Assembly (NCBI GenBank): GCA_001412425.1
Contig: LKUH01000174.1
Span: 1-39,566 of the forward strand
Origin: Candidatus Cloacimonas sp. SDB
Lineage (GTDB): Bacteria > Cloacimonadota > Cloacimonadia > Cloacimonadales > TCS61
Length of the DNA stretch: 39,566 bases
Reading direction: 5' to 3'
Numbering within the stretch: position 1 is the stretch's first letter; each line of letters starts with the position of its first letter. The position numbers were made by a program, and so were the translations under genes. Positions 1 to 39,566 of the stretch are shown here, in pieces. Under the pieces are notes generated by a model. It searched no databases. It saw only the letters and a program-made list of their open reading frames with translations, and was not told the DNA's origin.

Positions 1-6
1 GGAAAT

Positions 7-672
7 ATGAAAAAATTGAATTTACTCTTTCTCATATTAATTTCAGCCACAGTGCTTCTGGCACAGGAATCCATCGCAATTTCCCTGAAAGTAAATGGTG
101 ATGTGAATTTGACCAGGGCGGAAAAAATTAGCAGTCTGCAAACAGGATATGAGTTATTCAGTAAAGACCTGCTGGAAAGCAATGAGGACTCCTTTGCGGC
201 CCTAAAGTTCATTGATGGCAGCACTATTGTAAAGTTGTTTCCGCGCAGTATTTTGGAAATTTTTGCCGTGGCGGAAAAGGGGAAATTAAACAAGAGATCT
301 AAACTTGATCTGGGAGAATTATGGTCCAGAGTGGACCCCGGAAGCGGTGACTTTGAAATTGAAACTCCCACCACCGTAGTCTCGGTTAAGGGAACTCAAT
401 TTTTGCTGGAAGTTGATAAAGACGGAGCTACCACCCTTTATACTGTAACCGGAAAAGTGGAAATGAAAAATAAGACAGATGAACAGGTTGTACTTGTGAA
501 CGAAGGAGAAAAAGCATATTCTACCGGAACGGGGTTGATTGAAGTTTCACCTTACGAGCTGGAAGAGATCGAAGAAAATATTGAGGATATAATTGAAAAG
601 ACCCAGACACTGGAGATCAAACTGGAAAATGCCGAGGGTGAAGAGAAAACAATTTTCATAGAATTAGAATGA
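7..672 (+). CDS. Secreted FecR-domain protein (periplasmic FecR-like, no anti-sigma or TM part)
   Basis: The ATG is at 7. The N-terminus is a signal peptide (MKKLNLLFLILISATVLLAQ). A beta-rich core containing VSVKGTQFLLEV resembles FecR (PF04773-type) domains. The next gene starts 11 nt downstream, consistent with an operon. Confidence 0.7.
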   Translation: MKKLNLLFLILISATVLLAQESIAISLKVNGDVNLTRAEKISSLQTGYELFSKDLLESNEDSFAALKFIDGSTIVKLFPRSILEIFAVAEKGKLNKRSKLDLGELWSRVDPGSGDFEIETPTTVVSVKGTQFLLEVDKDGATTLYTVTGKVEMKNKTDEQVVLVNEGEKAYSTGTGLIEVSPYELEEIEENIEDIIEKTQTLEIKLENAEGEEKTIFIELE

Positions 673-682
673 GGGTAAAATA

Positions 683-3067
683 ATGAAAAAATTATTTATC
701 TTACTCTTTTTGTTCCAAATTTGCCTGATCTATTCGTTAACTTTTCAACATTTACCGCCAGCCTCTTTTTATGAAAATGAAAAAGCTGTTATTCAACTGG
801 AGATCAGAAGCGGATTCAATCACATAAAAAAAGTAGAATTCCTTTATAGGAGAACTGGAGAAATTAACTTTTCCGGCAAAGATATGGTGGCTGGAAGTGA
901 AACTGATCCATTTTATACCTGCACCCTTCAGGATCTGTCAGTTTATGGTAGTGGAATAGAATACTATTTTCTGATTAGAGATTTTGATGATAATGTTTTT
1001 ACTTATCCAGAGATCTCTCCACAGACCAATAGCTTCCGCTTCGGGATCATTTCCACAAAAAAAATTGAAACAGCCTTCATCCTGCTTTCACCTGATCAGA
1101 ATGTTCCGCCGGAATCTCCTGATTTCACCATCGCCATTTCTCTTTTCTCTCTGCAGAATGATCTGAAAGAGAATTCTCTGAAATTTATTTTTGATGGAAA
1201 AGACAGAACACATGTTGCCAGGATAACTAAAAATATGTTAATTTATCAGGTTCAGGAAGCTGCTCCCGGTAATCATACTTTCCAGGTTACCGCAGAACTG
1301 AAAAGCGGAGAAAAGATCAATTCCAGACAATGGTCACATCAGGTACCGGGAAGAATCAAAACTACCGAGTTTAATTATTCCGGTGATATAACTGCAGCCT
1401 CGAGGATCAGAAGAACAAATTCTGAGACTGAAGATACGAAAGATGAGAACCACAGTCTGTTGATGAATCTGAGGGGAAACTATAAAAAACTGGATATGCG
1501 TTCCAGGATTTATCTCTCTTCCCGGGAAGATAGCGATGATCAGGCAGTTAATCGGTACAACATCAGGCTGAAAATACCGCATCTGGAATTTATCGGAGGC
1601 GATCATTCTCCTTATTTTGGTATTTTTTCAGCTAATGGTAAGAATCTACGCGGGATTCATACCAATGTTCTGTTCCGCAATTTCCGTTTTTATTTTTCTT
1701 TCGGGAGTATTTATCGGAGCGTAAACGGCAAAGCGGATACCACTTATGCCGGTCAGAATTACACAACCTACTCAGGAAGTACATTTAAAAGAAATTCACT
1801 GGCTTTAAGAACTGAAGTAGGAACCAGAGAATTACTGCAGTGGGGGTTGAGTTTTTCGAAAACCAGGGATGAGGAAGCTTCCTTAAAAAAGAAATACTAT
1901 ATCACCCAAACAGACAGTATGCCCTCAATTACTCCCAAAGATAATATTGTTCTGGCATCGGACCTGAGACTGGCACTGAACAATCAAAGGCTGATTATGG
2001 GCCTGGAATGGGCTATGAGCATGTATAACGATAACATAATAGGAGGAGCAGTTGATAAGGATTCCTTGGAATCCGATCTGGGAGAAGAGCTGCCCTTCGA
2101 CCCTGAAAGCCTGGAACATATTTTTGTGATCAATAAAAATGTTTCACCCATTATTCCAAATCTTTCCAGTATGGCTTATAATCTTTACTTGAAATGGCTG
2201 CTGAAGAATAATCTTTTAAGTCTATCCTATTCGGCCATCGGTGCCAGTTTTAATTCTCTGGCTGCCAATTTTCTGACTAAAGATACCCGTATTCTAAGTA
2301 TTTACGATAATTTGAATTTGATGAGAAATAGACTGATCCTCAGTTTGGGGGTGAATCTTTATTCCGATAACGTCTATGATGAGAAAGAATATACGTTTAA
2401 TTCCTCCAACATTTTCACTCAGATAATGTATCGCCCTTTAGGACTGCCATATTTCAGCCTGATGTTTACCAGCAACAGTTCCGGCAATGATCAGGAAAAT
2501 GCAGCAGATGAAGAAGCTCTGCAGGAGCTTGATCTCAGCAGCAATACCATCAATTTTAATACCGGCTATTATGTGAATACCATCACTTTTGCTCCTACTT
2601 TATTTACTTTAGCTGTCAGTAATAACCTTTATAAAGATGAAGCTCAAGGTTCTTTCGAATACAGGAGAAACAGTTTCAGTCTTTCTGCCAGCAGTGATTT
2701 CTCGAAGCTTCCTGTGAAAACTCTGGTAACTTATACCTTTGCTGCGAAAAAGGATATAATAGAATCTTATGGAACTTCCAAAGCTGATACTGATAATTTT
2801 GAATCCAGCTATAATTCAATTTATTTAAGAGCTAATTTCTCTTTTCAGGAAGATAAATATAAACCTTATGCCGACCTGAGGCTTTCTGCCGAAAGCGGTG
2901 ATCAGAAGCAGAAATCCACCATGGCAAATATCGGCATAACAGCCAGCATTTCTAAGGTTTTGACCTTGAAGTCTTCCTTAGGAATGGCAAACTATGATAA
3001 TGAAGATCTGGAAAATGAAGCTTATTCCAGATTAAACTTCAGGATCAATCTTAAATACAAATTTTAA
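683..3067 (+). CDS. Putative outer-membrane beta-barrel protein (family not recognised)
   Basis: A GAGGG RBS precedes ATG 683, and the protein starts with a signal peptide. The 794-aa sequence has a long C-terminal half of alternating hydrophobic and polar strands. It ends in ...INLKYKF; a terminal Phe is the classic OMP/BAM signature. I saw no plug domain or TonB box. Confidence 0.55.
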   Translation: MKKLFILLFLFQICLIYSLTFQHLPPASFYENEKAVIQLEIRSGFNHIKKVEFLYRRTGEINFSGKDMVAGSETDPFYTCTLQDLSVYGSGIEYYFLIRDFDDNVFTYPEISPQTNSFRFGIISTKKIETAFILLSPDQNVPPESPDFTIAISLFSLQNDLKENSLKFIFDGKDRTHVARITKNMLIYQVQEAAPGNHTFQVTAELKSGEKINSRQWSHQVPGRIKTTEFNYSGDITAASRIRRTNSETEDTKDENHSLLMNLRGNYKKLDMRSRIYLSSREDSDDQAVNRYNIRLKIPHLEFIGGDHSPYFGIFSANGKNLRGIHTNVLFRNFRFYFSFGSIYRSVNGKADTTYAGQNYTTYSGSTFKRNSLALRTEVGTRELLQWGLSFSKTRDEEASLKKKYYITQTDSMPSITPKDNIVLASDLRLALNNQRLIMGLEWAMSMYNDNIIGGAVDKDSLESDLGEELPFDPESLEHIFVINKNVSPIIPNLSSMAYNLYLKWLLKNNLLSLSYSAIGASFNSLAANFLTKDTRILSIYDNLNLMRNRLILSLGVNLYSDNVYDEKEYTFNSSNIFTQIMYRPLGLPYFSLMFTSNSSGNDQENAADEEALQELDLSSNTINFNTGYYVNTITFAPTLFTLAVSNNLYKDEAQGSFEYRRNSFSLSASSDFSKLPVKTLVTYTFAAKKDIIESYGTSKADTDNFESSYNSIYLRANFSFQEDKYKPYADLRLSAESGDQKQKSTMANIGITASISKVLTLKSSLGMANYDNEDLENEAYSRLNFRINLKYKF

Positions 3068-3081
3068 GAAGAGGAGAACTG

Positions 3082-4989
3082 ATGAAATTTTTACGATTAG
3101 CTTTAATAGCAATACTGATAACTGTTGTCATGAAAGTGATCTTTATCACTGATTTCTGGCAGATTCTGGAATACAAAGTTCAGGATAATCATTTTCTGCT
3201 GCGCGGTCCTCAGGAAGTCTCGGATGAAATAATTATCATAGAGATCGGTGACGATACCTTTAGTTCTCTAAACGAACAGTGGCCCTTTCCCCGTGGCTAC
3301 TATGCCCATCTCATCGAAAATTTAGAAAGAGCTGGTGCGAAACAGATAATTTTTGATCTGGAATTTACTGAACCTTCAACTATAGAAGAGGACATGAAAC
3401 TTGCCAGGAAAGCTTCAGAATACAAAAACCTGATCTTTGCCGGTAAAATCATTAAAGAGTACAGAGATAATTATATCAAAGAACAGATTCTGCCCCCCAT
3501 AAATGAATTAATAGATAACGGCGCCCTCTGGGGAACAGTGAATATTTCACTGGAAAAGGACGGATTTGTCAGAAAATATGAATTATTTCAGCCAGTTAAG
3601 CAAGGAGAAGTCTACTCGATCGGAATATTGTCTCTGGCAACTCTGCACAGTGATGTAAACTGGCAGGAACAGATCAATAACGGCAGATCATTCTTCAAAG
3701 TCAGAAATAAATTCATTCCTAAAGATTCTTATAGAAGCGCCAGATTGAATTTCTACGGACCAGCTAACAGCTTTAAACATTACGATTTCGCTGATGTTCT
3801 GGACGATGCAGGCTTTGAACTTCCCAAAAAATACGATATCGACAGCTTTGAGATCTATCTGGAAAATGGAGATTTTAAAGATAAGATCGTACTGATTGGT
3901 GCAACTGCCGATGAATTTCATGACAATCATAACACACCTTTTTCGGGTCAGACCAGAAAGCTGATGCCAGGAGTGGAAGTGCATGCCAACTTCATTCAAA
4001 TGGTTCTGGATGAAAATTTTCTGACCAGTTTTTCCGGTTTTTATTTTTTCATCATCCTCCTGATTGCAGGAATAATTTTGCTGATGATGAATTTTTATAT
4101 AAGACCCTCAAGATCGGTTTTTGTTAATCTGCTTTTCTTTATCGGATGGTTCATTTTTGCCTACTTGCTGTTCAAAAATCAAAATACAGTGATTTCCAGC
4201 CTGGAAATTCCGGCTCTAATACTGGTGATGTTTGTGGTAGGGCTGGTTTTTCAGTATATAAAAACCGCAAAGGAAAGAAAATTCATAAAACAGGCTTTTA
4301 ACCAATACATGGCACCGGAGCTGGTAAATGAATTGATCAAGGATCATCGAAAACTGGAATATGGCGGAACCCAGAGAGAGATATCTGTGCTTTTCGCCGA
4401 TATCAGGGATTTTACCAATTACACCGAGAGTCATTCTCCCAAAGAGACTGTTACGATCCTGCAGGAATATTTAACTGCTATGGTTCAGGTGCTTCGAGAA
4501 AATAAAGGCACTATCGATAAATTTGTCGGCGATGCGATAATTGCCATATTCGGTGATCCGGTTGCCCTGGATAACCATGCTTACTGGGCTTGTAAAGCTG
4601 CTTTGGAAATGAGACAGAAATTTAACGAGCTGAGAGAAAAATGGGCTAAGGAGAAAAAAGATGTTTTTGAGATCGGGATAGGCGTTAACAGCGGATCTGC
4701 GACTGTGGGAAATCTGGGTTCCGAACAGATCTTTGATTATACCGCTATTGGAGATACTATGAATTCCGGCGCAAGGATCGAAGATCTGAATAAACAATAT
4801 GAAACCAGTAACAAAATCCTGATAAGCGAACCTACCTTTCTGCTGGCTCAGGAACGGTTGATCGCAAATTTTATTGATGAAGTTCTGCTCAGAGGAAAAG
4901 CTGATACAATCAAGATCTATGAACTTATCGGACTCAAATCGGAAATTGACACAAAAAAAAATAAAATGGAGAGAAAGGATGAAGGTTAA
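3082..4989 (+). CDS. CHASE2 sensor-domain class III adenylate/guanylate cyclase
   Basis: A GAGGAG RBS precedes the start. The layout is an N-terminal TM helix, a roughly 290-aa extracytoplasmic CHASE2-like region, three TM helices (FYFFIILLIAGIILLMMNF..., FVNLLFFIGWFIFAYLLF, PALILVMFVVGLVF), then a cyclase catalytic domain (ISVLFADIRDFTNYTE, KFVGDAIIAIFG, IGIGVNSGSATVGNLGS, DYTAIGDTMNSGARIE). Confidence 0.9.
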   Translation: MKFLRLALIAILITVVMKVIFITDFWQILEYKVQDNHFLLRGPQEVSDEIIIIEIGDDTFSSLNEQWPFPRGYYAHLIENLERAGAKQIIFDLEFTEPSTIEEDMKLARKASEYKNLIFAGKIIKEYRDNYIKEQILPPINELIDNGALWGTVNISLEKDGFVRKYELFQPVKQGEVYSIGILSLATLHSDVNWQEQINNGRSFFKVRNKFIPKDSYRSARLNFYGPANSFKHYDFADVLDDAGFELPKKYDIDSFEIYLENGDFKDKIVLIGATADEFHDNHNTPFSGQTRKLMPGVEVHANFIQMVLDENFLTSFSGFYFFIILLIAGIILLMMNFYIRPSRSVFVNLLFFIGWFIFAYLLFKNQNTVISSLEIPALILVMFVVGLVFQYIKTAKERKFIKQAFNQYMAPELVNELIKDHRKLEYGGTQREISVLFADIRDFTNYTESHSPKETVTILQEYLTAMVQVLRENKGTIDKFVGDAIIAIFGDPVALDNHAYWACKAALEMRQKFNELREKWAKEKKDVFEIGIGVNSGSATVGNLGSEQIFDYTAIGDTMNSGARIEDLNKQYETSNKILISEPTFLLAQERLIANFIDEVLLRGKADTIKIYELIGLKSEIDTKKNKMERKDEG

Positions 4990-5518
4990 AAGCACAATTA
5001 TGGATTCCAAGCAGATCGATCGATCACTTAAAAGAATGGCTTATGAGATTATCGAACACAACCGGGGACTTAAGGATGTGTGCCTTGTCGGCATTAAAAG
5101 CAGAGGTGTGCCCATGGCAGAACGACTGGAAAAATATATCGCAGAATTTGAAAATATCAAACTGCCGGTTGGTATTCTGGATATCTCGCTCTACCGGGAT
5201 GATCTCTCATTAATTGCCAACCAGCCTATCATGAACGATTCATATATAGATTTTGAAGTTAAAGAAAAAAAAATTATCCTAATGGATGATGTGCTTTATA
5301 CTGGCAGAACAGTTAGAGCAGCTATTGACGGTGTTCTTGCTTATGGCAGACCCAGAAATATTCAGCTTTGTGTGCTTATTGACAGAGGTCACCATGAAAT
5401 GCCGGTAAAACCTGACTTCGTCGGGAAAGAAGTTCCTACTTCTGCTGAAGAGATCATCAAAGTATCCTTCCTTGAAACAGATAAAGAAGACAATGTCAAG
5501 ATCATGGTTTTAGATTAA
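4979..5518 (+). CDS. pyrR: Bifunctional pyrimidine regulatory protein / uracil phosphoribosyltransferase PyrR
   Basis: Characteristic motifs include DSKQIDRSLKRMAYEIIE, LVGIKSRGVPMA and the PRPP loop ILMDDVLYTGRTVRAA. I chose ATG 4979, which follows GGAGAGAAAGG, over the upstream ORF-track start at 4874. That start overlaps the cyclase stop by 11 nt. Confidence 0.85.
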   Translation: MKVKSTIMDSKQIDRSLKRMAYEIIEHNRGLKDVCLVGIKSRGVPMAERLEKYIAEFENIKLPVGILDISLYRDDLSLIANQPIMNDSYIDFEVKEKKIILMDDVLYTGRTVRAAIDGVLAYGRPRNIQLCVLIDRGHHEMPVKPDFVGKEVPTSAEEIIKVSFLETDKEDNVKIMVLD

Positions 5519-5564
5519 AGTTAAGAGTGTGAACCTTGAAAGAAACTGGAGGAGCGGTAAGATT

Positions 5565-6269
5565 ATGAATTACAGATCAATAACCATAATTGCTGCGAGT
5601 ATAATTATTGCATCTCTTATTCTGGGAATATTTTTTTATGCTGCCAGGGTGAATCTGGATACTGTTCGAGTAGTAGGTTATTCCACTAATGCCTATGAAG
5701 CAGATATAATTAAATGGAGTTTTAATTTATCAGTTCTAACTTCTCTGACAGAATTGGAAAAGGGATATAAGGAGATAAATGACAAACTCAACACTTTCCT
5801 GGAAAACTGGAATAAACTGGAAATTGAGACTTCAGATTTCAATATCAATCCTGTTTCTGTATACAAAAATTACGGGGAATACGGCAAAGTGAGCGGATAT
5901 ACTCTGGAACAGCGGATATTTCTGGTTTCCGACTCTCTGGATAGGGTAGAAGAAATTGCTGTCAATCCTGCCTATTTTGTCGAAAAAGGGATAACTTTTG
6001 AATATTCCAAAATTGAATATTTTTCGTCCCATCTTCCGGAAATAAAACAGCAGCTACTGGCAGCGGCTACAATTGATGCCCGTGAAAGAGCACAGGAAAT
6101 TGTTGAAGCTGCTGACTCGAAGATCAAAAAAATGAGATCTGCCCGGGCAGGTGTGTTTCAGATCACCGAGCCTTACTCAACTGATGTTTCAGGATACGGA
6201 ATTCATCAGACGTCAACCCGGAATAAAAATATTAAAGTTACCGTAACAGCCGAATTTGTTATAAAATAA
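5565..6269 (+). CDS. SIMPL (DUF541) domain protein with N-terminal membrane anchor
   Basis: ATG 5565 has a GGAGG about 10 nt upstream, so I prefer it to GTG 5529. The protein has a TM anchor (ITIIAASIIIASLILGIFFYAA). Its C-terminal part, ARERAQEIVEAA...RAGVFQI...KVTVTAEFVI, is typical of SIMPL/oxidative-stress-defence-like proteins. Confidence 0.6.
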   Translation: MNYRSITIIAASIIIASLILGIFFYAARVNLDTVRVVGYSTNAYEADIIKWSFNLSVLTSLTELEKGYKEINDKLNTFLENWNKLEIETSDFNINPVSVYKNYGEYGKVSGYTLEQRIFLVSDSLDRVEEIAVNPAYFVEKGITFEYSKIEYFSSHLPEIKQQLLAAATIDARERAQEIVEAADSKIKKMRSARAGVFQITEPYSTDVSGYGIHQTSTRNKNIKVTVTAEFVIK

Positions 6270-6350
6270 TCCTGAAAATTAATTTTCCCGGAATATAAGA
6301 GCAGGATCCTTATTGAACAAAATTTCCCTCCCTATCAGATTTGTAATAAT

Positions 6351-6377
6351 TTAGCAATCATATAGTCCGAGTGCTAA
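6351..6377 (+). promoter_or_regulatory. CIRCE operator (HrcA binding site) upstream of htpG
   Basis: TTAGCAATC-ATATAGTCC-GAGTGCTAA matches the CIRCE consensus TTAGCACTC-N9-GAGTGCTAA at 17 of 18 positions with the exact 9-nt spacer. An extended -10-like TGTAATAAT lies at 6342-6350, directly upstream. A TTGACA lies at 6386-6391, downstream. The htpG ATG is at 6442. Confidence 0.8.
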
Positions 6378-6441
6378 AAAACTATTTGACAAATTAGAGC
6401 TTAAATTTAATTTATCTCTTAAAAAAAAGCAGGAGTAATCT

Positions 6442-8445
6442 ATGGTACAAGAGCAGAAGAAAAGCGGAAAATTGCAAATCCATACAGAGAATATATTTCC
6501 CATAATTAAGAAGTGGCTTTATTCGGAGCATGATATCTTTTTAAGAGAGTTAATTTCTAATTCCATTGATGCCATGCAGAAGCGTAAAGCTTTGGAACCT
6601 GAATTGAAAGATGAAGAGCTGAAAGTGCAGATCAAAGTTAATAAAAAGAAGAAAACCATCGAGGTTATTGATAACGGGATCGGCATGACAGCCACGGAGA
6701 TCAAAAAATACATCAATCAGATTGCTTTTTCAGGCGCGGAAGATTTTGTCGAAAAGTTTAAAGATAAACAAGCAGCCATAATCGGTCATTTCGGATTAGG
6801 CTTCTATTCTTCTTTTATGGTTGCGGAAAGAGTTACCATTGATTCTCTTTCTTACAAAAAAGGGACAAAGCCGGCATACTGGGAATGTGAAGGTGACACG
6901 GAATATAAGTTGAAAGAAGGTAGCCGGAAAAAGGTTGGTACAACTGTAACTGTCTATTTGAATAAGGATAACCTCGAATATCTGGAAGATCACAAGATCA
7001 AAGAGATCGTAGAAAAATACAGCAATTTCATGCCTTTTTCAATTGAATTCAATAAAGAGGTATTGAATCAGAAAGAAGCTCTCTGGAACCGCAAGCCTAA
7101 AGATGTAAGTGAAGAAGAATACAAGGAATTCTACAAAAAGATGTTCCACGATTACAAAGATCCCCTCTTCTGGATTCATCTGAATGTAGATTTTCCTTTC
7201 AATCTGAAGGGTATTCTCTATTTTCCGAAAATAAGCAATCAGATCGATCTCAATCAGGGTAAAGTTAAACTCTTCTGCAATAATGTTTTTGTCGCAGAAG
7301 ACCTGAAACAGGTAGTTCCCGAATTCCTGCTTTTGCTGAGGGGAGGAATTGACATTCCGGAAATACCGCTGAATGTTTCCAGAAGCTTTTTGCAGCAGGA
7401 TAAACAGGTTAAGCAGATATCGCAGTATATTATTAAAAAAATTGGTGACAGTCTGAAGGAAATTTTCCAGGAAGACCGCAAGAAATATGAAGGTTTCTGG
7501 GATGAAATCCAGCATTTTATTAAATACGGGATGCTTACTGACGAAAAATTTTATGAGATCATGAAAGATCAGGTAATTTTTAAAACTACTAATGACGACT
7601 ATGTAACAGTCCAGGAATATAAAGACAGAAATAAATCTGATGCTAAACCTTATAAGATCTTTTATGCTTCCAGTGAAGATATGCAGGTCACTTATCTTAA
7701 CCTGATGAAAGAACAGGGAATAGAGGTTATTTTTGCCAATTCCATTATGGATAACCATCTCTTCCAGCAGATGGAGATGAAGCTTCCCGAAACAAATTTT
7801 GTCAGAATTGATTCAGAGATTAACGAAAACCTCTTGTATAAAGAAAAAACTGAAGTTGTTGATGCTCAAAACAGGACTGAATCGGAGAAGATTAAAGAAA
7901 TATTCGACAGGATTTTAAATGACAAGGTTGAAGCTTCCTACAGCAAAGATGAGTATGGTGAATTCATCAAAAAGCATCCTGAAGCGGTCAATGTTCTGGC
8001 TCCATATGTTAGAAACCAGGATGATCATACTTACATTAAACCTTACGATATTCCGCCTAAAGTGAGAGCGGAGTTTGCAGAAGGTGTTTTTAATGAAATA
8101 TTGGGCAAGGCATATCTGGCTGTTAACACGGAAGTGAAGCATTTGAAAGCTGAAAATATACCTGCCATGATCGTTTTCAATGAATTTATGCGGCGTTTTC
8201 AGGAAATGAATTACCTGCAGCAGCAGGGAGAAGTGGATTTCCTCAAGAATCACACAATTATTGTTAATTCTGAAAATGAAATAATCAGGAAGATTCTAAA
8301 ATTCCAGGAAAAAGGTGAAACTGAAAAAGTGAAACTTCTGGTAAATTACATTCATGAACTGGCTTTGCTGGAACAAAAGCAGTTCAGCGGTAAAGAATTA
8401 CACGCTTTCATTGAAAAATCGAATAAAATCTTGCAGTTGCTGTAA
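6442..8445 (+). CDS. htpG: Molecular chaperone HtpG (Hsp90)
   Basis: An AGGAG RBS precedes the start. The GHKL ATPase motifs are present: LRELISNSIDA, VIDNGIGMT and IGHFGLGFYSSFMVA. The 667-aa length fits the long Bacteroidota-like form. Confidence 0.95.
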   Translation: MVQEQKKSGKLQIHTENIFPIIKKWLYSEHDIFLRELISNSIDAMQKRKALEPELKDEELKVQIKVNKKKKTIEVIDNGIGMTATEIKKYINQIAFSGAEDFVEKFKDKQAAIIGHFGLGFYSSFMVAERVTIDSLSYKKGTKPAYWECEGDTEYKLKEGSRKKVGTTVTVYLNKDNLEYLEDHKIKEIVEKYSNFMPFSIEFNKEVLNQKEALWNRKPKDVSEEEYKEFYKKMFHDYKDPLFWIHLNVDFPFNLKGILYFPKISNQIDLNQGKVKLFCNNVFVAEDLKQVVPEFLLLLRGGIDIPEIPLNVSRSFLQQDKQVKQISQYIIKKIGDSLKEIFQEDRKKYEGFWDEIQHFIKYGMLTDEKFYEIMKDQVIFKTTNDDYVTVQEYKDRNKSDAKPYKIFYASSEDMQVTYLNLMKEQGIEVIFANSIMDNHLFQQMEMKLPETNFVRIDSEINENLLYKEKTEVVDAQNRTESEKIKEIFDRILNDKVEASYSKDEYGEFIKKHPEAVNVLAPYVRNQDDHTYIKPYDIPPKVRAEFAEGVFNEILGKAYLAVNTEVKHLKAENIPAMIVFNEFMRRFQEMNYLQQQGEVDFLKNHTIIVNSENEIIRKILKFQEKGETEKVKLLVNYIHELALLEQKQFSGKELHAFIEKSNKILQLL

Positions 8446-8460
8446 GAGAAATTTATGCAT

Positions 8461-8494
8461 AAAAACCCTCATTACAATTGGAGTGAGGGTTTTT
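8461..8494. terminator. Bidirectional intrinsic terminator between convergent htpG and ogt
   Basis: AAAAA-CCCTCATT-acaattgg-AGTGAGGG-TTTTT forms an 8-bp stem with one G.U pair. It has an A-run on the left and a T-run on the right. It sits 16 nt after the htpG stop and 25 nt after the ogt stop. Confidence 0.65.
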
Positions 8495-8519
8495 CTATTA
8501 ATAGGAATAGAAAAGTTAT

Positions 8520-8999
8520 TCAGCGGGTTCTCTCCAGTTCCAGCAGCTTCTGCTTTATCTGCCTTCCACCCGCATAGCCACCCAACCGCCCATTTTTATT
8601 TATTACTCTGTGACAGGGTATAATGATGGGAAGAGGATTTCTGCTGTTAGCATATCCAACTGCTCGAGCCTTATTTATTGAGCCCGTTCGAAGAGCCAGC
8701 TCCTGATAAGAAATCGTATCTCCATAGGGTATAAGCAGCAATTCCTCCCATACCTTTTTTTGAAAAAGAGTACCTTCAGGATTTAGATCGAGTGCAAAAG
8801 TTCTTCTTTTTCCTTTCAGATATTCTTCCAGCTGTTCGGTTGCATTTAATAAGACGGGTTCAGTATTCGCAGTTGAATTTGTGAGGTAAACTGAATTTAT
8901 TTCCTGCTGCGGAAAATATATTCTGATCAATTTATTACGGCAGGAGATCAGAGTGAGTTCACCTAACTCTGTTAAAATGGTCTTAAAAGAATAATTCAT
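8520..8999 (-). CDS. ogt: Methylated-DNA--protein-cysteine methyltransferase (MGMT/Ogt)
   Basis: The active-site motif IIPCHRVI is present, along with the helix-turn-wing region IPYGDTISYQELA...NPLPIIIPCHRV and the tail GGYAGG. Length is 159 aa. Confidence 0.9.
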   Translation of the reverse strand: MNYSFKTILTELGELTLISCRNKLIRIYFPQQEINSVYLTNSTANTEPVLLNATEQLEEYLKGKRRTFALDLNPEGTLFQKKVWEELLLIPYGDTISYQELALRTGSINKARAVGYANSRNPLPIIIPCHRVINKNGRLGGYAGGRQIKQKLLELERTR

Positions 9000-9100
9000 A
9001 AAATATTCCTAAAAAAGTACATTTTCATGTATAAAGCTTTCTTCTTCACAATCATATCATAAGTTCCATGAATATATTTTTTATCTGTCTGTTGCAAAAA

Positions 9101-9176
9101 TGGAGCGGGTGACGGGATTCGGACCCGCGACCACCAGCTTGGGAAGCTGATGCTCTACCAGCTGAGCTACACCCGC
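9101..9176 (-). tRNA. tRNA-Gly (anticodon CCC), CCA encoded
   Basis: The reverse complement is GCGGGTG-TA-GCTC-AGCTGGTA-GAGC-A-TCAGC-TTCCCAA-GCTGG-TGGTC-GCGGG-TCCGAAT-CCCGT-CACCCGC-T-CCA. This folds into a full cloverleaf with a 7-bp acceptor stem, anticodon loop TT-CCC-AA and discriminator U. The T-loop reads TCCGAAT, so position 55 is C rather than the usual U. Confidence 0.9.
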
Positions 9177-9291
9177 ATAATTGATAGTATTTTTTCCTGA
9201 TGCCTAAGTGAAATGTCAATAAAAATCGGCGATCAGATTTTGCAAAATTTTGTACTAAAAAAACAGCGAACTACCTCTTTGGAATTTGAAT

Positions 9292-11298
9292 TTATTTCAT
9301 TAGCACCAGTTTTCTGCTCACCTTGTATTGTCCTGATTTTAATCTGCAGAAATAAATACCGGATGAAACCGGGTTACCGGCATCATTCCTGCCATTCCAC
9401 ACTATCTCGATCGTTTCTGTTATCCTCTCTGGAAGTTTATCAAATACTTTCACTTGTTGTCCTTTCAAATTGTAAATAACCAGCTCCGGTTCCTGGCCGG
9501 TTTCAGTCTGTTCGGTGTAACTCCTTTCAAGAGAAGTGATTAGATTAAAAGAAATTGTAGTGTTGGGGTTAAAAGGGTTGGGATAATTTGTAAGTTTTAG
9601 AGGATTATCCGGAATCATTTCCGGATCAGAGTTCACAATAAATGTCAGGTTTTCAAAATAATTAAATGTGCCATTGTAATTACCCAATATCAAATCAAGA
9701 TCGCCGTCATTATCCAGATCGGCTAAAGCCGGAGTTGTGTTCTGCCCTCCGCTTAATCCTGAAACAGGATCAGGATCTTCAACCCAGTTGCCATGATATT
9801 CGGAGAAAAACTGCACTTCACCCCACAGATTACCTGTGATCAGGTCATAATTATTATTGAGAGTGAGATCGCCAATAGTTGGAACACAATTAGTACCGAC
9901 ATCTATACCACCAAAATAATTAACGATCTCTACCCAGTCCGGATCCTCAGGTGTTCCCTGATTTTCAAAATAAAAAAGAATTCCCGCTTCATTTCCAGCT
10001 ATTATATCAAGATCACCGTCGTCGTCCAGGTCAAATAAACGTGGGGCAGACCAGCCTCCCAGAGACACGGAAGCCAGTACATCACTGTGGAAAGTAAAGC
10101 CTGTTCCGTTGTTTTCATGAAAATATAAATTACCGCTGAGATCTCCCACAATTGCATCTGCAAGTCCATTGTTATTTACATCACCCAGGGTTATGGCAGA
10201 ATAAATAGAATGATCAATACCTGAAAAATATCCGCTGTCCTCCGACCAGGCAGGAGAATTGGAAGTTCCGGTATTTTCATAATATTTGATATTACCAAGA
10301 TTGCTGCCGCTCACCAGATCCAGATCACCGTCATTATCAAAGTCATAAAAAACTGGATTACTGGCTCCACCCACATCAATAATACCACCGAATAATTCGG
10401 TATTCGCCAGCCAGTCTGGATTTTCAGGGGTTCCGCCGTTCTCATAATACTGCAAAGGACCTGCAGCATTGCCGAAGATCAGATCAAAAGTGCCATCTCC
10501 ATTAAGATCCGCAATGCCGGGTGAATTCCAGTAAGAATCATTGCCCAGACCTGTTAGAACTGCATTATTTGCCTGCCAGTTGCCATTTTGAGGTGTACCG
10601 GTATTTTCGTAATAGACAAAACCATGGGAATCTCTTCCCACCACAATATCTTCATCACCATCTGCATCCAGATCACAGAAGTGAGGATAGGCATAAAGTC
10701 CCACATCACCGATTACTAACACATCACTTTCCGAAAATTCAGCATTATATTCCGTTCCGATATTGAAATAGATCTTTACGGTTCCGTTCTCACTAAAACC
10801 TGTTACTAAATCAAGATTACCATCACCATCAACATCTGCCAGATCCGGGGCAGGATTCTGTCCTGTACTCAAATTGGAAAAGAAATTATCGATCTGCTGA
10901 AATAATGCTGCTTCAGCCGAACCGATATTTTCATAATAGTTTAAACCGGTATATCCTCCTGATATTAAATCAAGATCGCCGTCATTATCCAGATCTTTAC
11001 ACACGGCCATTTCAGCATCCAGGGAAGAGACCAGGGCGAAAATATCAGGTCCGGGTGCAAATGCCGGAGTAACTGCAGACCCCGTATTTTCAAAGTAAAA
11101 GGGAGCATCGTTGATGCTGCCCAGAATCAAATCCTGATCTCCATCTCCATCCAGATCGGCAAAACGCGGTTGCGAGAAGGAGAGACTGGGCACTCCGCTG
11201 CTGTTGAAAATCGCATCGTTCTGCTGCCAGAGTTGTGCCCTGAGCGCTTGTGTGGTCAGACAAAATAAGATCGGAAAAATAATTTTATAAATATTCAT
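9292..11298 (-). CDS. Secreted FG-GAP/VCBS-repeat beta-propeller protein with T9SS C-terminal sorting domain
   Basis: I chose the ATG at 11298, which has an AAGGAG RBS (ORF-track start 11337). A signal peptide is present. About 10 repeats each pair a Ca-binding DxDxDG loop (DLDGDGDQDLI, DLDNDGDLDLISG, DVDGDGNLDLV and others) with a YYENxGT strand. The last 98 aa (9292-9588) are NYPNPFNPNTTISF...IYNLKGQQV...SSGIYFCRLK. Confidence 0.85.
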   Translation of the reverse strand: MNIYKIIFPILFCLTTQALRAQLWQQNDAIFNSSGVPSLSFSQPRFADLDGDGDQDLILGSINDAPFYFENTGSAVTPAFAPGPDIFALVSSLDAEMAVCKDLDNDGDLDLISGGYTGLNYYENIGSAEAALFQQIDNFFSNLSTGQNPAPDLADVDGDGNLDLVTGFSENGTVKIYFNIGTEYNAEFSESDVLVIGDVGLYAYPHFCDLDADGDEDIVVGRDSHGFVYYENTGTPQNGNWQANNAVLTGLGNDSYWNSPGIADLNGDGTFDLIFGNAAGPLQYYENGGTPENPDWLANTELFGGIIDVGGASNPVFYDFDNDGDLDLVSGSNLGNIKYYENTGTSNSPAWSEDSGYFSGIDHSIYSAITLGDVNNNGLADAIVGDLSGNLYFHENNGTGFTFHSDVLASVSLGGWSAPRLFDLDDDGDLDIIAGNEAGILFYFENQGTPEDPDWVEIVNYFGGIDVGTNCVPTIGDLTLNNNYDLITGNLWGEVQFFSEYHGNWVEDPDPVSGLSGGQNTTPALADLDNDGDLDLILGNYNGTFNYFENLTFIVNSDPEMIPDNPLKLTNYPNPFNPNTTISFNLITSLERSYTEQTETGQEPELVIYNLKGQQVKVFDKLPERITETIEIVWNGRNDAGNPVSSGIYFCRLKSGQYKVSRKLVLMK

Positions 11299-11347
11299 GT
11301 TTTTACTCCTTGATTTTAGACATATTTTTTTTCTCACAGAAAAATCG

Positions 11348-14089
11348 TTATCTCAGAAGAACCATTTTCCTGGTTAGCTCCTGCTTAGCAGTTTTCATTC
11401 GACAAAGATAGACACCTGATGAAACCGGGTTACCGGACTCATCCGTACCATCCCAAATTACTTCGATCGTTTCTGAAATTCCCTTTTGAATCAGATCATA
11501 TCCTTTTACTTTTTGCCCTTTCAAATTGTAAATAATCAGCTTCAGATCTTTAGAATTATCAAACTGATCAGTGTAAAGCTGACTATAACCAGCTGGCAGA
11601 TGGACAGATATAGTGGTAGATGGGTTAAAGGGATTGGGATAATTAGCCAGCTGCAGGCTGATATTCGGCATATCCTGATTTTCAGTGGAATTTATGGCTT
11701 CTGCCCTGATGGTAACCATCAATTCATCGTTTGCTGGTATATCAGTTCTAACATAGATCACCTGGGGATCCAGAAAACTATTGATCTGTTCAATTTCGCC
11801 ATTAATGACTTCATATTCAAATTCTCCGGCGGGGAGCAGAAACTTGATCCTGGCATTATTAAAAGTTTGTGGATGCTGATTATTTATGATCGCTGTTACA
11901 CTGTCTGCCGTACCCTCGTTATCGGGGAAAAATTCGATCTCCAGATTTTCGCCGTACCAGCCCGCCGAAATTGTCTGTTGCGGATAAATAATGTCATTTT
12001 CCACCTTAATGATCCGGTAAGCCCTTTCACCGTCGCAGGTTGATTCTGTAGCCAGGTTGAAGGGTGGGTTAAAAATACTACCACTGTTGGAATGAATATG
12101 CCCGTATAACGCCAGGTCAATACCCATTTCTTCAAGTTCTATCTGTTCCGAAAAATCCATATGATAGAACAGAATGCGCAAATCACTGTCAGCAGAATTG
12201 GCAATTTGATTTTGCAGCCATTGCATTTGACCTGCAGTAAAGCTTTCATACCCATAAATATCATACATGTATTCATCATAATTGAGGTAAGCTTCCATTC
12301 CCATAAAAAAGGCATTTCCGTAATTGAAACTGTAATTCTGAGTATAATAAGGTTCAGCTGCAGGCGGATTTTGCAACCAGTTCCAGCCAAAGAATCTCCA
12401 CCAGTTCCTGCGAGCTGTTCCCTGAGGAGGAGGAGATGCCTGCCAGCCGCCCAGATCGTGATTTCCAGCAACCAGATAGATCGGGACTTCAAACTCTGTT
12501 AAAAGCTGCTGAGCTTTCGTGTAAACTCTTCTATTCTCAAAATCCTCCATTTCACCTTCATTGACCAGATCGCCGGTGATAAGCACAAATTCCGGATTGA
12601 TCAAATTTATATCTGCAATCACTTCACGCAGATCTTCCATTTCGGAAGTATCGGTGAGAGACTCCGGATCCGGATAGTAAATATGAGTGGGAAGATGACT
12701 GTCGGTTATGTGAATGAAAGAATATTCTTCTTCATATTGCGGTATGATGAGAACAGCATTTTCAGTAGTATCTGTTTCCAGGTTGGAAGCCCCTACGGTA
12801 AGGTCATAAAGTTCGAATAATTGCGGTCCGGGTGCAGTTACATTATGAAACCAGCGCTGCAGTTCGCTATTGTAATTACTGCTGAAAATTGGCAACTCCA
12901 GACTAAAATCACCAAAATTCAACTCAGCAAACCAGCCGGCAGTGGACTCATCAGCCAGACATTGGATCGTAAATTCTGCACCCGGAGTAACGATTTCCGG
13001 TATGTTCAGTAAAGGTTTTTGGATTACGGTTAAAGTATCTCCTATCGGTACCGCTTCGGTCTGAATGAAGATCTGACCAAGAGAATAATAAACTATTTCA
13101 GTTTCATTGATCACAAATTCAGAAAATTCCAGTCCTGCTTCCCCGCAGGAAATTCCGGAAAAATTGAGTTTCAGAAGATCCTGTTTTCCTGAAAAAGAGA
13201 AATTGCCTGAAAAACTAAGTTCAATAACTCCAGCAACTGAATCGTCTAAAGAAATTTCACCATTCTCGGATAACGTGTTTTCCACATCATAATGACTGAA
13301 CAGCAGGATATCGTTATTATATTCCAGCCTGAAATGATAATTGTCCACCTGCTGGACTTGACCAAAATAAGTCAGTTCAACCGGAATAGCAAATACTTCT
13401 GAAGAAATTATATGTTCCTGAGCAATAGAAATGATATAGCCATTTTCTGCAGATTGCAGATCATCAAGAAAACGGGGATGCAGCTGATATTCCTGCCAGG
13501 AATATGATACTATGCCGCGGATGTGGGAAAACAGGTAATTCTGGATTATGGGAATGCCTTCTGCAGCGAGATCGATGAACCCGTTACTGATCACACAAGT
13601 TCCGGAACCGTCATCAATCTGCCAGTAGCCCCATTCATCAAATCCGGTACTTACCATAACATCGGAGAGTTCAACTAAAACACTCTCATAAGCCTCTTCG
13701 TTAGAAACTTCCCAGCTGGAAACCGCAGTATATTCTGGAAGTGGATTTCCTGAGCTTACTATTTCCAGCGAAAAGATGGGGCTCAGCTCAGTGAATCCGT
13801 AATATTCATAGACCTGACCGGTTAGAACCACGCTATCTCCGATTGCCGGCTCATAATCATTGTTATAGATATAGATTCCATTCCAGGGTCCTCCAGCCGA
13901 AGATTCAATAAAAAATCTGCCATTGCTGAAATCCGTTCCGGTAACTATCCCACCCGTTGTAACAGTTTGTCCTTCATAATTAGAAGGATATGTGCCGTCA
14001 CCTGAATTTGTAGTGAATTGAATATCAAAAATGCTGATTGCATGTAGTAATGCTGACACACAAAAAAGGCTGATGGTTAATAACCTCAT
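11348..14089 (-). CDS. Secreted multidomain calcineurin-like metallophosphoesterase with nuclease-type OB-like N-domain, cohesin-like domain and T9SS C-terminal domain
   Basis: ATG 14089 has an AGGAG 5 nt upstream; the ORF-track start at 14092 is a TTG one codon earlier. After the signal peptide comes an N-domain, IFDIQ...YEGQTVTTGGIVTG...FFIES...GIYIY...IGDSVVLTGQVYEYYGFTEL, like the N-domain of ExeM/NucH-type extracellular nucleases. The phosphoesterase motifs are HITDSHL, TGDLVNEG, GNHD and GHIH. The last 98 aa (11348-11644) form a T9SS CTD. Confidence 0.85.
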   Translation of the reverse strand: MRLLTISLFCVSALLHAISIFDIQFTTNSGDGTYPSNYEGQTVTTGGIVTGTDFSNGRFFIESSAGGPWNGIYIYNNDYEPAIGDSVVLTGQVYEYYGFTELSPIFSLEIVSSGNPLPEYTAVSSWEVSNEEAYESVLVELSDVMVSTGFDEWGYWQIDDGSGTCVISNGFIDLAAEGIPIIQNYLFSHIRGIVSYSWQEYQLHPRFLDDLQSAENGYIISIAQEHIISSEVFAIPVELTYFGQVQQVDNYHFRLEYNNDILLFSHYDVENTLSENGEISLDDSVAGVIELSFSGNFSFSGKQDLLKLNFSGISCGEAGLEFSEFVINETEIVYYSLGQIFIQTEAVPIGDTLTVIQKPLLNIPEIVTPGAEFTIQCLADESTAGWFAELNFGDFSLELPIFSSNYNSELQRWFHNVTAPGPQLFELYDLTVGASNLETDTTENAVLIIPQYEEEYSFIHITDSHLPTHIYYPDPESLTDTSEMEDLREVIADINLINPEFVLITGDLVNEGEMEDFENRRVYTKAQQLLTEFEVPIYLVAGNHDLGGWQASPPPQGTARRNWWRFFGWNWLQNPPAAEPYYTQNYSFNYGNAFFMGMEAYLNYDEYMYDIYGYESFTAGQMQWLQNQIANSADSDLRILFYHMDFSEQIELEEMGIDLALYGHIHSNSGSIFNPPFNLATESTCDGERAYRIIKVENDIIYPQQTISAGWYGENLEIEFFPDNEGTADSVTAIINNQHPQTFNNARIKFLLPAGEFEYEVINGEIEQINSFLDPQVIYVRTDIPANDELMVTIRAEAINSTENQDMPNISLQLANYPNPFNPSTTISVHLPAGYSQLYTDQFDNSKDLKLIIYNLKGQKVKGYDLIQKGISETIEVIWDGTDESGNPVSSGVYLCRMKTAKQELTRKMVLLR

Positions 14090-14148
14090 CAATTCTCCTG
14101 TTCAATTTTCAGACTAAATTCATCTGGCCCATCTATTTGTAAAGATTT

Positions 14149-14165
14149 TAGCAAAATTATTCCCT
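14149..14165 (-). promoter_or_regulatory. Candidate sigma-54 (-24/-12) promoter for the minus-strand phosphoesterase/FG-GAP operon
   Basis: The minus strand reads aGGGAA-TAATT-TTGCT, against the consensus TGGCAC-N5-TTGCW. The GG and GC dinucleotides are correctly spaced and 8 of 11 consensus positions match. The site lies about 50 nt upstream of ATG 14089. The -24 hexamer is a weak match. Confidence 0.3.
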
Positions 14166-14226
14166 CTGAGAACAAATTCTGCCTCTGAAAATTTCAGATT
14201 TTAAGATTGCTTCATATGTAAACTGC

Positions 14227-14253
14227 TTGACATAAGTCAGAACCAGATAAAAT
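14227..14253 (+). promoter_or_regulatory. Candidate sigma-70-type promoter of the NtrC-type regulator gene
   Basis: TTGACA (14227-14232), a 15-nt spacer, then TAAAAT (14248-14253), about 85 nt upstream of ATG 14338. The spacer is shorter than optimal. Confidence 0.35.
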
Positions 14254-14254
14254 G

Positions 14255-14271
14255 TGTGTAATGATTACACA
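14255..14271. promoter_or_regulatory. Perfect 17-bp palindrome TGTGTAA-TGA-TTACACA (candidate activator binding site / operator)
   Basis: This is a perfect 7-N3-7 inverted repeat, the same architecture as enterobacterial NtrC sites. It starts 2 nt after the candidate -10 of the regulator gene. Its centre is about 120 bp upstream of the predicted start point of the divergent candidate sigma-54 promoter. Confidence 0.4.
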
Positions 14272-14337
14272 AATAGTTCTCAAAGTTGATCAAATGGTTT
14301 TATTGGGAAGACTTTAGATTTGCAGAAGGAAGCTGAA

Positions 14338-15675
14338 ATGGATAAGATCCTGATTATTGAAGATGACAAAGTGATGAATAATCTTTTAACCGGATGGTTG
14401 AGAAATAATAATTTTTCGGTTGAATCTTCGGTTAACGGCACAAATGGTATAAATAAGGTAAAAACCTTTAAACCGGATATTTTGATTCTGGATGTTGACC
14501 TTCCCGATCTAAACGGTTTTGAAGTACTTAAAAGAGTTTCCAGTATAGATCAGGAACTGGTCACAATTATGATAACCGGTTTCGGTAATGTGAAAGATGC
14601 GGTAACCGCGATGAAAATGGGTGCTTTGAATTATGTTTCCAAACCTTTTAATAATGAGGAGTTGCTGCTCATCATCAATAGGGGGCTTAACAATAAAAAA
14701 CTGCAGAACAGAGTGCATTATCTGGAAAATAAGTTATCGATTAAGGACGATTTTCTGATCGGAAATTGCGAAGCAACCCAGAAAATGCTGGAACTTGTAG
14801 AGATTGTCGCTCCCACAGATGTCTCAGTTATTCTGTCAGGCAGGAGTGGTACCGGCAAGGAACTTCTGGCTCGAATGATTCACGATATGAGCAACAGAAA
14901 GCACAGATCTTTTCTCGCGGTTGACTGTGGTGCAATTCCGGATACTTTAAGAGAAAATGAGCTGTTCGGGCATGGTAAGGAAGCTTTCACGGGAGCCCGA
15001 ACTGCCTGTAAAGGTAAATTCGAGATAGCGGAGGGTGGAACACTTTTCCTGGATGAGATCGGAAATTTACCATTATCAGCTCAAATTACACTTTTACGGG
15101 TTCTGCAGGAAAAACAGATTGTCAGAATCGGCGATCATAAACCCATAAATATTGATATCAGAATAATTACCGCAACTAATGTAAATCTGGAAGAGCAGAT
15201 TAAAAAAGGATTGTTCCGCGAAGATCTGTTTTTCAGACTGAATGAATTCATCATTGATATACCCACTTTAACCGAAAGAAAGGAAGATATTCCTTTATTA
15301 GCACAACATTTTTTGGATCAGGCAAATTCCACATTCAATAAGAAGATCAAATCAATTTCTCCCGAGGCAATCAGATCTATGCAGAATTATAACTGGCCGG
15401 GAAATGTACGTCAGCTGAAAAATCTAATCTACAGAACCGCTTTAGTGACTGCTAAAGATATTTTAGAAGAAAGTGATTTCGAATTTCCTGATCTTGCGGA
15501 TGATGACTTTGAGATAGAAGATCTTGACCTGGTTAGAATGAGGCGCCAGCTGGAAATAAAAATGATCAAAAAAGCATTGCATAAATTTAAATTTAATAAG
15601 TCAAAAACTGCTTCAGCTTTAGGAATATCCAGAAAATCCCTTTATTCCAAGATCCTGGATTATAATTTAGAATAA
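14338..15675 (+). CDS. Sigma-54-dependent response regulator (NtrC family: receiver + AAA+ + Fis-type HTH)
   Basis: I chose ATG 14338, after GAAGGAAG (ORF-track TTG at 14320). The receiver domain shows ILIIEDD and [16 protein letters not shown]. The AAA+ domain shows Walker A GRSGTGKE, the sigma-54 contact loop [13 protein letters not shown], Walker [10 protein letters not shown] and [10 protein letters not shown]. The C-terminal HTH is [19 protein letters not shown]. Confidence 0.9.
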
Positions 15676-15696
15676 TCCTGCTTAATATTTCCACAT

Positions 15697-15715
15697 GATG
15701 TAACATTTTTACACA
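15697..15715. promoter_or_regulatory. Degenerate second copy of the palindrome (GATGTAA-N5-TTACACA)
   Basis: The right half-site TTACACA is identical to the one at 14265-14271. The left half matches 5 of 7 positions. The spacer is 5 nt rather than 3. The site lies about 120 bp upstream of the candidate -24 element at 15836. Confidence 0.2.
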
Positions 15716-15835
15716 CTTTTCTGTTGTATTTGATTCTATATTTAGTCTAATCCTAATTTTTAAATGCTAATTATTTTTTCTAATTAACCATAACAAAATG
15801 AATTACAGCTTACTTCCCGGATTAAATTTCATTTC

Positions 15836-15850
15836 TGGTGCAAAAATTGT
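15836..15850 (+). promoter_or_regulatory. Candidate sigma-54 (-24/-12) promoter upstream of the receiver-protein genes
   Basis: TGGTGC-AAAAA-TTGT against TGGCAC-N5-TTGC. The GG is correctly spaced, but the normally conserved C of the -12 GC is a T. The site is 43 nt upstream of ATG 15893. Confidence 0.25.
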
Positions 15851-15892
15851 TATTACCTTTTTCAATTGAAACTTGGAGTTAAAGGAATTAAG

Positions 15893-16303
15893 ATGTGCAG
15901 CAGTTTAAGAATAATGATAATTGAAGATGAAGCTATTATAGCTTTAGGCTTGAAGAAATCCTTAACAGATCTGGGGCACCATGTTCAGTCCATGGTCGGT
16001 TCAGGTCAAGAAGCTCTGGAATTGATCAGTAAAGTTCAGCCTGATCTTATTTTTATCGATATCAAACTTCCCGGAGAATTAAATGGAATTGAAACAGCAC
16101 ATTTTATCAATGAAAATTACAAGATCCCGATTATAATCTGTACCGGCTGCAGCAGCAGAGAAGTATTGGATAATTGCAAAAAATGCAATTCCAGTGGTAT
16201 TCTGTTCAAACCATATAATGATAACCTGCTGGCTGATGAAATAAAATCAGCGGTTTCCAAATATAAGAATAATAATTTAAAAACAGAGACATATAAGAGG
16301 TGA
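15893..16303 (+). CDS. Stand-alone response-regulator receiver protein (CheY-like)
   Basis: The canonical receiver residues are all present: IMIIEDE (acidic pair), LIFIDIKLPG (phospho-acceptor Asp), IIICTG and LFKPY (Lys). There is no output domain. I chose the ATG at 15893 (ORF-track TTG at 15866). Confidence 0.85.
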   Translation: MCSSLRIMIIEDEAIIALGLKKSLTDLGHHVQSMVGSGQEALELISKVQPDLIFIDIKLPGELNGIETAHFINENYKIPIIICTGCSSREVLDNCKKCNSSGILFKPYNDNLLADEIKSAVSKYKNNNLKTETYKR

Positions 16304-16304
16304 A

Positions 16305-16658
16305 ATGAGGACTTTATTAGCTGTTTCAAATAAAAACCTGAAAGTTGCGATCCAAGCTGATCTTAATGGTAAATCTATCGAAGTAGATTCGGTTTCAACT
16401 GCTTTAGATGCCTATCACTGTTTAAATCGTCATGAGTATAATATAGCCATCATCGATCACGACCTTCCTGATCTGGATGGTCTTTTGATGGCCAACTGGC
16501 TAAAACAAGAAGATAAAGATATTAAAATCATTCTGATATCTTCAAAAAATTCCGCTGATTTAGCACAAAAGGCAGAATCGCTTAATGTAATCCACTTTAA
16601 CAAATGTGAATGCAAAGAAGGAATTTTCCGAAAGCTGGTAGAGAAAGACCTTATTTGA
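16305..16658 (+). CDS. Atypical stand-alone receiver-domain protein (degenerate acidic pocket)
   Basis: The ATG lies 1 nt after the upstream TGA (GGTGAAATG). The acceptor Asp context is kept (IAIIDHDLPDLDG), as are ILISS and FNK. The beta1 acidic pair is replaced by Ser-Asn (LLAVSNKN). Confidence 0.7.
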   Translation: MRTLLAVSNKNLKVAIQADLNGKSIEVDSVSTALDAYHCLNRHEYNIAIIDHDLPDLDGLLMANWLKQEDKDIKIILISSKNSADLAQKAESLNVIHFNKCECKEGIFRKLVEKDLI

Positions 16659-16661
16659 TTT

Positions 16662-16889
16662 ATGTTTTCCGGTTTTGTCTATCTGAAAGAACATAATATC
16701 TTGCTGATTACCCGTAAAAAGGAATCTGCTTTTCCCAATAATCCCACCAGAAACGATATCCTTGAACTGATAGAGAAAAACAGGCTTTTTAAACTTATTC
16801 TGGATTACAGGGATCCGGATTTTGCCTTGACTAAAAAGGATATTGTCGCTTTCTCCAAATATTTCCAACAATCAGGTGATGCTTTCTAA
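16662..16889 (+). CDS. Hypothetical 75-aa protein, operonic with the receiver genes
   Basis: The ATG lies 3 nt after the upstream stop and the gene is on the same strand. I recognise no motif, so support comes from position alone. Confidence 0.4.
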   Translation: MFSGFVYLKEHNILLITRKKESAFPNNPTRNDILELIEKNRLFKLILDYRDPDFALTKKDIVAFSKYFQQSGDAF

Positions 16890-17021
16890 ATGTTCCTTTT
16901 AAGCGTTTCCCATTTGATCAATTTCCAGCCTTAACTAATTTTTCTGTTCAAAGAAATTAGAAATTGCTTTACATAAATTATAAATTTAGAGCTCTTTATA
17001 CTAATTTAATCAGGAGGTGAT

Positions 17022-18113
17022 ATGATAAAAAGATCTCTGTTTTTATGTTTATTTGTGATATTTTTTACAAATCAGATTCAGGCTCAAAGTGTAGCAAGGT
17101 GGCACACATCATTGGGTAATTTTGAAGTGATGCTTCGAGAAGATCTTGTCCCTATAACTGCCCAGAATTTTATCGACCTGACCAATTCCAATTTCTACGG
17201 CGGACTTTTATTTCACCGGGTTATTGACGATTTTATGATTCAAGACGGTGATCCTCTGGGAACCGGTTACGGTGGACCTGGTTATACCATTCCGGACGAA
17301 TTTCATGATGATCTGCTCTATGATTCCGCAGGTGTGATTGGAATGGCTAATGCCGGACCAAACACTGGCGGTTCTCAGTATTTCATCACTCTGGTAGCAA
17401 CACCCTGGCTTAATTACAATTATTCCGCTTTCGGTAATGTGACAGCAGGGATAGATATCGTGCAGGACATAGGAGATGTTGAGACAACGGGAGCTAATGG
17501 AAGTCCACCCAATTACCCCCTGGAGCCGGTTTACATAGACAGTATACGCATTGTCACTCCGCAGTTGAACGATTTCACACCGCAGGAAGATACTATTGCT
17601 GCCGAAATCGGCGACGCTGTTATTTTTGCCGTTTTCTCCAATGATCCCGACCTGGATTATTCCTGGTATGTAAACAATGTTCTGCAGACCGAATCCACGT
17701 TTTTCTTCACTTATTTCTGTACAGAAGCAGGAGAATTTATCATTTATTCTTCAGTTTCCAACGGTGAATATGAATATCCCACCTACTGGTTGGTGCAGGT
17801 CAACGGGTCCGGTAGTGATGATAACATTGTGAAACCCAGACATAAATTGTTTCAGAATGAACCAAACCCCTTTAATCCCAACACCATGATAAGGTATGAA
17901 CTGGTTTCTGAAACCGAGATTGACCTTTCTGTTTTTAATATTAAAGGGCAGATTGTTAAAACCCTGGTTAAGACTGATCAGAAACCAGGGATATATACCT
18001 TAAACTGGGATGGAACTGATCAAGACAATCTGCCTTTACCTTCCGGTTTGTATTTCTACAGATTAAAGACACAGAAGGATTCCCAGATAAAAAAGACCCT
18101 GTTACTGAAATAG
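17022..18113 (+). CDS. Secreted cyclophilin-type peptidyl-prolyl isomerase with Ig/PKD-like linker and T9SS C-terminal domain
   Basis: An AGGAGG RBS and a signal peptide are present. The cyclophilin motifs are FHRVIDDFMIQDGDP, GVIGMANAGPNTGGSQYFIT and FGNVTAG. The C-terminus is NEPNPFNPNTMIRY...VFNIKGQIV...SGLYFYRLK. Confidence 0.9.
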   Translation: MIKRSLFLCLFVIFFTNQIQAQSVARWHTSLGNFEVMLREDLVPITAQNFIDLTNSNFYGGLLFHRVIDDFMIQDGDPLGTGYGGPGYTIPDEFHDDLLYDSAGVIGMANAGPNTGGSQYFITLVATPWLNYNYSAFGNVTAGIDIVQDIGDVETTGANGSPPNYPLEPVYIDSIRIVTPQLNDFTPQEDTIAAEIGDAVIFAVFSNDPDLDYSWYVNNVLQTESTFFFTYFCTEAGEFIIYSSVSNGEYEYPTYWLVQVNGSGSDDNIVKPRHKLFQNEPNPFNPNTMIRYELVSETEIDLSVFNIKGQIVKTLVKTDQKPGIYTLNWDGTDQDNLPLPSGLYFYRLKTQKDSQIKKTLLLK

Positions 18114-18267
18114 CATAAACTTAAGCTAAGTTGATATAAAAAGAGAAGATTTTGGGTTAGCTTGTCATTGTTTCTGCTAATTTCTTGACAGAGATGAATT
18201 GATTTCCTTTTATAATTTACTAATACAATATAAGTAAATTTATCTGGTGCAATCAAAGGAGTGATCG

Positions 18268-19311
18268 ATGAAAAAATTATTACTTCTCTGTTTATTTATT
18301 TTTGGAATGTTTTTACCAAACTATGCTCAAACTTATCATAATACCAACATAACCTCAGATGCAATCTGGTATCCAATCGGTAATCCTCATATTGTTGATG
18401 GGAATTTTTCCGTTTCTACCGGTGTCACACTCACTATATCAGCAGGCTGTATTGTAAAGTTCAATTCCAGCAGATACATTACCATAAGCGGCACATTAAA
18501 TGCTGTTGGAACGGTAAATGATTCAATTCTGTTCACTTTGAATGACGGGCAGTCCGGCACCTGGAATTATCTGAATTATTCCACCGGTTCTTCCGGCACC
18601 ATATCCTACTCTAAATTTGAACAGGGTAATTATACAATTTACCTCAATGGTTCGAATCTGGTTACCATCAATAACTGTTTATTTGAGAATAATTCTTACG
18701 GCTTACGGATTTATAATAGTGCTATTGTAGAATTATATAACAGTATTTTGGAAAATAATAATTATGGAATCTATGTCAATGTCAGTTCTCCGCTCTTACA
18801 TGGCAATTTGATAACCGGTAACGGAGATTATGGTCTAAAGCTCAACGGCAGTTGCATTCCCGATCTGGGAACCATTGCAACTGAGGGCAACAGCATTTAT
18901 AATAATGGTACTTACGATATTTATAATGGAACTGAAGATATCTCTGCTCTGTACAATTACTGGGGACCGATCGGACATTTTATGATTCCAGGCAGGATCT
19001 ATGATGTAGATGATGATGATGGACTGGGTGAAGTATTTTATGTACCCTGGGGAAATGCTTCTCACACACTGGCATTAACTCAGGGCGATCCACCCACAGA
19101 TCTTCTGATCTCCCAGGAAGAGGGAATTATTCAACTGAACTGGACTGCTGCTCCCGATGCCACATTTTATGAAGTTTACACCTGCTCGCATCCAGACACC
19201 ATGCTTACCAGCTGGACTCAGGCGGCTACGGAAGTTTACGATACGAATTGGTCAAAAACAGGTGATCCTCTGAAGGAATTCTATTTTATTCTTTCCATTA
19301 TCGGTGAATAA
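18268..19311 (+). CDS. Secreted right-handed parallel beta-helix repeat protein with FN3-like C-terminal module
   Basis: An AAGGAG RBS and a signal peptide are present. The sequence contains PbH1-like repeats (NNSYGLRIYNSAIVELYNSILENNNYGIYVNVSSPLLHGNLITGNGDYGLKLNGS). The last 74 aa (19087-19308) are PPTDLLIS...IQLNWTAAPDATFYEVYT...KEFYFILS. Confidence 0.7.
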   Translation: MKKLLLLCLFIFGMFLPNYAQTYHNTNITSDAIWYPIGNPHIVDGNFSVSTGVTLTISAGCIVKFNSSRYITISGTLNAVGTVNDSILFTLNDGQSGTWNYLNYSTGSSGTISYSKFEQGNYTIYLNGSNLVTINNCLFENNSYGLRIYNSAIVELYNSILENNNYGIYVNVSSPLLHGNLITGNGDYGLKLNGSCIPDLGTIATEGNSIYNNGTYDIYNGTEDISALYNYWGPIGHFMIPGRIYDVDDDDGLGEVFYVPWGNASHTLALTQGDPPTDLLISQEEGIIQLNWTAAPDATFYEVYTCSHPDTMLTSWTQAATEVYDTNWSKTGDPLKEFYFILSIIGE

Positions 19312-19317
19312 AAAATT

Positions 19318-20097
19318 TTACAAAGCAGCTAAATGATCTTCTATTATTGGGAAGCTTGAGCGCAGAGCTTCTTTTATTACGTTAAATTTATCAGTAGATA
19401 ATTCACCTGTCCATTCATCCATGAAGATTTTCTTAAACTCAATGGATAAGCAGCAAATTGAACCAGGGAAGGTGTAATGCAGCCAGCGGGAAAACCAGCC
19501 ACCCTCGAATTTCACATTCTTTCTTACATCCAGAGATCTGCCATCTATTTCATATTGCTGAAAGTGCTTCTGAAGTTTATCTATTAAGCCGTCCCAGGTC
19601 TTAGGCATATTGCCGGTTGCCAGAACAATATCGGGATTATTCTGCTGATCATCAGGAGCAGTTTCAGGTCCGTTACGGCGATGGTTATAACTGTGAATAT
19701 CATAAACAAACAGTTTCTGATAGCTGTTTTTCAATTGAGATAAGTGTTTGTACAGTTCCAGATAAAAATCGTCGTACTTCTGATAGGAAGTTTCAAGATG
19801 CTGTAAATTTGGTTCATTAATCCGGACTTTTAGGCCCCAGGCATCTTCCGGTGCCAGGTAAAAGGAACTTTCCCGCTTGCGGTTCAGATCAAATTCAAAC
19901 CGACTGTAATTTGCTATTATATTATTGGAACAAAGCTCTGCCAGAATATCTGTAAAAGGATCTTCTTCTCTCAGTTTTATCTCAGCCGAGATAGCCATAT
20001 TGGCTGCACATTCGGGGCTTAGAAAACTTCCCGCATGAATTGCTGTGCAAATAACCGGTGTTTGTGCATCAATTGTAAATCGAGCTGTTTGTTCCAT
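19318..20097 (-). CDS. N-formylglutamate amidohydrolase (FGase, PF05013-like) family protein
   Basis: AIHAGSFLSPE near the N-terminus and VYDIHSYN in the middle resemble the HxG and DxHS metal-site motifs of FGase-family hydrolases. The gene starts 20 nt downstream of the M16 peptidase gene and has an AAGGAAA RBS. Confidence 0.55.
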   Translation of the reverse strand: MEQTARFTIDAQTPVICTAIHAGSFLSPECAANMAISAEIKLREEDPFTDILAELCSNNIIANYSRFEFDLNRKRESSFYLAPEDAWGLKVRINEPNLQHLETSYQKYDDFYLELYKHLSQLKNSYQKLFVYDIHSYNHRRNGPETAPDDQQNNPDIVLATGNMPKTWDGLIDKLQKHFQQYEIDGRSLDVRKNVKFEGGWFSRWLHYTFPGSICCLSIEFKKIFMDEWTGELSTDKFNVIKEALRSSFPIIEDHLAAL

Positions 20098-20117
20098 TAA
20101 ATTTCCTTAAAATTTTA

Positions 20118-22712
20118 CTAATCAACCATCAGATTAACGTTTCCGGAAGGCAGAGAAACCACAACTGCTTTCTGGCTGAAATATTTACTGGCAACCCTTT
20201 GAATATCTTCAGGTGTAATATCCTTATAGCGTTCATTATATCTGAAAATATAATCGTACCCCAGACCCTGTGCTTCGTAATGGGTCATGTATTCCGGTAA
20301 ATTATTGTCATCCATATAGGAAATTAGAATCTTCTGTCTCTCTTCCAGTGCCAGATCAATCTCGGATTGTGTCAAGTTTCCGGCGCATAATTCATCCAGA
20401 ACATTGTTCATAACAGCGATCAGCTCATCTTTTTTATCTATGGAAGTCTGACTGGTAAGTCTGAAATAGCCTGATTCTTGATTATAACCATAGCGAGGAA
20501 AAGCAAAATAGGCCAGATCGTTGGTTCCCCGCACAGCTTTATGTAACCTGCCTCTGCTGCCGCTTAACAGGGATTCTATTACTATCAAGACATTGAAGTC
20601 CGCATCATTAAAGGCGGGTGCAACACAATTTACAGAAATATTGACCTGTTCCAGCTCATAAGTGTTAATAAAAATATCGTTGAGTTCGGGAATCTGATAA
20701 AATTCTGCTTCGACAGCAATATCTCCCCGGGGTAATTTACTGAAAAGATCCTGCGCTTCTGATTCTGCCTCTTCGTCGGAAATATCACCAAAAAATGTGA
20801 TTATTGCCCGATTGAATTTAAAGTAATCTTCATAGGTTGAGATAAGGTCTTCTCTGTTGGCTTTCATCATGATGTCCAGTTTTGCCTGACTGGATAATCC
20901 GTCTCTGGTATCTCCGTAAAGTACAGATTTTAAATAATCCTGATGAATATCATCCGCATCGCTGCGGCTTCTTTTAAAAGCGGCTTCTTCAGCTTCCTTA
21001 TAAAGCTCAATTTCGCTTTCCGGAAAAACAGGGTTATTCATCGCATCCAGGATGATCTCTTTCAGCTTATCATAATCATCCGTCAGACATTTAAACTCGA
21101 TCTCGGTGCCGTAGGAATTTGTTGTTACAGAAAAGCGGACAGCATGATCTTCCAGCCATTCGGTGATATCCAGTGGATCATAGTTCTGCGAACCCCTGAA
21201 CATCAGTTCAGTCATAAAGGAGATCATTCCGACATTTTCTTTGCTCTCGTAATTGCTGGAAAGGGGGAGATGTATAACACCTTTTATGATAGGCTTTTCG
21301 TTGTTAAATCTGTGGATCAGGGTTATTGAATCATTCAGTAAATGGCGCTGCGGGTCGGTTTTAACGATATCAACTGCTGTGGATTTTTCCAGTAACTCCC
21401 TGTCACCTTCAGGAACAGAATAGAAAACTGTACGGTTCTTAGGAAGCAGGTGTCTTTTAAGAACTGCCTGCAGATCCGCAACGGTAAGCTCTTCATATTT
21501 TTTCTGTAGAGCATCATAGGCATCCGGAACACCATAACGGATAAGATTCCAGCCGATGCGGTTGCATTCACTCTGGACTCCCGGAGTTGAAAGCAGCCTG
21601 GAAGCTTTGCGCCGAGTGACAATATCCTCAATATCCGCTGCTGTAAAACCTTCCCGGCTGTAATTTTCGATCTCAGAATCGATTATTTTAGCTATATCTC
21701 GAAGATCGGCTGGATCTTTTGCTTCAAATCCGATATTGATGGATCCCTCCGGTGCGGTTGCTGAAATAGATGCGTAACCGTAAACATAATTAACAAGCTT
21801 AAGTTCCTCTGAGAGTTTAAACCTGATTGGGGATCTCCGCTTGGCAAAAAGAATATTCAAAGCAGCATCCAGGGCTACATAATCGCCGTAATACGCTGCC
21901 GGCACTATATAAGTTAGAAAACCATTGGGCAGATCAACCGCAAACTCTTCGATCAATTCATAATCGCCATTTCTGATATTCTGGGTTGGCAGATAAACCG
22001 GCTGGATCTGCTTGCGGGAAAAATCCTTGAAAGTAGCCGTGATCTGATCCATCACCTCCTGAGAATCAAAATCTCCCACCGCAACAAATATCATGTTATT
22101 GGGAGTGTAATGCTGCTGGTAATATTCCTGCAGCTCTTCCCGGGTAATGGTTTTGAAAAGGTCTGTGTAGCCAATAACCGGATATCTGTAATTGGAATGA
22201 GGTGAACTTATCTCATTCACCCTCTGATAGACCTGAGAACGGGGCGGACTTGATCTCATCACGATCTCTTTAAGTATCACCTGCTGTTCCCGGGCAACTT
22301 CTTCAGCATTAAAAGCACAGAACTGAATCTGCTCGGAAAGTATCTCCAGAGCCTGATCTTTATATAACTTATCCACCACAATGTGATAGGCGGTTAACTC
22401 ATTCGTTGTATAAGCATTTACAATTGAACCTATCTCCGAACCCAAAGCTTCGTATTCCGCTTCCGTTCTTTTAGTTGTACTTCCTCCCGAAACTACATGC
22501 TCCAGATAATGGGAAATACCGGCTCCCAGAAACCTGCCCTCGTTAACCGAACCGGTCTTAACAAAACAGTAAAACCCTACGGAAGAATTATTACTGCTCT
22601 CTTTAACTGCTATTGTCATGCCGTTGGGAAGAGTTTGAGTTAAGACTTCATCGCTGCCAACCAGTAAACTGAACAGCGCAATTATGATTAAACTGAAAAA
22701 TATTTTCTTCAT
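20118..22712 (-). CDS. Secreted M16 (pitrilysin/insulinase) family zinc peptidase, double-length
   Basis: A signal peptide is present. The inverted zinc motif GISHYLEHVV (HxxEH) lies in the N-terminal quarter. The 864-aa length is consistent with four M16-like half-domains. Confidence 0.85.
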   Translation of the reverse strand: MKKIFFSLIIIALFSLLVGSDEVLTQTLPNGMTIAVKESSNNSSVGFYCFVKTGSVNEGRFLGAGISHYLEHVVSGGSTTKRTEAEYEALGSEIGSIVNAYTTNELTAYHIVVDKLYKDQALEILSEQIQFCAFNAEEVAREQQVILKEIVMRSSPPRSQVYQRVNEISSPHSNYRYPVIGYTDLFKTITREELQEYYQQHYTPNNMIFVAVGDFDSQEVMDQITATFKDFSRKQIQPVYLPTQNIRNGDYELIEEFAVDLPNGFLTYIVPAAYYGDYVALDAALNILFAKRRSPIRFKLSEELKLVNYVYGYASISATAPEGSINIGFEAKDPADLRDIAKIIDSEIENYSREGFTAADIEDIVTRRKASRLLSTPGVQSECNRIGWNLIRYGVPDAYDALQKKYEELTVADLQAVLKRHLLPKNRTVFYSVPEGDRELLEKSTAVDIVKTDPQRHLLNDSITLIHRFNNEKPIIKGVIHLPLSSNYESKENVGMISFMTELMFRGSQNYDPLDITEWLEDHAVRFSVTTNSYGTEIEFKCLTDDYDKLKEIILDAMNNPVFPESEIELYKEAEEAAFKRSRSDADDIHQDYLKSVLYGDTRDGLSSQAKLDIMMKANREDLISTYEDYFKFNRAIITFFGDISDEEAESEAQDLFSKLPRGDIAVEAEFYQIPELNDIFINTYELEQVNISVNCVAPAFNDADFNVLIVIESLLSGSRGRLHKAVRGTNDLAYFAFPRYGYNQESGYFRLTSQTSIDKKDELIAVMNNVLDELCAGNLTQSEIDLALEERQKILISYMDDNNLPEYMTHYEAQGLGYDYIFRYNERYKDITPEDIQRVASKYFSQKAVVVSLPSGNVNLMVD

Positions 22713-22849
22713 GCCGCCTCACACTTTTTTGTAGGAAACAGGCGCATTTTTCATTCCAGCTTCAGATCTGTGACAAATAATTAAATAATTTGACATATCC
22801 GGCACATGTTTTAAATGAAAAATGAATATTAAATAATCAGGAGGTTTTG

Positions 22850-24523
22850 ATGAAGAACATAATTCTTGTGTTTTTGATTTTTTCGATTTTTTGCTCTCTT
22901 CATTCTCAATTAATCATTACAGGAGTAATCGACGGACCTTTAACTGGTGGAATACCCAAAGCTGTCGAATTGTATGTAACTTCAGATATTGCAGACTTAT
23001 CGATCTATGGTATTGGTTGTGCTAATAATGGCGGCGGAACTGATGGCGAAGAGTTTACTTTTCCGGAGGTTACAGCAACAGAGGGAGACTTTATTTATCT
23101 AGCAACTGAATCAGATTCTTTTAATAGCTGGTTTGGATTTTTTCCAGACTATATTGATGGATCAGCAACAAATGTAAATGGTGATGACGCTATAGAGTTA
23201 TTTCAAAACAATATCGTGATTGATATATTTGGAGAAATTGATGTTGATGGTACAGGAGAACCATGGGAATATATGGATGGTTGGGCATATCGTGTCACGA
23301 ATACAGGTCCGGATGGAAGTACATTTGTACTTTCCAACTGGTATTTTTCTACACCTAATGCTCTTGATGGAGAGACGACAAATTCTTCAGCTGCAGTTCC
23401 ATTTCCTACAGGTAGTTATGGAAGTGAACCACCAAATCCTATTATAGTTTCAACCTATGCAGTAAGTAATTCAGCAATTAATGTTAAATATAATATGTCC
23501 ATCACGTCTGTGGTACATTCAGATTATTCCCTCTCCGGTACAGCAAACATAACCTTCAGTAATGCAACCATAGATGGCGCTGACCCCACCATCGTCCATT
23601 TAACCGGAGCTTCTGCCAATATGGTGGGAGATGCTGTTCTCGATAATATTGCCGATAGCGAGAATGCCAGTGATTACGATTTTTATGCCGGTATTATGCC
23701 TGTTGCCTATACAAACACGGTATATTCAGGCAGAACTACCATTCAAAACGGGTACAACGCCACTTTCCAGGCTCGGGTCTCTGCCAACGACGCCTATAAT
23801 AATGTCTGGATCCACGATGCAGCCGGAGCTTATAATGGAATTATGGTCTATGATTCAAATTTTGACGCCCTGGTCAGTGTGGGCGATGAGATATTGCTGG
23901 TAGCCCGGCGCACTGAATTTAATGACTTAACAGAACTGGAAGACCCGCTATTGCTGTCCGCAGCGGCAGGAACTCATTACAGTGCAGCTGTTATAGCCGG
24001 ATCCGAGATCGCTGCCACAACTGCCGCCAATACAAATCCGGCTGAGAAATGGGAAGGTCAGCTGGTGCAGATCGAAAATGCCCAGGTAGAAAGTTATGAC
24101 AGCGGTAATTATCTTTACACCTGCACGGATGACGGAGGTTCAACCTATTTTAAAATGGGTGATAATGTTGATTACCATTTTGGAAGTATTACCATTACCG
24201 TGGGAGAGAGTTATAATATTACCGGAGTTGTAGATTTTTACGCCGGTGAATACCGCATAAATCCCAGAACTCAGGCTGATCTGGAAGAATCGGGTTCCGG
24301 GCAGCTTCCTCCTCCTGAAAATGTGGTTATCCTGCGGGAGGGCGGAAATATTACCATCACCTGGGATGATGTGACCGGAGCATCCAGTTACAATATTTAC
24401 AGTGATTCTGATCCCTATGGCTCCTTTAGCACACTGGAAGATAATATTCCTGCTACCCTTACCGAATGGAGTGAAACCATTCCGGCTGATGAGAAAAAAT
24501 TCTATCTGATTAAAGCGGAATAG
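22850..24523 (+). CDS. Secreted lamin-tail-domain (LTD) + Ig-like + nuclease-type OB-like domain protein with FN3-like C-terminal module; no catalytic domain recognised
   Basis: ATG 22850 has a GGAGG 5 nt upstream (ORF-track TTG at 22847). The N-domain is LIITGVIDGPL...AVELYV...NGDDAIELF...IDIFGE...PWEYMDGWAYR, an LTD as found in extracellular nucleases. The later segments NVWIHDAAGAYNGIMVYD...VGDEILLVARRTEFNDLTEL and WEGQLVQIENAQV are OB-like. The last 72 aa span 24305-24520. Confidence 0.6.
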   Translation: MKNIILVFLIFSIFCSLHSQLIITGVIDGPLTGGIPKAVELYVTSDIADLSIYGIGCANNGGGTDGEEFTFPEVTATEGDFIYLATESDSFNSWFGFFPDYIDGSATNVNGDDAIELFQNNIVIDIFGEIDVDGTGEPWEYMDGWAYRVTNTGPDGSTFVLSNWYFSTPNALDGETTNSSAAVPFPTGSYGSEPPNPIIVSTYAVSNSAINVKYNMSITSVVHSDYSLSGTANITFSNATIDGADPTIVHLTGASANMVGDAVLDNIADSENASDYDFYAGIMPVAYTNTVYSGRTTIQNGYNATFQARVSANDAYNNVWIHDAAGAYNGIMVYDSNFDALVSVGDEILLVARRTEFNDLTELEDPLLLSAAAGTHYSAAVIAGSEIAATTAANTNPAEKWEGQLVQIENAQVESYDSGNYLYTCTDDGGSTYFKMGDNVDYHFGSITITVGESYNITGVVDFYAGEYRINPRTQADLEESGSGQLPPPENVVILREGGNITITWDDVTGASSYNIYSDSDPYGSFSTLEDNIPATLTEWSETIPADEKKFYLIKAE

Positions 24524-24695
24524 AAGAGTACAGGGAAAAAACAATCTGATACCAGGCTCAGGTTCAATCTTCAGATTAAGAGCCGGTCTCAACAGCTATA
24601 TGTTTAAGAGACTGTTATTTAGGATTGAAACTGCAGCAAAAGGTGCCGAAATCCAGCTTTTTTTCACCAGCCGTCATATTCTCTTGACTTCCCGA

Positions 24696-24723
24696 CCTCT
24701 CAAAAAAAGCATGCCTTGAGAGG
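24696..24723 (+). promoter_or_regulatory. Hairpin whose 3' arm contains the Shine-Dalgarno of the endonuclease I gene
   Basis: CCTCTCAA-aaaaagcatgcc-TTGAGAGG is a perfect 8-bp stem with a 12-nt loop. The GAGAGGA in the 3' arm is the only SD-like element before ATG 24734. Confidence 0.3.
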
Positions 24724-24733
24724 ATTATTGTAA

Positions 24734-26563
24734 ATGAAATTGCCTTATTTGATTTTAATTATTTTACAGATATTTTCTATTACTTTAACAGCTGATCCGC
24801 CGGCAGGTTATTACAATTCTGCAGAAGGTTTAAGCGGCGAAACCCTGAAGTCGGCATTGCATGATATCATTTCCGGACATACACAATTCAGCTATGACGA
24901 CCTGAGAGATTTCATTTTACCTGCTGCTGATGAGGATACTTTAAATACAGATAATATAATTTTGATCTACACAGGCAGATCACAGCCAAAATCAACCTAT
25001 AACAGCGGATCAGATGGCTGGAACCGCGAGCATGTCTGGGCTAAATCCCGCGGTGATTTCGGCAATTCAGCACCCTGTGGTACCGACGCCCATATGGTGC
25101 ATCCCTGCGATGAATCCGTAAATTCTTTACGAGGGAACAAAGATTTCGATAACGGTGGTTCAGCAGTATATGATCTCGGTTATTTAGCGGGTTACACAGA
25201 TGCTGATTCCTGGGAACCCCGGGATGAAGTTAAAGGTGATGTTGCCCGAATCATCTTCTACATGGCTTGCAGATACGAAGGTGAAAGCGGTGAACTGGAC
25301 CTGGAACTGGTAGATTATATTCAAACCCTCACCAGCAATGATCCTTTTACAGGTAAGTTATCCTCTCTGTATCAATGGCATCTTGACGACCCGCCCGATA
25401 GTTGGGAAAGATTGCGCAATGACAGGGTTTACGGCTATCAGAATAATCGCAATCCTTTTGTGGATCATCCCGAATATGTTAACTATATCTGGGGTGATGA
25501 AGCACCCGAAGATAATGTGCCACCCGAGATTTCTACTGTTTCTGTATTGGATGCGGAAAATATTGTAGTTGTTTTTTCCGAATATGTCGATCAGACATCA
25601 ACAGAAACAGTCTCTAATTATCAGATAGATAATGGTATTGGCACACCTCTGTCAGCCACTCTGGGTTATAACAGTAGCGACTCTTCTGTGCTGCTGGAGG
25701 TGAATTCACTCACACCGGGAGTTTCCTATACCATAACAATAAATAATATCGCAGATCTCCATGACAACGTGATTGCTGACAATTCCCAATATATATTTGA
25801 AATGACTTCCATAGTAGAAATTCTGGCTGAGAGTTTTGAAACAGGAACTTCAGGCTGGGCGCTATACAGCTCTGCCAGCAATAAAGACTGGGAGAGAACC
25901 AATGATACTGGCTATGCTCATCCCAACTCTGTGCCTGAAGGAAATTACTACATGTATATGAATAATTACGGGGCTGATGTTGCTGGTAATGACTGGCTTA
26001 TCTCACCGGAAATAGATCTGACCAATTATACGGATCCTCAATTAAGTTTCTATAATTGGTACAGCTATAACGATACAGAGATCGGACTTAAGGTTAAATA
26101 TTCTTTGGATTATAATGGCAGCCAGGATCCTGATGAATCAACCTGGGTTACGATCCATGAATCCCTGGCTTCCCAATATGCCACCTGGGAACTGGAAGAG
26201 GGATTCAACCTTTCCGATCTGGCAGGTGAATCTGATCTCCATTTTGCCTTTCATTATACTTCTTCAGGAACAGGTGCAAATTCCTGCCGAGCCTGGGCGA
26301 TTGATAGTGTGATGCTTTCTGCGGAATACATTGAAAACGTTCAACTTCCTGTACCGCAGGACTTGCAGATCAACTATTCTGCGGGACAGATCAGCCTTTC
26401 CTGGCAGCCTGTGACCGGTGCTGTTTCTTACAATATCTACAGTTCACCAGATCCGGAAGCAGAATTCACAGACTGGGAATTTATTGTCACAGTTACGGGT
26501 GAGACAACCTGGAATACAATTCCCGCAGCAGAAAAAATATTTTATAAAGTAACTGCTCAATAA
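24734..26563 (+). CDS. Secreted endonuclease I family nuclease with Ig-like, MAM/choice-of-anchor-J-like and FN3-like C-terminal domains
   Basis: A signal peptide is present. The N-domain is YYNSAEGLSGETLKSALHDII...ILIYTG...WNREHVWAKSRG...DAHMVHPCDESVNSLRGNKDF...NRNPFVDHPE, with endonuclease I (EndA/Vvn, PF04231-type) motifs. It is followed by PPEISTVSVLDAENIVVVF... (Ig-like) and ESFETGTSGWALYS...NDWLISPEIDL. The last 72 aa span 26345-26560. Confidence 0.8.
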   Translation: MKLPYLILIILQIFSITLTADPPAGYYNSAEGLSGETLKSALHDIISGHTQFSYDDLRDFILPAADEDTLNTDNIILIYTGRSQPKSTYNSGSDGWNREHVWAKSRGDFGNSAPCGTDAHMVHPCDESVNSLRGNKDFDNGGSAVYDLGYLAGYTDADSWEPRDEVKGDVARIIFYMACRYEGESGELDLELVDYIQTLTSNDPFTGKLSSLYQWHLDDPPDSWERLRNDRVYGYQNNRNPFVDHPEYVNYIWGDEAPEDNVPPEISTVSVLDAENIVVVFSEYVDQTSTETVSNYQIDNGIGTPLSATLGYNSSDSSVLLEVNSLTPGVSYTITINNIADLHDNVIADNSQYIFEMTSIVEILAESFETGTSGWALYSSASNKDWERTNDTGYAHPNSVPEGNYYMYMNNYGADVAGNDWLISPEIDLTNYTDPQLSFYNWYSYNDTEIGLKVKYSLDYNGSQDPDESTWVTIHESLASQYATWELEEGFNLSDLAGESDLHFAFHYTSSGTGANSCRAWAIDSVMLSAEYIENVQLPVPQDLQINYSAGQISLSWQPVTGAVSYNIYSSPDPEAEFTDWEFIVTVTGETTWNTIPAAEKIFYKVTAQ

Positions 26564-26667
26564 TCTGATTTACTGCGAAAACAGAACATTTATTTTAATG
26601 ATGCTGGAAGAGATGGAATCTGGTATGTGAATTGCCTGTGATTTTCCTATTCTAGGTAAGGAAAATT

Positions 26668-26841
26668 ATGATCAGGATTGAAGGTGTCACGATTACAGAT
26701 GAACAGATCAGCAAGTTTTTTGATTACTATGAAAGCTGCTATAATTTTCGACTAAAAGAATTGAGCAGCCAGGATCTCCTCTTTCTGCTGAATGCTGTCA
26801 GGTCAAAGCATTTCCTGCACTATCTCTATTGTCACCTGTAA
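26668..26841 (+). CDS. Possible 57-aa ORF (not in ORF track), hypothetical
   Basis: The ATG follows AAGGAAAATT. The translation is MIRIEGVTITDEQISKFFDYYESCYNFRLKELSSQDLLFLLNAVRSKHFLHYLYCHL, ending at a TAA. It is the only sizeable ORF in the 398-nt gap before pfkA. I recognise no homology. Confidence 0.2.
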   Translation: MIRIEGVTITDEQISKFFDYYESCYNFRLKELSSQDLLFLLNAVRSKHFLHYLYCHL

Positions 26842-26961
26842 AAATTTAATTATCATCTAAAGTTATATACTACAATCAGTTCTGGAATTATGAAACCATT
26901 TTTTTAACAATATACTTGCCTGCAATTTATTCTCCGTAAAATTTGCCTGTAAGAGGTTGTT

Positions 26962-28059
26962 ATGAAAAAAAGATGTCTTGTCTTAACAGGTGGTGGAGAT
27001 TGTCCCGGTCTTAACGCTGTTCTTCGAGCAATAGTCAAGAGAGCTTCTCTGGAAGAGGATTGGGAGATCATTGGTAGCATAGATGCCTTTAACGGAATAC
27101 TCAAAGAGCCTACCGAGCTGGTGTTACTTGATAACGAGAGAATAGCCGGGATCCATGTTAAAGGCGGTACAATTCTGGGAACCACTAATAAAGGCGGTCC
27201 TTTCAACTGGCCCGTGAAAAATGCTGACGGCAGCTGGACAACCCGGGACAGATCGGATGAATTGATCGAAATACTGGAAAGAGAAGGGATCAACGCGATT
27301 ATAAATATAGGCGGGGACGGTTCTCAGGCTATCTCGCAGACCCTGTTCGAAAAAGGTGTTAACATTGTGGGAGTTCCTAAAACAATTGATAATGATTTGA
27401 TGTCAACAGACTATACATTTGGTTTTCAGACAGCAGTTGAGATCGCGACCGATGCACTGGACAAACTTGTAACTACTGCAGCCAGTCATCACCGCATTAT
27501 GATATTGGAAGTTATGGGCAGAGAAGCAGGATGGATAGCCTTATATACTGCAATTTCCGGTGGAGCGGAAGTATGTCTTATACCTGAGATACCCTATAAT
27601 TTGAATGAAATAATCGCTAAGATCGAAGAGAGAACAGCTTCGGGAAAAGGTTTTGTGAATATCGTGATAGCTGAAGGTGCTTATCCGGTTGGAGGGGAGA
27701 TGTCTACCTTCAGGATAAATGTGGCTGGAAAAGGCAAGGAATATCTCCAGGGAGCTGGGAATAAACTGGCTGCTGATCTTAAAGCAGCAGGTGTGAAAAC
27801 AGATATCAGAGCTACAATTCTGGGACATATTCAAAGAGGTGGAAGTCCCTGTGTTTTTGACAGAATGCTTGCTACCCAGTTTGGAGTTAAAGCCTTTGAG
27901 CTGGTGCTGGATAATAAATTCGGTCAGATGGTAGCTTTTATTGATAATGATATAACAGATGTAACAATTAAAGAAGCGATCATAAATTTTAATCTGGTGG
28001 ATCCAGATTCATATCTGGTTCACACAGCAAAAAGCATTGGCATAATTTTTGGAGATTAG
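26962..28059 (+). CDS. pfkA: 6-phosphofructokinase, ATP-type signature (GGDGS)
   Basis: PFK motifs are LTGGGDCPGLNAV, NIGGDGSQ, GVPKTIDND, VMGREAGW and GHIQRGG. Gly at the E. coli-104 equivalent suggests ATP as donor. Lys in PKTIDND is the residue seen in PPi enzymes and in group III enzymes. Confidence 0.8.
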   Translation: MKKRCLVLTGGGDCPGLNAVLRAIVKRASLEEDWEIIGSIDAFNGILKEPTELVLLDNERIAGIHVKGGTILGTTNKGGPFNWPVKNADGSWTTRDRSDELIEILEREGINAIINIGGDGSQAISQTLFEKGVNIVGVPKTIDNDLMSTDYTFGFQTAVEIATDALDKLVTTAASHHRIMILEVMGREAGWIALYTAISGGAEVCLIPEIPYNLNEIIAKIEERTASGKGFVNIVIAEGAYPVGGEMSTFRINVAGKGKEYLQGAGNKLAADLKAAGVKTDIRATILGHIQRGGSPCVFDRMLATQFGVKAFELVLDNKFGQMVAFIDNDITDVTIKEAIINFNLVDPDSYLVHTAKSIGIIFGD

Positions 28060-28140
28060 GATAAATACTAAGAATTTACTTGTCAGCAATGCCACGGAAT
28101 AATCTTTTAGTTTCAGAATATTTAAGGTCCGGAGGATAAT

Positions 28141-29364
28141 TTGAAGCATAAGATCGGAATTTTAACTGCGGGTGGATTAGCTCCCTGTTTATCTTCTTCT
28201 ATTGGAAGACTTATTATGAAATATACCGAGCAGATCCCGGAAGCGGACATCATCGGATATCTGCATGGTTACAGGGGATTACTGCTGGGCAACAAAATTG
28301 AGATCACTCAGAAAGTGCGAGATAACTGGGCTCTGCTCTGCAATTTCGGAGGTTCTGTACTGGGTAGTAGCCGGGTGAAACTTTCCAATATTAAAGACTG
28401 TCTGGGAAAAGGTTACGTTAAGGAAGGTGAGAATCCGCTGCATGTAGCAGCCCGGCAACTGATGAAGGACGAGATCACCATTCTGCATACAATTGGAGGA
28501 GACGACACAAATGTAACGGCTGCATACCTCTCTACATATTTGCAGGAAAAAGGGTATGATCTCACCGTGGTTGGTCTGCCTAAAACCGTAGATAACGATG
28601 TTTTCCCGCTGGCTCAGACGCTGGGTGCCTGGACAGCTGCGGATCAAAGTGCTTTGTTCTTCGAGAATATTGCTAATGAAAACACTACCAGTCCCCGCCA
28701 GCTTCTAGTTCATGAAGTCATGGGCAGATACTGTGGCTGGCTTACTGCTTCAGCAGCTTATGAATATCGAAAAAGGCTTGATGGTAAAAAATTTCTTCCC
28801 GAAATGCTGCTTACCAGGGGAAGATGGGATATTGATGCAGTTTACATTCCTGAGATAAATTACGATTTTGATGATGAGATTGAACGCTTGAAAAAGAACA
28901 TGGACGATAACGACTGTGTGATTATATTTTTAAGTGAAGGTGCCGGCGTAGAGAGAATTGTGGCCGAAATGGAAGTTGAGGGTAAAACGGTTAGCCGTGA
29001 TGCTTTCGGGCATGTCAGACTGGATGAGATCAATTCCGGTATCTGGTTCGGTAAAAAATTTGGAAAGGTTCTTGATGCTCAGAAGGTTCTGGTGCAGAAA
29101 AGTGGTTATTTTGCCCGTTCTGCCGCACCTAACAAAAGAGATCTTGAACTGGTTTACAATACTGTAGATCAGGCTGTAACGTTCGGATTGAATGGACAAA
29201 ATGGTGTTGTTGGTCTGGATGAAGATTTTAACAATGAAATGAGATGTATTGAATTTGGCAGGATAAAGGGTGGAAAACCTTTCGATCCTCATGTGGACTG
29301 GTTTCAGAATCTGCTCTCCGATATTGGTCAAAAGCATTACGATCCCTACAAATTCAAGGAATAA
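28141..29364 (+). CDS. pfp: Pyrophosphate-dependent phosphofructokinase (short PPi-PFK type, GGDDT)
   Basis: The TTG start has a GGAGG 5 nt upstream. Motifs are ILTAGGLAPCLSS, TIGGDDTNV (Asp at the donor-specificity position), GLPKTVDND and VMGRYCGWL. The roughly 407-aa length fits short PPi-PFKs. Confidence 0.75.
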   Translation: MKHKIGILTAGGLAPCLSSSIGRLIMKYTEQIPEADIIGYLHGYRGLLLGNKIEITQKVRDNWALLCNFGGSVLGSSRVKLSNIKDCLGKGYVKEGENPLHVAARQLMKDEITILHTIGGDDTNVTAAYLSTYLQEKGYDLTVVGLPKTVDNDVFPLAQTLGAWTAADQSALFFENIANENTTSPRQLLVHEVMGRYCGWLTASAAYEYRKRLDGKKFLPEMLLTRGRWDIDAVYIPEINYDFDDEIERLKKNMDDNDCVIIFLSEGAGVERIVAEMEVEGKTVSRDAFGHVRLDEINSGIWFGKKFGKVLDAQKVLVQKSGYFARSAAPNKRDLELVYNTVDQAVTFGLNGQNGVVGLDEDFNNEMRCIEFGRIKGGKPFDPHVDWFQNLLSDIGQKHYDPYKFKE

Positions 29365-29373
29365 GGTGAGAAT

Positions 29374-29661
29374 ATGAAGATCAAGTTCAGGGATGTAAGT
29401 TCGGGAATAGTGGAAGCCAGAGGTATTGTGGAAATCGTTCCGGGTATGTTTATCAATGAAATTACCATCATCAAAAAAGATGGGAATATAAAAGTTGAGT
29501 TACCGCAGAAAAGTTTCAAGGGTAAAGATGACAGAATGCACTATCTCAACATTCTTACTTTTGAAAATGAGAATAAAGAGACTATCTGGAAAATGGAAAT
29601 CAAAGAAGAATATTTCAACTGGAGAAAAAATAATAAAAAAGTACTTGTTTATGAACCGTGA
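29374..29661 (+). CDS. Small SpoVG-like protein (tentative) / hypothetical
   Basis: A GGTGAG RBS precedes the start and the ORF is 95 aa. The segment ARGIVEIVPGMFINEITIIKKDGNIKVELPQKSF has the strand pattern of SpoVG (A.A.V.....F.I..I.VI.G..G..V.MP.K). The similarity is weak. Confidence 0.35.
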   Translation: MKIKFRDVSSGIVEARGIVEIVPGMFINEITIIKKDGNIKVELPQKSFKGKDDRMHYLNILTFENENKETIWKMEIKEEYFNWRKNNKKVLVYEP

Positions 29662-29686
29662 TATTCAGATAGAATTTTAAAGAATC

Positions 29687-30976
29687 ATGCCCGATAGAGA
29701 TAAAGTTATCCTTGTCGGAGTTTATACCGGTGACATCAGCAGAGAATATTATGACGAAACCATGCTTGAATTACAGAAACTTGCTGATACCGCTGGAGTT
29801 GATGTTGTAAAAACCTACGTTCAGATCCTTCCCAGACCTAATACTGCAACTTACATCGGCAGTGGTAAGATTAAAGAGATCAGCAGCTATGCTCACAACC
29901 ATCAGGTCTATACACTTATTTTCAACAATAATCTATCTCCTTCGCAATCCAGAAATATCTCCGATCAGACTCGTTGCAATGTAGTGGATAGGACTGAGCT
30001 GATCCTGGATATTTTTGCAACTCATGCCAGGACGAAGCAGTCTCGTATTCAGGTAGAACTGGCTCAACTGGAATACAGTTATACCAAATTAAAAAGAATG
30101 TGGAAACATCTTTCCCGAATTCAGGGCGGTATTGGTTTCAGGGGTCCGGGTGAAACTCAGATAGAAACCGACAGAAGAGAGATCCGCAAGAAAGTTCAGA
30201 TCCTGAAGAAAAAAGTTAAAGATATTGAAAACAATTCTCTTGTAAAAAGAAAAAAACGTAATAAAATAATTTCAATCTCTCTGGTCGGTTACACAAATAC
30301 CGGCAAATCAACTTTATTCAATCTACTTACCAGTGAACAGCGTTATGCTGAAGATCAGCTTTTTGCCACTCTTGATTCCCTGACCAGGGTGATAAGGATA
30401 AATTCAGAGGAAAACCTGGTTCTTACCGATACCATCGGTTTCATCAGAAATCTGCCGCACCGGCTTGTAGCTTCCTTTCATTCTACTTTGCTGGAAGTGA
30501 TCGAGGCTGACCTGCTGATGCATATTGTTGACCTTTCGCGTCCAAATTTATATGAATATATTGAAGCTGTTGATAAAGTACTTAAAGAGTTAAAAGTTCT
30601 GGATAAGAGTATATTGATGGTTTTTAATAAATGTGATCTTGTTGCAGGACCATATTTTACTTTTTTAAAAAGACAATTATTACATGAATATCCCGATTCT
30701 GTGTTTATTTCCGCCAGAACAGGCGAAGGGATGGACCAGCTTAATTCTAAATTGCAGGAATTCGTGGGCAAATATAAAAATCTGTTGACATTGGAAATAC
30801 CTTATGAGATGCAGAATTTAATTTCTTTCATTTATAAGGTTGGAGAGGTGATGGAACGGAAAGAAAAGGACGATTATACAATTCTGCTGACTGCCAGAAT
30901 TCCCCGCCATTTCATAAAAGGTATCAGGCAACAGATTGATGATTTTAAATTTTTGCAATACATAAATAAAAAATAA
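29687..30976 (+). CDS. hflX: GTPase HflX
   Basis: The HflX N-domain shows DRTELILDIFATHA...IQVELAQL and GPGETQIETDRR. The G-domain shows LVGYTNTGKSTLFN (G1), DTIGFI (G3) and NKCD (G4). Confidence 0.9.
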   Translation: MPDRDKVILVGVYTGDISREYYDETMLELQKLADTAGVDVVKTYVQILPRPNTATYIGSGKIKEISSYAHNHQVYTLIFNNNLSPSQSRNISDQTRCNVVDRTELILDIFATHARTKQSRIQVELAQLEYSYTKLKRMWKHLSRIQGGIGFRGPGETQIETDRREIRKKVQILKKKVKDIENNSLVKRKKRNKIISISLVGYTNTGKSTLFNLLTSEQRYAEDQLFATLDSLTRVIRINSEENLVLTDTIGFIRNLPHRLVASFHSTLLEVIEADLLMHIVDLSRPNLYEYIEAVDKVLKELKVLDKSILMVFNKCDLVAGPYFTFLKRQLLHEYPDSVFISARTGEGMDQLNSKLQEFVGKYKNLLTLEIPYEMQNLISFIYKVGEVMERKEKDDYTILLTARIPRHFIKGIRQQIDDFKFLQYINKK

Positions 30977-30986
30977 TGGAGGAATC

Positions 30987-32198
30987 ATGATTAGTGATCT
31001 CAATGAGATTATTTCGTTAAATGCCAGGGGTATGAAAAAATCCGCGATCAGGGAATTACTCAAACTTACCAATGATCCGGAAATTATCTCTTTTGCCGGA
31101 GGGCTTCCTTCTCCCGATACTTTTCCCAAACTCGAACTGGTGGATATAGTTCGTAAAGTAATCGAAGAAGATGGAGATAAAGCTCTGCAGTATGGCACAA
31201 CAGAAGGCGATGAAAAATTAAGAGAACTTATTTGTGAAAATTACAGAGAAGAGGGATTCGATATTACAGTAAAGAATATCCTGGTCACCACAGCTTCTCA
31301 GCAGGGACTTGATCTGCTGGCTAAAGTTTTCGTCAACCGTGGTGATAAAGTGCTGGTGGGACTGCCTTCCTACCTTGGTGGTCTGGGTGCTTTTAATGCC
31401 TACGGAGCCGATATGATCGGAGTTAAGTTTGATGAAGGCGGAATGAGGACTGATGATGTCAGGAAGATACTAACAGAGCTGAAGGCTAAAGGGGAAAAGC
31501 CGAAATTTATCTATATCATTCCCGAGTTTCAGAATCCAGCCGGTGTTACTATGCCGGAATCACGCAGAATTGAAATGTTGAAAATTGCCCGTGAATTCGA
31601 TATTCTCATTGTGGAAGACAGTCCTTATAAACAGATCAGATTTGAAGGTGAAGATCAGAAGAGTTTTTACGCTCTGGATAATGACGGGCAGGTTATAAAT
31701 CTGGGTACTTTCTCCAAGATATTTGTTCCCGGTTTCAGAATCGGTTGGGTTATTGCCCACGAAGATATTCTGGATAAATTCATCAAAGCTAAGCAGAGTA
31801 CAGACCTCTGTACTTCACCCTTTGTTCAGAAAATTGCTGCCAGATATATTGAAGAGGGACATTTTGCCAGATATCTGAAAAATACCATTCAAAGTTATAA
31901 AGAGAAAAGAGATGTAATGATAGCTGCCTTTGAGAAATATATGCCAGAAGGCGTAAAGTGGACTGTTCCGGAAGGAGGATTATTTCTCTTCGTAACTTTA
32001 CCGGAATATATGGATGCTGAAAAACTCTTCCTGAAAGCGATTGAAAAGAAAGTGGCTTATGTGGTAGGCAGTGTATTCCATTGTGATGGCAGTGGTCGCA
32101 ATACAATGAGGATCAATTTTTCTTACGTCAGCAAAGAGAAGAATCTGGAAGGAGTAAAAAGGCTTGCTCAGGTTATTAAAGAAGAGATTCGCCAGTAA
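30987..32198 (+). CDS. PLP-dependent aminotransferase, class I/II (2-aminoadipate/aromatic LysN/ARO8-like)
   Basis: A GGAGG RBS precedes the start. Motifs are ISFAGGLPSPDTFP, LQYGTTEG, NPAGVTM and the PLP-lysine context GTFSKIFVPGFRIGW, followed by MRINFS near the C-terminus. Confidence 0.75.
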   Translation: MISDLNEIISLNARGMKKSAIRELLKLTNDPEIISFAGGLPSPDTFPKLELVDIVRKVIEEDGDKALQYGTTEGDEKLRELICENYREEGFDITVKNILVTTASQQGLDLLAKVFVNRGDKVLVGLPSYLGGLGAFNAYGADMIGVKFDEGGMRTDDVRKILTELKAKGEKPKFIYIIPEFQNPAGVTMPESRRIEMLKIAREFDILIVEDSPYKQIRFEGEDQKSFYALDNDGQVINLGTFSKIFVPGFRIGWVIAHEDILDKFIKAKQSTDLCTSPFVQKIAARYIEEGHFARYLKNTIQSYKEKRDVMIAAFEKYMPEGVKWTVPEGGLFLFVTLPEYMDAEKLFLKAIEKKVAYVVGSVFHCDGSGRNTMRINFSYVSKEKNLEGVKRLAQVIKEEIRQ

Positions 32199-32246
32199 TT
32201 ATTCCTTCTAACTTGGAAAATTGATCCCCAAAAAGGCGGAAAATAT

Positions 32247-33254
32247 TTGAGTTATTATAAAGTAGCAGTTCTGGGCGCTACCGGTCTGGTCGGCAGAGAA
32301 ATGGTTAAGATACTTGAAGAGCGGGATTTTCCGCTTAAAGAATTGAAATTATTTGCTTCAGAAAGATCTGCCGGTAAAAAAATAACCTTTAAAGGTCAGA
32401 AGATCACGGTTGAAGCCTGCAGCGAAGGATCTTTTCATAATATTGATCTGGCTCTGTTCAGCGCCGGCACCGAAGCAGGAAGATTTTACGGAGAAATAGC
32501 ATCGCGGCAGGGGACAATAGTAATTGACAACAGCAATGCCTTCAGAATGGACAAAAATGTTCCGCTGGTTGTTCCTGAAGTTAATGCTGATGACATTCTT
32601 AATCATCAGGGAATAATCGCCAACCCTAATTGTTCCACAATTCAACTGGTTCTGGTTCTGAAGCCAATTTACGATGAACTGGGGGTAACGCGTCTTATTA
32701 TCAGCACTTACCAGTCAGTATCGGGAACTGGCAAAAAAGCAGTTCAGGAACTGATGGATCAGACTGAGTCGATTATGGCGGCTTCGGGATTTAAACCCGA
32801 AGTTTATCCTCATCAGATAGCTTTCAATGTTCTGCCTCATATAGATATATTTGAAAATAATTTTTACAGCCGGGAAGAAATGAAACTGGTGAGGGAAACA
32901 AAAAAGATCCTGCATGACGAACAGATCAAGATTTCAGCTACAGCAGTAAGGGTACCAGTCATTATCGGTCATTCCGAATCGGTTTATCTGGAGACCCGAA
33001 AGATTATTTCACTGCCTGAATTGGAAAATCTCCTCAATAAAGCTGCGGGAGTGAAAGTGCTGAATGATCCTAAAAACAATATTTATCCTCTTCCTGTAAT
33101 GAGTAAGTTTAAGGACGAAGTCCTGGTGGGACGCCTCAGAAAAGATCTTGATGTTGAAAATGGTTATCATCTCTGGGTGGTAGGAAATAATCTGAGAAAG
33201 GGTGCGGCTCTGAATGCTGTTCAGATTGCAGAACATGTTATCAGAAACTTTTAA
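32247..33254 (+). CDS. asd: Aspartate-semialdehyde dehydrogenase
   Basis: The start is a TTG, which is needed to include the NAD-binding motif VAVLGATGLVG. The active-site Cys context IANPNCSTIQ and the motif YQSVSGTG are both present. Confidence 0.9.
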   Translation: MSYYKVAVLGATGLVGREMVKILEERDFPLKELKLFASERSAGKKITFKGQKITVEACSEGSFHNIDLALFSAGTEAGRFYGEIASRQGTIVIDNSNAFRMDKNVPLVVPEVNADDILNHQGIIANPNCSTIQLVLVLKPIYDELGVTRLIISTYQSVSGTGKKAVQELMDQTESIMAASGFKPEVYPHQIAFNVLPHIDIFENNFYSREEMKLVRETKKILHDEQIKISATAVRVPVIIGHSESVYLETRKIISLPELENLLNKAAGVKVLNDPKNNIYPLPVMSKFKDEVLVGRLRKDLDVENGYHLWVVGNNLRKGAALNAVQIAEHVIRNF

Positions 33255-33266
33255 AAGGGATTCACT

Positions 33267-34457
33267 GTGAATAATATCGTAGTCCAGAAATTCGGTGGTA
33301 CATCTTTAAATAATCAAAAGAACCGGGTCAAAGTCGCTGAACATATAAAAAAATGTAAAGATGACGGTAATGTGCCCGTTGTTATTGTATCTGCAGCCGG
33401 AAGGCTGGGCGACCATTATTCTACTGACACGCTGCTGTCTCTGCTCAAAGAAACATCATCCAGAAATTTACCGCGAGAACAGGATCTTATGCTCTCCTGC
33501 GGTGAAATCATTTCCGCCTGCCTGCTGGTTTATACTCTGGCAGATAAGAATATTAAGGCTTCCGTTCTCACCGGCGCCCAGGCTGGAATTATTACGGATG
33601 GCAAATTCAATAATTCCCGGGCGATCTATCTTGATCCACAGAGTATTCTGCAACTGCTGAAGCAAAATATAGTGCCGGTTATCGCCGGCTATCAGGGAAT
33701 TTCAGTCGCAGGTGAAGTAACTACCCTGGGGAGGGGTGGAAGCGATACTTCCGCAGCTCTGATCGCCTCTGTGCTGCAGGCTGGCAGTATTGAAATATAC
33801 TCCGATGTGGACGGTGTGATGACGGCAGATCCCCGTTTAGTGAAAGATCCTGAAGTAATAGATAAACTAGATTTTGAAGACCTGTTCGAGCTTTCCATTC
33901 AGGGTGCCAGAATAATACATCCCCGTGCCGCTGAGATCGCTAAAAATGCCGGAATCCCTATCAAAGTCAAATCAACCTTCAGCGGGGTTCATAAGACTAC
34001 TATCCATACTGTGAAGACTGACAGACCGATCGTTGCTATCGTGAACAGAGATAATATTGCTTACGTAAAAATTATTTCCAGCGATCCCGTTTCCTATCAG
34101 AGAGCTCTAAAAGTTTTTTCTTATCTTTCAAAAGAAAATATCAGTGTCGATTTCATAGATATCAGACCCGAAGCAATTACTTTTGTAGTTGATGAATTCA
34201 TGATCTTTCAGGTTTCAGAAATTCTTTCCGAGAAGAATATTGACAATCAGATAAGTCTGGAATATAGTATGATATCGGTTGTGGGTGCGGGGATGACAGG
34301 TCTTCCCGGAATAATGAGTAAAATTGTAGAGACGCTGCAGCGGGAAGAAGTGAACATTTTGCAGACGACAGATTCTCACAGCTCAATTTCGATTTTGATC
34401 AGTAAAGATCAGGAACATAAAGCAGTAAATGCTTTACACAGTGTTTTTGATCTGTAG
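33267..34457 (+). CDS. lysC: Aspartate kinase (monofunctional, with C-terminal ACT domains)
   Basis: The GTG start follows AAGGGA. Motifs are VVQKFGGTSL, PVVIVSA, TLGRGGSDTSAA and IYSDVDGVMTADPR. The tail VVGAGM...ISILI is ACT-like. The gene starts 12 nt after asd. Confidence 0.9.
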   Translation: MNNIVVQKFGGTSLNNQKNRVKVAEHIKKCKDDGNVPVVIVSAAGRLGDHYSTDTLLSLLKETSSRNLPREQDLMLSCGEIISACLLVYTLADKNIKASVLTGAQAGIITDGKFNNSRAIYLDPQSILQLLKQNIVPVIAGYQGISVAGEVTTLGRGGSDTSAALIASVLQAGSIEIYSDVDGVMTADPRLVKDPEVIDKLDFEDLFELSIQGARIIHPRAAEIAKNAGIPIKVKSTFSGVHKTTIHTVKTDRPIVAIVNRDNIAYVKIISSDPVSYQRALKVFSYLSKENISVDFIDIRPEAITFVVDEFMIFQVSEILSEKNIDNQISLEYSMISVVGAGMTGLPGIMSKIVETLQREEVNILQTTDSHSSISILISKDQEHKAVNALHSVFDL

Positions 34458-34501
34458 TGTGTGAGCAGGAAAAAATCCTTTGAATCGAGACAGGAGTTAG
34501 T

Positions 34502-34984
34502 ATGAAAAAAATACCTGATAATGCTGAAAAAATAATTGAAGATAAGGAATTACTTAAATTTCTTCTTTCTATAGAAATTTTCAATAATCTTACAAAACCG
34601 GAAAGGAAAAATCTGCGGAAGTACATCTATGTAAGAAATTTTAAAAAAGCTGAAATAGTCTTTAAAAAAGGGTACCCCGATGTGGTATTTTATGTTGTAA
34701 AATCGGGTAAATTAAAAGTATATCTGGACAAAGGTGAAGGCGATATGGAAGTAAACATCCTGCAGTCCAAAGATTTTGTCGGAGAAATGGCATTATTTAT
34801 GAATGAAAACAGAACCGCATCGGTAACTGCTCTGGAAGATTCTGTTCTACTGGCTATTTCTAAACGTGATTTTACTGAATTCATTGCAAAATTTCCCCGA
34901 GCAGGAACAAAAATATTGTATAAATTGGGAGCAATACTCTGTGAACATATTATGAAGTTAAATAATAAAATTTCCGGAGAATAG
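34502..34984 (+). CDS. Stand-alone cyclic-nucleotide-binding (CAP effector-type) domain protein, no DNA-binding domain
   Basis: The phosphate-binding cassette context is FVGEMALFMNENRTASVTALEDSVLLAISKRDF. At 160 aa there is no C-terminal HTH. Confidence 0.8.
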   Translation: MKKIPDNAEKIIEDKELLKFLLSIEIFNNLTKPERKNLRKYIYVRNFKKAEIVFKKGYPDVVFYVVKSGKLKVYLDKGEGDMEVNILQSKDFVGEMALFMNENRTASVTALEDSVLLAISKRDFTEFIAKFPRAGTKILYKLGAILCEHIMKLNNKISGE

Positions 34985-34986
34985 AA

Positions 34987-36051
34987 ATGGAACGGCCCAA
35001 GTTAATCCGGCTGATATTGTTTATCTTAAGTGTATTGCTGATTATAGCTTCAATTTTATTTTACCAGCACATAATTTCCTATCTCATTGTTGCTTTTATA
35101 ATAGCCTATTTATTATCTCCCATCATCAATTATGCCGAGATTTATAATATTTCCAGAACAGTTTCAATTCTTATTGTCTACGTCATCTTGGCTGTCCTGC
35201 TGGTTATCATTTCTAATGTGGTGATTCCGCAACTGGTAAATCAGACAGTTGATTTTTTCAATGTATTGACCAGCGTTATAGAACAAGATGATCCCTTCAG
35301 CATCCATTCCCTCCAGATCAAAGGTCTTTCTGAATTTATCAGAAGCCTGGAATCAAAATTTCCCTCAATAGAAGTGGATAATGAATTGAAGAATTTACTC
35401 GATCGTGATAAATTTAACAGCTTGATAGGTCAAATTCCACTTTTCTTTAAAAGCATCGTCAACCTTATTGCCTTTCTTATTGTCGTGCCTGTCATCACTT
35501 TTTTTGTGCTTAAAGATGAAAGATATTTTATCAGAACGATTTTTTCCAGTATCAGTAACAGGTACTTCGAATTTTCCCTGCACCTCTGGGAGGAAATTGA
35601 GTCCAGCTTTGGAAAATTCTTTCGAGCACTGTTAATTGAAACCCTGCTGGTGGCAGCTATGTCCATTGCCGGCCTGCTTATCCTGAAAATTCCCAATGCT
35701 ATAATACTGGGACTTTTCTGCGGTTTGACCAATCCCATAAAATATTTCGGACCTTTTATTGGAGCAATACCCACAATGCTGATCATTCTGCTGGGACCGA
35801 CACCCGATATTTATGTTTTCTATGCAGCAATTGTATTTATTATCGTGCAGCAGGTTGACAGTCTGATACTTTTTCCCTGGCTGGTAGGAAAAAGTATGAA
35901 TATGCATCCCCTCTGGGTTTTACTTACAGTTATTGCCGGAGGTTATGCTTTCGGTATATTGGGAATGATCTTTGCCGTCCCGGTAGTTTTCCTCATCAAA
36001 ACAGTTATTGTTGTTTCACATAAAAGTTTAAAACAATTTGAAATTATTTAA
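34987..36051 (+). CDS. AI-2E family transporter (PerM/UPF0118)
   Basis: The ATG is 2 nt after the upstream stop. The protein has about 8 TM segments. The conserved C-terminal region is typical of the family: NPIKYFGPFIGAIP, VQQVDSLILFPWLVGKSMNMHPLWVLL and GILGMIFAVP. Confidence 0.85.
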   Translation: MERPKLIRLILFILSVLLIIASILFYQHIISYLIVAFIIAYLLSPIINYAEIYNISRTVSILIVYVILAVLLVIISNVVIPQLVNQTVDFFNVLTSVIEQDDPFSIHSLQIKGLSEFIRSLESKFPSIEVDNELKNLLDRDKFNSLIGQIPLFFKSIVNLIAFLIVVPVITFFVLKDERYFIRTIFSSISNRYFEFSLHLWEEIESSFGKFFRALLIETLLVAAMSIAGLLILKIPNAIILGLFCGLTNPIKYFGPFIGAIPTMLIILLGPTPDIYVFYAAIVFIIVQQVDSLILFPWLVGKSMNMHPLWVLLTVIAGGYAFGILGMIFAVPVVFLIKTVIVVSHKSLKQFEII

Positions 36052-36105
36052 AATCCAGCAACTTTTACCGGGAAATATGAGCAGACTGGTGTAATAGGAG
36101 GTCAC

Positions 36106-37785
36106 ATGAAAATTATTGTACTGTTAACAGTTATCATACTTTTGTTTCAATTCAGGCTTGAAGCCAGAAATCCTGCTGAACTGGAAGAATTTCTGCAGGA
36201 TATCAGCCGGCAGAGTCAGCAGTTTAAAAATTCTCCTGACCACCTTTCCTATAAGTCGGAAAGAACTGTCAGGGACTATCAGGTAGGGGATGAAGAAGTA
36301 TTCTGGAGCTGGGCTCTTAACGTAATGCCGCCGGATTGGATGCAGACACCTGCAACCTGCAGAGCTGTGGGAGAATATTGCTATCTTTTTGTTGCAGATG
36401 ATCAATGGAACCTGCATATGGAGCAGACCGATGTTGATGAAATTATGCCTTATCTGGAAGAATACACCATGAACAGTGATCAATACGGTGCCATAGAGAT
36501 GGACATCATTAATTTTGGACCCATTCCCGATGAACTCGATAATGATCCGAAAGTTATTGTATTCTACATGGAACTGGGATCTTTTGGCGGATCAACTTTT
36601 GACGGATATTTCAGCTCCTACAATCAGGTAACGGAAGCAGAAGCGCAGAATATGAATCCTCCCGGACATAGCAATGAATGTGAAATGATCTATATGACCT
36701 GTTATCCTCTGCAGCCGGCAGATCCTATTAGAATATCTGTTCTCTCGCATGAATTGCAGCATCTCATCCACTGGGGTGCTGATCTTAACGAGTCCACCTG
36801 GGTGAATGAAGGCTGTTCTGAACTGGCTATGGTCCTGTTCGGACTTCCCGATCCGATAACCGGTTTTCCAAATAATCCGGATAATTCTCTGATCACCTGG
36901 AACCAGCAATTTGCCGATTATGTTAAAACCATGCTCTTCTTCACTTATCTGAAGGAACATTTCGGTGATAATAACTTGATAGCTGACATTGTTGCTGACC
37001 CTGCCAACTCCATCACAGGAATCCAGAATCAGTTGATCGAACACGGCTTTATGATCCCGTTTGAAGGCATTTTTAACAATTGGACAATTGCAAATTATCT
37101 GGATGATCCCGCTGTAGCCGAAGGTCAGTATTGTTATGACCTGCTTGACCTGCCTGCCTTCAATCACAGTGCCTTTGTATCATCCTTCCCTTATTCAGGC
37201 AGCGGCAGCGTTAATGCCTGGGCAGCAGAATACATCAGAGTGAACACAAATAACCTTGATGCAGGCTCGACCCTGACCTTGAACTTTGAAACAGCAGATG
37301 ATTGCGGTTTTACCATTCTGTATTATGAAGACAACGAAACACTTGCTCTGCTTAATTCAATAATCGTTGATGGTGATTTTGAATTGCAGCTGCTGGAATC
37401 GGAAGAATCATATTATAAAATCGTCCTGGTGATCTCCAATAATGATTATAGTTCCTTTTCTTACAATTACAGTCTGGAGACTCAGGGTGTTCAGGTCGGG
37501 GAAGAGACAATACAGAGTGATTTTATTACAATTACAGGTTATCCTAATCCTGTTTCCAGTTTCTCAACTTCTGTCACTTTTAATATCAGTAATTCAGCTT
37601 CTTCCGCTAAATTAGAAATTTTCAATATCAAAGGTCAGAAGATCAGAGAGCTTCATCAATCAGCCGCAGGGCAGCTTGTCTGGGATCTAACCGATCAATA
37701 TAACAGGTCAGTACCCGATGGCGTTTACCTTTACCGGCTTGCCAATGAAGCTTCGATACCACAAAAAATTTTACTGATGAAATAA
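36106..37785 (+). CDS. Secreted zinc metallopeptidase (HExxH...NEGxSE, gluzincin-like) with T9SS C-terminal domain
   Basis: An AGGAGG RBS and a signal peptide are present. The zinc motif HELQHLIHWGADLNESTWVNEGCSE resembles the HExxH-Xn-(N)E arrangement of MA(E) clan peptidases. The C-terminus is GYPNPVSSFSTSVTF...IFNIKGQKI...DGVYLYRL. Confidence 0.6.
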   Translation: MKIIVLLTVIILLFQFRLEARNPAELEEFLQDISRQSQQFKNSPDHLSYKSERTVRDYQVGDEEVFWSWALNVMPPDWMQTPATCRAVGEYCYLFVADDQWNLHMEQTDVDEIMPYLEEYTMNSDQYGAIEMDIINFGPIPDELDNDPKVIVFYMELGSFGGSTFDGYFSSYNQVTEAEAQNMNPPGHSNECEMIYMTCYPLQPADPIRISVLSHELQHLIHWGADLNESTWVNEGCSELAMVLFGLPDPITGFPNNPDNSLITWNQQFADYVKTMLFFTYLKEHFGDNNLIADIVADPANSITGIQNQLIEHGFMIPFEGIFNNWTIANYLDDPAVAEGQYCYDLLDLPAFNHSAFVSSFPYSGSGSVNAWAAEYIRVNTNNLDAGSTLTLNFETADDCGFTILYYEDNETLALLNSIIVDGDFELQLLESEESYYKIVLVISNNDYSSFSYNYSLETQGVQVGEETIQSDFITITGYPNPVSSFSTSVTFNISNSASSAKLEIFNIKGQKIRELHQSAAGQLVWDLTDQYNRSVPDGVYLYRLANEASIPQKILLMK

Positions 37786-37793
37786 GGAATTTT

Positions 37794-38432
37794 ATGAAAT
37801 ACAAATTTGTTTACATCCTCATAATGGTAATATCCATCACGTCTGTTGCTGCAACTGAGATTATCTCGGCAGAACAGGATGCCAATAACAGAAAATATCT
37901 GATCAACCTGAATGACAATATTCTCACTACAATACAAATGTTGCAGGCTTTTAACTATCAGGGTCAGGAGATTTATCTGATTCAGAATGGAGATTATTAT
38001 AACTCCCTGCTGCTGGATTTCACCATGCAGTGCAGTAATCTGATAGAAAATATCAGGCAGGCGGAAGAGTTGAACCCGCTGGATAGAGATCTGCAGGTAC
38101 GGGCATTAATCGCCACCATTAAACCTGATGTTGAATTTGATGAGACTGAAATTAGTCCCAAACAGAAAGTTCAGAACAGAAATTTTCTAAAAAATGCTGA
38201 AATTCAACTACAGTACCGTCTTAAAAGTATTCTGGCAGCTATTATTGAAGAGGAAAAGGAGATCCTGAATAAAGGTGAGGTTACTCAGAAATATTTCCAG
38301 CTGCATACTCATCATTTTCTGTTTTCACTCCTGGAAGATTTTATTGCTCCTTCAGATCTGCTGAGTGCTTCAAATGAAAAATATCTGATCGCCATTGTTC
38401 AATCTATTGATGAAGCCTTACAGCAAAACTGA
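37794..38432 (+). CDS. Hypothetical exported or membrane-anchored helical protein
   Basis: An AAGGAA RBS precedes the start and the N-terminus is hydrophobic (FVYILIMVISITSVAA). I recognise no motif. The stop overlaps the next start as TGATG. Confidence 0.5.
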   Translation: MKYKFVYILIMVISITSVAATEIISAEQDANNRKYLINLNDNILTTIQMLQAFNYQGQEIYLIQNGDYYNSLLLDFTMQCSNLIENIRQAEELNPLDRDLQVRALIATIKPDVEFDETEISPKQKVQNRNFLKNAEIQLQYRLKSILAAIIEEEKEILNKGEVTQKYFQLHTHHFLFSLLEDFIAPSDLLSASNEKYLIAIVQSIDEALQQN

Positions 38433-39019
38433 TGCAGCAGATCATTGAAAAATCCTTCTCTGGTCTGGGTAGGGTGGAATTTCATCTTAACCGGAAAATT
38501 TCCCGGATCATTATCAGAATGAAACCCTTTAAAAATATATCTGTGTCGGTTCCCAGGGGAACTGGTATTATTGCAGCCGAAAAATTCCTGGTGCAGAAAA
38601 ATGACTGGATCCTGAAAAATATTTGCAGGATCAGAAGTTATGAGAAAAAAGTTGTGGCAGAACAGCAAAATGTAAAAGAAATAGATGAAGACCAGGCAAA
38701 ACTTCAACTGCTGAACAGAACTGCAGAACTGGCTGCTGAATTTAATTTCCAGTTTAACCGGATAACTGTCAGAAGGCAGAAAACCAGATGGGGAAGCTGC
38801 TCTTTGAAAAAAAATATCAATCTGAATATTAATCTCATCCATCTACCTTACGACTTAATTGACTACGTGATAATACATGAGCTGGTTCATACCACAATTC
38901 ACAATCACAGCAGCAGATTCTGGGAAGAATTGAGTAAATATGTTAAAGATCCTGAAAAAAAGAGCAGATCATTAAAAAAATATCAATATCTTTTATATAT
39001 GTCAAAAAATAAGGAATAA
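38432..39019 (+). CDS. YgjP-like metal-dependent hydrolase (DUF45 / M48-SprT-like)
   Basis: The sequences RWGSCS...INLN..L and DYVIIHELVHTTIHNHSSRFWEEL (an HExxH followed by NHS..FW) are the hallmark of the YgjP/DUF45 family. Confidence 0.8.
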   Translation: MQQIIEKSFSGLGRVEFHLNRKISRIIIRMKPFKNISVSVPRGTGIIAAEKFLVQKNDWILKNICRIRSYEKKVVAEQQNVKEIDEDQAKLQLLNRTAELAAEFNFQFNRITVRRQKTRWGSCSLKKNINLNINLIHLPYDLIDYVIIHELVHTTIHNHSSRFWEELSKYVKDPEKKSRSLKKYQYLLYMSKNKE

Positions 39020-39021
39020 AC

Positions 39022-39291
39022 ATGAAATATCTGATTTATGTCATCATTCTGGCCATCGGTGCCGGTCTGGGCTACCTTTATTACAAATTCATCGGCTGCC
39101 GGACAGGCGGTTGAGCTCTTACTTCAAACGTTTGGTTAAGCGTTTTCTGGGGAGCCCTTTTACTGTTTCTGCTACTAACACCACTGGCAGATAAATATCT
39201 GAAAAATTCTCAAACTGGTAATAGTATGAAAAATTATACTGAAACAACTGATGGAAACAAACTCGATCAATCCTCTGATCATTCGAATTGA
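39022..39291 (+). CDS. Candidate selenoprotein: small two-helix membrane protein with in-frame TGA (C-x4-U), 89 codons if read through
   Basis: The ATG follows AAGGAA and lies 2 nt after the ygjP-like stop. The ORF MKYLIYVIILAIGAGLGYLYYKFIGCRTGG meets TGA at 39112. The same frame then continues ALTSNVWLSVFWGALLLFLLLTPLA... and stays open to TGA 39289. From memory, the core resembles the GCxSGxCxITSNP motif of small DUF6132-type membrane proteins, with the TGA aligned to the second Cys. Confidence 0.45.
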
Positions 39292-39401
39292 TAATACAAA
39301 AATTTCAGTTTCTTAACTGTTGAAATTAAAATCAGCTGACTGCAATTTGTTTCAGAAATTTTTTTTATGAAATTAAAATATAAGAACTGTCGGGAGAAAG
39401 A

Positions 39402-39566
39402 ATGATCAAAGATATTATTAAGAAAAATAGAAGTTTTCGCAGATTTAAAGGTGAAAAAAAGATTTCGAACGATCTTTTACTGGAATTGATCGATTTTGCC
39501 CGTTACTGCCCTTCAGCTGCCAATAGACAGGTTATCAGATTTTTTCCAGTCAATGATAGCTCAACT
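39402..39566 (+). CDS. Nitroreductase family protein (5' fragment, runs off the window)
   Basis: A GGGAGAAAG RBS precedes the start. MIKDIIKKNRSFRRFKGEK...LLELIDFARYCPSAANRQ matches the N-terminal RRSxRxF and APSAxNxQ motifs of nitroreductases. Confidence 0.7.
   Translation, partial: MIKDIIKKNRSFRRFKGEKKISNDLLLELIDFARYCPSAANRQVIRFFPVNDSST

What the first reader, a model, noticed from the sequence alone, without database searches (positions are those of the whole stretch)
19087..26563. A second, non-T9SS C-terminal module (about 72 aa, FN3-like) shared by three secreted proteins
Three signal-peptide proteins with unrelated N-terminal parts all terminate in a colinear module. The proteins are the beta-helix protein, the LTD/OB protein and the endonuclease I protein. 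The modules are:
- 19087-19308: PPTDLLISQEEGIIQLNWTAAPDATFYEVYTCSHPD...W...KEFYFILS
- 24305-24520: LPPPENVVILREGGNITITWDDVTGASSYNIYSDSDP...EW...IPADEKKFYLIKAE
- 26345-26560: LPVPQDLQINYSAGQISLSWQPVTGAVSYNIYSSPDP...TW..IPAAEKIFYKVTAQ

The last two are both exactly 72 aa. By my count they are about 39% identical to each other. In every case the protein ends 1-6 residues after the final FY-x-(I/V) strand.

None of these three proteins carries the NYPNPFNP...KGQ T9SS domain found on the four other secreted proteins in the window. Strictly C-terminal placement, together with apparent mutual exclusivity with the T9SS CTD, suggests the module is more than a generic FN3 spacer. It could be an alternative sorting, anchoring or surface-attachment tag.
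Basis: partly seen in the sequence, partly recalled or inferred. Interest (0 to 1): 0.62.

Follow-up and report, generated by a model that had tools for sequence, protein, structure and literature searches.

The report
Terminal, strand-short FN3 module on secreted enzymes
Three secreted proteins of this Cloacimonadota genome end in the same small fibronectin-III-like domain that lacks its last strand. It sits where related enzymes carry a known secretion or docking tag, so it is probably a portable localisation module, but this is not proven.

Summary
Three signal-peptide proteins (18268-19311, 22847-24523, 24734-26563) end in one homologous module of about 72 aa (BLASTP E 1e-17 to 1e-6). There is no fourth copy in the window, and none of the three carries the T9SS type A CTD found on four other secreted proteins.

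The module has a fibronectin type III fold (AF2 pLDDT 90; TM 0.79 to FN3 domains), but only strands A-F; the G strand is missing. It belongs to a distinct subfamily found mainly in Cloacimonadota and Delongbacteria.

Among 50 non-redundant members:
- 35 end within 8 aa of the stop codon, against 5 of 1548 generic FN3 hits.
- 11 have tails of 9-45 aa.
- 3 sit at the N-terminus, directly after the signal peptide.
- None is tandem, and none co-occurs with a T9SS CTD.

In endonuclease I paralogues the same slot, after a choice-of-anchor J domain, holds a T9SS CTD, a dockerin or this module. In a relative, two neighbouring genes exchanged the module by gene conversion.

The terminal bias and the exclusivity therefore hold. 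The N-terminal cases, the variable tails and the lack of any homology to T9SS CTDs argue against an obligate C-terminal sorting signal. A position-tolerant attachment or recruitment module fits better. The function remains inferred.

The parts
18268..19311 (+). Gene 1: signal peptide, NosD-like parallel beta-helix region, then C-terminal module 1
   Evidence: ORF list. Pfam NosD matches residues 91-230, E 5e-9. Orthologues in L001 and L161 keep the same ...EF(Y/F)F(I/L)L(S/G)IIGE* end.
19078..19308 (+). Module 1, the most divergent copy; ends ...KEFYFILSIIGE
   Evidence: Translation. BLASTP vs module 3: E 2e-9. Scores 70 bits against the subfamily HMM, whose training set included this sequence.
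22847..24523 (+). Gene 2: signal peptide, ExeM/NucH-like OB region (weak DUF5689 match), then C-terminal module 2
   Evidence: Orthologues L001:3948-7874 and L161:3786-6665 also end in the module.
24299..24520 (+). Module 2; ends ...EKKFYLIKAE
   Evidence: Translation. BLASTP vs module 3: 43% identity, E 1e-17. HMM score 88.5 bits.
24734..26563 (+). Gene 3: signal peptide, Endonuclease_1, Big_5, choice-of-anchor J, then C-terminal module 3
   Evidence: Pfam Endonuclease_1 E 1e-38 and Big_5 E 2e-9. NCBIfam NF038128, 62.6 bits against a cut-off of 30. Ten orthologues at 47-96% identity all end in the module.
25823..26314 (+). Choice-of-anchor J domain (residues 364-527 of gene 3), directly upstream of module 3
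   Evidence: NCBIfam NF038128 domain match. In paralogues the same domain is followed by a T9SS CTD or a dockerin.
26336..26560 (+). Module 3; ends ...EKIFYKVTAQ. Six predicted beta strands (A, B, C, C', E, F)
   Evidence: Translation. AF2 of the module alone: pLDDT 89.9, six strands. The same six strands (545-608) appear in the full-length model, with block-mean pLDDT 80-89 over residues 541-609.
9295..9588 (-). T9SS type A CTD of the FG-GAP protein (9292-11337); contrast set
   Evidence: TIGR04183 27.4 bits (cut-off 23); PF18962 28.9 bits.
11351..11644 (-). T9SS-type CTD of the metallophosphoesterase with an ExeM/NucH-like N-terminus (11348-14092); contrast set
   Evidence: FlgD_ig 29.1 bits (cut-off 27). 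TIGR04183 20.4 bits, just under its cut-off of 23.
17862..18110 (+). T9SS type A CTD of the cyclophilin protein (17022-18113); contrast set
   Evidence: TIGR04183 37.5 bits; FlgD_ig 38.5 bits.
37540..37782 (+). T9SS type A CTD of the 559-aa putative metalloprotease (36106-37785); contrast set
   Evidence: TIGR04183 29.3 bits.

Best explanation
The module is a lineage-specific derivative of the bacterial fibronectin type III domain, found mainly in Cloacimonadota and Delongbacteria. It keeps strands A-F and has lost or degraded the G strand. It is used as a single-copy, portable end-cap on Sec-exported extracellular enzymes: nucleases, beta-helix proteins, peptidase-like and ice-binding-like proteins.

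Shown:
- the homology between the copies and the FN3 fold;
- the missing G strand;
- the strong bias towards the protein termini;
- exclusivity with T9SS CTDs;
- positional equivalence with a T9SS CTD and with a dockerin in paralogous endonucleases;
- exchange of the module between neighbouring genes by gene conversion.

Inferred: because cargoes this diverse share it, and because it replaces two known localisation modules, it most likely localises its carrier. It would do so by binding a common partner non-covalently. That partner could be a cell-surface or scaffold component, and the F-strand edge left open by the missing G strand is a possible binding face. This is dockerin-like logic, which tolerates either terminus. 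It is not a cleaved, strictly C-terminal sorting signal.
For: - Homology between the three copies.
- FN3 fold: AF2 pLDDT 89.9 with six strands; Foldseek TM 0.79 to neogenin FN3 domains and matches to CtXyl5A Fn3, 3mpc and Pel3. The closest solved sequence is 3mpc (E 7.5e-10), and the profile ends at residue 75 of its 103 residues.
- Missing G strand: when a generic FN3 repeat is the last domain of its protein, about 17-20 residues follow the end of the profile; in the module 0-4 follow.
- Distinct subfamily: terminal modules score 40-127 bits per domain, generic repeats 13-38 bits. Pfam fn3 misses the subfamily (E 0.02-0.07) but scores a generic FN3 at 42.7 bits.
- Census of 50 non-redundant members: 35 within 8 aa of the stop, 7 with tails of 9-30 aa, 4 with tails of 31-45 aa, 3 N-terminal after a signal peptide, 1 internal; always one copy per protein. 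Generic control: 5 of 1548.
- 0 of 37 module ORFs carry a T9SS CTD, although 29 CTD ORFs lie in the same set of loci.
- Slot equivalence: the Endonuclease_1 + choice-of-anchor J core ends in the module (P0153-57, P0164-68), in a T9SS CTD (P0173-P0201 and others) or in a dockerin (P0169-72). The minimal architecture 'Endonuclease_1 + module' (L003) parallels many proteins of about 340 aa built as 'Endonuclease_1 + T9SS CTD'.
- Cassette behaviour: in L001 the modules of two adjacent genes share about 88% nucleotide identity over the last 150 nt or so, against 47% upstream.
- The three-gene arrangement, each gene with its module, is conserved in L001 and L161.
- Dockerin/cohesin surface complexes are already proposed for Cloacimonadota (PMC8542988).
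Against: - No partner, binding site or localisation has been observed; the function rests on positional analogy.
- FN3 domains on bacterial extracellular enzymes often have no assigned role.
- No conserved neighbouring gene points to a partner.
- The G strand is present in some Delongbacteria members (tails such as ...KNATKESPKSIIVK), so an open strand edge is not universal.
- The tails after the module vary from 0 to 45 aa.
- The census rests on about 1.9 Mb of loci retrieved through sequence patterns plus fetched proteins, not on whole proteomes. Thirty-one of the 50 members were in the HMM training set (the 19 that were not divide 11/4/3/1 across the same four classes).
- The exhaustive search listed only tandem-repeat giants, so the true size and spread of the subfamily are unknown.
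Confidence: 0.4

Rival explanations
1. The module is a secretion signal. It would be either a third, FN3-derived class of T9SS C-terminal domain, or a structural recognition element for a type II secretion system that carries these CTD-less proteins across the outer membrane.
For: - Strong C-terminal bias and exclusivity with type A CTDs.
- It sits in the same slot as a T9SS CTD, after a choice-of-anchor J domain.
- It is found mainly in lineages whose loci also encode T9SS-CTD proteins. T9SS is reported as probably present in Cloacimonadota (PMC11285876).
- Both folds are beta-sandwiches.
- For T2SS there is a precedent: loops 3 and 5 of the terminal Fn3 domain of Pel3/PelI act as secretion determinants (PMC7949064), and Pel3 is among the structural matches (ranks 34 and 36).
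- T9SS cargo with CTDs unlike type A or B is known (F. johnsoniae ChiA; from memory, not checked here).
Against: - No homology to type A CTDs (hhalign probability 0.4%). No match to TIGR04183 or TIGR04131. No T9SS CTD among the top 50 structural matches.
- The model has six strands in FN3 order, not the 3+4 seven-strand CTD sandwich that PMC11285876 calls essential.
- Three members are N-terminal, and eleven have 9-45 aa after the module. A T9SS signal read at the C-terminus should not tolerate this, although a T2SS-type structural signal could.
- Whether these genomes have a T2SS was not established (searches found nothing).
Confidence: 0.2
2. The module is an ordinary accessory FN3 domain with no role in localisation. 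It could be a folding or solubility aid, or a weak binder of polymers or substrates. It would simply have spread by domain shuffling in these phyla, and it tolerates loss of its last strand when nothing follows it.
For: - The profile hits about 16,600 representative proteins, and the fold is plain FN3.
- The closest solved relative is the Fn3 of a cellulosomal xylanase.
- PMC7949064 notes that the function of the Fn3 domain of PelI remains unclear.
- There is no conserved terminal motif and no conserved partner gene.
- Erosion of the G strand (KNATKESPKSIIVK, then KNATK, then nothing) looks like relaxed constraint at a free end.
Against: - A spacer needs a domain on each side, yet 49 of 50 members are terminal, and the module is never tandem.
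- The cargoes are too diverse for a shared substrate.
- The truncated form is conserved across endonuclease orthologues from 96% down to 47% identity and across three syntenic genomes.
- Gene conversion keeps the neighbouring modules alike.
- Complete exclusivity with T9SS CTDs, although generic FN3 + CTD proteins do occur (2 of 155).
Confidence: 0.3
3. The shortened ends are artefacts or recent decay: frameshifts or assembly errors truncating normal FN3 domains, or pseudogenised tails.
For: All the data come from MAGs and metagenomes. One L008 ORF does look truncated further downstream.
Against: The same stop position recurs in 35 non-redundant members from independent assemblies and sources. 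It is also conserved in orthologues of all three window genes. AF2 folds the six-strand unit confidently.
Confidence: 0.03

Closest known systems
Bacterial fibronectin type III domain (Pfam fn3 PF00041). Closest solved example: the Fn3 module of Clostridium thermocellum CtXyl5A (PDB 3mpc, 5g56)
   Same: Same fold and same core signature: W in strand B, GA-x-SY-x-(I/V)Y in strand C, (Y/F)Y-x-V-x-A in strand F. Profile vs 3mpc: E 7.5e-10. Foldseek TM 0.76-0.79.
   Different: - Ends at strand F; the roughly 17-20 residues of FG loop and G strand are missing.
- Scores below the Pfam cut-off (13.8 bits against 25).
- Single copy and terminal, not internal or tandem.
- Carries its own motifs: S(S/D)-x-DPYG-x-F, and KKFY before strand F.
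T9SS type A C-terminal domain (TIGR04183 / PF18962)
   Same: C-terminal beta-sandwich of about 70-85 aa on signal-peptide proteins of FCB-group bacteria. It occupies the same slot in paralogous endonucleases. The two are mutually exclusive.
   Different: - No sequence homology (hhalign 0.4%) and no model match.
- FN3 strand order with six strands, against a 3+4 seven-strand sandwich (PMC11285876).
- The module can be N-terminal or followed by tails.
- Cleavage and attachment are unknown.
Type I dockerin (PF00404) on Cloacimonadota enzymes
   Same: A small non-catalytic terminal module that replaces the T9SS CTD on otherwise equivalent enzymes (P0169-72). It is usually C-terminal, though not necessarily so (my own knowledge of dockerins). 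Dockerin/cohesin complexes are proposed for Cloacimonadota (PMC8542988).
   Different: Unrelated fold (a Ca-binding helical repeat against a beta-sandwich). No cohesin-like partner is known for the module.
N-terminal Fn3 domain of pectate lyases Pel3/PelI (T2SS substrates)
   Same: A terminal FN3 domain on a secreted beta-helix enzyme, whose loops act as secretion determinants (PMC7949064). It is a structural match (4u4b, TM 0.67).
   Different: Seven strands, N-terminal, gammaproteobacterial; sequence similarity to the module was not assessed. Whether the module's hosts have a T2SS is unknown.
'Choice-of-anchor' domain logic (NCBIfam NF038128, choice-of-anchor J)
   Same: Gene 3 has this domain immediately before the module. 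Its paralogues have it before a T9SS CTD or a dockerin.
   Different: That such domains are named for preceding alternative sorting or anchoring tails is my recollection of the NCBIfam naming rationale, not something tested here. The module is not among the recognised tails.

Membership tests
Fibronectin type III fold | Beta-sandwich with FN3 strand order; structural similarity to solved FN3 domains | tested here: met
   AF2 pLDDT 89.9. All 50 listed Foldseek matches are FN3-type domains or FN3-containing proteins, with TMq up to 0.80.
Fibronectin type III fold | Seven strands A, B, C, C', E, F, G | tested here: not met
   Only six strands in the isolated model (12-16, 19-23, 33-38, 49-54, 58-61, 70-75) and in the full-length model. 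The proteins stop 0-4 aa after strand F, whereas generic repeats have about 17-20 aa more.
Fibronectin type III fold | Sequence match to Pfam fn3 above the gathering score | tested here: not met
   Best score 13.8 bits, E 0.07, against a cut-off of 25. Other subfamily members give E 0.02-0.07. A profile of the subfamily does reach PDB FN3 domains at E 7.5e-10.
T9SS type A CTD (TIGR04183/PF18962) | Match to the family models; conserved PxP and GxY motifs and a K-x-hydrophobic C-terminal strand | tested here: not met
   No hit at E<=1. hhalign against an alignment of local CTDs gives probability 0.4%.
T9SS type A CTD (TIGR04183/PF18962) | Strictly C-terminal position | tested here: not met
   35 of 50 lie within 8 aa of the stop, but 3 are N-terminal and 11 have tails of 9-45 aa.
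T9SS type A CTD (TIGR04183/PF18962) | T9SS-dependent export with cleavage by PorU and attachment | not testable with these tools
   Needs genetics or proteomics.
T9SS type B CTD (TIGR04131) | Match to the family model | tested here: not met
   No hit at E<=1 for the three proteins or the three modules.
Dockerin | Duplicated Ca-binding F-hand segments; Pfam PF00404 | tested here: not met
   No Pfam hit. The fold is all-beta.
Sortase/exosortase-type C-terminal tags (LPXTG, PEP-CTERM, GlyGly-CTERM) | Short motif, then a hydrophobic helix, then a basic tail at the C-terminus | tested here: not met
   Read directly from the sequence: the proteins end ...FYLIKAE...FYKVTAQ...FILSIIGE with no hydrophobic helix. 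No NCBIfam hit.

The most novel reading that the evidence does not exclude
The FN3 cassette without a G strand is a previously unrecognised localisation tag of Cloacimonadota and Delongbacteria. It could be a new class of secretion-system recognition domain. Alternatively it could be an anchor that is completed by a strand donated from a surface partner (strand complementation). Either would define a third route, beside the T9SS CTD and the dockerin, by which these uncultured degraders display extracellular enzymes.
Probability: 0.2. Interest if true: 0.75.

Novelty: new variant of a known kind. Interest (0 to 1): 0.45.

Why it matters
Cloacimonadota are abundant, uncultured degraders of polymers in anaerobic digesters and anoxic waters. 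How they export and display their hydrolases is known only by analogy: T9SS CTDs, and dockerins (PMC8542988).

A portable terminal module that alternates with those two tags on the same enzyme cores would point to a further localisation route. It would also give annotators a usable marker for extracellular proteins that current Pfam and NCBIfam models leave unlabelled.

A stable six-strand FN3 with an open edge would interest structural biologists as well. If the module turns out to be only an accessory FN3, the finding is a useful annotation and little more.

Tried and rejected
- **Word-indexed homologue searches with the module alignments.** These returned only 2 and 13 short fragments, too few for statistics. 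The fragments do all end in the module.
- **Exhaustive profile search.** The listed top 150 were all giant proteins with 7-43 tandem FN3 repeats, ranked by summed score. This proved the link to generic FN3 but hid the single-copy relatives.
- **Exact-sequence look-up of the window's own proteins.** Not on record.
- **Search for a conserved neighbour that might be a sorting enzyme or partner.** The M16 peptidase and FGase genes that sit between the module genes are conserved only in the close relatives L001 and L161, not in other module-bearing loci. Rejected as partners.
- **Full-length AF2 of protein 3.** Run to see whether the linker supplies the missing strand. No extra strand appeared. The tool gives no contacts or PAE, so docking of the module onto its neighbouring domain could not be judged. 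The nuclease domain was modelled poorly.
- **Literature on T2SS in Cloacimonadota.** Nothing usable.
- **Divergent T9SS CTD.** Considered and rejected on hhalign, the family models and the fold.
- **Assembly artefact.** Considered and rejected because the same ends recur in independent assemblies.

Full report
**1. The observation**

The window encodes three + strand ORFs: 18268-19311 (347 aa), 22847-24523 (558 aa) and 24734-26563 (609 aa).

The modules are clearly homologous:
- Module 2 vs module 3: 31/72 identical (43%), no gaps, E 1e-17.
- Module 1 vs module 3: 30% identity, E 2e-9.
- Module 1 vs module 2: 34% over the first half, E 1e-6.

A profile of the three modules, run over all six frames of the window, finds these three copies at E about 1e-40 and nothing else better than E 0.86.

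The N-terminal parts are unrelated to one another:
- Gene 1: a NosD-like beta-helix.
- Gene 2: an ExeM/NucH-like OB region with a sub-threshold DUF5689 match.
- Gene 3: Endonuclease_1 + Big_5 + choice-of-anchor J (NF038128, 62.6 bits).

All three start with sequences that look like Sec signal peptides. This is by inspection only.

None of the three matches a T9SS CTD model. The four other secreted proteins of the window do: TIGR04183 at 27-37 bits for three of them, and FlgD_ig at 29 bits for the fourth. The only correction is 43% identity rather than 39%.

**2. What the module is**

No Pfam or NCBIfam model reaches significance on it. The best is fn3 at E 0.07.

AlphaFold2, run on a 12-sequence alignment of modules, gives a confident model (pLDDT 89.9). 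It has six strands, at residues 12-16, 19-23, 33-38, 49-54, 58-61 and 70-75. The same six strands appear in the full-length model of gene 3 (residues 545-608; block-mean pLDDT 80-89 over residues 541-609).

Foldseek against the PDB returns FN3-type domains or FN3-containing proteins in all 50 listed matches. These include neogenin FN6 (TMq 0.79), the CtXyl5A Fn3, 3mpc and the N-terminal Fn3 of Pel3. No T9SS CTD is among the top 50.

A profile of 31 modules finds 3mpc at E 7.5e-10. The alignment stops at residue 75 of that 103-residue chain.

An exhaustive profile search of 1.84 billion representative proteins gives 16,626 hits at E<=1e-3. The top hits are proteins with 7-43 tandem FN3 repeats. 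Scored domain by domain:
- Those generic repeats reach only 13-38 bits. When one is the last domain of its protein, about 17-20 residues follow the end of the profile: the FG loop and the G strand (...VNxxGESxxS...).
- The terminal modules of endonuclease orthologues score 40-127 bits and stop 0-1 residue after the profile.

The module is therefore an FN3 domain made of strands A-F, without strand G, and it forms a recognisable subfamily. Its motifs are SW-x-x-V-x-GA-x-SY-x-IY-S-x-x-DPYG-x-F ... KKFY-x-V-T-A.

**3. Distribution and position**

Names attached to homologues place the window in Cloacimonadota.

Two pattern-based scans, one of species-representative genomes and one of metagenome contigs, gave 160 loci. 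Together with the window this is 1.9 Mb. I translated these in six frames and scored them with the subfamily HMM. High-scoring members come mainly from Cloacimonadota and Delongbacteria.

After removing redundancy at 90% identity, and adding the fetched proteins, there are 50 members at 55 bits or more:

| Position of the module | Members |
|---|---|
| Ends within 8 aa of the stop | 35 |
| Followed by a tail of 9-30 aa | 7 |
| Followed by a basic, low-complexity tail of 31-45 aa | 4 |
| N-terminal, directly after a signal peptide | 3 |
| Internal (a Bacillota protein, probably a generic FN3) | 1 |

- Several tails in the 9-30 aa class look like a retained G strand, for example ...KNATKESPKSIIVK and ...ANSKGKSSQSNIVETPSAKKIKGVLLK.
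- The three N-terminal members are two tandem DUF3494-like genes in L008 and an 801-aa beta-helix-like protein in L010.
- No protein carries two copies.
- Of 1548 generic FN3 hits (20-45 bits), only 5 end within 8 aa of a stop.
- Nineteen of the 50 members were not in the HMM training set. They divide 11/4/3/1 across the same four classes.

An HMM built from local T9SS CTDs finds 29 CTD-bearing ORFs in these loci, often in the same locus as a module gene. None of the 37 module ORFs has one. Two of 155 generic-FN3 ORFs do.

**4. Evidence bearing on function**

(a) Slot equivalence.
- Homologues of gene 3 fall into orthologues of about 590-614 aa (plus two 866-aa forms) and 47-96% identity. All of them end in the module (P0153-57, P0164-68).
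- Paralogues with the same Endonuclease_1 ... choice-of-anchor J core end, at the same junction, in one of two other ways. Some have a T9SS type A CTD (...NYPNPFNPST...KMLLLK; P0173-P0201 and many more). Others have a dockerin (P0169-72; ...YGDVDGNGEIQA...).
- A minimal 'Endonuclease_1 + module' protein (L003, 332-codon ORF) mirrors dozens of proteins of about 340 aa built as 'Endonuclease_1 + T9SS CTD'.

(b) Cassette behaviour. In L001, a Cloacimonadaceae MAG with the same gene order, the modules of the adjacent LTD/OB and endonuclease genes share about 88% nucleotide identity over their last 150 nt or so. The sequence just upstream shares 47%. The L001 endonuclease module is closer to the window's LTD/OB module (59%) than to the window's endonuclease module (48%). 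This indicates gene conversion between neighbouring genes.

(c) Conservation. The three-gene arrangement, each gene with its own module, is kept in L001 and in L161, where the endonuclease is 62% identical.

(d) No partner gene. The M16 peptidase and FGase genes that lie between the module genes recur only in those close relatives.

(e) No homology to T9SS CTDs: hhalign probability 0.4%.

**5. Interpretation**

A spacer cannot sit at a protein end, and the module is never tandem.

Several findings argue against a signal that is read at the C-terminus in the way a T9SS CTD is:
- the N-terminal members;
- the variable tails;
- the FN3 ancestry;
- the absence of any conserved terminal motif or hydrophobic anchor.

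What fits best is a position-tolerant binding module that localises diverse Sec-exported enzymes to a common partner. This is the logic of dockerins, which occupy the same slot and are already proposed to build surface complexes in Cloacimonadota (PMC8542988). The open F-strand edge is an obvious candidate interface, but it is not universal. I give this reading 0.4.

A secretion-recognition role remains possible (0.2). A new T9SS CTD class would have to accommodate the N-terminal cases. A T2SS-type structural signal would not, and it has a precedent in the Fn3 domain of Pel3/PelI (PMC7949064). Whether these genomes have a T2SS was not established.

An accessory FN3 with no localisation role is a serious rival (0.3). 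An assembly artefact is excluded by recurrence across independent assemblies.

**6. Comparison with what is known, and novelty**

By fold and by profile the module belongs to the FN3 superfamily. It fails two formal tests of that family: it has six strands rather than seven, and it scores below the Pfam gathering cut-off.

It is not a member of the T9SS type A or type B CTD families, nor of the dockerins or the sortase-type tags. All of these were tested and not met.

It works, positionally, like a T9SS CTD or a dockerin. I rate it a new variant of a known kind: a truncated, terminal, lineage-specific FN3 subfamily that current libraries do not annotate.

**7. Limits**

- There were no whole proteomes, no localisation data and no multimer modelling.
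- The census depends on loci retrieved through two peptide patterns.
- The exhaustive search output was dominated by tandem-repeat proteins, so the true size and spread of the subfamily are unknown.

Noticed in passing
L001:7659-7874 and L001:10004-10219: Gene conversion between the modules of two adjacent genes (the LTD/OB-like and endonuclease I orthologues). They share about 88% nucleotide identity over the last 150 nt or so, against 47% just upstream.
   Followed up: yes
Proteins P0169-P0172 (homologues of window 24734-26563): Cloacimonadota endonuclease I paralogues end in a duplicated dockerin segment instead of a T9SS CTD or the module. The same enzyme core therefore exists with three different tails.
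   Followed up: partly
L068/L144:5909-10285, L159:2-622, L081-L086, P0281, P0282: A sub-group of very large Cloacimonadota proteins carries the module followed by a tail of about 42 aa that is basic and low in complexity (e.g. VSDTKKTNVRMSGSLRRDNVRRVEPDLKADVSTDNVKEYNPTK). The tail sequence is not conserved between sub-groups.
   Followed up: no
L008:4009-4725 and L008:4925-5929: Two tandem DUF3494/ice-binding-like genes in a Cloacimonetes MAG carry the module at the N-terminus, directly after the signal peptide, and have no C-terminal tag. The first ORF looks truncated relative to the second.
   Followed up: partly
window 11348-14092 (-) and 22847-24523 (+), with 24734-26563 (+): Two proteins match the same N-terminal OB-like region of the ExeM/NucH extracellular nuclease profile: one has a metallophosphoesterase domain and a T9SS CTD, the other has the module. 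Together with the endonuclease I gene, this suggests a locus devoted to degrading extracellular nucleic acid.
   Followed up: no
window 9295-9588 (-) and 11351-11644 (-): The T9SS CTDs of these two proteins span 94 residues against a 72-position model, so they carry an insertion of about 20 aa (e.g. ...SLERSYTEQTETGQEPE...). One of them falls just under the TIGR04183 cut-off (20.4 bits against 23).
   Followed up: no
window 24785-25501 (residues 18-256 of the endonuclease I protein): AlphaFold2 with a 43-sequence alignment modelled the Endonuclease_1 domain at pLDDT below 50, although the Pfam match is strong (E 1e-38). The downstream Big_5, choice-of-anchor J and module regions came out mostly at pLDDT 78-94, with a dip to about 70 at the linker before the module.
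   Followed up: no
window 19318-22712 (-): An FGase-family gene and a signal-peptide-bearing fused double M16 peptidase (864 aa) lie on the opposite strand between the module genes. The arrangement is conserved in L001 and L161 but not in more distant module-bearing loci.
   Followed up: yes
window 26962-29364 (+): Two adjacent phosphofructokinase paralogues (365 and 407 aa). The pair is conserved in L001 and L161.
   Followed up: no
L005 (CAZADO010000317.1, labelled Alphaproteobacteria): This contig carries two module-ending ORFs and a T9SS-CTD ORF, which suggests the contig was mis-binned from an FCB-group organism.
   Followed up: no

What the first reader, a model, noticed from the sequence alone, without database searches (positions are those of the whole stretch)
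39022..39291. In-frame TGA in a tiny two-helix membrane protein: candidate selenocysteine (C-x4-U) gene missed by ORF calling
What the sequence shows:
- A 30-codon ORF (MKYLIYVIILAIGAGLGYLYYKFIGCRTGG) stops at TGA 39112-39114.
- The same frame then stays open for 58 more codons, to TGA 39289.
- The continuation immediately encodes a second hydrophobic helix (ALTSNVWLSVFWGALLLFLLLTPLA).

The joined product reads ...FIGCRTGG-U-ALTSNVW.... From memory, this mirrors the G-C-x-S-G-x-C-x-I-T-S-N-P core of a family of roughly 60-aa bacterial membrane proteins that I recall being annotated DUF6132. The TGA falls exactly where the second Cys of the C-x4-C pair sits. Sec aligning with Cys in homologues is the standard hallmark of a true selenoprotein.

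TGA is an ordinary stop elsewhere in the window (670-672, 16301-16303, 38430-38432), so a reassigned genetic code does not explain this.

The only SECIS candidate I can fold by eye spans 39118-39140: CUUA/UAAG, an internal loop, UCAA/UUGG, and an ACGU loop about 16 nt after the UGA. It is weak. A redox-active membrane-embedded C-x4-U micro-protein next to a nitroreductase gene would be an unusual selenoprotein class.
Basis: partly seen in the sequence, partly recalled or inferred. Interest (0 to 1): 0.78.

Follow-up and report, generated by a model that had tools for sequence, protein, structure and literature searches.

The report
Missed selenocysteine gene: tiny membrane protein
A stop codon inside a tiny two-helix membrane protein gene of an uncultured Cloacimonas bacterium is almost certainly read as selenocysteine, which would add a small membrane protein family (DUF6132) to the known bacterial selenoproteins and shows that gene callers cut or mistranslate it.

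Summary

- **Layout:** ORF 39022-39291 has an in-frame TGA at 39112-39114.
- **Family:** The read-through product is a DUF6132 (PF19628) protein. Homology runs ungapped across the TGA, which aligns with a Cys that is invariant in 120/120 family members.
- **Orthologues:** Four divergent Cloacimonas-lineage orthologues (neighbouring YgjP only 47-59% identical) keep the TGA at the same codon. Downstream they show many synonymous changes in frame 0 only and have different terminal stops. This excludes a pseudogene, a sequencing error, or a genuine 30-aa ORF.
- **Cys forms:** Close homologues with Cys at this position exist (P0243, P0240).
- **SECIS:** A two-tier hairpin (39115-39155; 8-bp upper stem, GGUU loop 19 nt after the UGA) meets all four published bacterial SECIS criteria. 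It shows compensatory pair changes and frozen silent sites, and is absent from the Cys forms.
- **Not shown:** Sec machinery in this genome (only phylum-level literature on a Cloacimonetes-type tRNA-Sec), and actual Se incorporation.
- **Novelty:** DUF6132 is absent from the 2022 and 2026 selenoprotein family lists I could read.
- **Function:** Family neighbours (glutaredoxin, rhodaneses, thioredoxin, HMA protein) suggest thiol, persulfide or metal chemistry.

The parts
39011..39015 (+). Shine-Dalgarno-like AAGGA, 6 nt upstream of the ATG. It lies inside the last codons of the upstream YgjP-like gene (stop TAA 39017-39019), so the two genes are probably co-transcribed and translationally coupled.
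   Evidence: Read directly from the sequence. The equivalent AAGGAA precedes the start in L168.
39022..39111 (+). Codons 1-30: first transmembrane helix and the first Cys of the pair (Cys26, TGC 39097-39099). This is the part that gene callers report as a 30-aa product.
   Evidence: It aligns to DUF6132 profile positions. Cys26 is invariant in 120/120 members.
39112..39114 (+). In-frame UGA, proposed selenocysteine codon (residue 31, C-x4-U).
   Evidence: It aligns with a Cys invariant in 120/120 DUF6132 proteins. TGA is conserved at the same codon in L168, L178/179/180 and L177. Cys at this position adds 5-7 bits to family scores.
39115..39288 (+). Codons 32-89: conserved A/S-L-T-S-N motif, second transmembrane helix (about 39118-39189), conserved DKY[LF] motif, then a variable hydrophilic tail.
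   Evidence: No change in the first 120 nt between the two haplotypes, while the true intergenic spacer is 69% identical with indels. There are 8-13 synonymous codon changes per orthologue pair. Frame 0 has no stops; the other frames do.
39289..39291 (+). True stop codon (TGA) of the 89-residue product.
   Evidence: Orthologues end at comparable positions with TAA, TAG and TAA. Sequence divergence and indels begin immediately after it.
39115..39155 (+). SECIS-like two-tier hairpin inside the coding sequence. Lower stem 39115-39120 / 39150-39155; upper 8-bp stem 39126-39133 / 39138-39145; apical loop GGUU 39134-39137. There are 11 nt from the UGA to the upper stem and 19 nt to the loop.
   Evidence: MFE is -13.0 kcal/mol and the same fold appears in L168 (-13.3) and L178 (-14.6). 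All four published bSECIS constraints are met. 87.5% of cells are paired versus at most 57% for slid partners, and pair 39126/39145 is A-U, U-A and C-G in three orthologues. Silent sites are frozen in the upper hairpin, 5/5 versus 9/32 elsewhere, p=0.005. No comparable hairpin exists in four Cys-form genes.
38432..39019 (+). Upstream neighbour: YgjP-like (M48/SprT-like) metal-dependent hydrolase. It is syntenic with the small gene in every Cloacimonas-lineage locus long enough to show the upstream gene (window and second haplotype, L168, L178-L180).
   Evidence: Pfam PF01863, E=1.3e-39. Synteny shown.
39402..39566 (+). Downstream neighbour: nitroreductase gene, running off the window end. It is not a conserved partner of the small gene.
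   Evidence: PF00881 on L001 10971-11543. It is absent from the orthologous loci L178-L180.

Best explanation
39022-39291 is one gene for an 89-residue, two-helix membrane protein of the DUF6132 family. In it, the second Cys of the family's invariant G-C-x4-C-x-[IL]-T-S motif is replaced by selenocysteine, encoded by UGA 39112-39114. During translation, the hairpin at 39115-39155 (8-bp upper stem, GGUU loop) would bind SelB carrying Sec-tRNA(Sec) and deliver it to the UGA, 11 nt upstream of the upper stem. The ribosome then continues into the second helix instead of terminating. The product carries a C-x4-U pair in the short loop joining the two helices. This pair could form a selenenylsulfide or bind a soft ligand. 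Based on the family's gene neighbourhoods (glutaredoxin, thioredoxin, rhodaneses, a persulfide-dioxygenase-like fusion, an HMA protein), I infer that it exchanges electrons, sulfane sulfur or a thiophilic metal with soluble partners at the membrane surface. Shown here: the gene structure, family membership, Sec/Cys alignment, conservation of the UGA and of downstream coding, and the SECIS-like structure. Inferred: actual Sec insertion, the presence of selABCD in this genome, and the biochemical role.
For: Family and Cys alignment:
- DUF6132 is the top Pfam hit for all four orthologues across the TGA, at 20.6-24.4 bits with Cys and 5-7 bits lower with X, W or G.
- tblastn against 7.3 Gb of plasmids returns only annotated DUF6132 genes.
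- An HMM built from 119 real members scores 58.3 bits.
- The TGA column is Cys in 120/120 members.

Translation past the TGA:
- Two haplotypes differ at 1 of 213 nt from the ATG to TGA+120. Flanking genes are 90-97% identical and the spacer is 69% identical with indels.
- Four orthologues whose YgjP neighbours are 47-59% identical all keep the TGA.
- There are 8-13 synonymous changes per pair downstream, and stops only in the other frames.

Sec/Cys pairs:
- P0243 (GCRSGSCPITSNPYMS) and P0240 are close Cys forms.

SECIS:
- The published constraints are met.
- There are compensatory changes and frozen silent sites.
- Cys forms lack the hairpin.
- The residues that distinguish the TGA forms from the family consensus (invariant P37 to V, N39 to L) lie exactly in the hairpin codons.

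Code and lineage:
- TGA is a normal stop in the window and in related contigs.
- A Cloacimonetes-type tRNA-Sec is described in the literature (PMC5330540).
- The window is from 'Candidatus Cloacimonas sp. SDB'.
Against: - No selA, selB, selC or selD was seen. Only about 54 kb of this genome was accessible, and no tRNA-Sec is in it.
- The window product is just below Pfam's gathering score (20.6 vs 23.2).
- No Rfam SECIS family matches.
- The hairpin's energy is not exceptional against shuffles for the window sequence (z = -1.3; z = -2.5 and -2.8 in L168 and L178).
- In L177 the hairpin is shortened and weaker (-6.4 kcal/mol, above the -7.5 threshold).
- Covariation rests on only four sequences; 21 of 500 shuffles reach the observed score.
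- The conserved hairpin codons also encode conserved residues, so RNA-level and protein-level constraint are only partly separable.
- There is no proteomic or 75Se evidence.
Confidence: 0.85

Rival explanations
1. The UGA is read through, so the full-length protein is made, but not as selenocysteine. Near-cognate tRNA(Trp) or tRNA(Cys) suppression, or a local context-dependent read-through, inserts a standard amino acid.
For: Sec machinery was not demonstrated in this genome. The L177 hairpin is weak. One public database entry already carries Trp at this position (P0242).
Against: The position is an invariant Cys in the family. Trp lowers family scores by 5-7 bits, and a TGT/TGC codon would give Cys directly. 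The hairpin meets all bSECIS constraints and covaries. TGA ends other genes in the same contigs, so the code is not reassigned. The W in P0242 is explained by the source's gene caller, because table 11 gives a stop there. The phylum is known to have tRNA-Sec.
Confidence: 0.08
2. The gene really ends at the TGA, giving a 30-residue single-helix micro-protein. The conserved downstream stretch is a non-coding regulatory or structural RNA.
For: This is how gene callers annotate it in 8 contigs. A terminator-like hairpin ends at the TGA. Short open frames on both sides of a TGA are common by chance.
Against: Downstream substitutions between orthologues are concentrated at synonymous sites of frame 0, with conservative replacements. 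There are no stops or indels for about 50 codons in four lineages, while the other frames have stops. DUF6132 homology continues ungapped through the second helix. Adding the downstream part raises the family score from 30 to 58 bits.
Confidence: 0.03
3. It is a decaying pseudogene: a DUF6132 gene hit by a TGT/TGC to TGA nonsense mutation.
For: A single-base change from a Cys codon would give TGA. The window product scores below the Pfam gathering cut-off.
Against: The same TGA is kept in four lineages separated by about 50% divergence in the neighbouring protein. The region after it is the best-conserved stretch of the locus between haplotypes and evolves under purifying selection. No frameshifts or additional stops are present.
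Confidence: 0.02
4. It is a split gene: two separate one-helix peptides, with the second translated from its own start.
For: Gene callers report a separate 28-aa ORF in the tail region of L178-L180.
Against: There is no ATG, GTG or TTG with a ribosome-binding site right after the TGA in the window. The 28-aa call starts at an internal Met after the second helix, in the same frame, and so misses the conserved LTSNVW... segment.
Confidence: 0.02

Closest known systems
DUF6132 (Pfam PF19628) small membrane proteins, Cys form, e.g. Riemerella anatipestifer WP_004920480.1, P0243, P0240
   Same: Same length class for the core (about 60 aa). Same two-helix hairpin (AF2 model of P0240: helix 3-27, loop, helix 41-63). 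Same G-Y-L-Y-Y-x-F-[IV]-G-C-x2-G-x-[C/U]-x-[IL]-T-S motif and same conserved Gly in helix 2.
   Different: The second Cys is encoded by TGA. The family-invariant Pro37, Asn39 and Gly48 are replaced (V, L, L) in the TGA forms, and the Pro37 and Asn39 replacements fall in the hairpin codons. There is a 25-30-residue hydrophilic C-terminal tail. The genomic partner is a YgjP-like hydrolase rather than the glutaredoxin, rhodanese, thioredoxin or HMA genes seen with the Cys forms.
Canonical bacterial selenoprotein genes with an in-ORF SECIS (E. coli fdhF type; bSECIS consensus model as summarised in PMC13188914)
   Same: UGA followed immediately by a stem-loop. The apical loop is 4 nt, starts with GG, and lies 19 nt from the UGA. 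The upper stem is 8 bp and the MFE is below -7.5 kcal/mol. Cys homologues exist. From my own knowledge of the E. coli fdhF element (not checked here), the 11-nt spacing to the minimal upper hairpin and a GGU-containing loop are also similar.
   Different: No sequence similarity to any Rfam family. SelB binding is untested. The L177 variant has a 6-bp upper stem and a GGUC loop.
Membrane-embedded predicted selenoproteins listed in the reviews (MerT-like mercuric transport protein, NqrE, YeeE/YedE, SO_0444 Cu/Zn efflux transporter; PMC9312934 Table 1, PMC13188914)
   Same: Sec near or within a membrane segment, paired with Cys or Ser, in proteins linked to thiophilic metals or sulfur/selenium traffic.
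   Different: No detectable homology. This protein is far smaller (two helices) and has a C-x4-U spacing that does not appear in the motif column of the 2022 list.
Thiol-oxidoreductase-like selenoproteins (Trx, Grx, Prx, DsbA-like; CxxU/UxxC)
   Same: A Cys/Sec pair that could cycle through a selenenylsulfide. Cys-form relatives are operon partners of glutaredoxin and thioredoxin.
   Different: No thioredoxin fold, four residues between Cys and Sec, and membrane-anchored.

Membership tests
DUF6132 (PF19628) | Significant match to the family profile covering both helices | tested here: met
   An HMM built from 119 Pfam-annotated members only gives the window product 58.3 bits with C and 52.5 with X, aligned ungapped over residues 2-56. 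DUF6132 is the top Pfam family, E=3.5e-4. tblastn against plasmids hits only annotated DUF6132 genes. Caveat: those members were retrieved with a profile that included the query sequences.
DUF6132 (PF19628) | Score at or above Pfam's curated gathering threshold (23.2 bits) | tested here: inconclusive
   With Cys at the TGA: window 20.6, L168 21.4 and L178 21.5 (all below); orthologue L177 24.4 (above); close Cys form P0243 36.8. This is a divergent sub-branch at the edge of the curated model.
DUF6132 (PF19628) | Invariant residues of the core motif G-C-x4-C-x-I-T-S-x-P-x-N-S...G | tested here: inconclusive
   Shared: G13, G17, Y20, G25, C26, T34, S35, S40, G44, with U at the C31 column. Not shared: P37 (120/120 in the family) is V, N39 (117/120) is L, and G48 (120/120) is L. 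The P37 and N39 replacements are common to all four TGA forms; position 48 is L in three and F in L177. The P37 and N39 replacements fall in the SECIS hairpin codons.
DUF6132 (PF19628) | Two-helix hairpin architecture of about 60-70 residues | tested here: met
   There are two hydrophobic segments on either side of the motif. The AF2 model of the closest Cys form has helix 3-27, a loop containing C-x4-C, and helix 41-63, with pLDDT 72.9. The window protein has an extra hydrophilic tail.
Bacterial selenoprotein gene (Sec decoded at UGA) | In-frame UGA aligned with Cys in homologues (Sec/Cys pair) | tested here: met
   Cys in 120/120 aligned members. Close Cys forms are P0243 and P0240.
Bacterial selenoprotein gene (Sec decoded at UGA) | UGA and the downstream reading frame conserved in orthologues under purifying selection | tested here: met
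   Four orthologues plus a second haplotype.
Bacterial selenoprotein gene (Sec decoded at UGA) | bSECIS: apical loop of 3-9 nt with G in its first two positions, 4-16-bp upper stem, 16-37 nt from the UGA, MFE at or below -7.5 kcal/mol (PMC13188914) | tested here: met
   Window: GGUU loop, 8-bp stem, 19 nt spacing, -13.0 kcal/mol. L168 gives -13.3 and L178 gives -14.6. L177 meets everything except energy (-6.4). Compensatory pairs are shown. The hairpin is absent from Cys forms.
Bacterial selenoprotein gene (Sec decoded at UGA) | selA, selB, selD and tRNA-Sec present in the same genome | not testable with these tools
   Only about 54 kb of the MAG was reachable, and it holds no tRNA-Sec. Phylum-level support only: a 'Cloacimonetes type' tRNA-Sec is described in PMC5330540.
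Bacterial selenoprotein gene (Sec decoded at UGA) | Selenium actually incorporated at the UGA position | not testable with these tools
   This requires 75Se labelling or mass spectrometry.
Reassigned genetic code (table 4 or 25, TGA = Trp or Gly) | TGA absent as a stop and frequent inside conserved genes | tested here: not met
   Long ORFs are intact under table 11, and some end in TGA in the window, L001 and L168. Trp or Gly at the site lowers family scores.

The most novel reading that the evidence does not exclude
DUF6132 is a previously unreported bacterial selenoprotein family, and the first concrete selenoprotein gene described for Cloacimonadota. It would be a roughly 85-residue, two-helix membrane micro-protein whose C-x4-U pair in the inter-helix loop acts as a membrane-anchored selenenylsulfide, persulfide or soft-metal relay. 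Its SECIS has reshaped otherwise invariant family residues (Pro37 to Val, Asn39 to Leu). Public databases systematically truncate it to 30 aa, miss it, or mistranslate it with Trp.
Probability: 0.65. Interest if true: 0.6.

Novelty: new member of a known kind. Interest (0 to 1): 0.55.

Why it matters
- **New family:** It would add a new family, and an unusual type (a tiny membrane hairpin with C-x4-U spacing), to the 110 or so known prokaryotic selenoprotein families. It would also give the poorly understood, uncultured Cloacimonadota a concrete Sec-dependent gene.
- **Functional handle on a DUF:** A Cys that can be replaced by Sec is nearly always catalytic or redox-active or ligand-binding. 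Together with the glutaredoxin, thioredoxin, rhodanese and HMA neighbourhoods, this points experiments towards thiol, persulfide or metal chemistry at the membrane.
- **Annotation failure:** The same gene is truncated to 30 aa in eight contigs, uncalled in one, split into two ORFs in three of those eight, and translated with Trp in one.
- **SECIS imprint:** The SECIS overlapping the coding sequence appears to have forced replacement of family-invariant residues. This is a clean small example of RNA-structure constraint shaping protein sequence.

Tried and rejected
- **Word-index homologue search** with the Cys-substituted product found nothing.
It worked only with the exact 30-aa product.
They returned only 27-57% identical homologues, none with a DUF6132-like motif nearby.
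- **Rfam:** no SECIS or other family at gathering or at E up to 10.
- **Whole 76-nt segment fold** is not better than shuffles (z = -0.12). Only the defined hairpin and its conservation are informative.
- **YgjP relatives at 45-49% identity** (L169, L170-172, L173) have different synteny and no small ORF. L174 ends before the site.
- **P0240's locus** is not syntenic.
- **Second in-frame-TGA candidate** at 16281-16889 looks like a receiver-domain gene ending at a normal TGA.
- **Papers:** the Cloacimonas genome paper and Mukai et al. 2016 are not held. No supplementary tables are held for the selenoprotein database papers.
- **Plasmid collection** holds DUF6132 only in Riemerella.

Full report
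**1. Observation**

The sequence is as described. ATG 39022 opens 30 codons (MKYLIYVIILAIGAGLGYLYYKFIGCRTGG). TGA follows at 39112-39114, and then 58 further open codons in the same frame run to TGA 39289-39291.

The pattern alone is not remarkable. The window has 53 places where a TGA has at least 25 open codons on both sides, mostly in off-frames of real genes. This one, however, lies in otherwise unassigned space, 2 nt after the stop of the upstream gene and behind an AAGGA ribosome-binding site.

TGA is a genuine but rare stop here. Among long ORFs there are 18 TAA, 5 TAG and 3 TGA, including the ATGA-coupled 38430-38432. The same TGA occurs in five independent assemblies, so it is not a sequencing error.

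**2. Source**

The upstream protein is 100% identical to an NCBI entry from the MAG 'Candidatus Cloacimonas sp. SDB'. The window has 39.6% G+C.

**3. Family**

With Cys at the TGA, Pfam's top family is DUF6132/PF19628. Residues 9-50 align to profile positions 11-52, at 20.6 bits and E=3.5e-4, against a gathering cut-off of 23.2.

| Residue placed at the TGA | DUF6132 score (bits) |
|---|---|
| Cys | 20.6 |
| X | 15.4 |
| Gly | 14.7 |
| Trp | 13.9 |
| codon deleted | 10.5 |

Neither half alone hits the family. So the homology spans the TGA, and the profile strongly expects Cys there.

A tblastn of the core against 7.3 Gb of plasmids returned only genes annotated 'DUF6132 family protein' in Riemerella (48.8% identity over residues 2-44).

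Seeding with that real member gave 655 hits. All but one of the 120 listed carry PF19628; the exception is P0240. An HMM built only from 119 real members scores as follows:

| Query | Bits |
|---|---|
| Window product, Cys at TGA | 58.3 |
| Window product, X at TGA | 52.5 |
| First 30 aa alone | 30.4 |

In the joint alignment the TGA column is Cys in 120/120 members, as is Cys26. G25, T34, S35, S40 and G44 are shared. An AF2 model of the closest Cys form is a helical hairpin with the C-x4-C in the connecting loop, at pLDDT 73.

**4. Is the downstream part translated?**

*Two haplotypes of the same species* (window = L083/L086; L084/085/087) compare as follows:

| Segment | Identity between haplotypes |
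|---|---|
| Flanking genes | 90-97% |
| True intergenic spacer after 39291 | 69%, with indels |
| ATG to 120 nt past the TGA | 1 synonymous change in 213 nt |

*More divergent relatives* settle the matter:

- L168: YgjP neighbour 59% identical.
- L178/179/180: YgjP neighbour 47% identical, same synteny.
- L177: a 500-nt seawater contig.

All carry TGA at the same codon, followed by [AS]-L-T-S-N-V-W-x-S-V...L-L-S-P-x-x-D-K-Y-[LF]. For codons 32-60, pairwise comparisons give 8-13 synonymous and 5-12 mostly conservative replacements. Frame 0 has no stops, while frames +1 and +2 do. The terminal stops differ: TGA, TAA, TAG, TAA.

This is the signature of a translated frame under purifying selection. 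It excludes a pseudogene, a genuine 30-aa ORF followed by non-coding sequence, and a split gene.

**5. Sec/Cys pairs**

The exhaustive search with the 30-aa product found only three significant proteins:

- **P0241:** another product cut at exactly the same residue.
- **P0242:** full length with W at the site. Its DNA has TGA and gives a stop under table 11, so the W is a gene-caller artefact.
- **P0243:** a Cys form (GCRSGSCPITSNPYMS) that passes Pfam at 36.8 bits.

With Cys, the L177 product passes Pfam's threshold (24.4 bits). With the deposited Trp it drops to 17.7.

**6. SECIS**

The predicted and conserved fold has three parts:

- Lower stem 39115-39120 / 39150-39155.
- Upper 8-bp stem 39126-39133 / 39138-45.
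- GGUU loop 39134-39137.

Its MFE is -13.0 kcal/mol. L168 (-13.3) and L178 (-14.6) fold identically. L177 keeps a 6-bp stem with a GGUC loop but is weaker, at -6.4.

The published bacterial model requires a 3-9-nt loop with G in its first two positions, a 4-16-bp upper stem, 16-37 nt between the UGA and the loop, and MFE at or below -7.5 kcal/mol (PMC13188914). The window, L168 and L178 meet all four constraints.

Further support:

- Across the four sequences, 87.5% of cells pair, against at most 57% when partners are slid.
- Pair 39126/39145 is A-U, U-A and C-G in three orthologues, and another pair switches U-A to A-U.
- Silent sites in the upper hairpin are frozen: 5/5 identical codons against 9/32 elsewhere, Fisher p=0.005.
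- Four Cys-form genes have no common hairpin at this position.
- The residues that set the TGA forms apart from the family (invariant Pro37 to Val, Asn39 to Leu) are encoded by the hairpin itself.

Limits: there are only four sequences; 21 of 500 shuffles reach the observed covariation score; Rfam has no match; and z-scores against shuffles are modest.

**7. What is not shown**

No sel genes or tRNA-Sec are in the roughly 54 kb I could reach, and I had spent the genome scan earlier. The only support is at phylum level: a 'Cloacimonetes type' tRNA-Sec is described in PMC5330540, citing Mukai et al. 2016. Actual selenium incorporation needs experiments.

**8. Function (inference)**

In the Cloacimonas lineage the conserved partner is the YgjP-like hydrolase. 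The nitroreductase is not conserved. Cys-form relatives have these neighbours:

- Overlapping a glutaredoxin gene.
- Inside a cluster with YgaP-like TM, TauE, TPMT, a metallo-beta-lactamase-rhodanese fusion, two rhodaneses and a thioredoxin.
- 3 nt after an HMA-domain gene.

I therefore favour a membrane-anchored dithiol or selenenylsulfide centre that handles electrons, sulfane sulfur (or selenium), or a thiophilic metal. This is based on three contexts only.

**9. Novelty**

PF19628/DUF6132, a C-x4-U motif, and any small two-helix membrane protein are all absent from these sources:

- The 87-family list of 2022 (PMC9312934).
- The main text of the 2026 review of more than 110 families.
- The deep-Sep paper.
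- The BSepDB paper.

'DUF6132' occurs in no relevant paper in the library, and NCBIfam has no model for the family. A few unnamed 'hypothetical protein' families, and database contents I could not read, cannot be excluded.

The mechanism is canonical, so I rate this a new member of a known kind. It is of solid interest to selenoproteome and annotation specialists, but it is not a conceptual surprise.

Noticed in passing
L177 95-349 (P0242); L178 2958-3206; L168 3582-3842: Public gene calls handle this gene in four different wrong ways. It is truncated to 30 aa in eight contigs. In three of those (L178-L180) an extra 28-aa ORF is called from an internal Met of the tail. It is not called at all in L168. 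In the ENA seawater contig L177 it is translated with Trp at the TGA.
   Followed up: yes
window 39092-39114: A 9-bp terminator-like hairpin (UCGGCUGCC-GGACA-GGCGGUUGA) ends exactly on the UGA, so the Sec codon sits in the 3' arm of an upstream stem. By eye it pairs less well in L168. I do not know whether it affects termination or Sec insertion.
   Followed up: partly
window 16281-16889 (TGA at 16656): A receiver-domain-like ORF of about 125 codons ends at a TGA, followed by 76 open codons in the same frame in otherwise unassigned space. The downstream translation does not look like a continuation, so this is probably an ordinary stop plus a second small ORF.
   Followed up: partly
L183-L188, about 500-5350 (DUF6132 at 4001-4228 in L183): There is a conserved freshwater-metagenome operon: Crp-type regulator, YgaP-like TM protein, TauE, TPMT-type methyltransferase, metallo-beta-lactamase-rhodanese fusion, DUF6132, two rhodaneses, an 81-aa protein and a thioredoxin. 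It looks like a sulfur or persulfide (possibly selenium or tellurium) handling module with DUF6132 as a component.
   Followed up: partly
L181 3768-4189 and L175 2696-3171: Cys-form DUF6132 genes are translationally coupled to small soluble redox or metal proteins. In L181/L182 the gene overlaps a glutaredoxin gene by 4 nt (ATGA). In Riemerella plasmids it lies 3 nt after an HMA-domain (KCGGC) gene, next to a TonB-dependent receptor.
   Followed up: partly
window 39402-39566 vs L178 3051-3340: The nitroreductase gene that follows the small gene in the window and in the second haplotype (and an uncharacterised partial gene in L168) is missing from the orthologous locus L178-L180. There the FlgD_ig/Por_Secre_tail protein follows directly. 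So the nitroreductase is a lineage-specific insertion or loss, not a functional partner.
   Followed up: partly
window 38432-39019 vs L084 2411-2998: Between the two haplotypes the YgjP-like gene is the fastest-evolving gene of the locus: 90% nucleotide identity, with 28 nonsynonymous against 18 synonymous codon changes. The adjacent small gene is nearly invariant.
   Followed up: no
Closer relatives known from other tools (L084-L087, L168, L178) were not returned.
   Followed up: no
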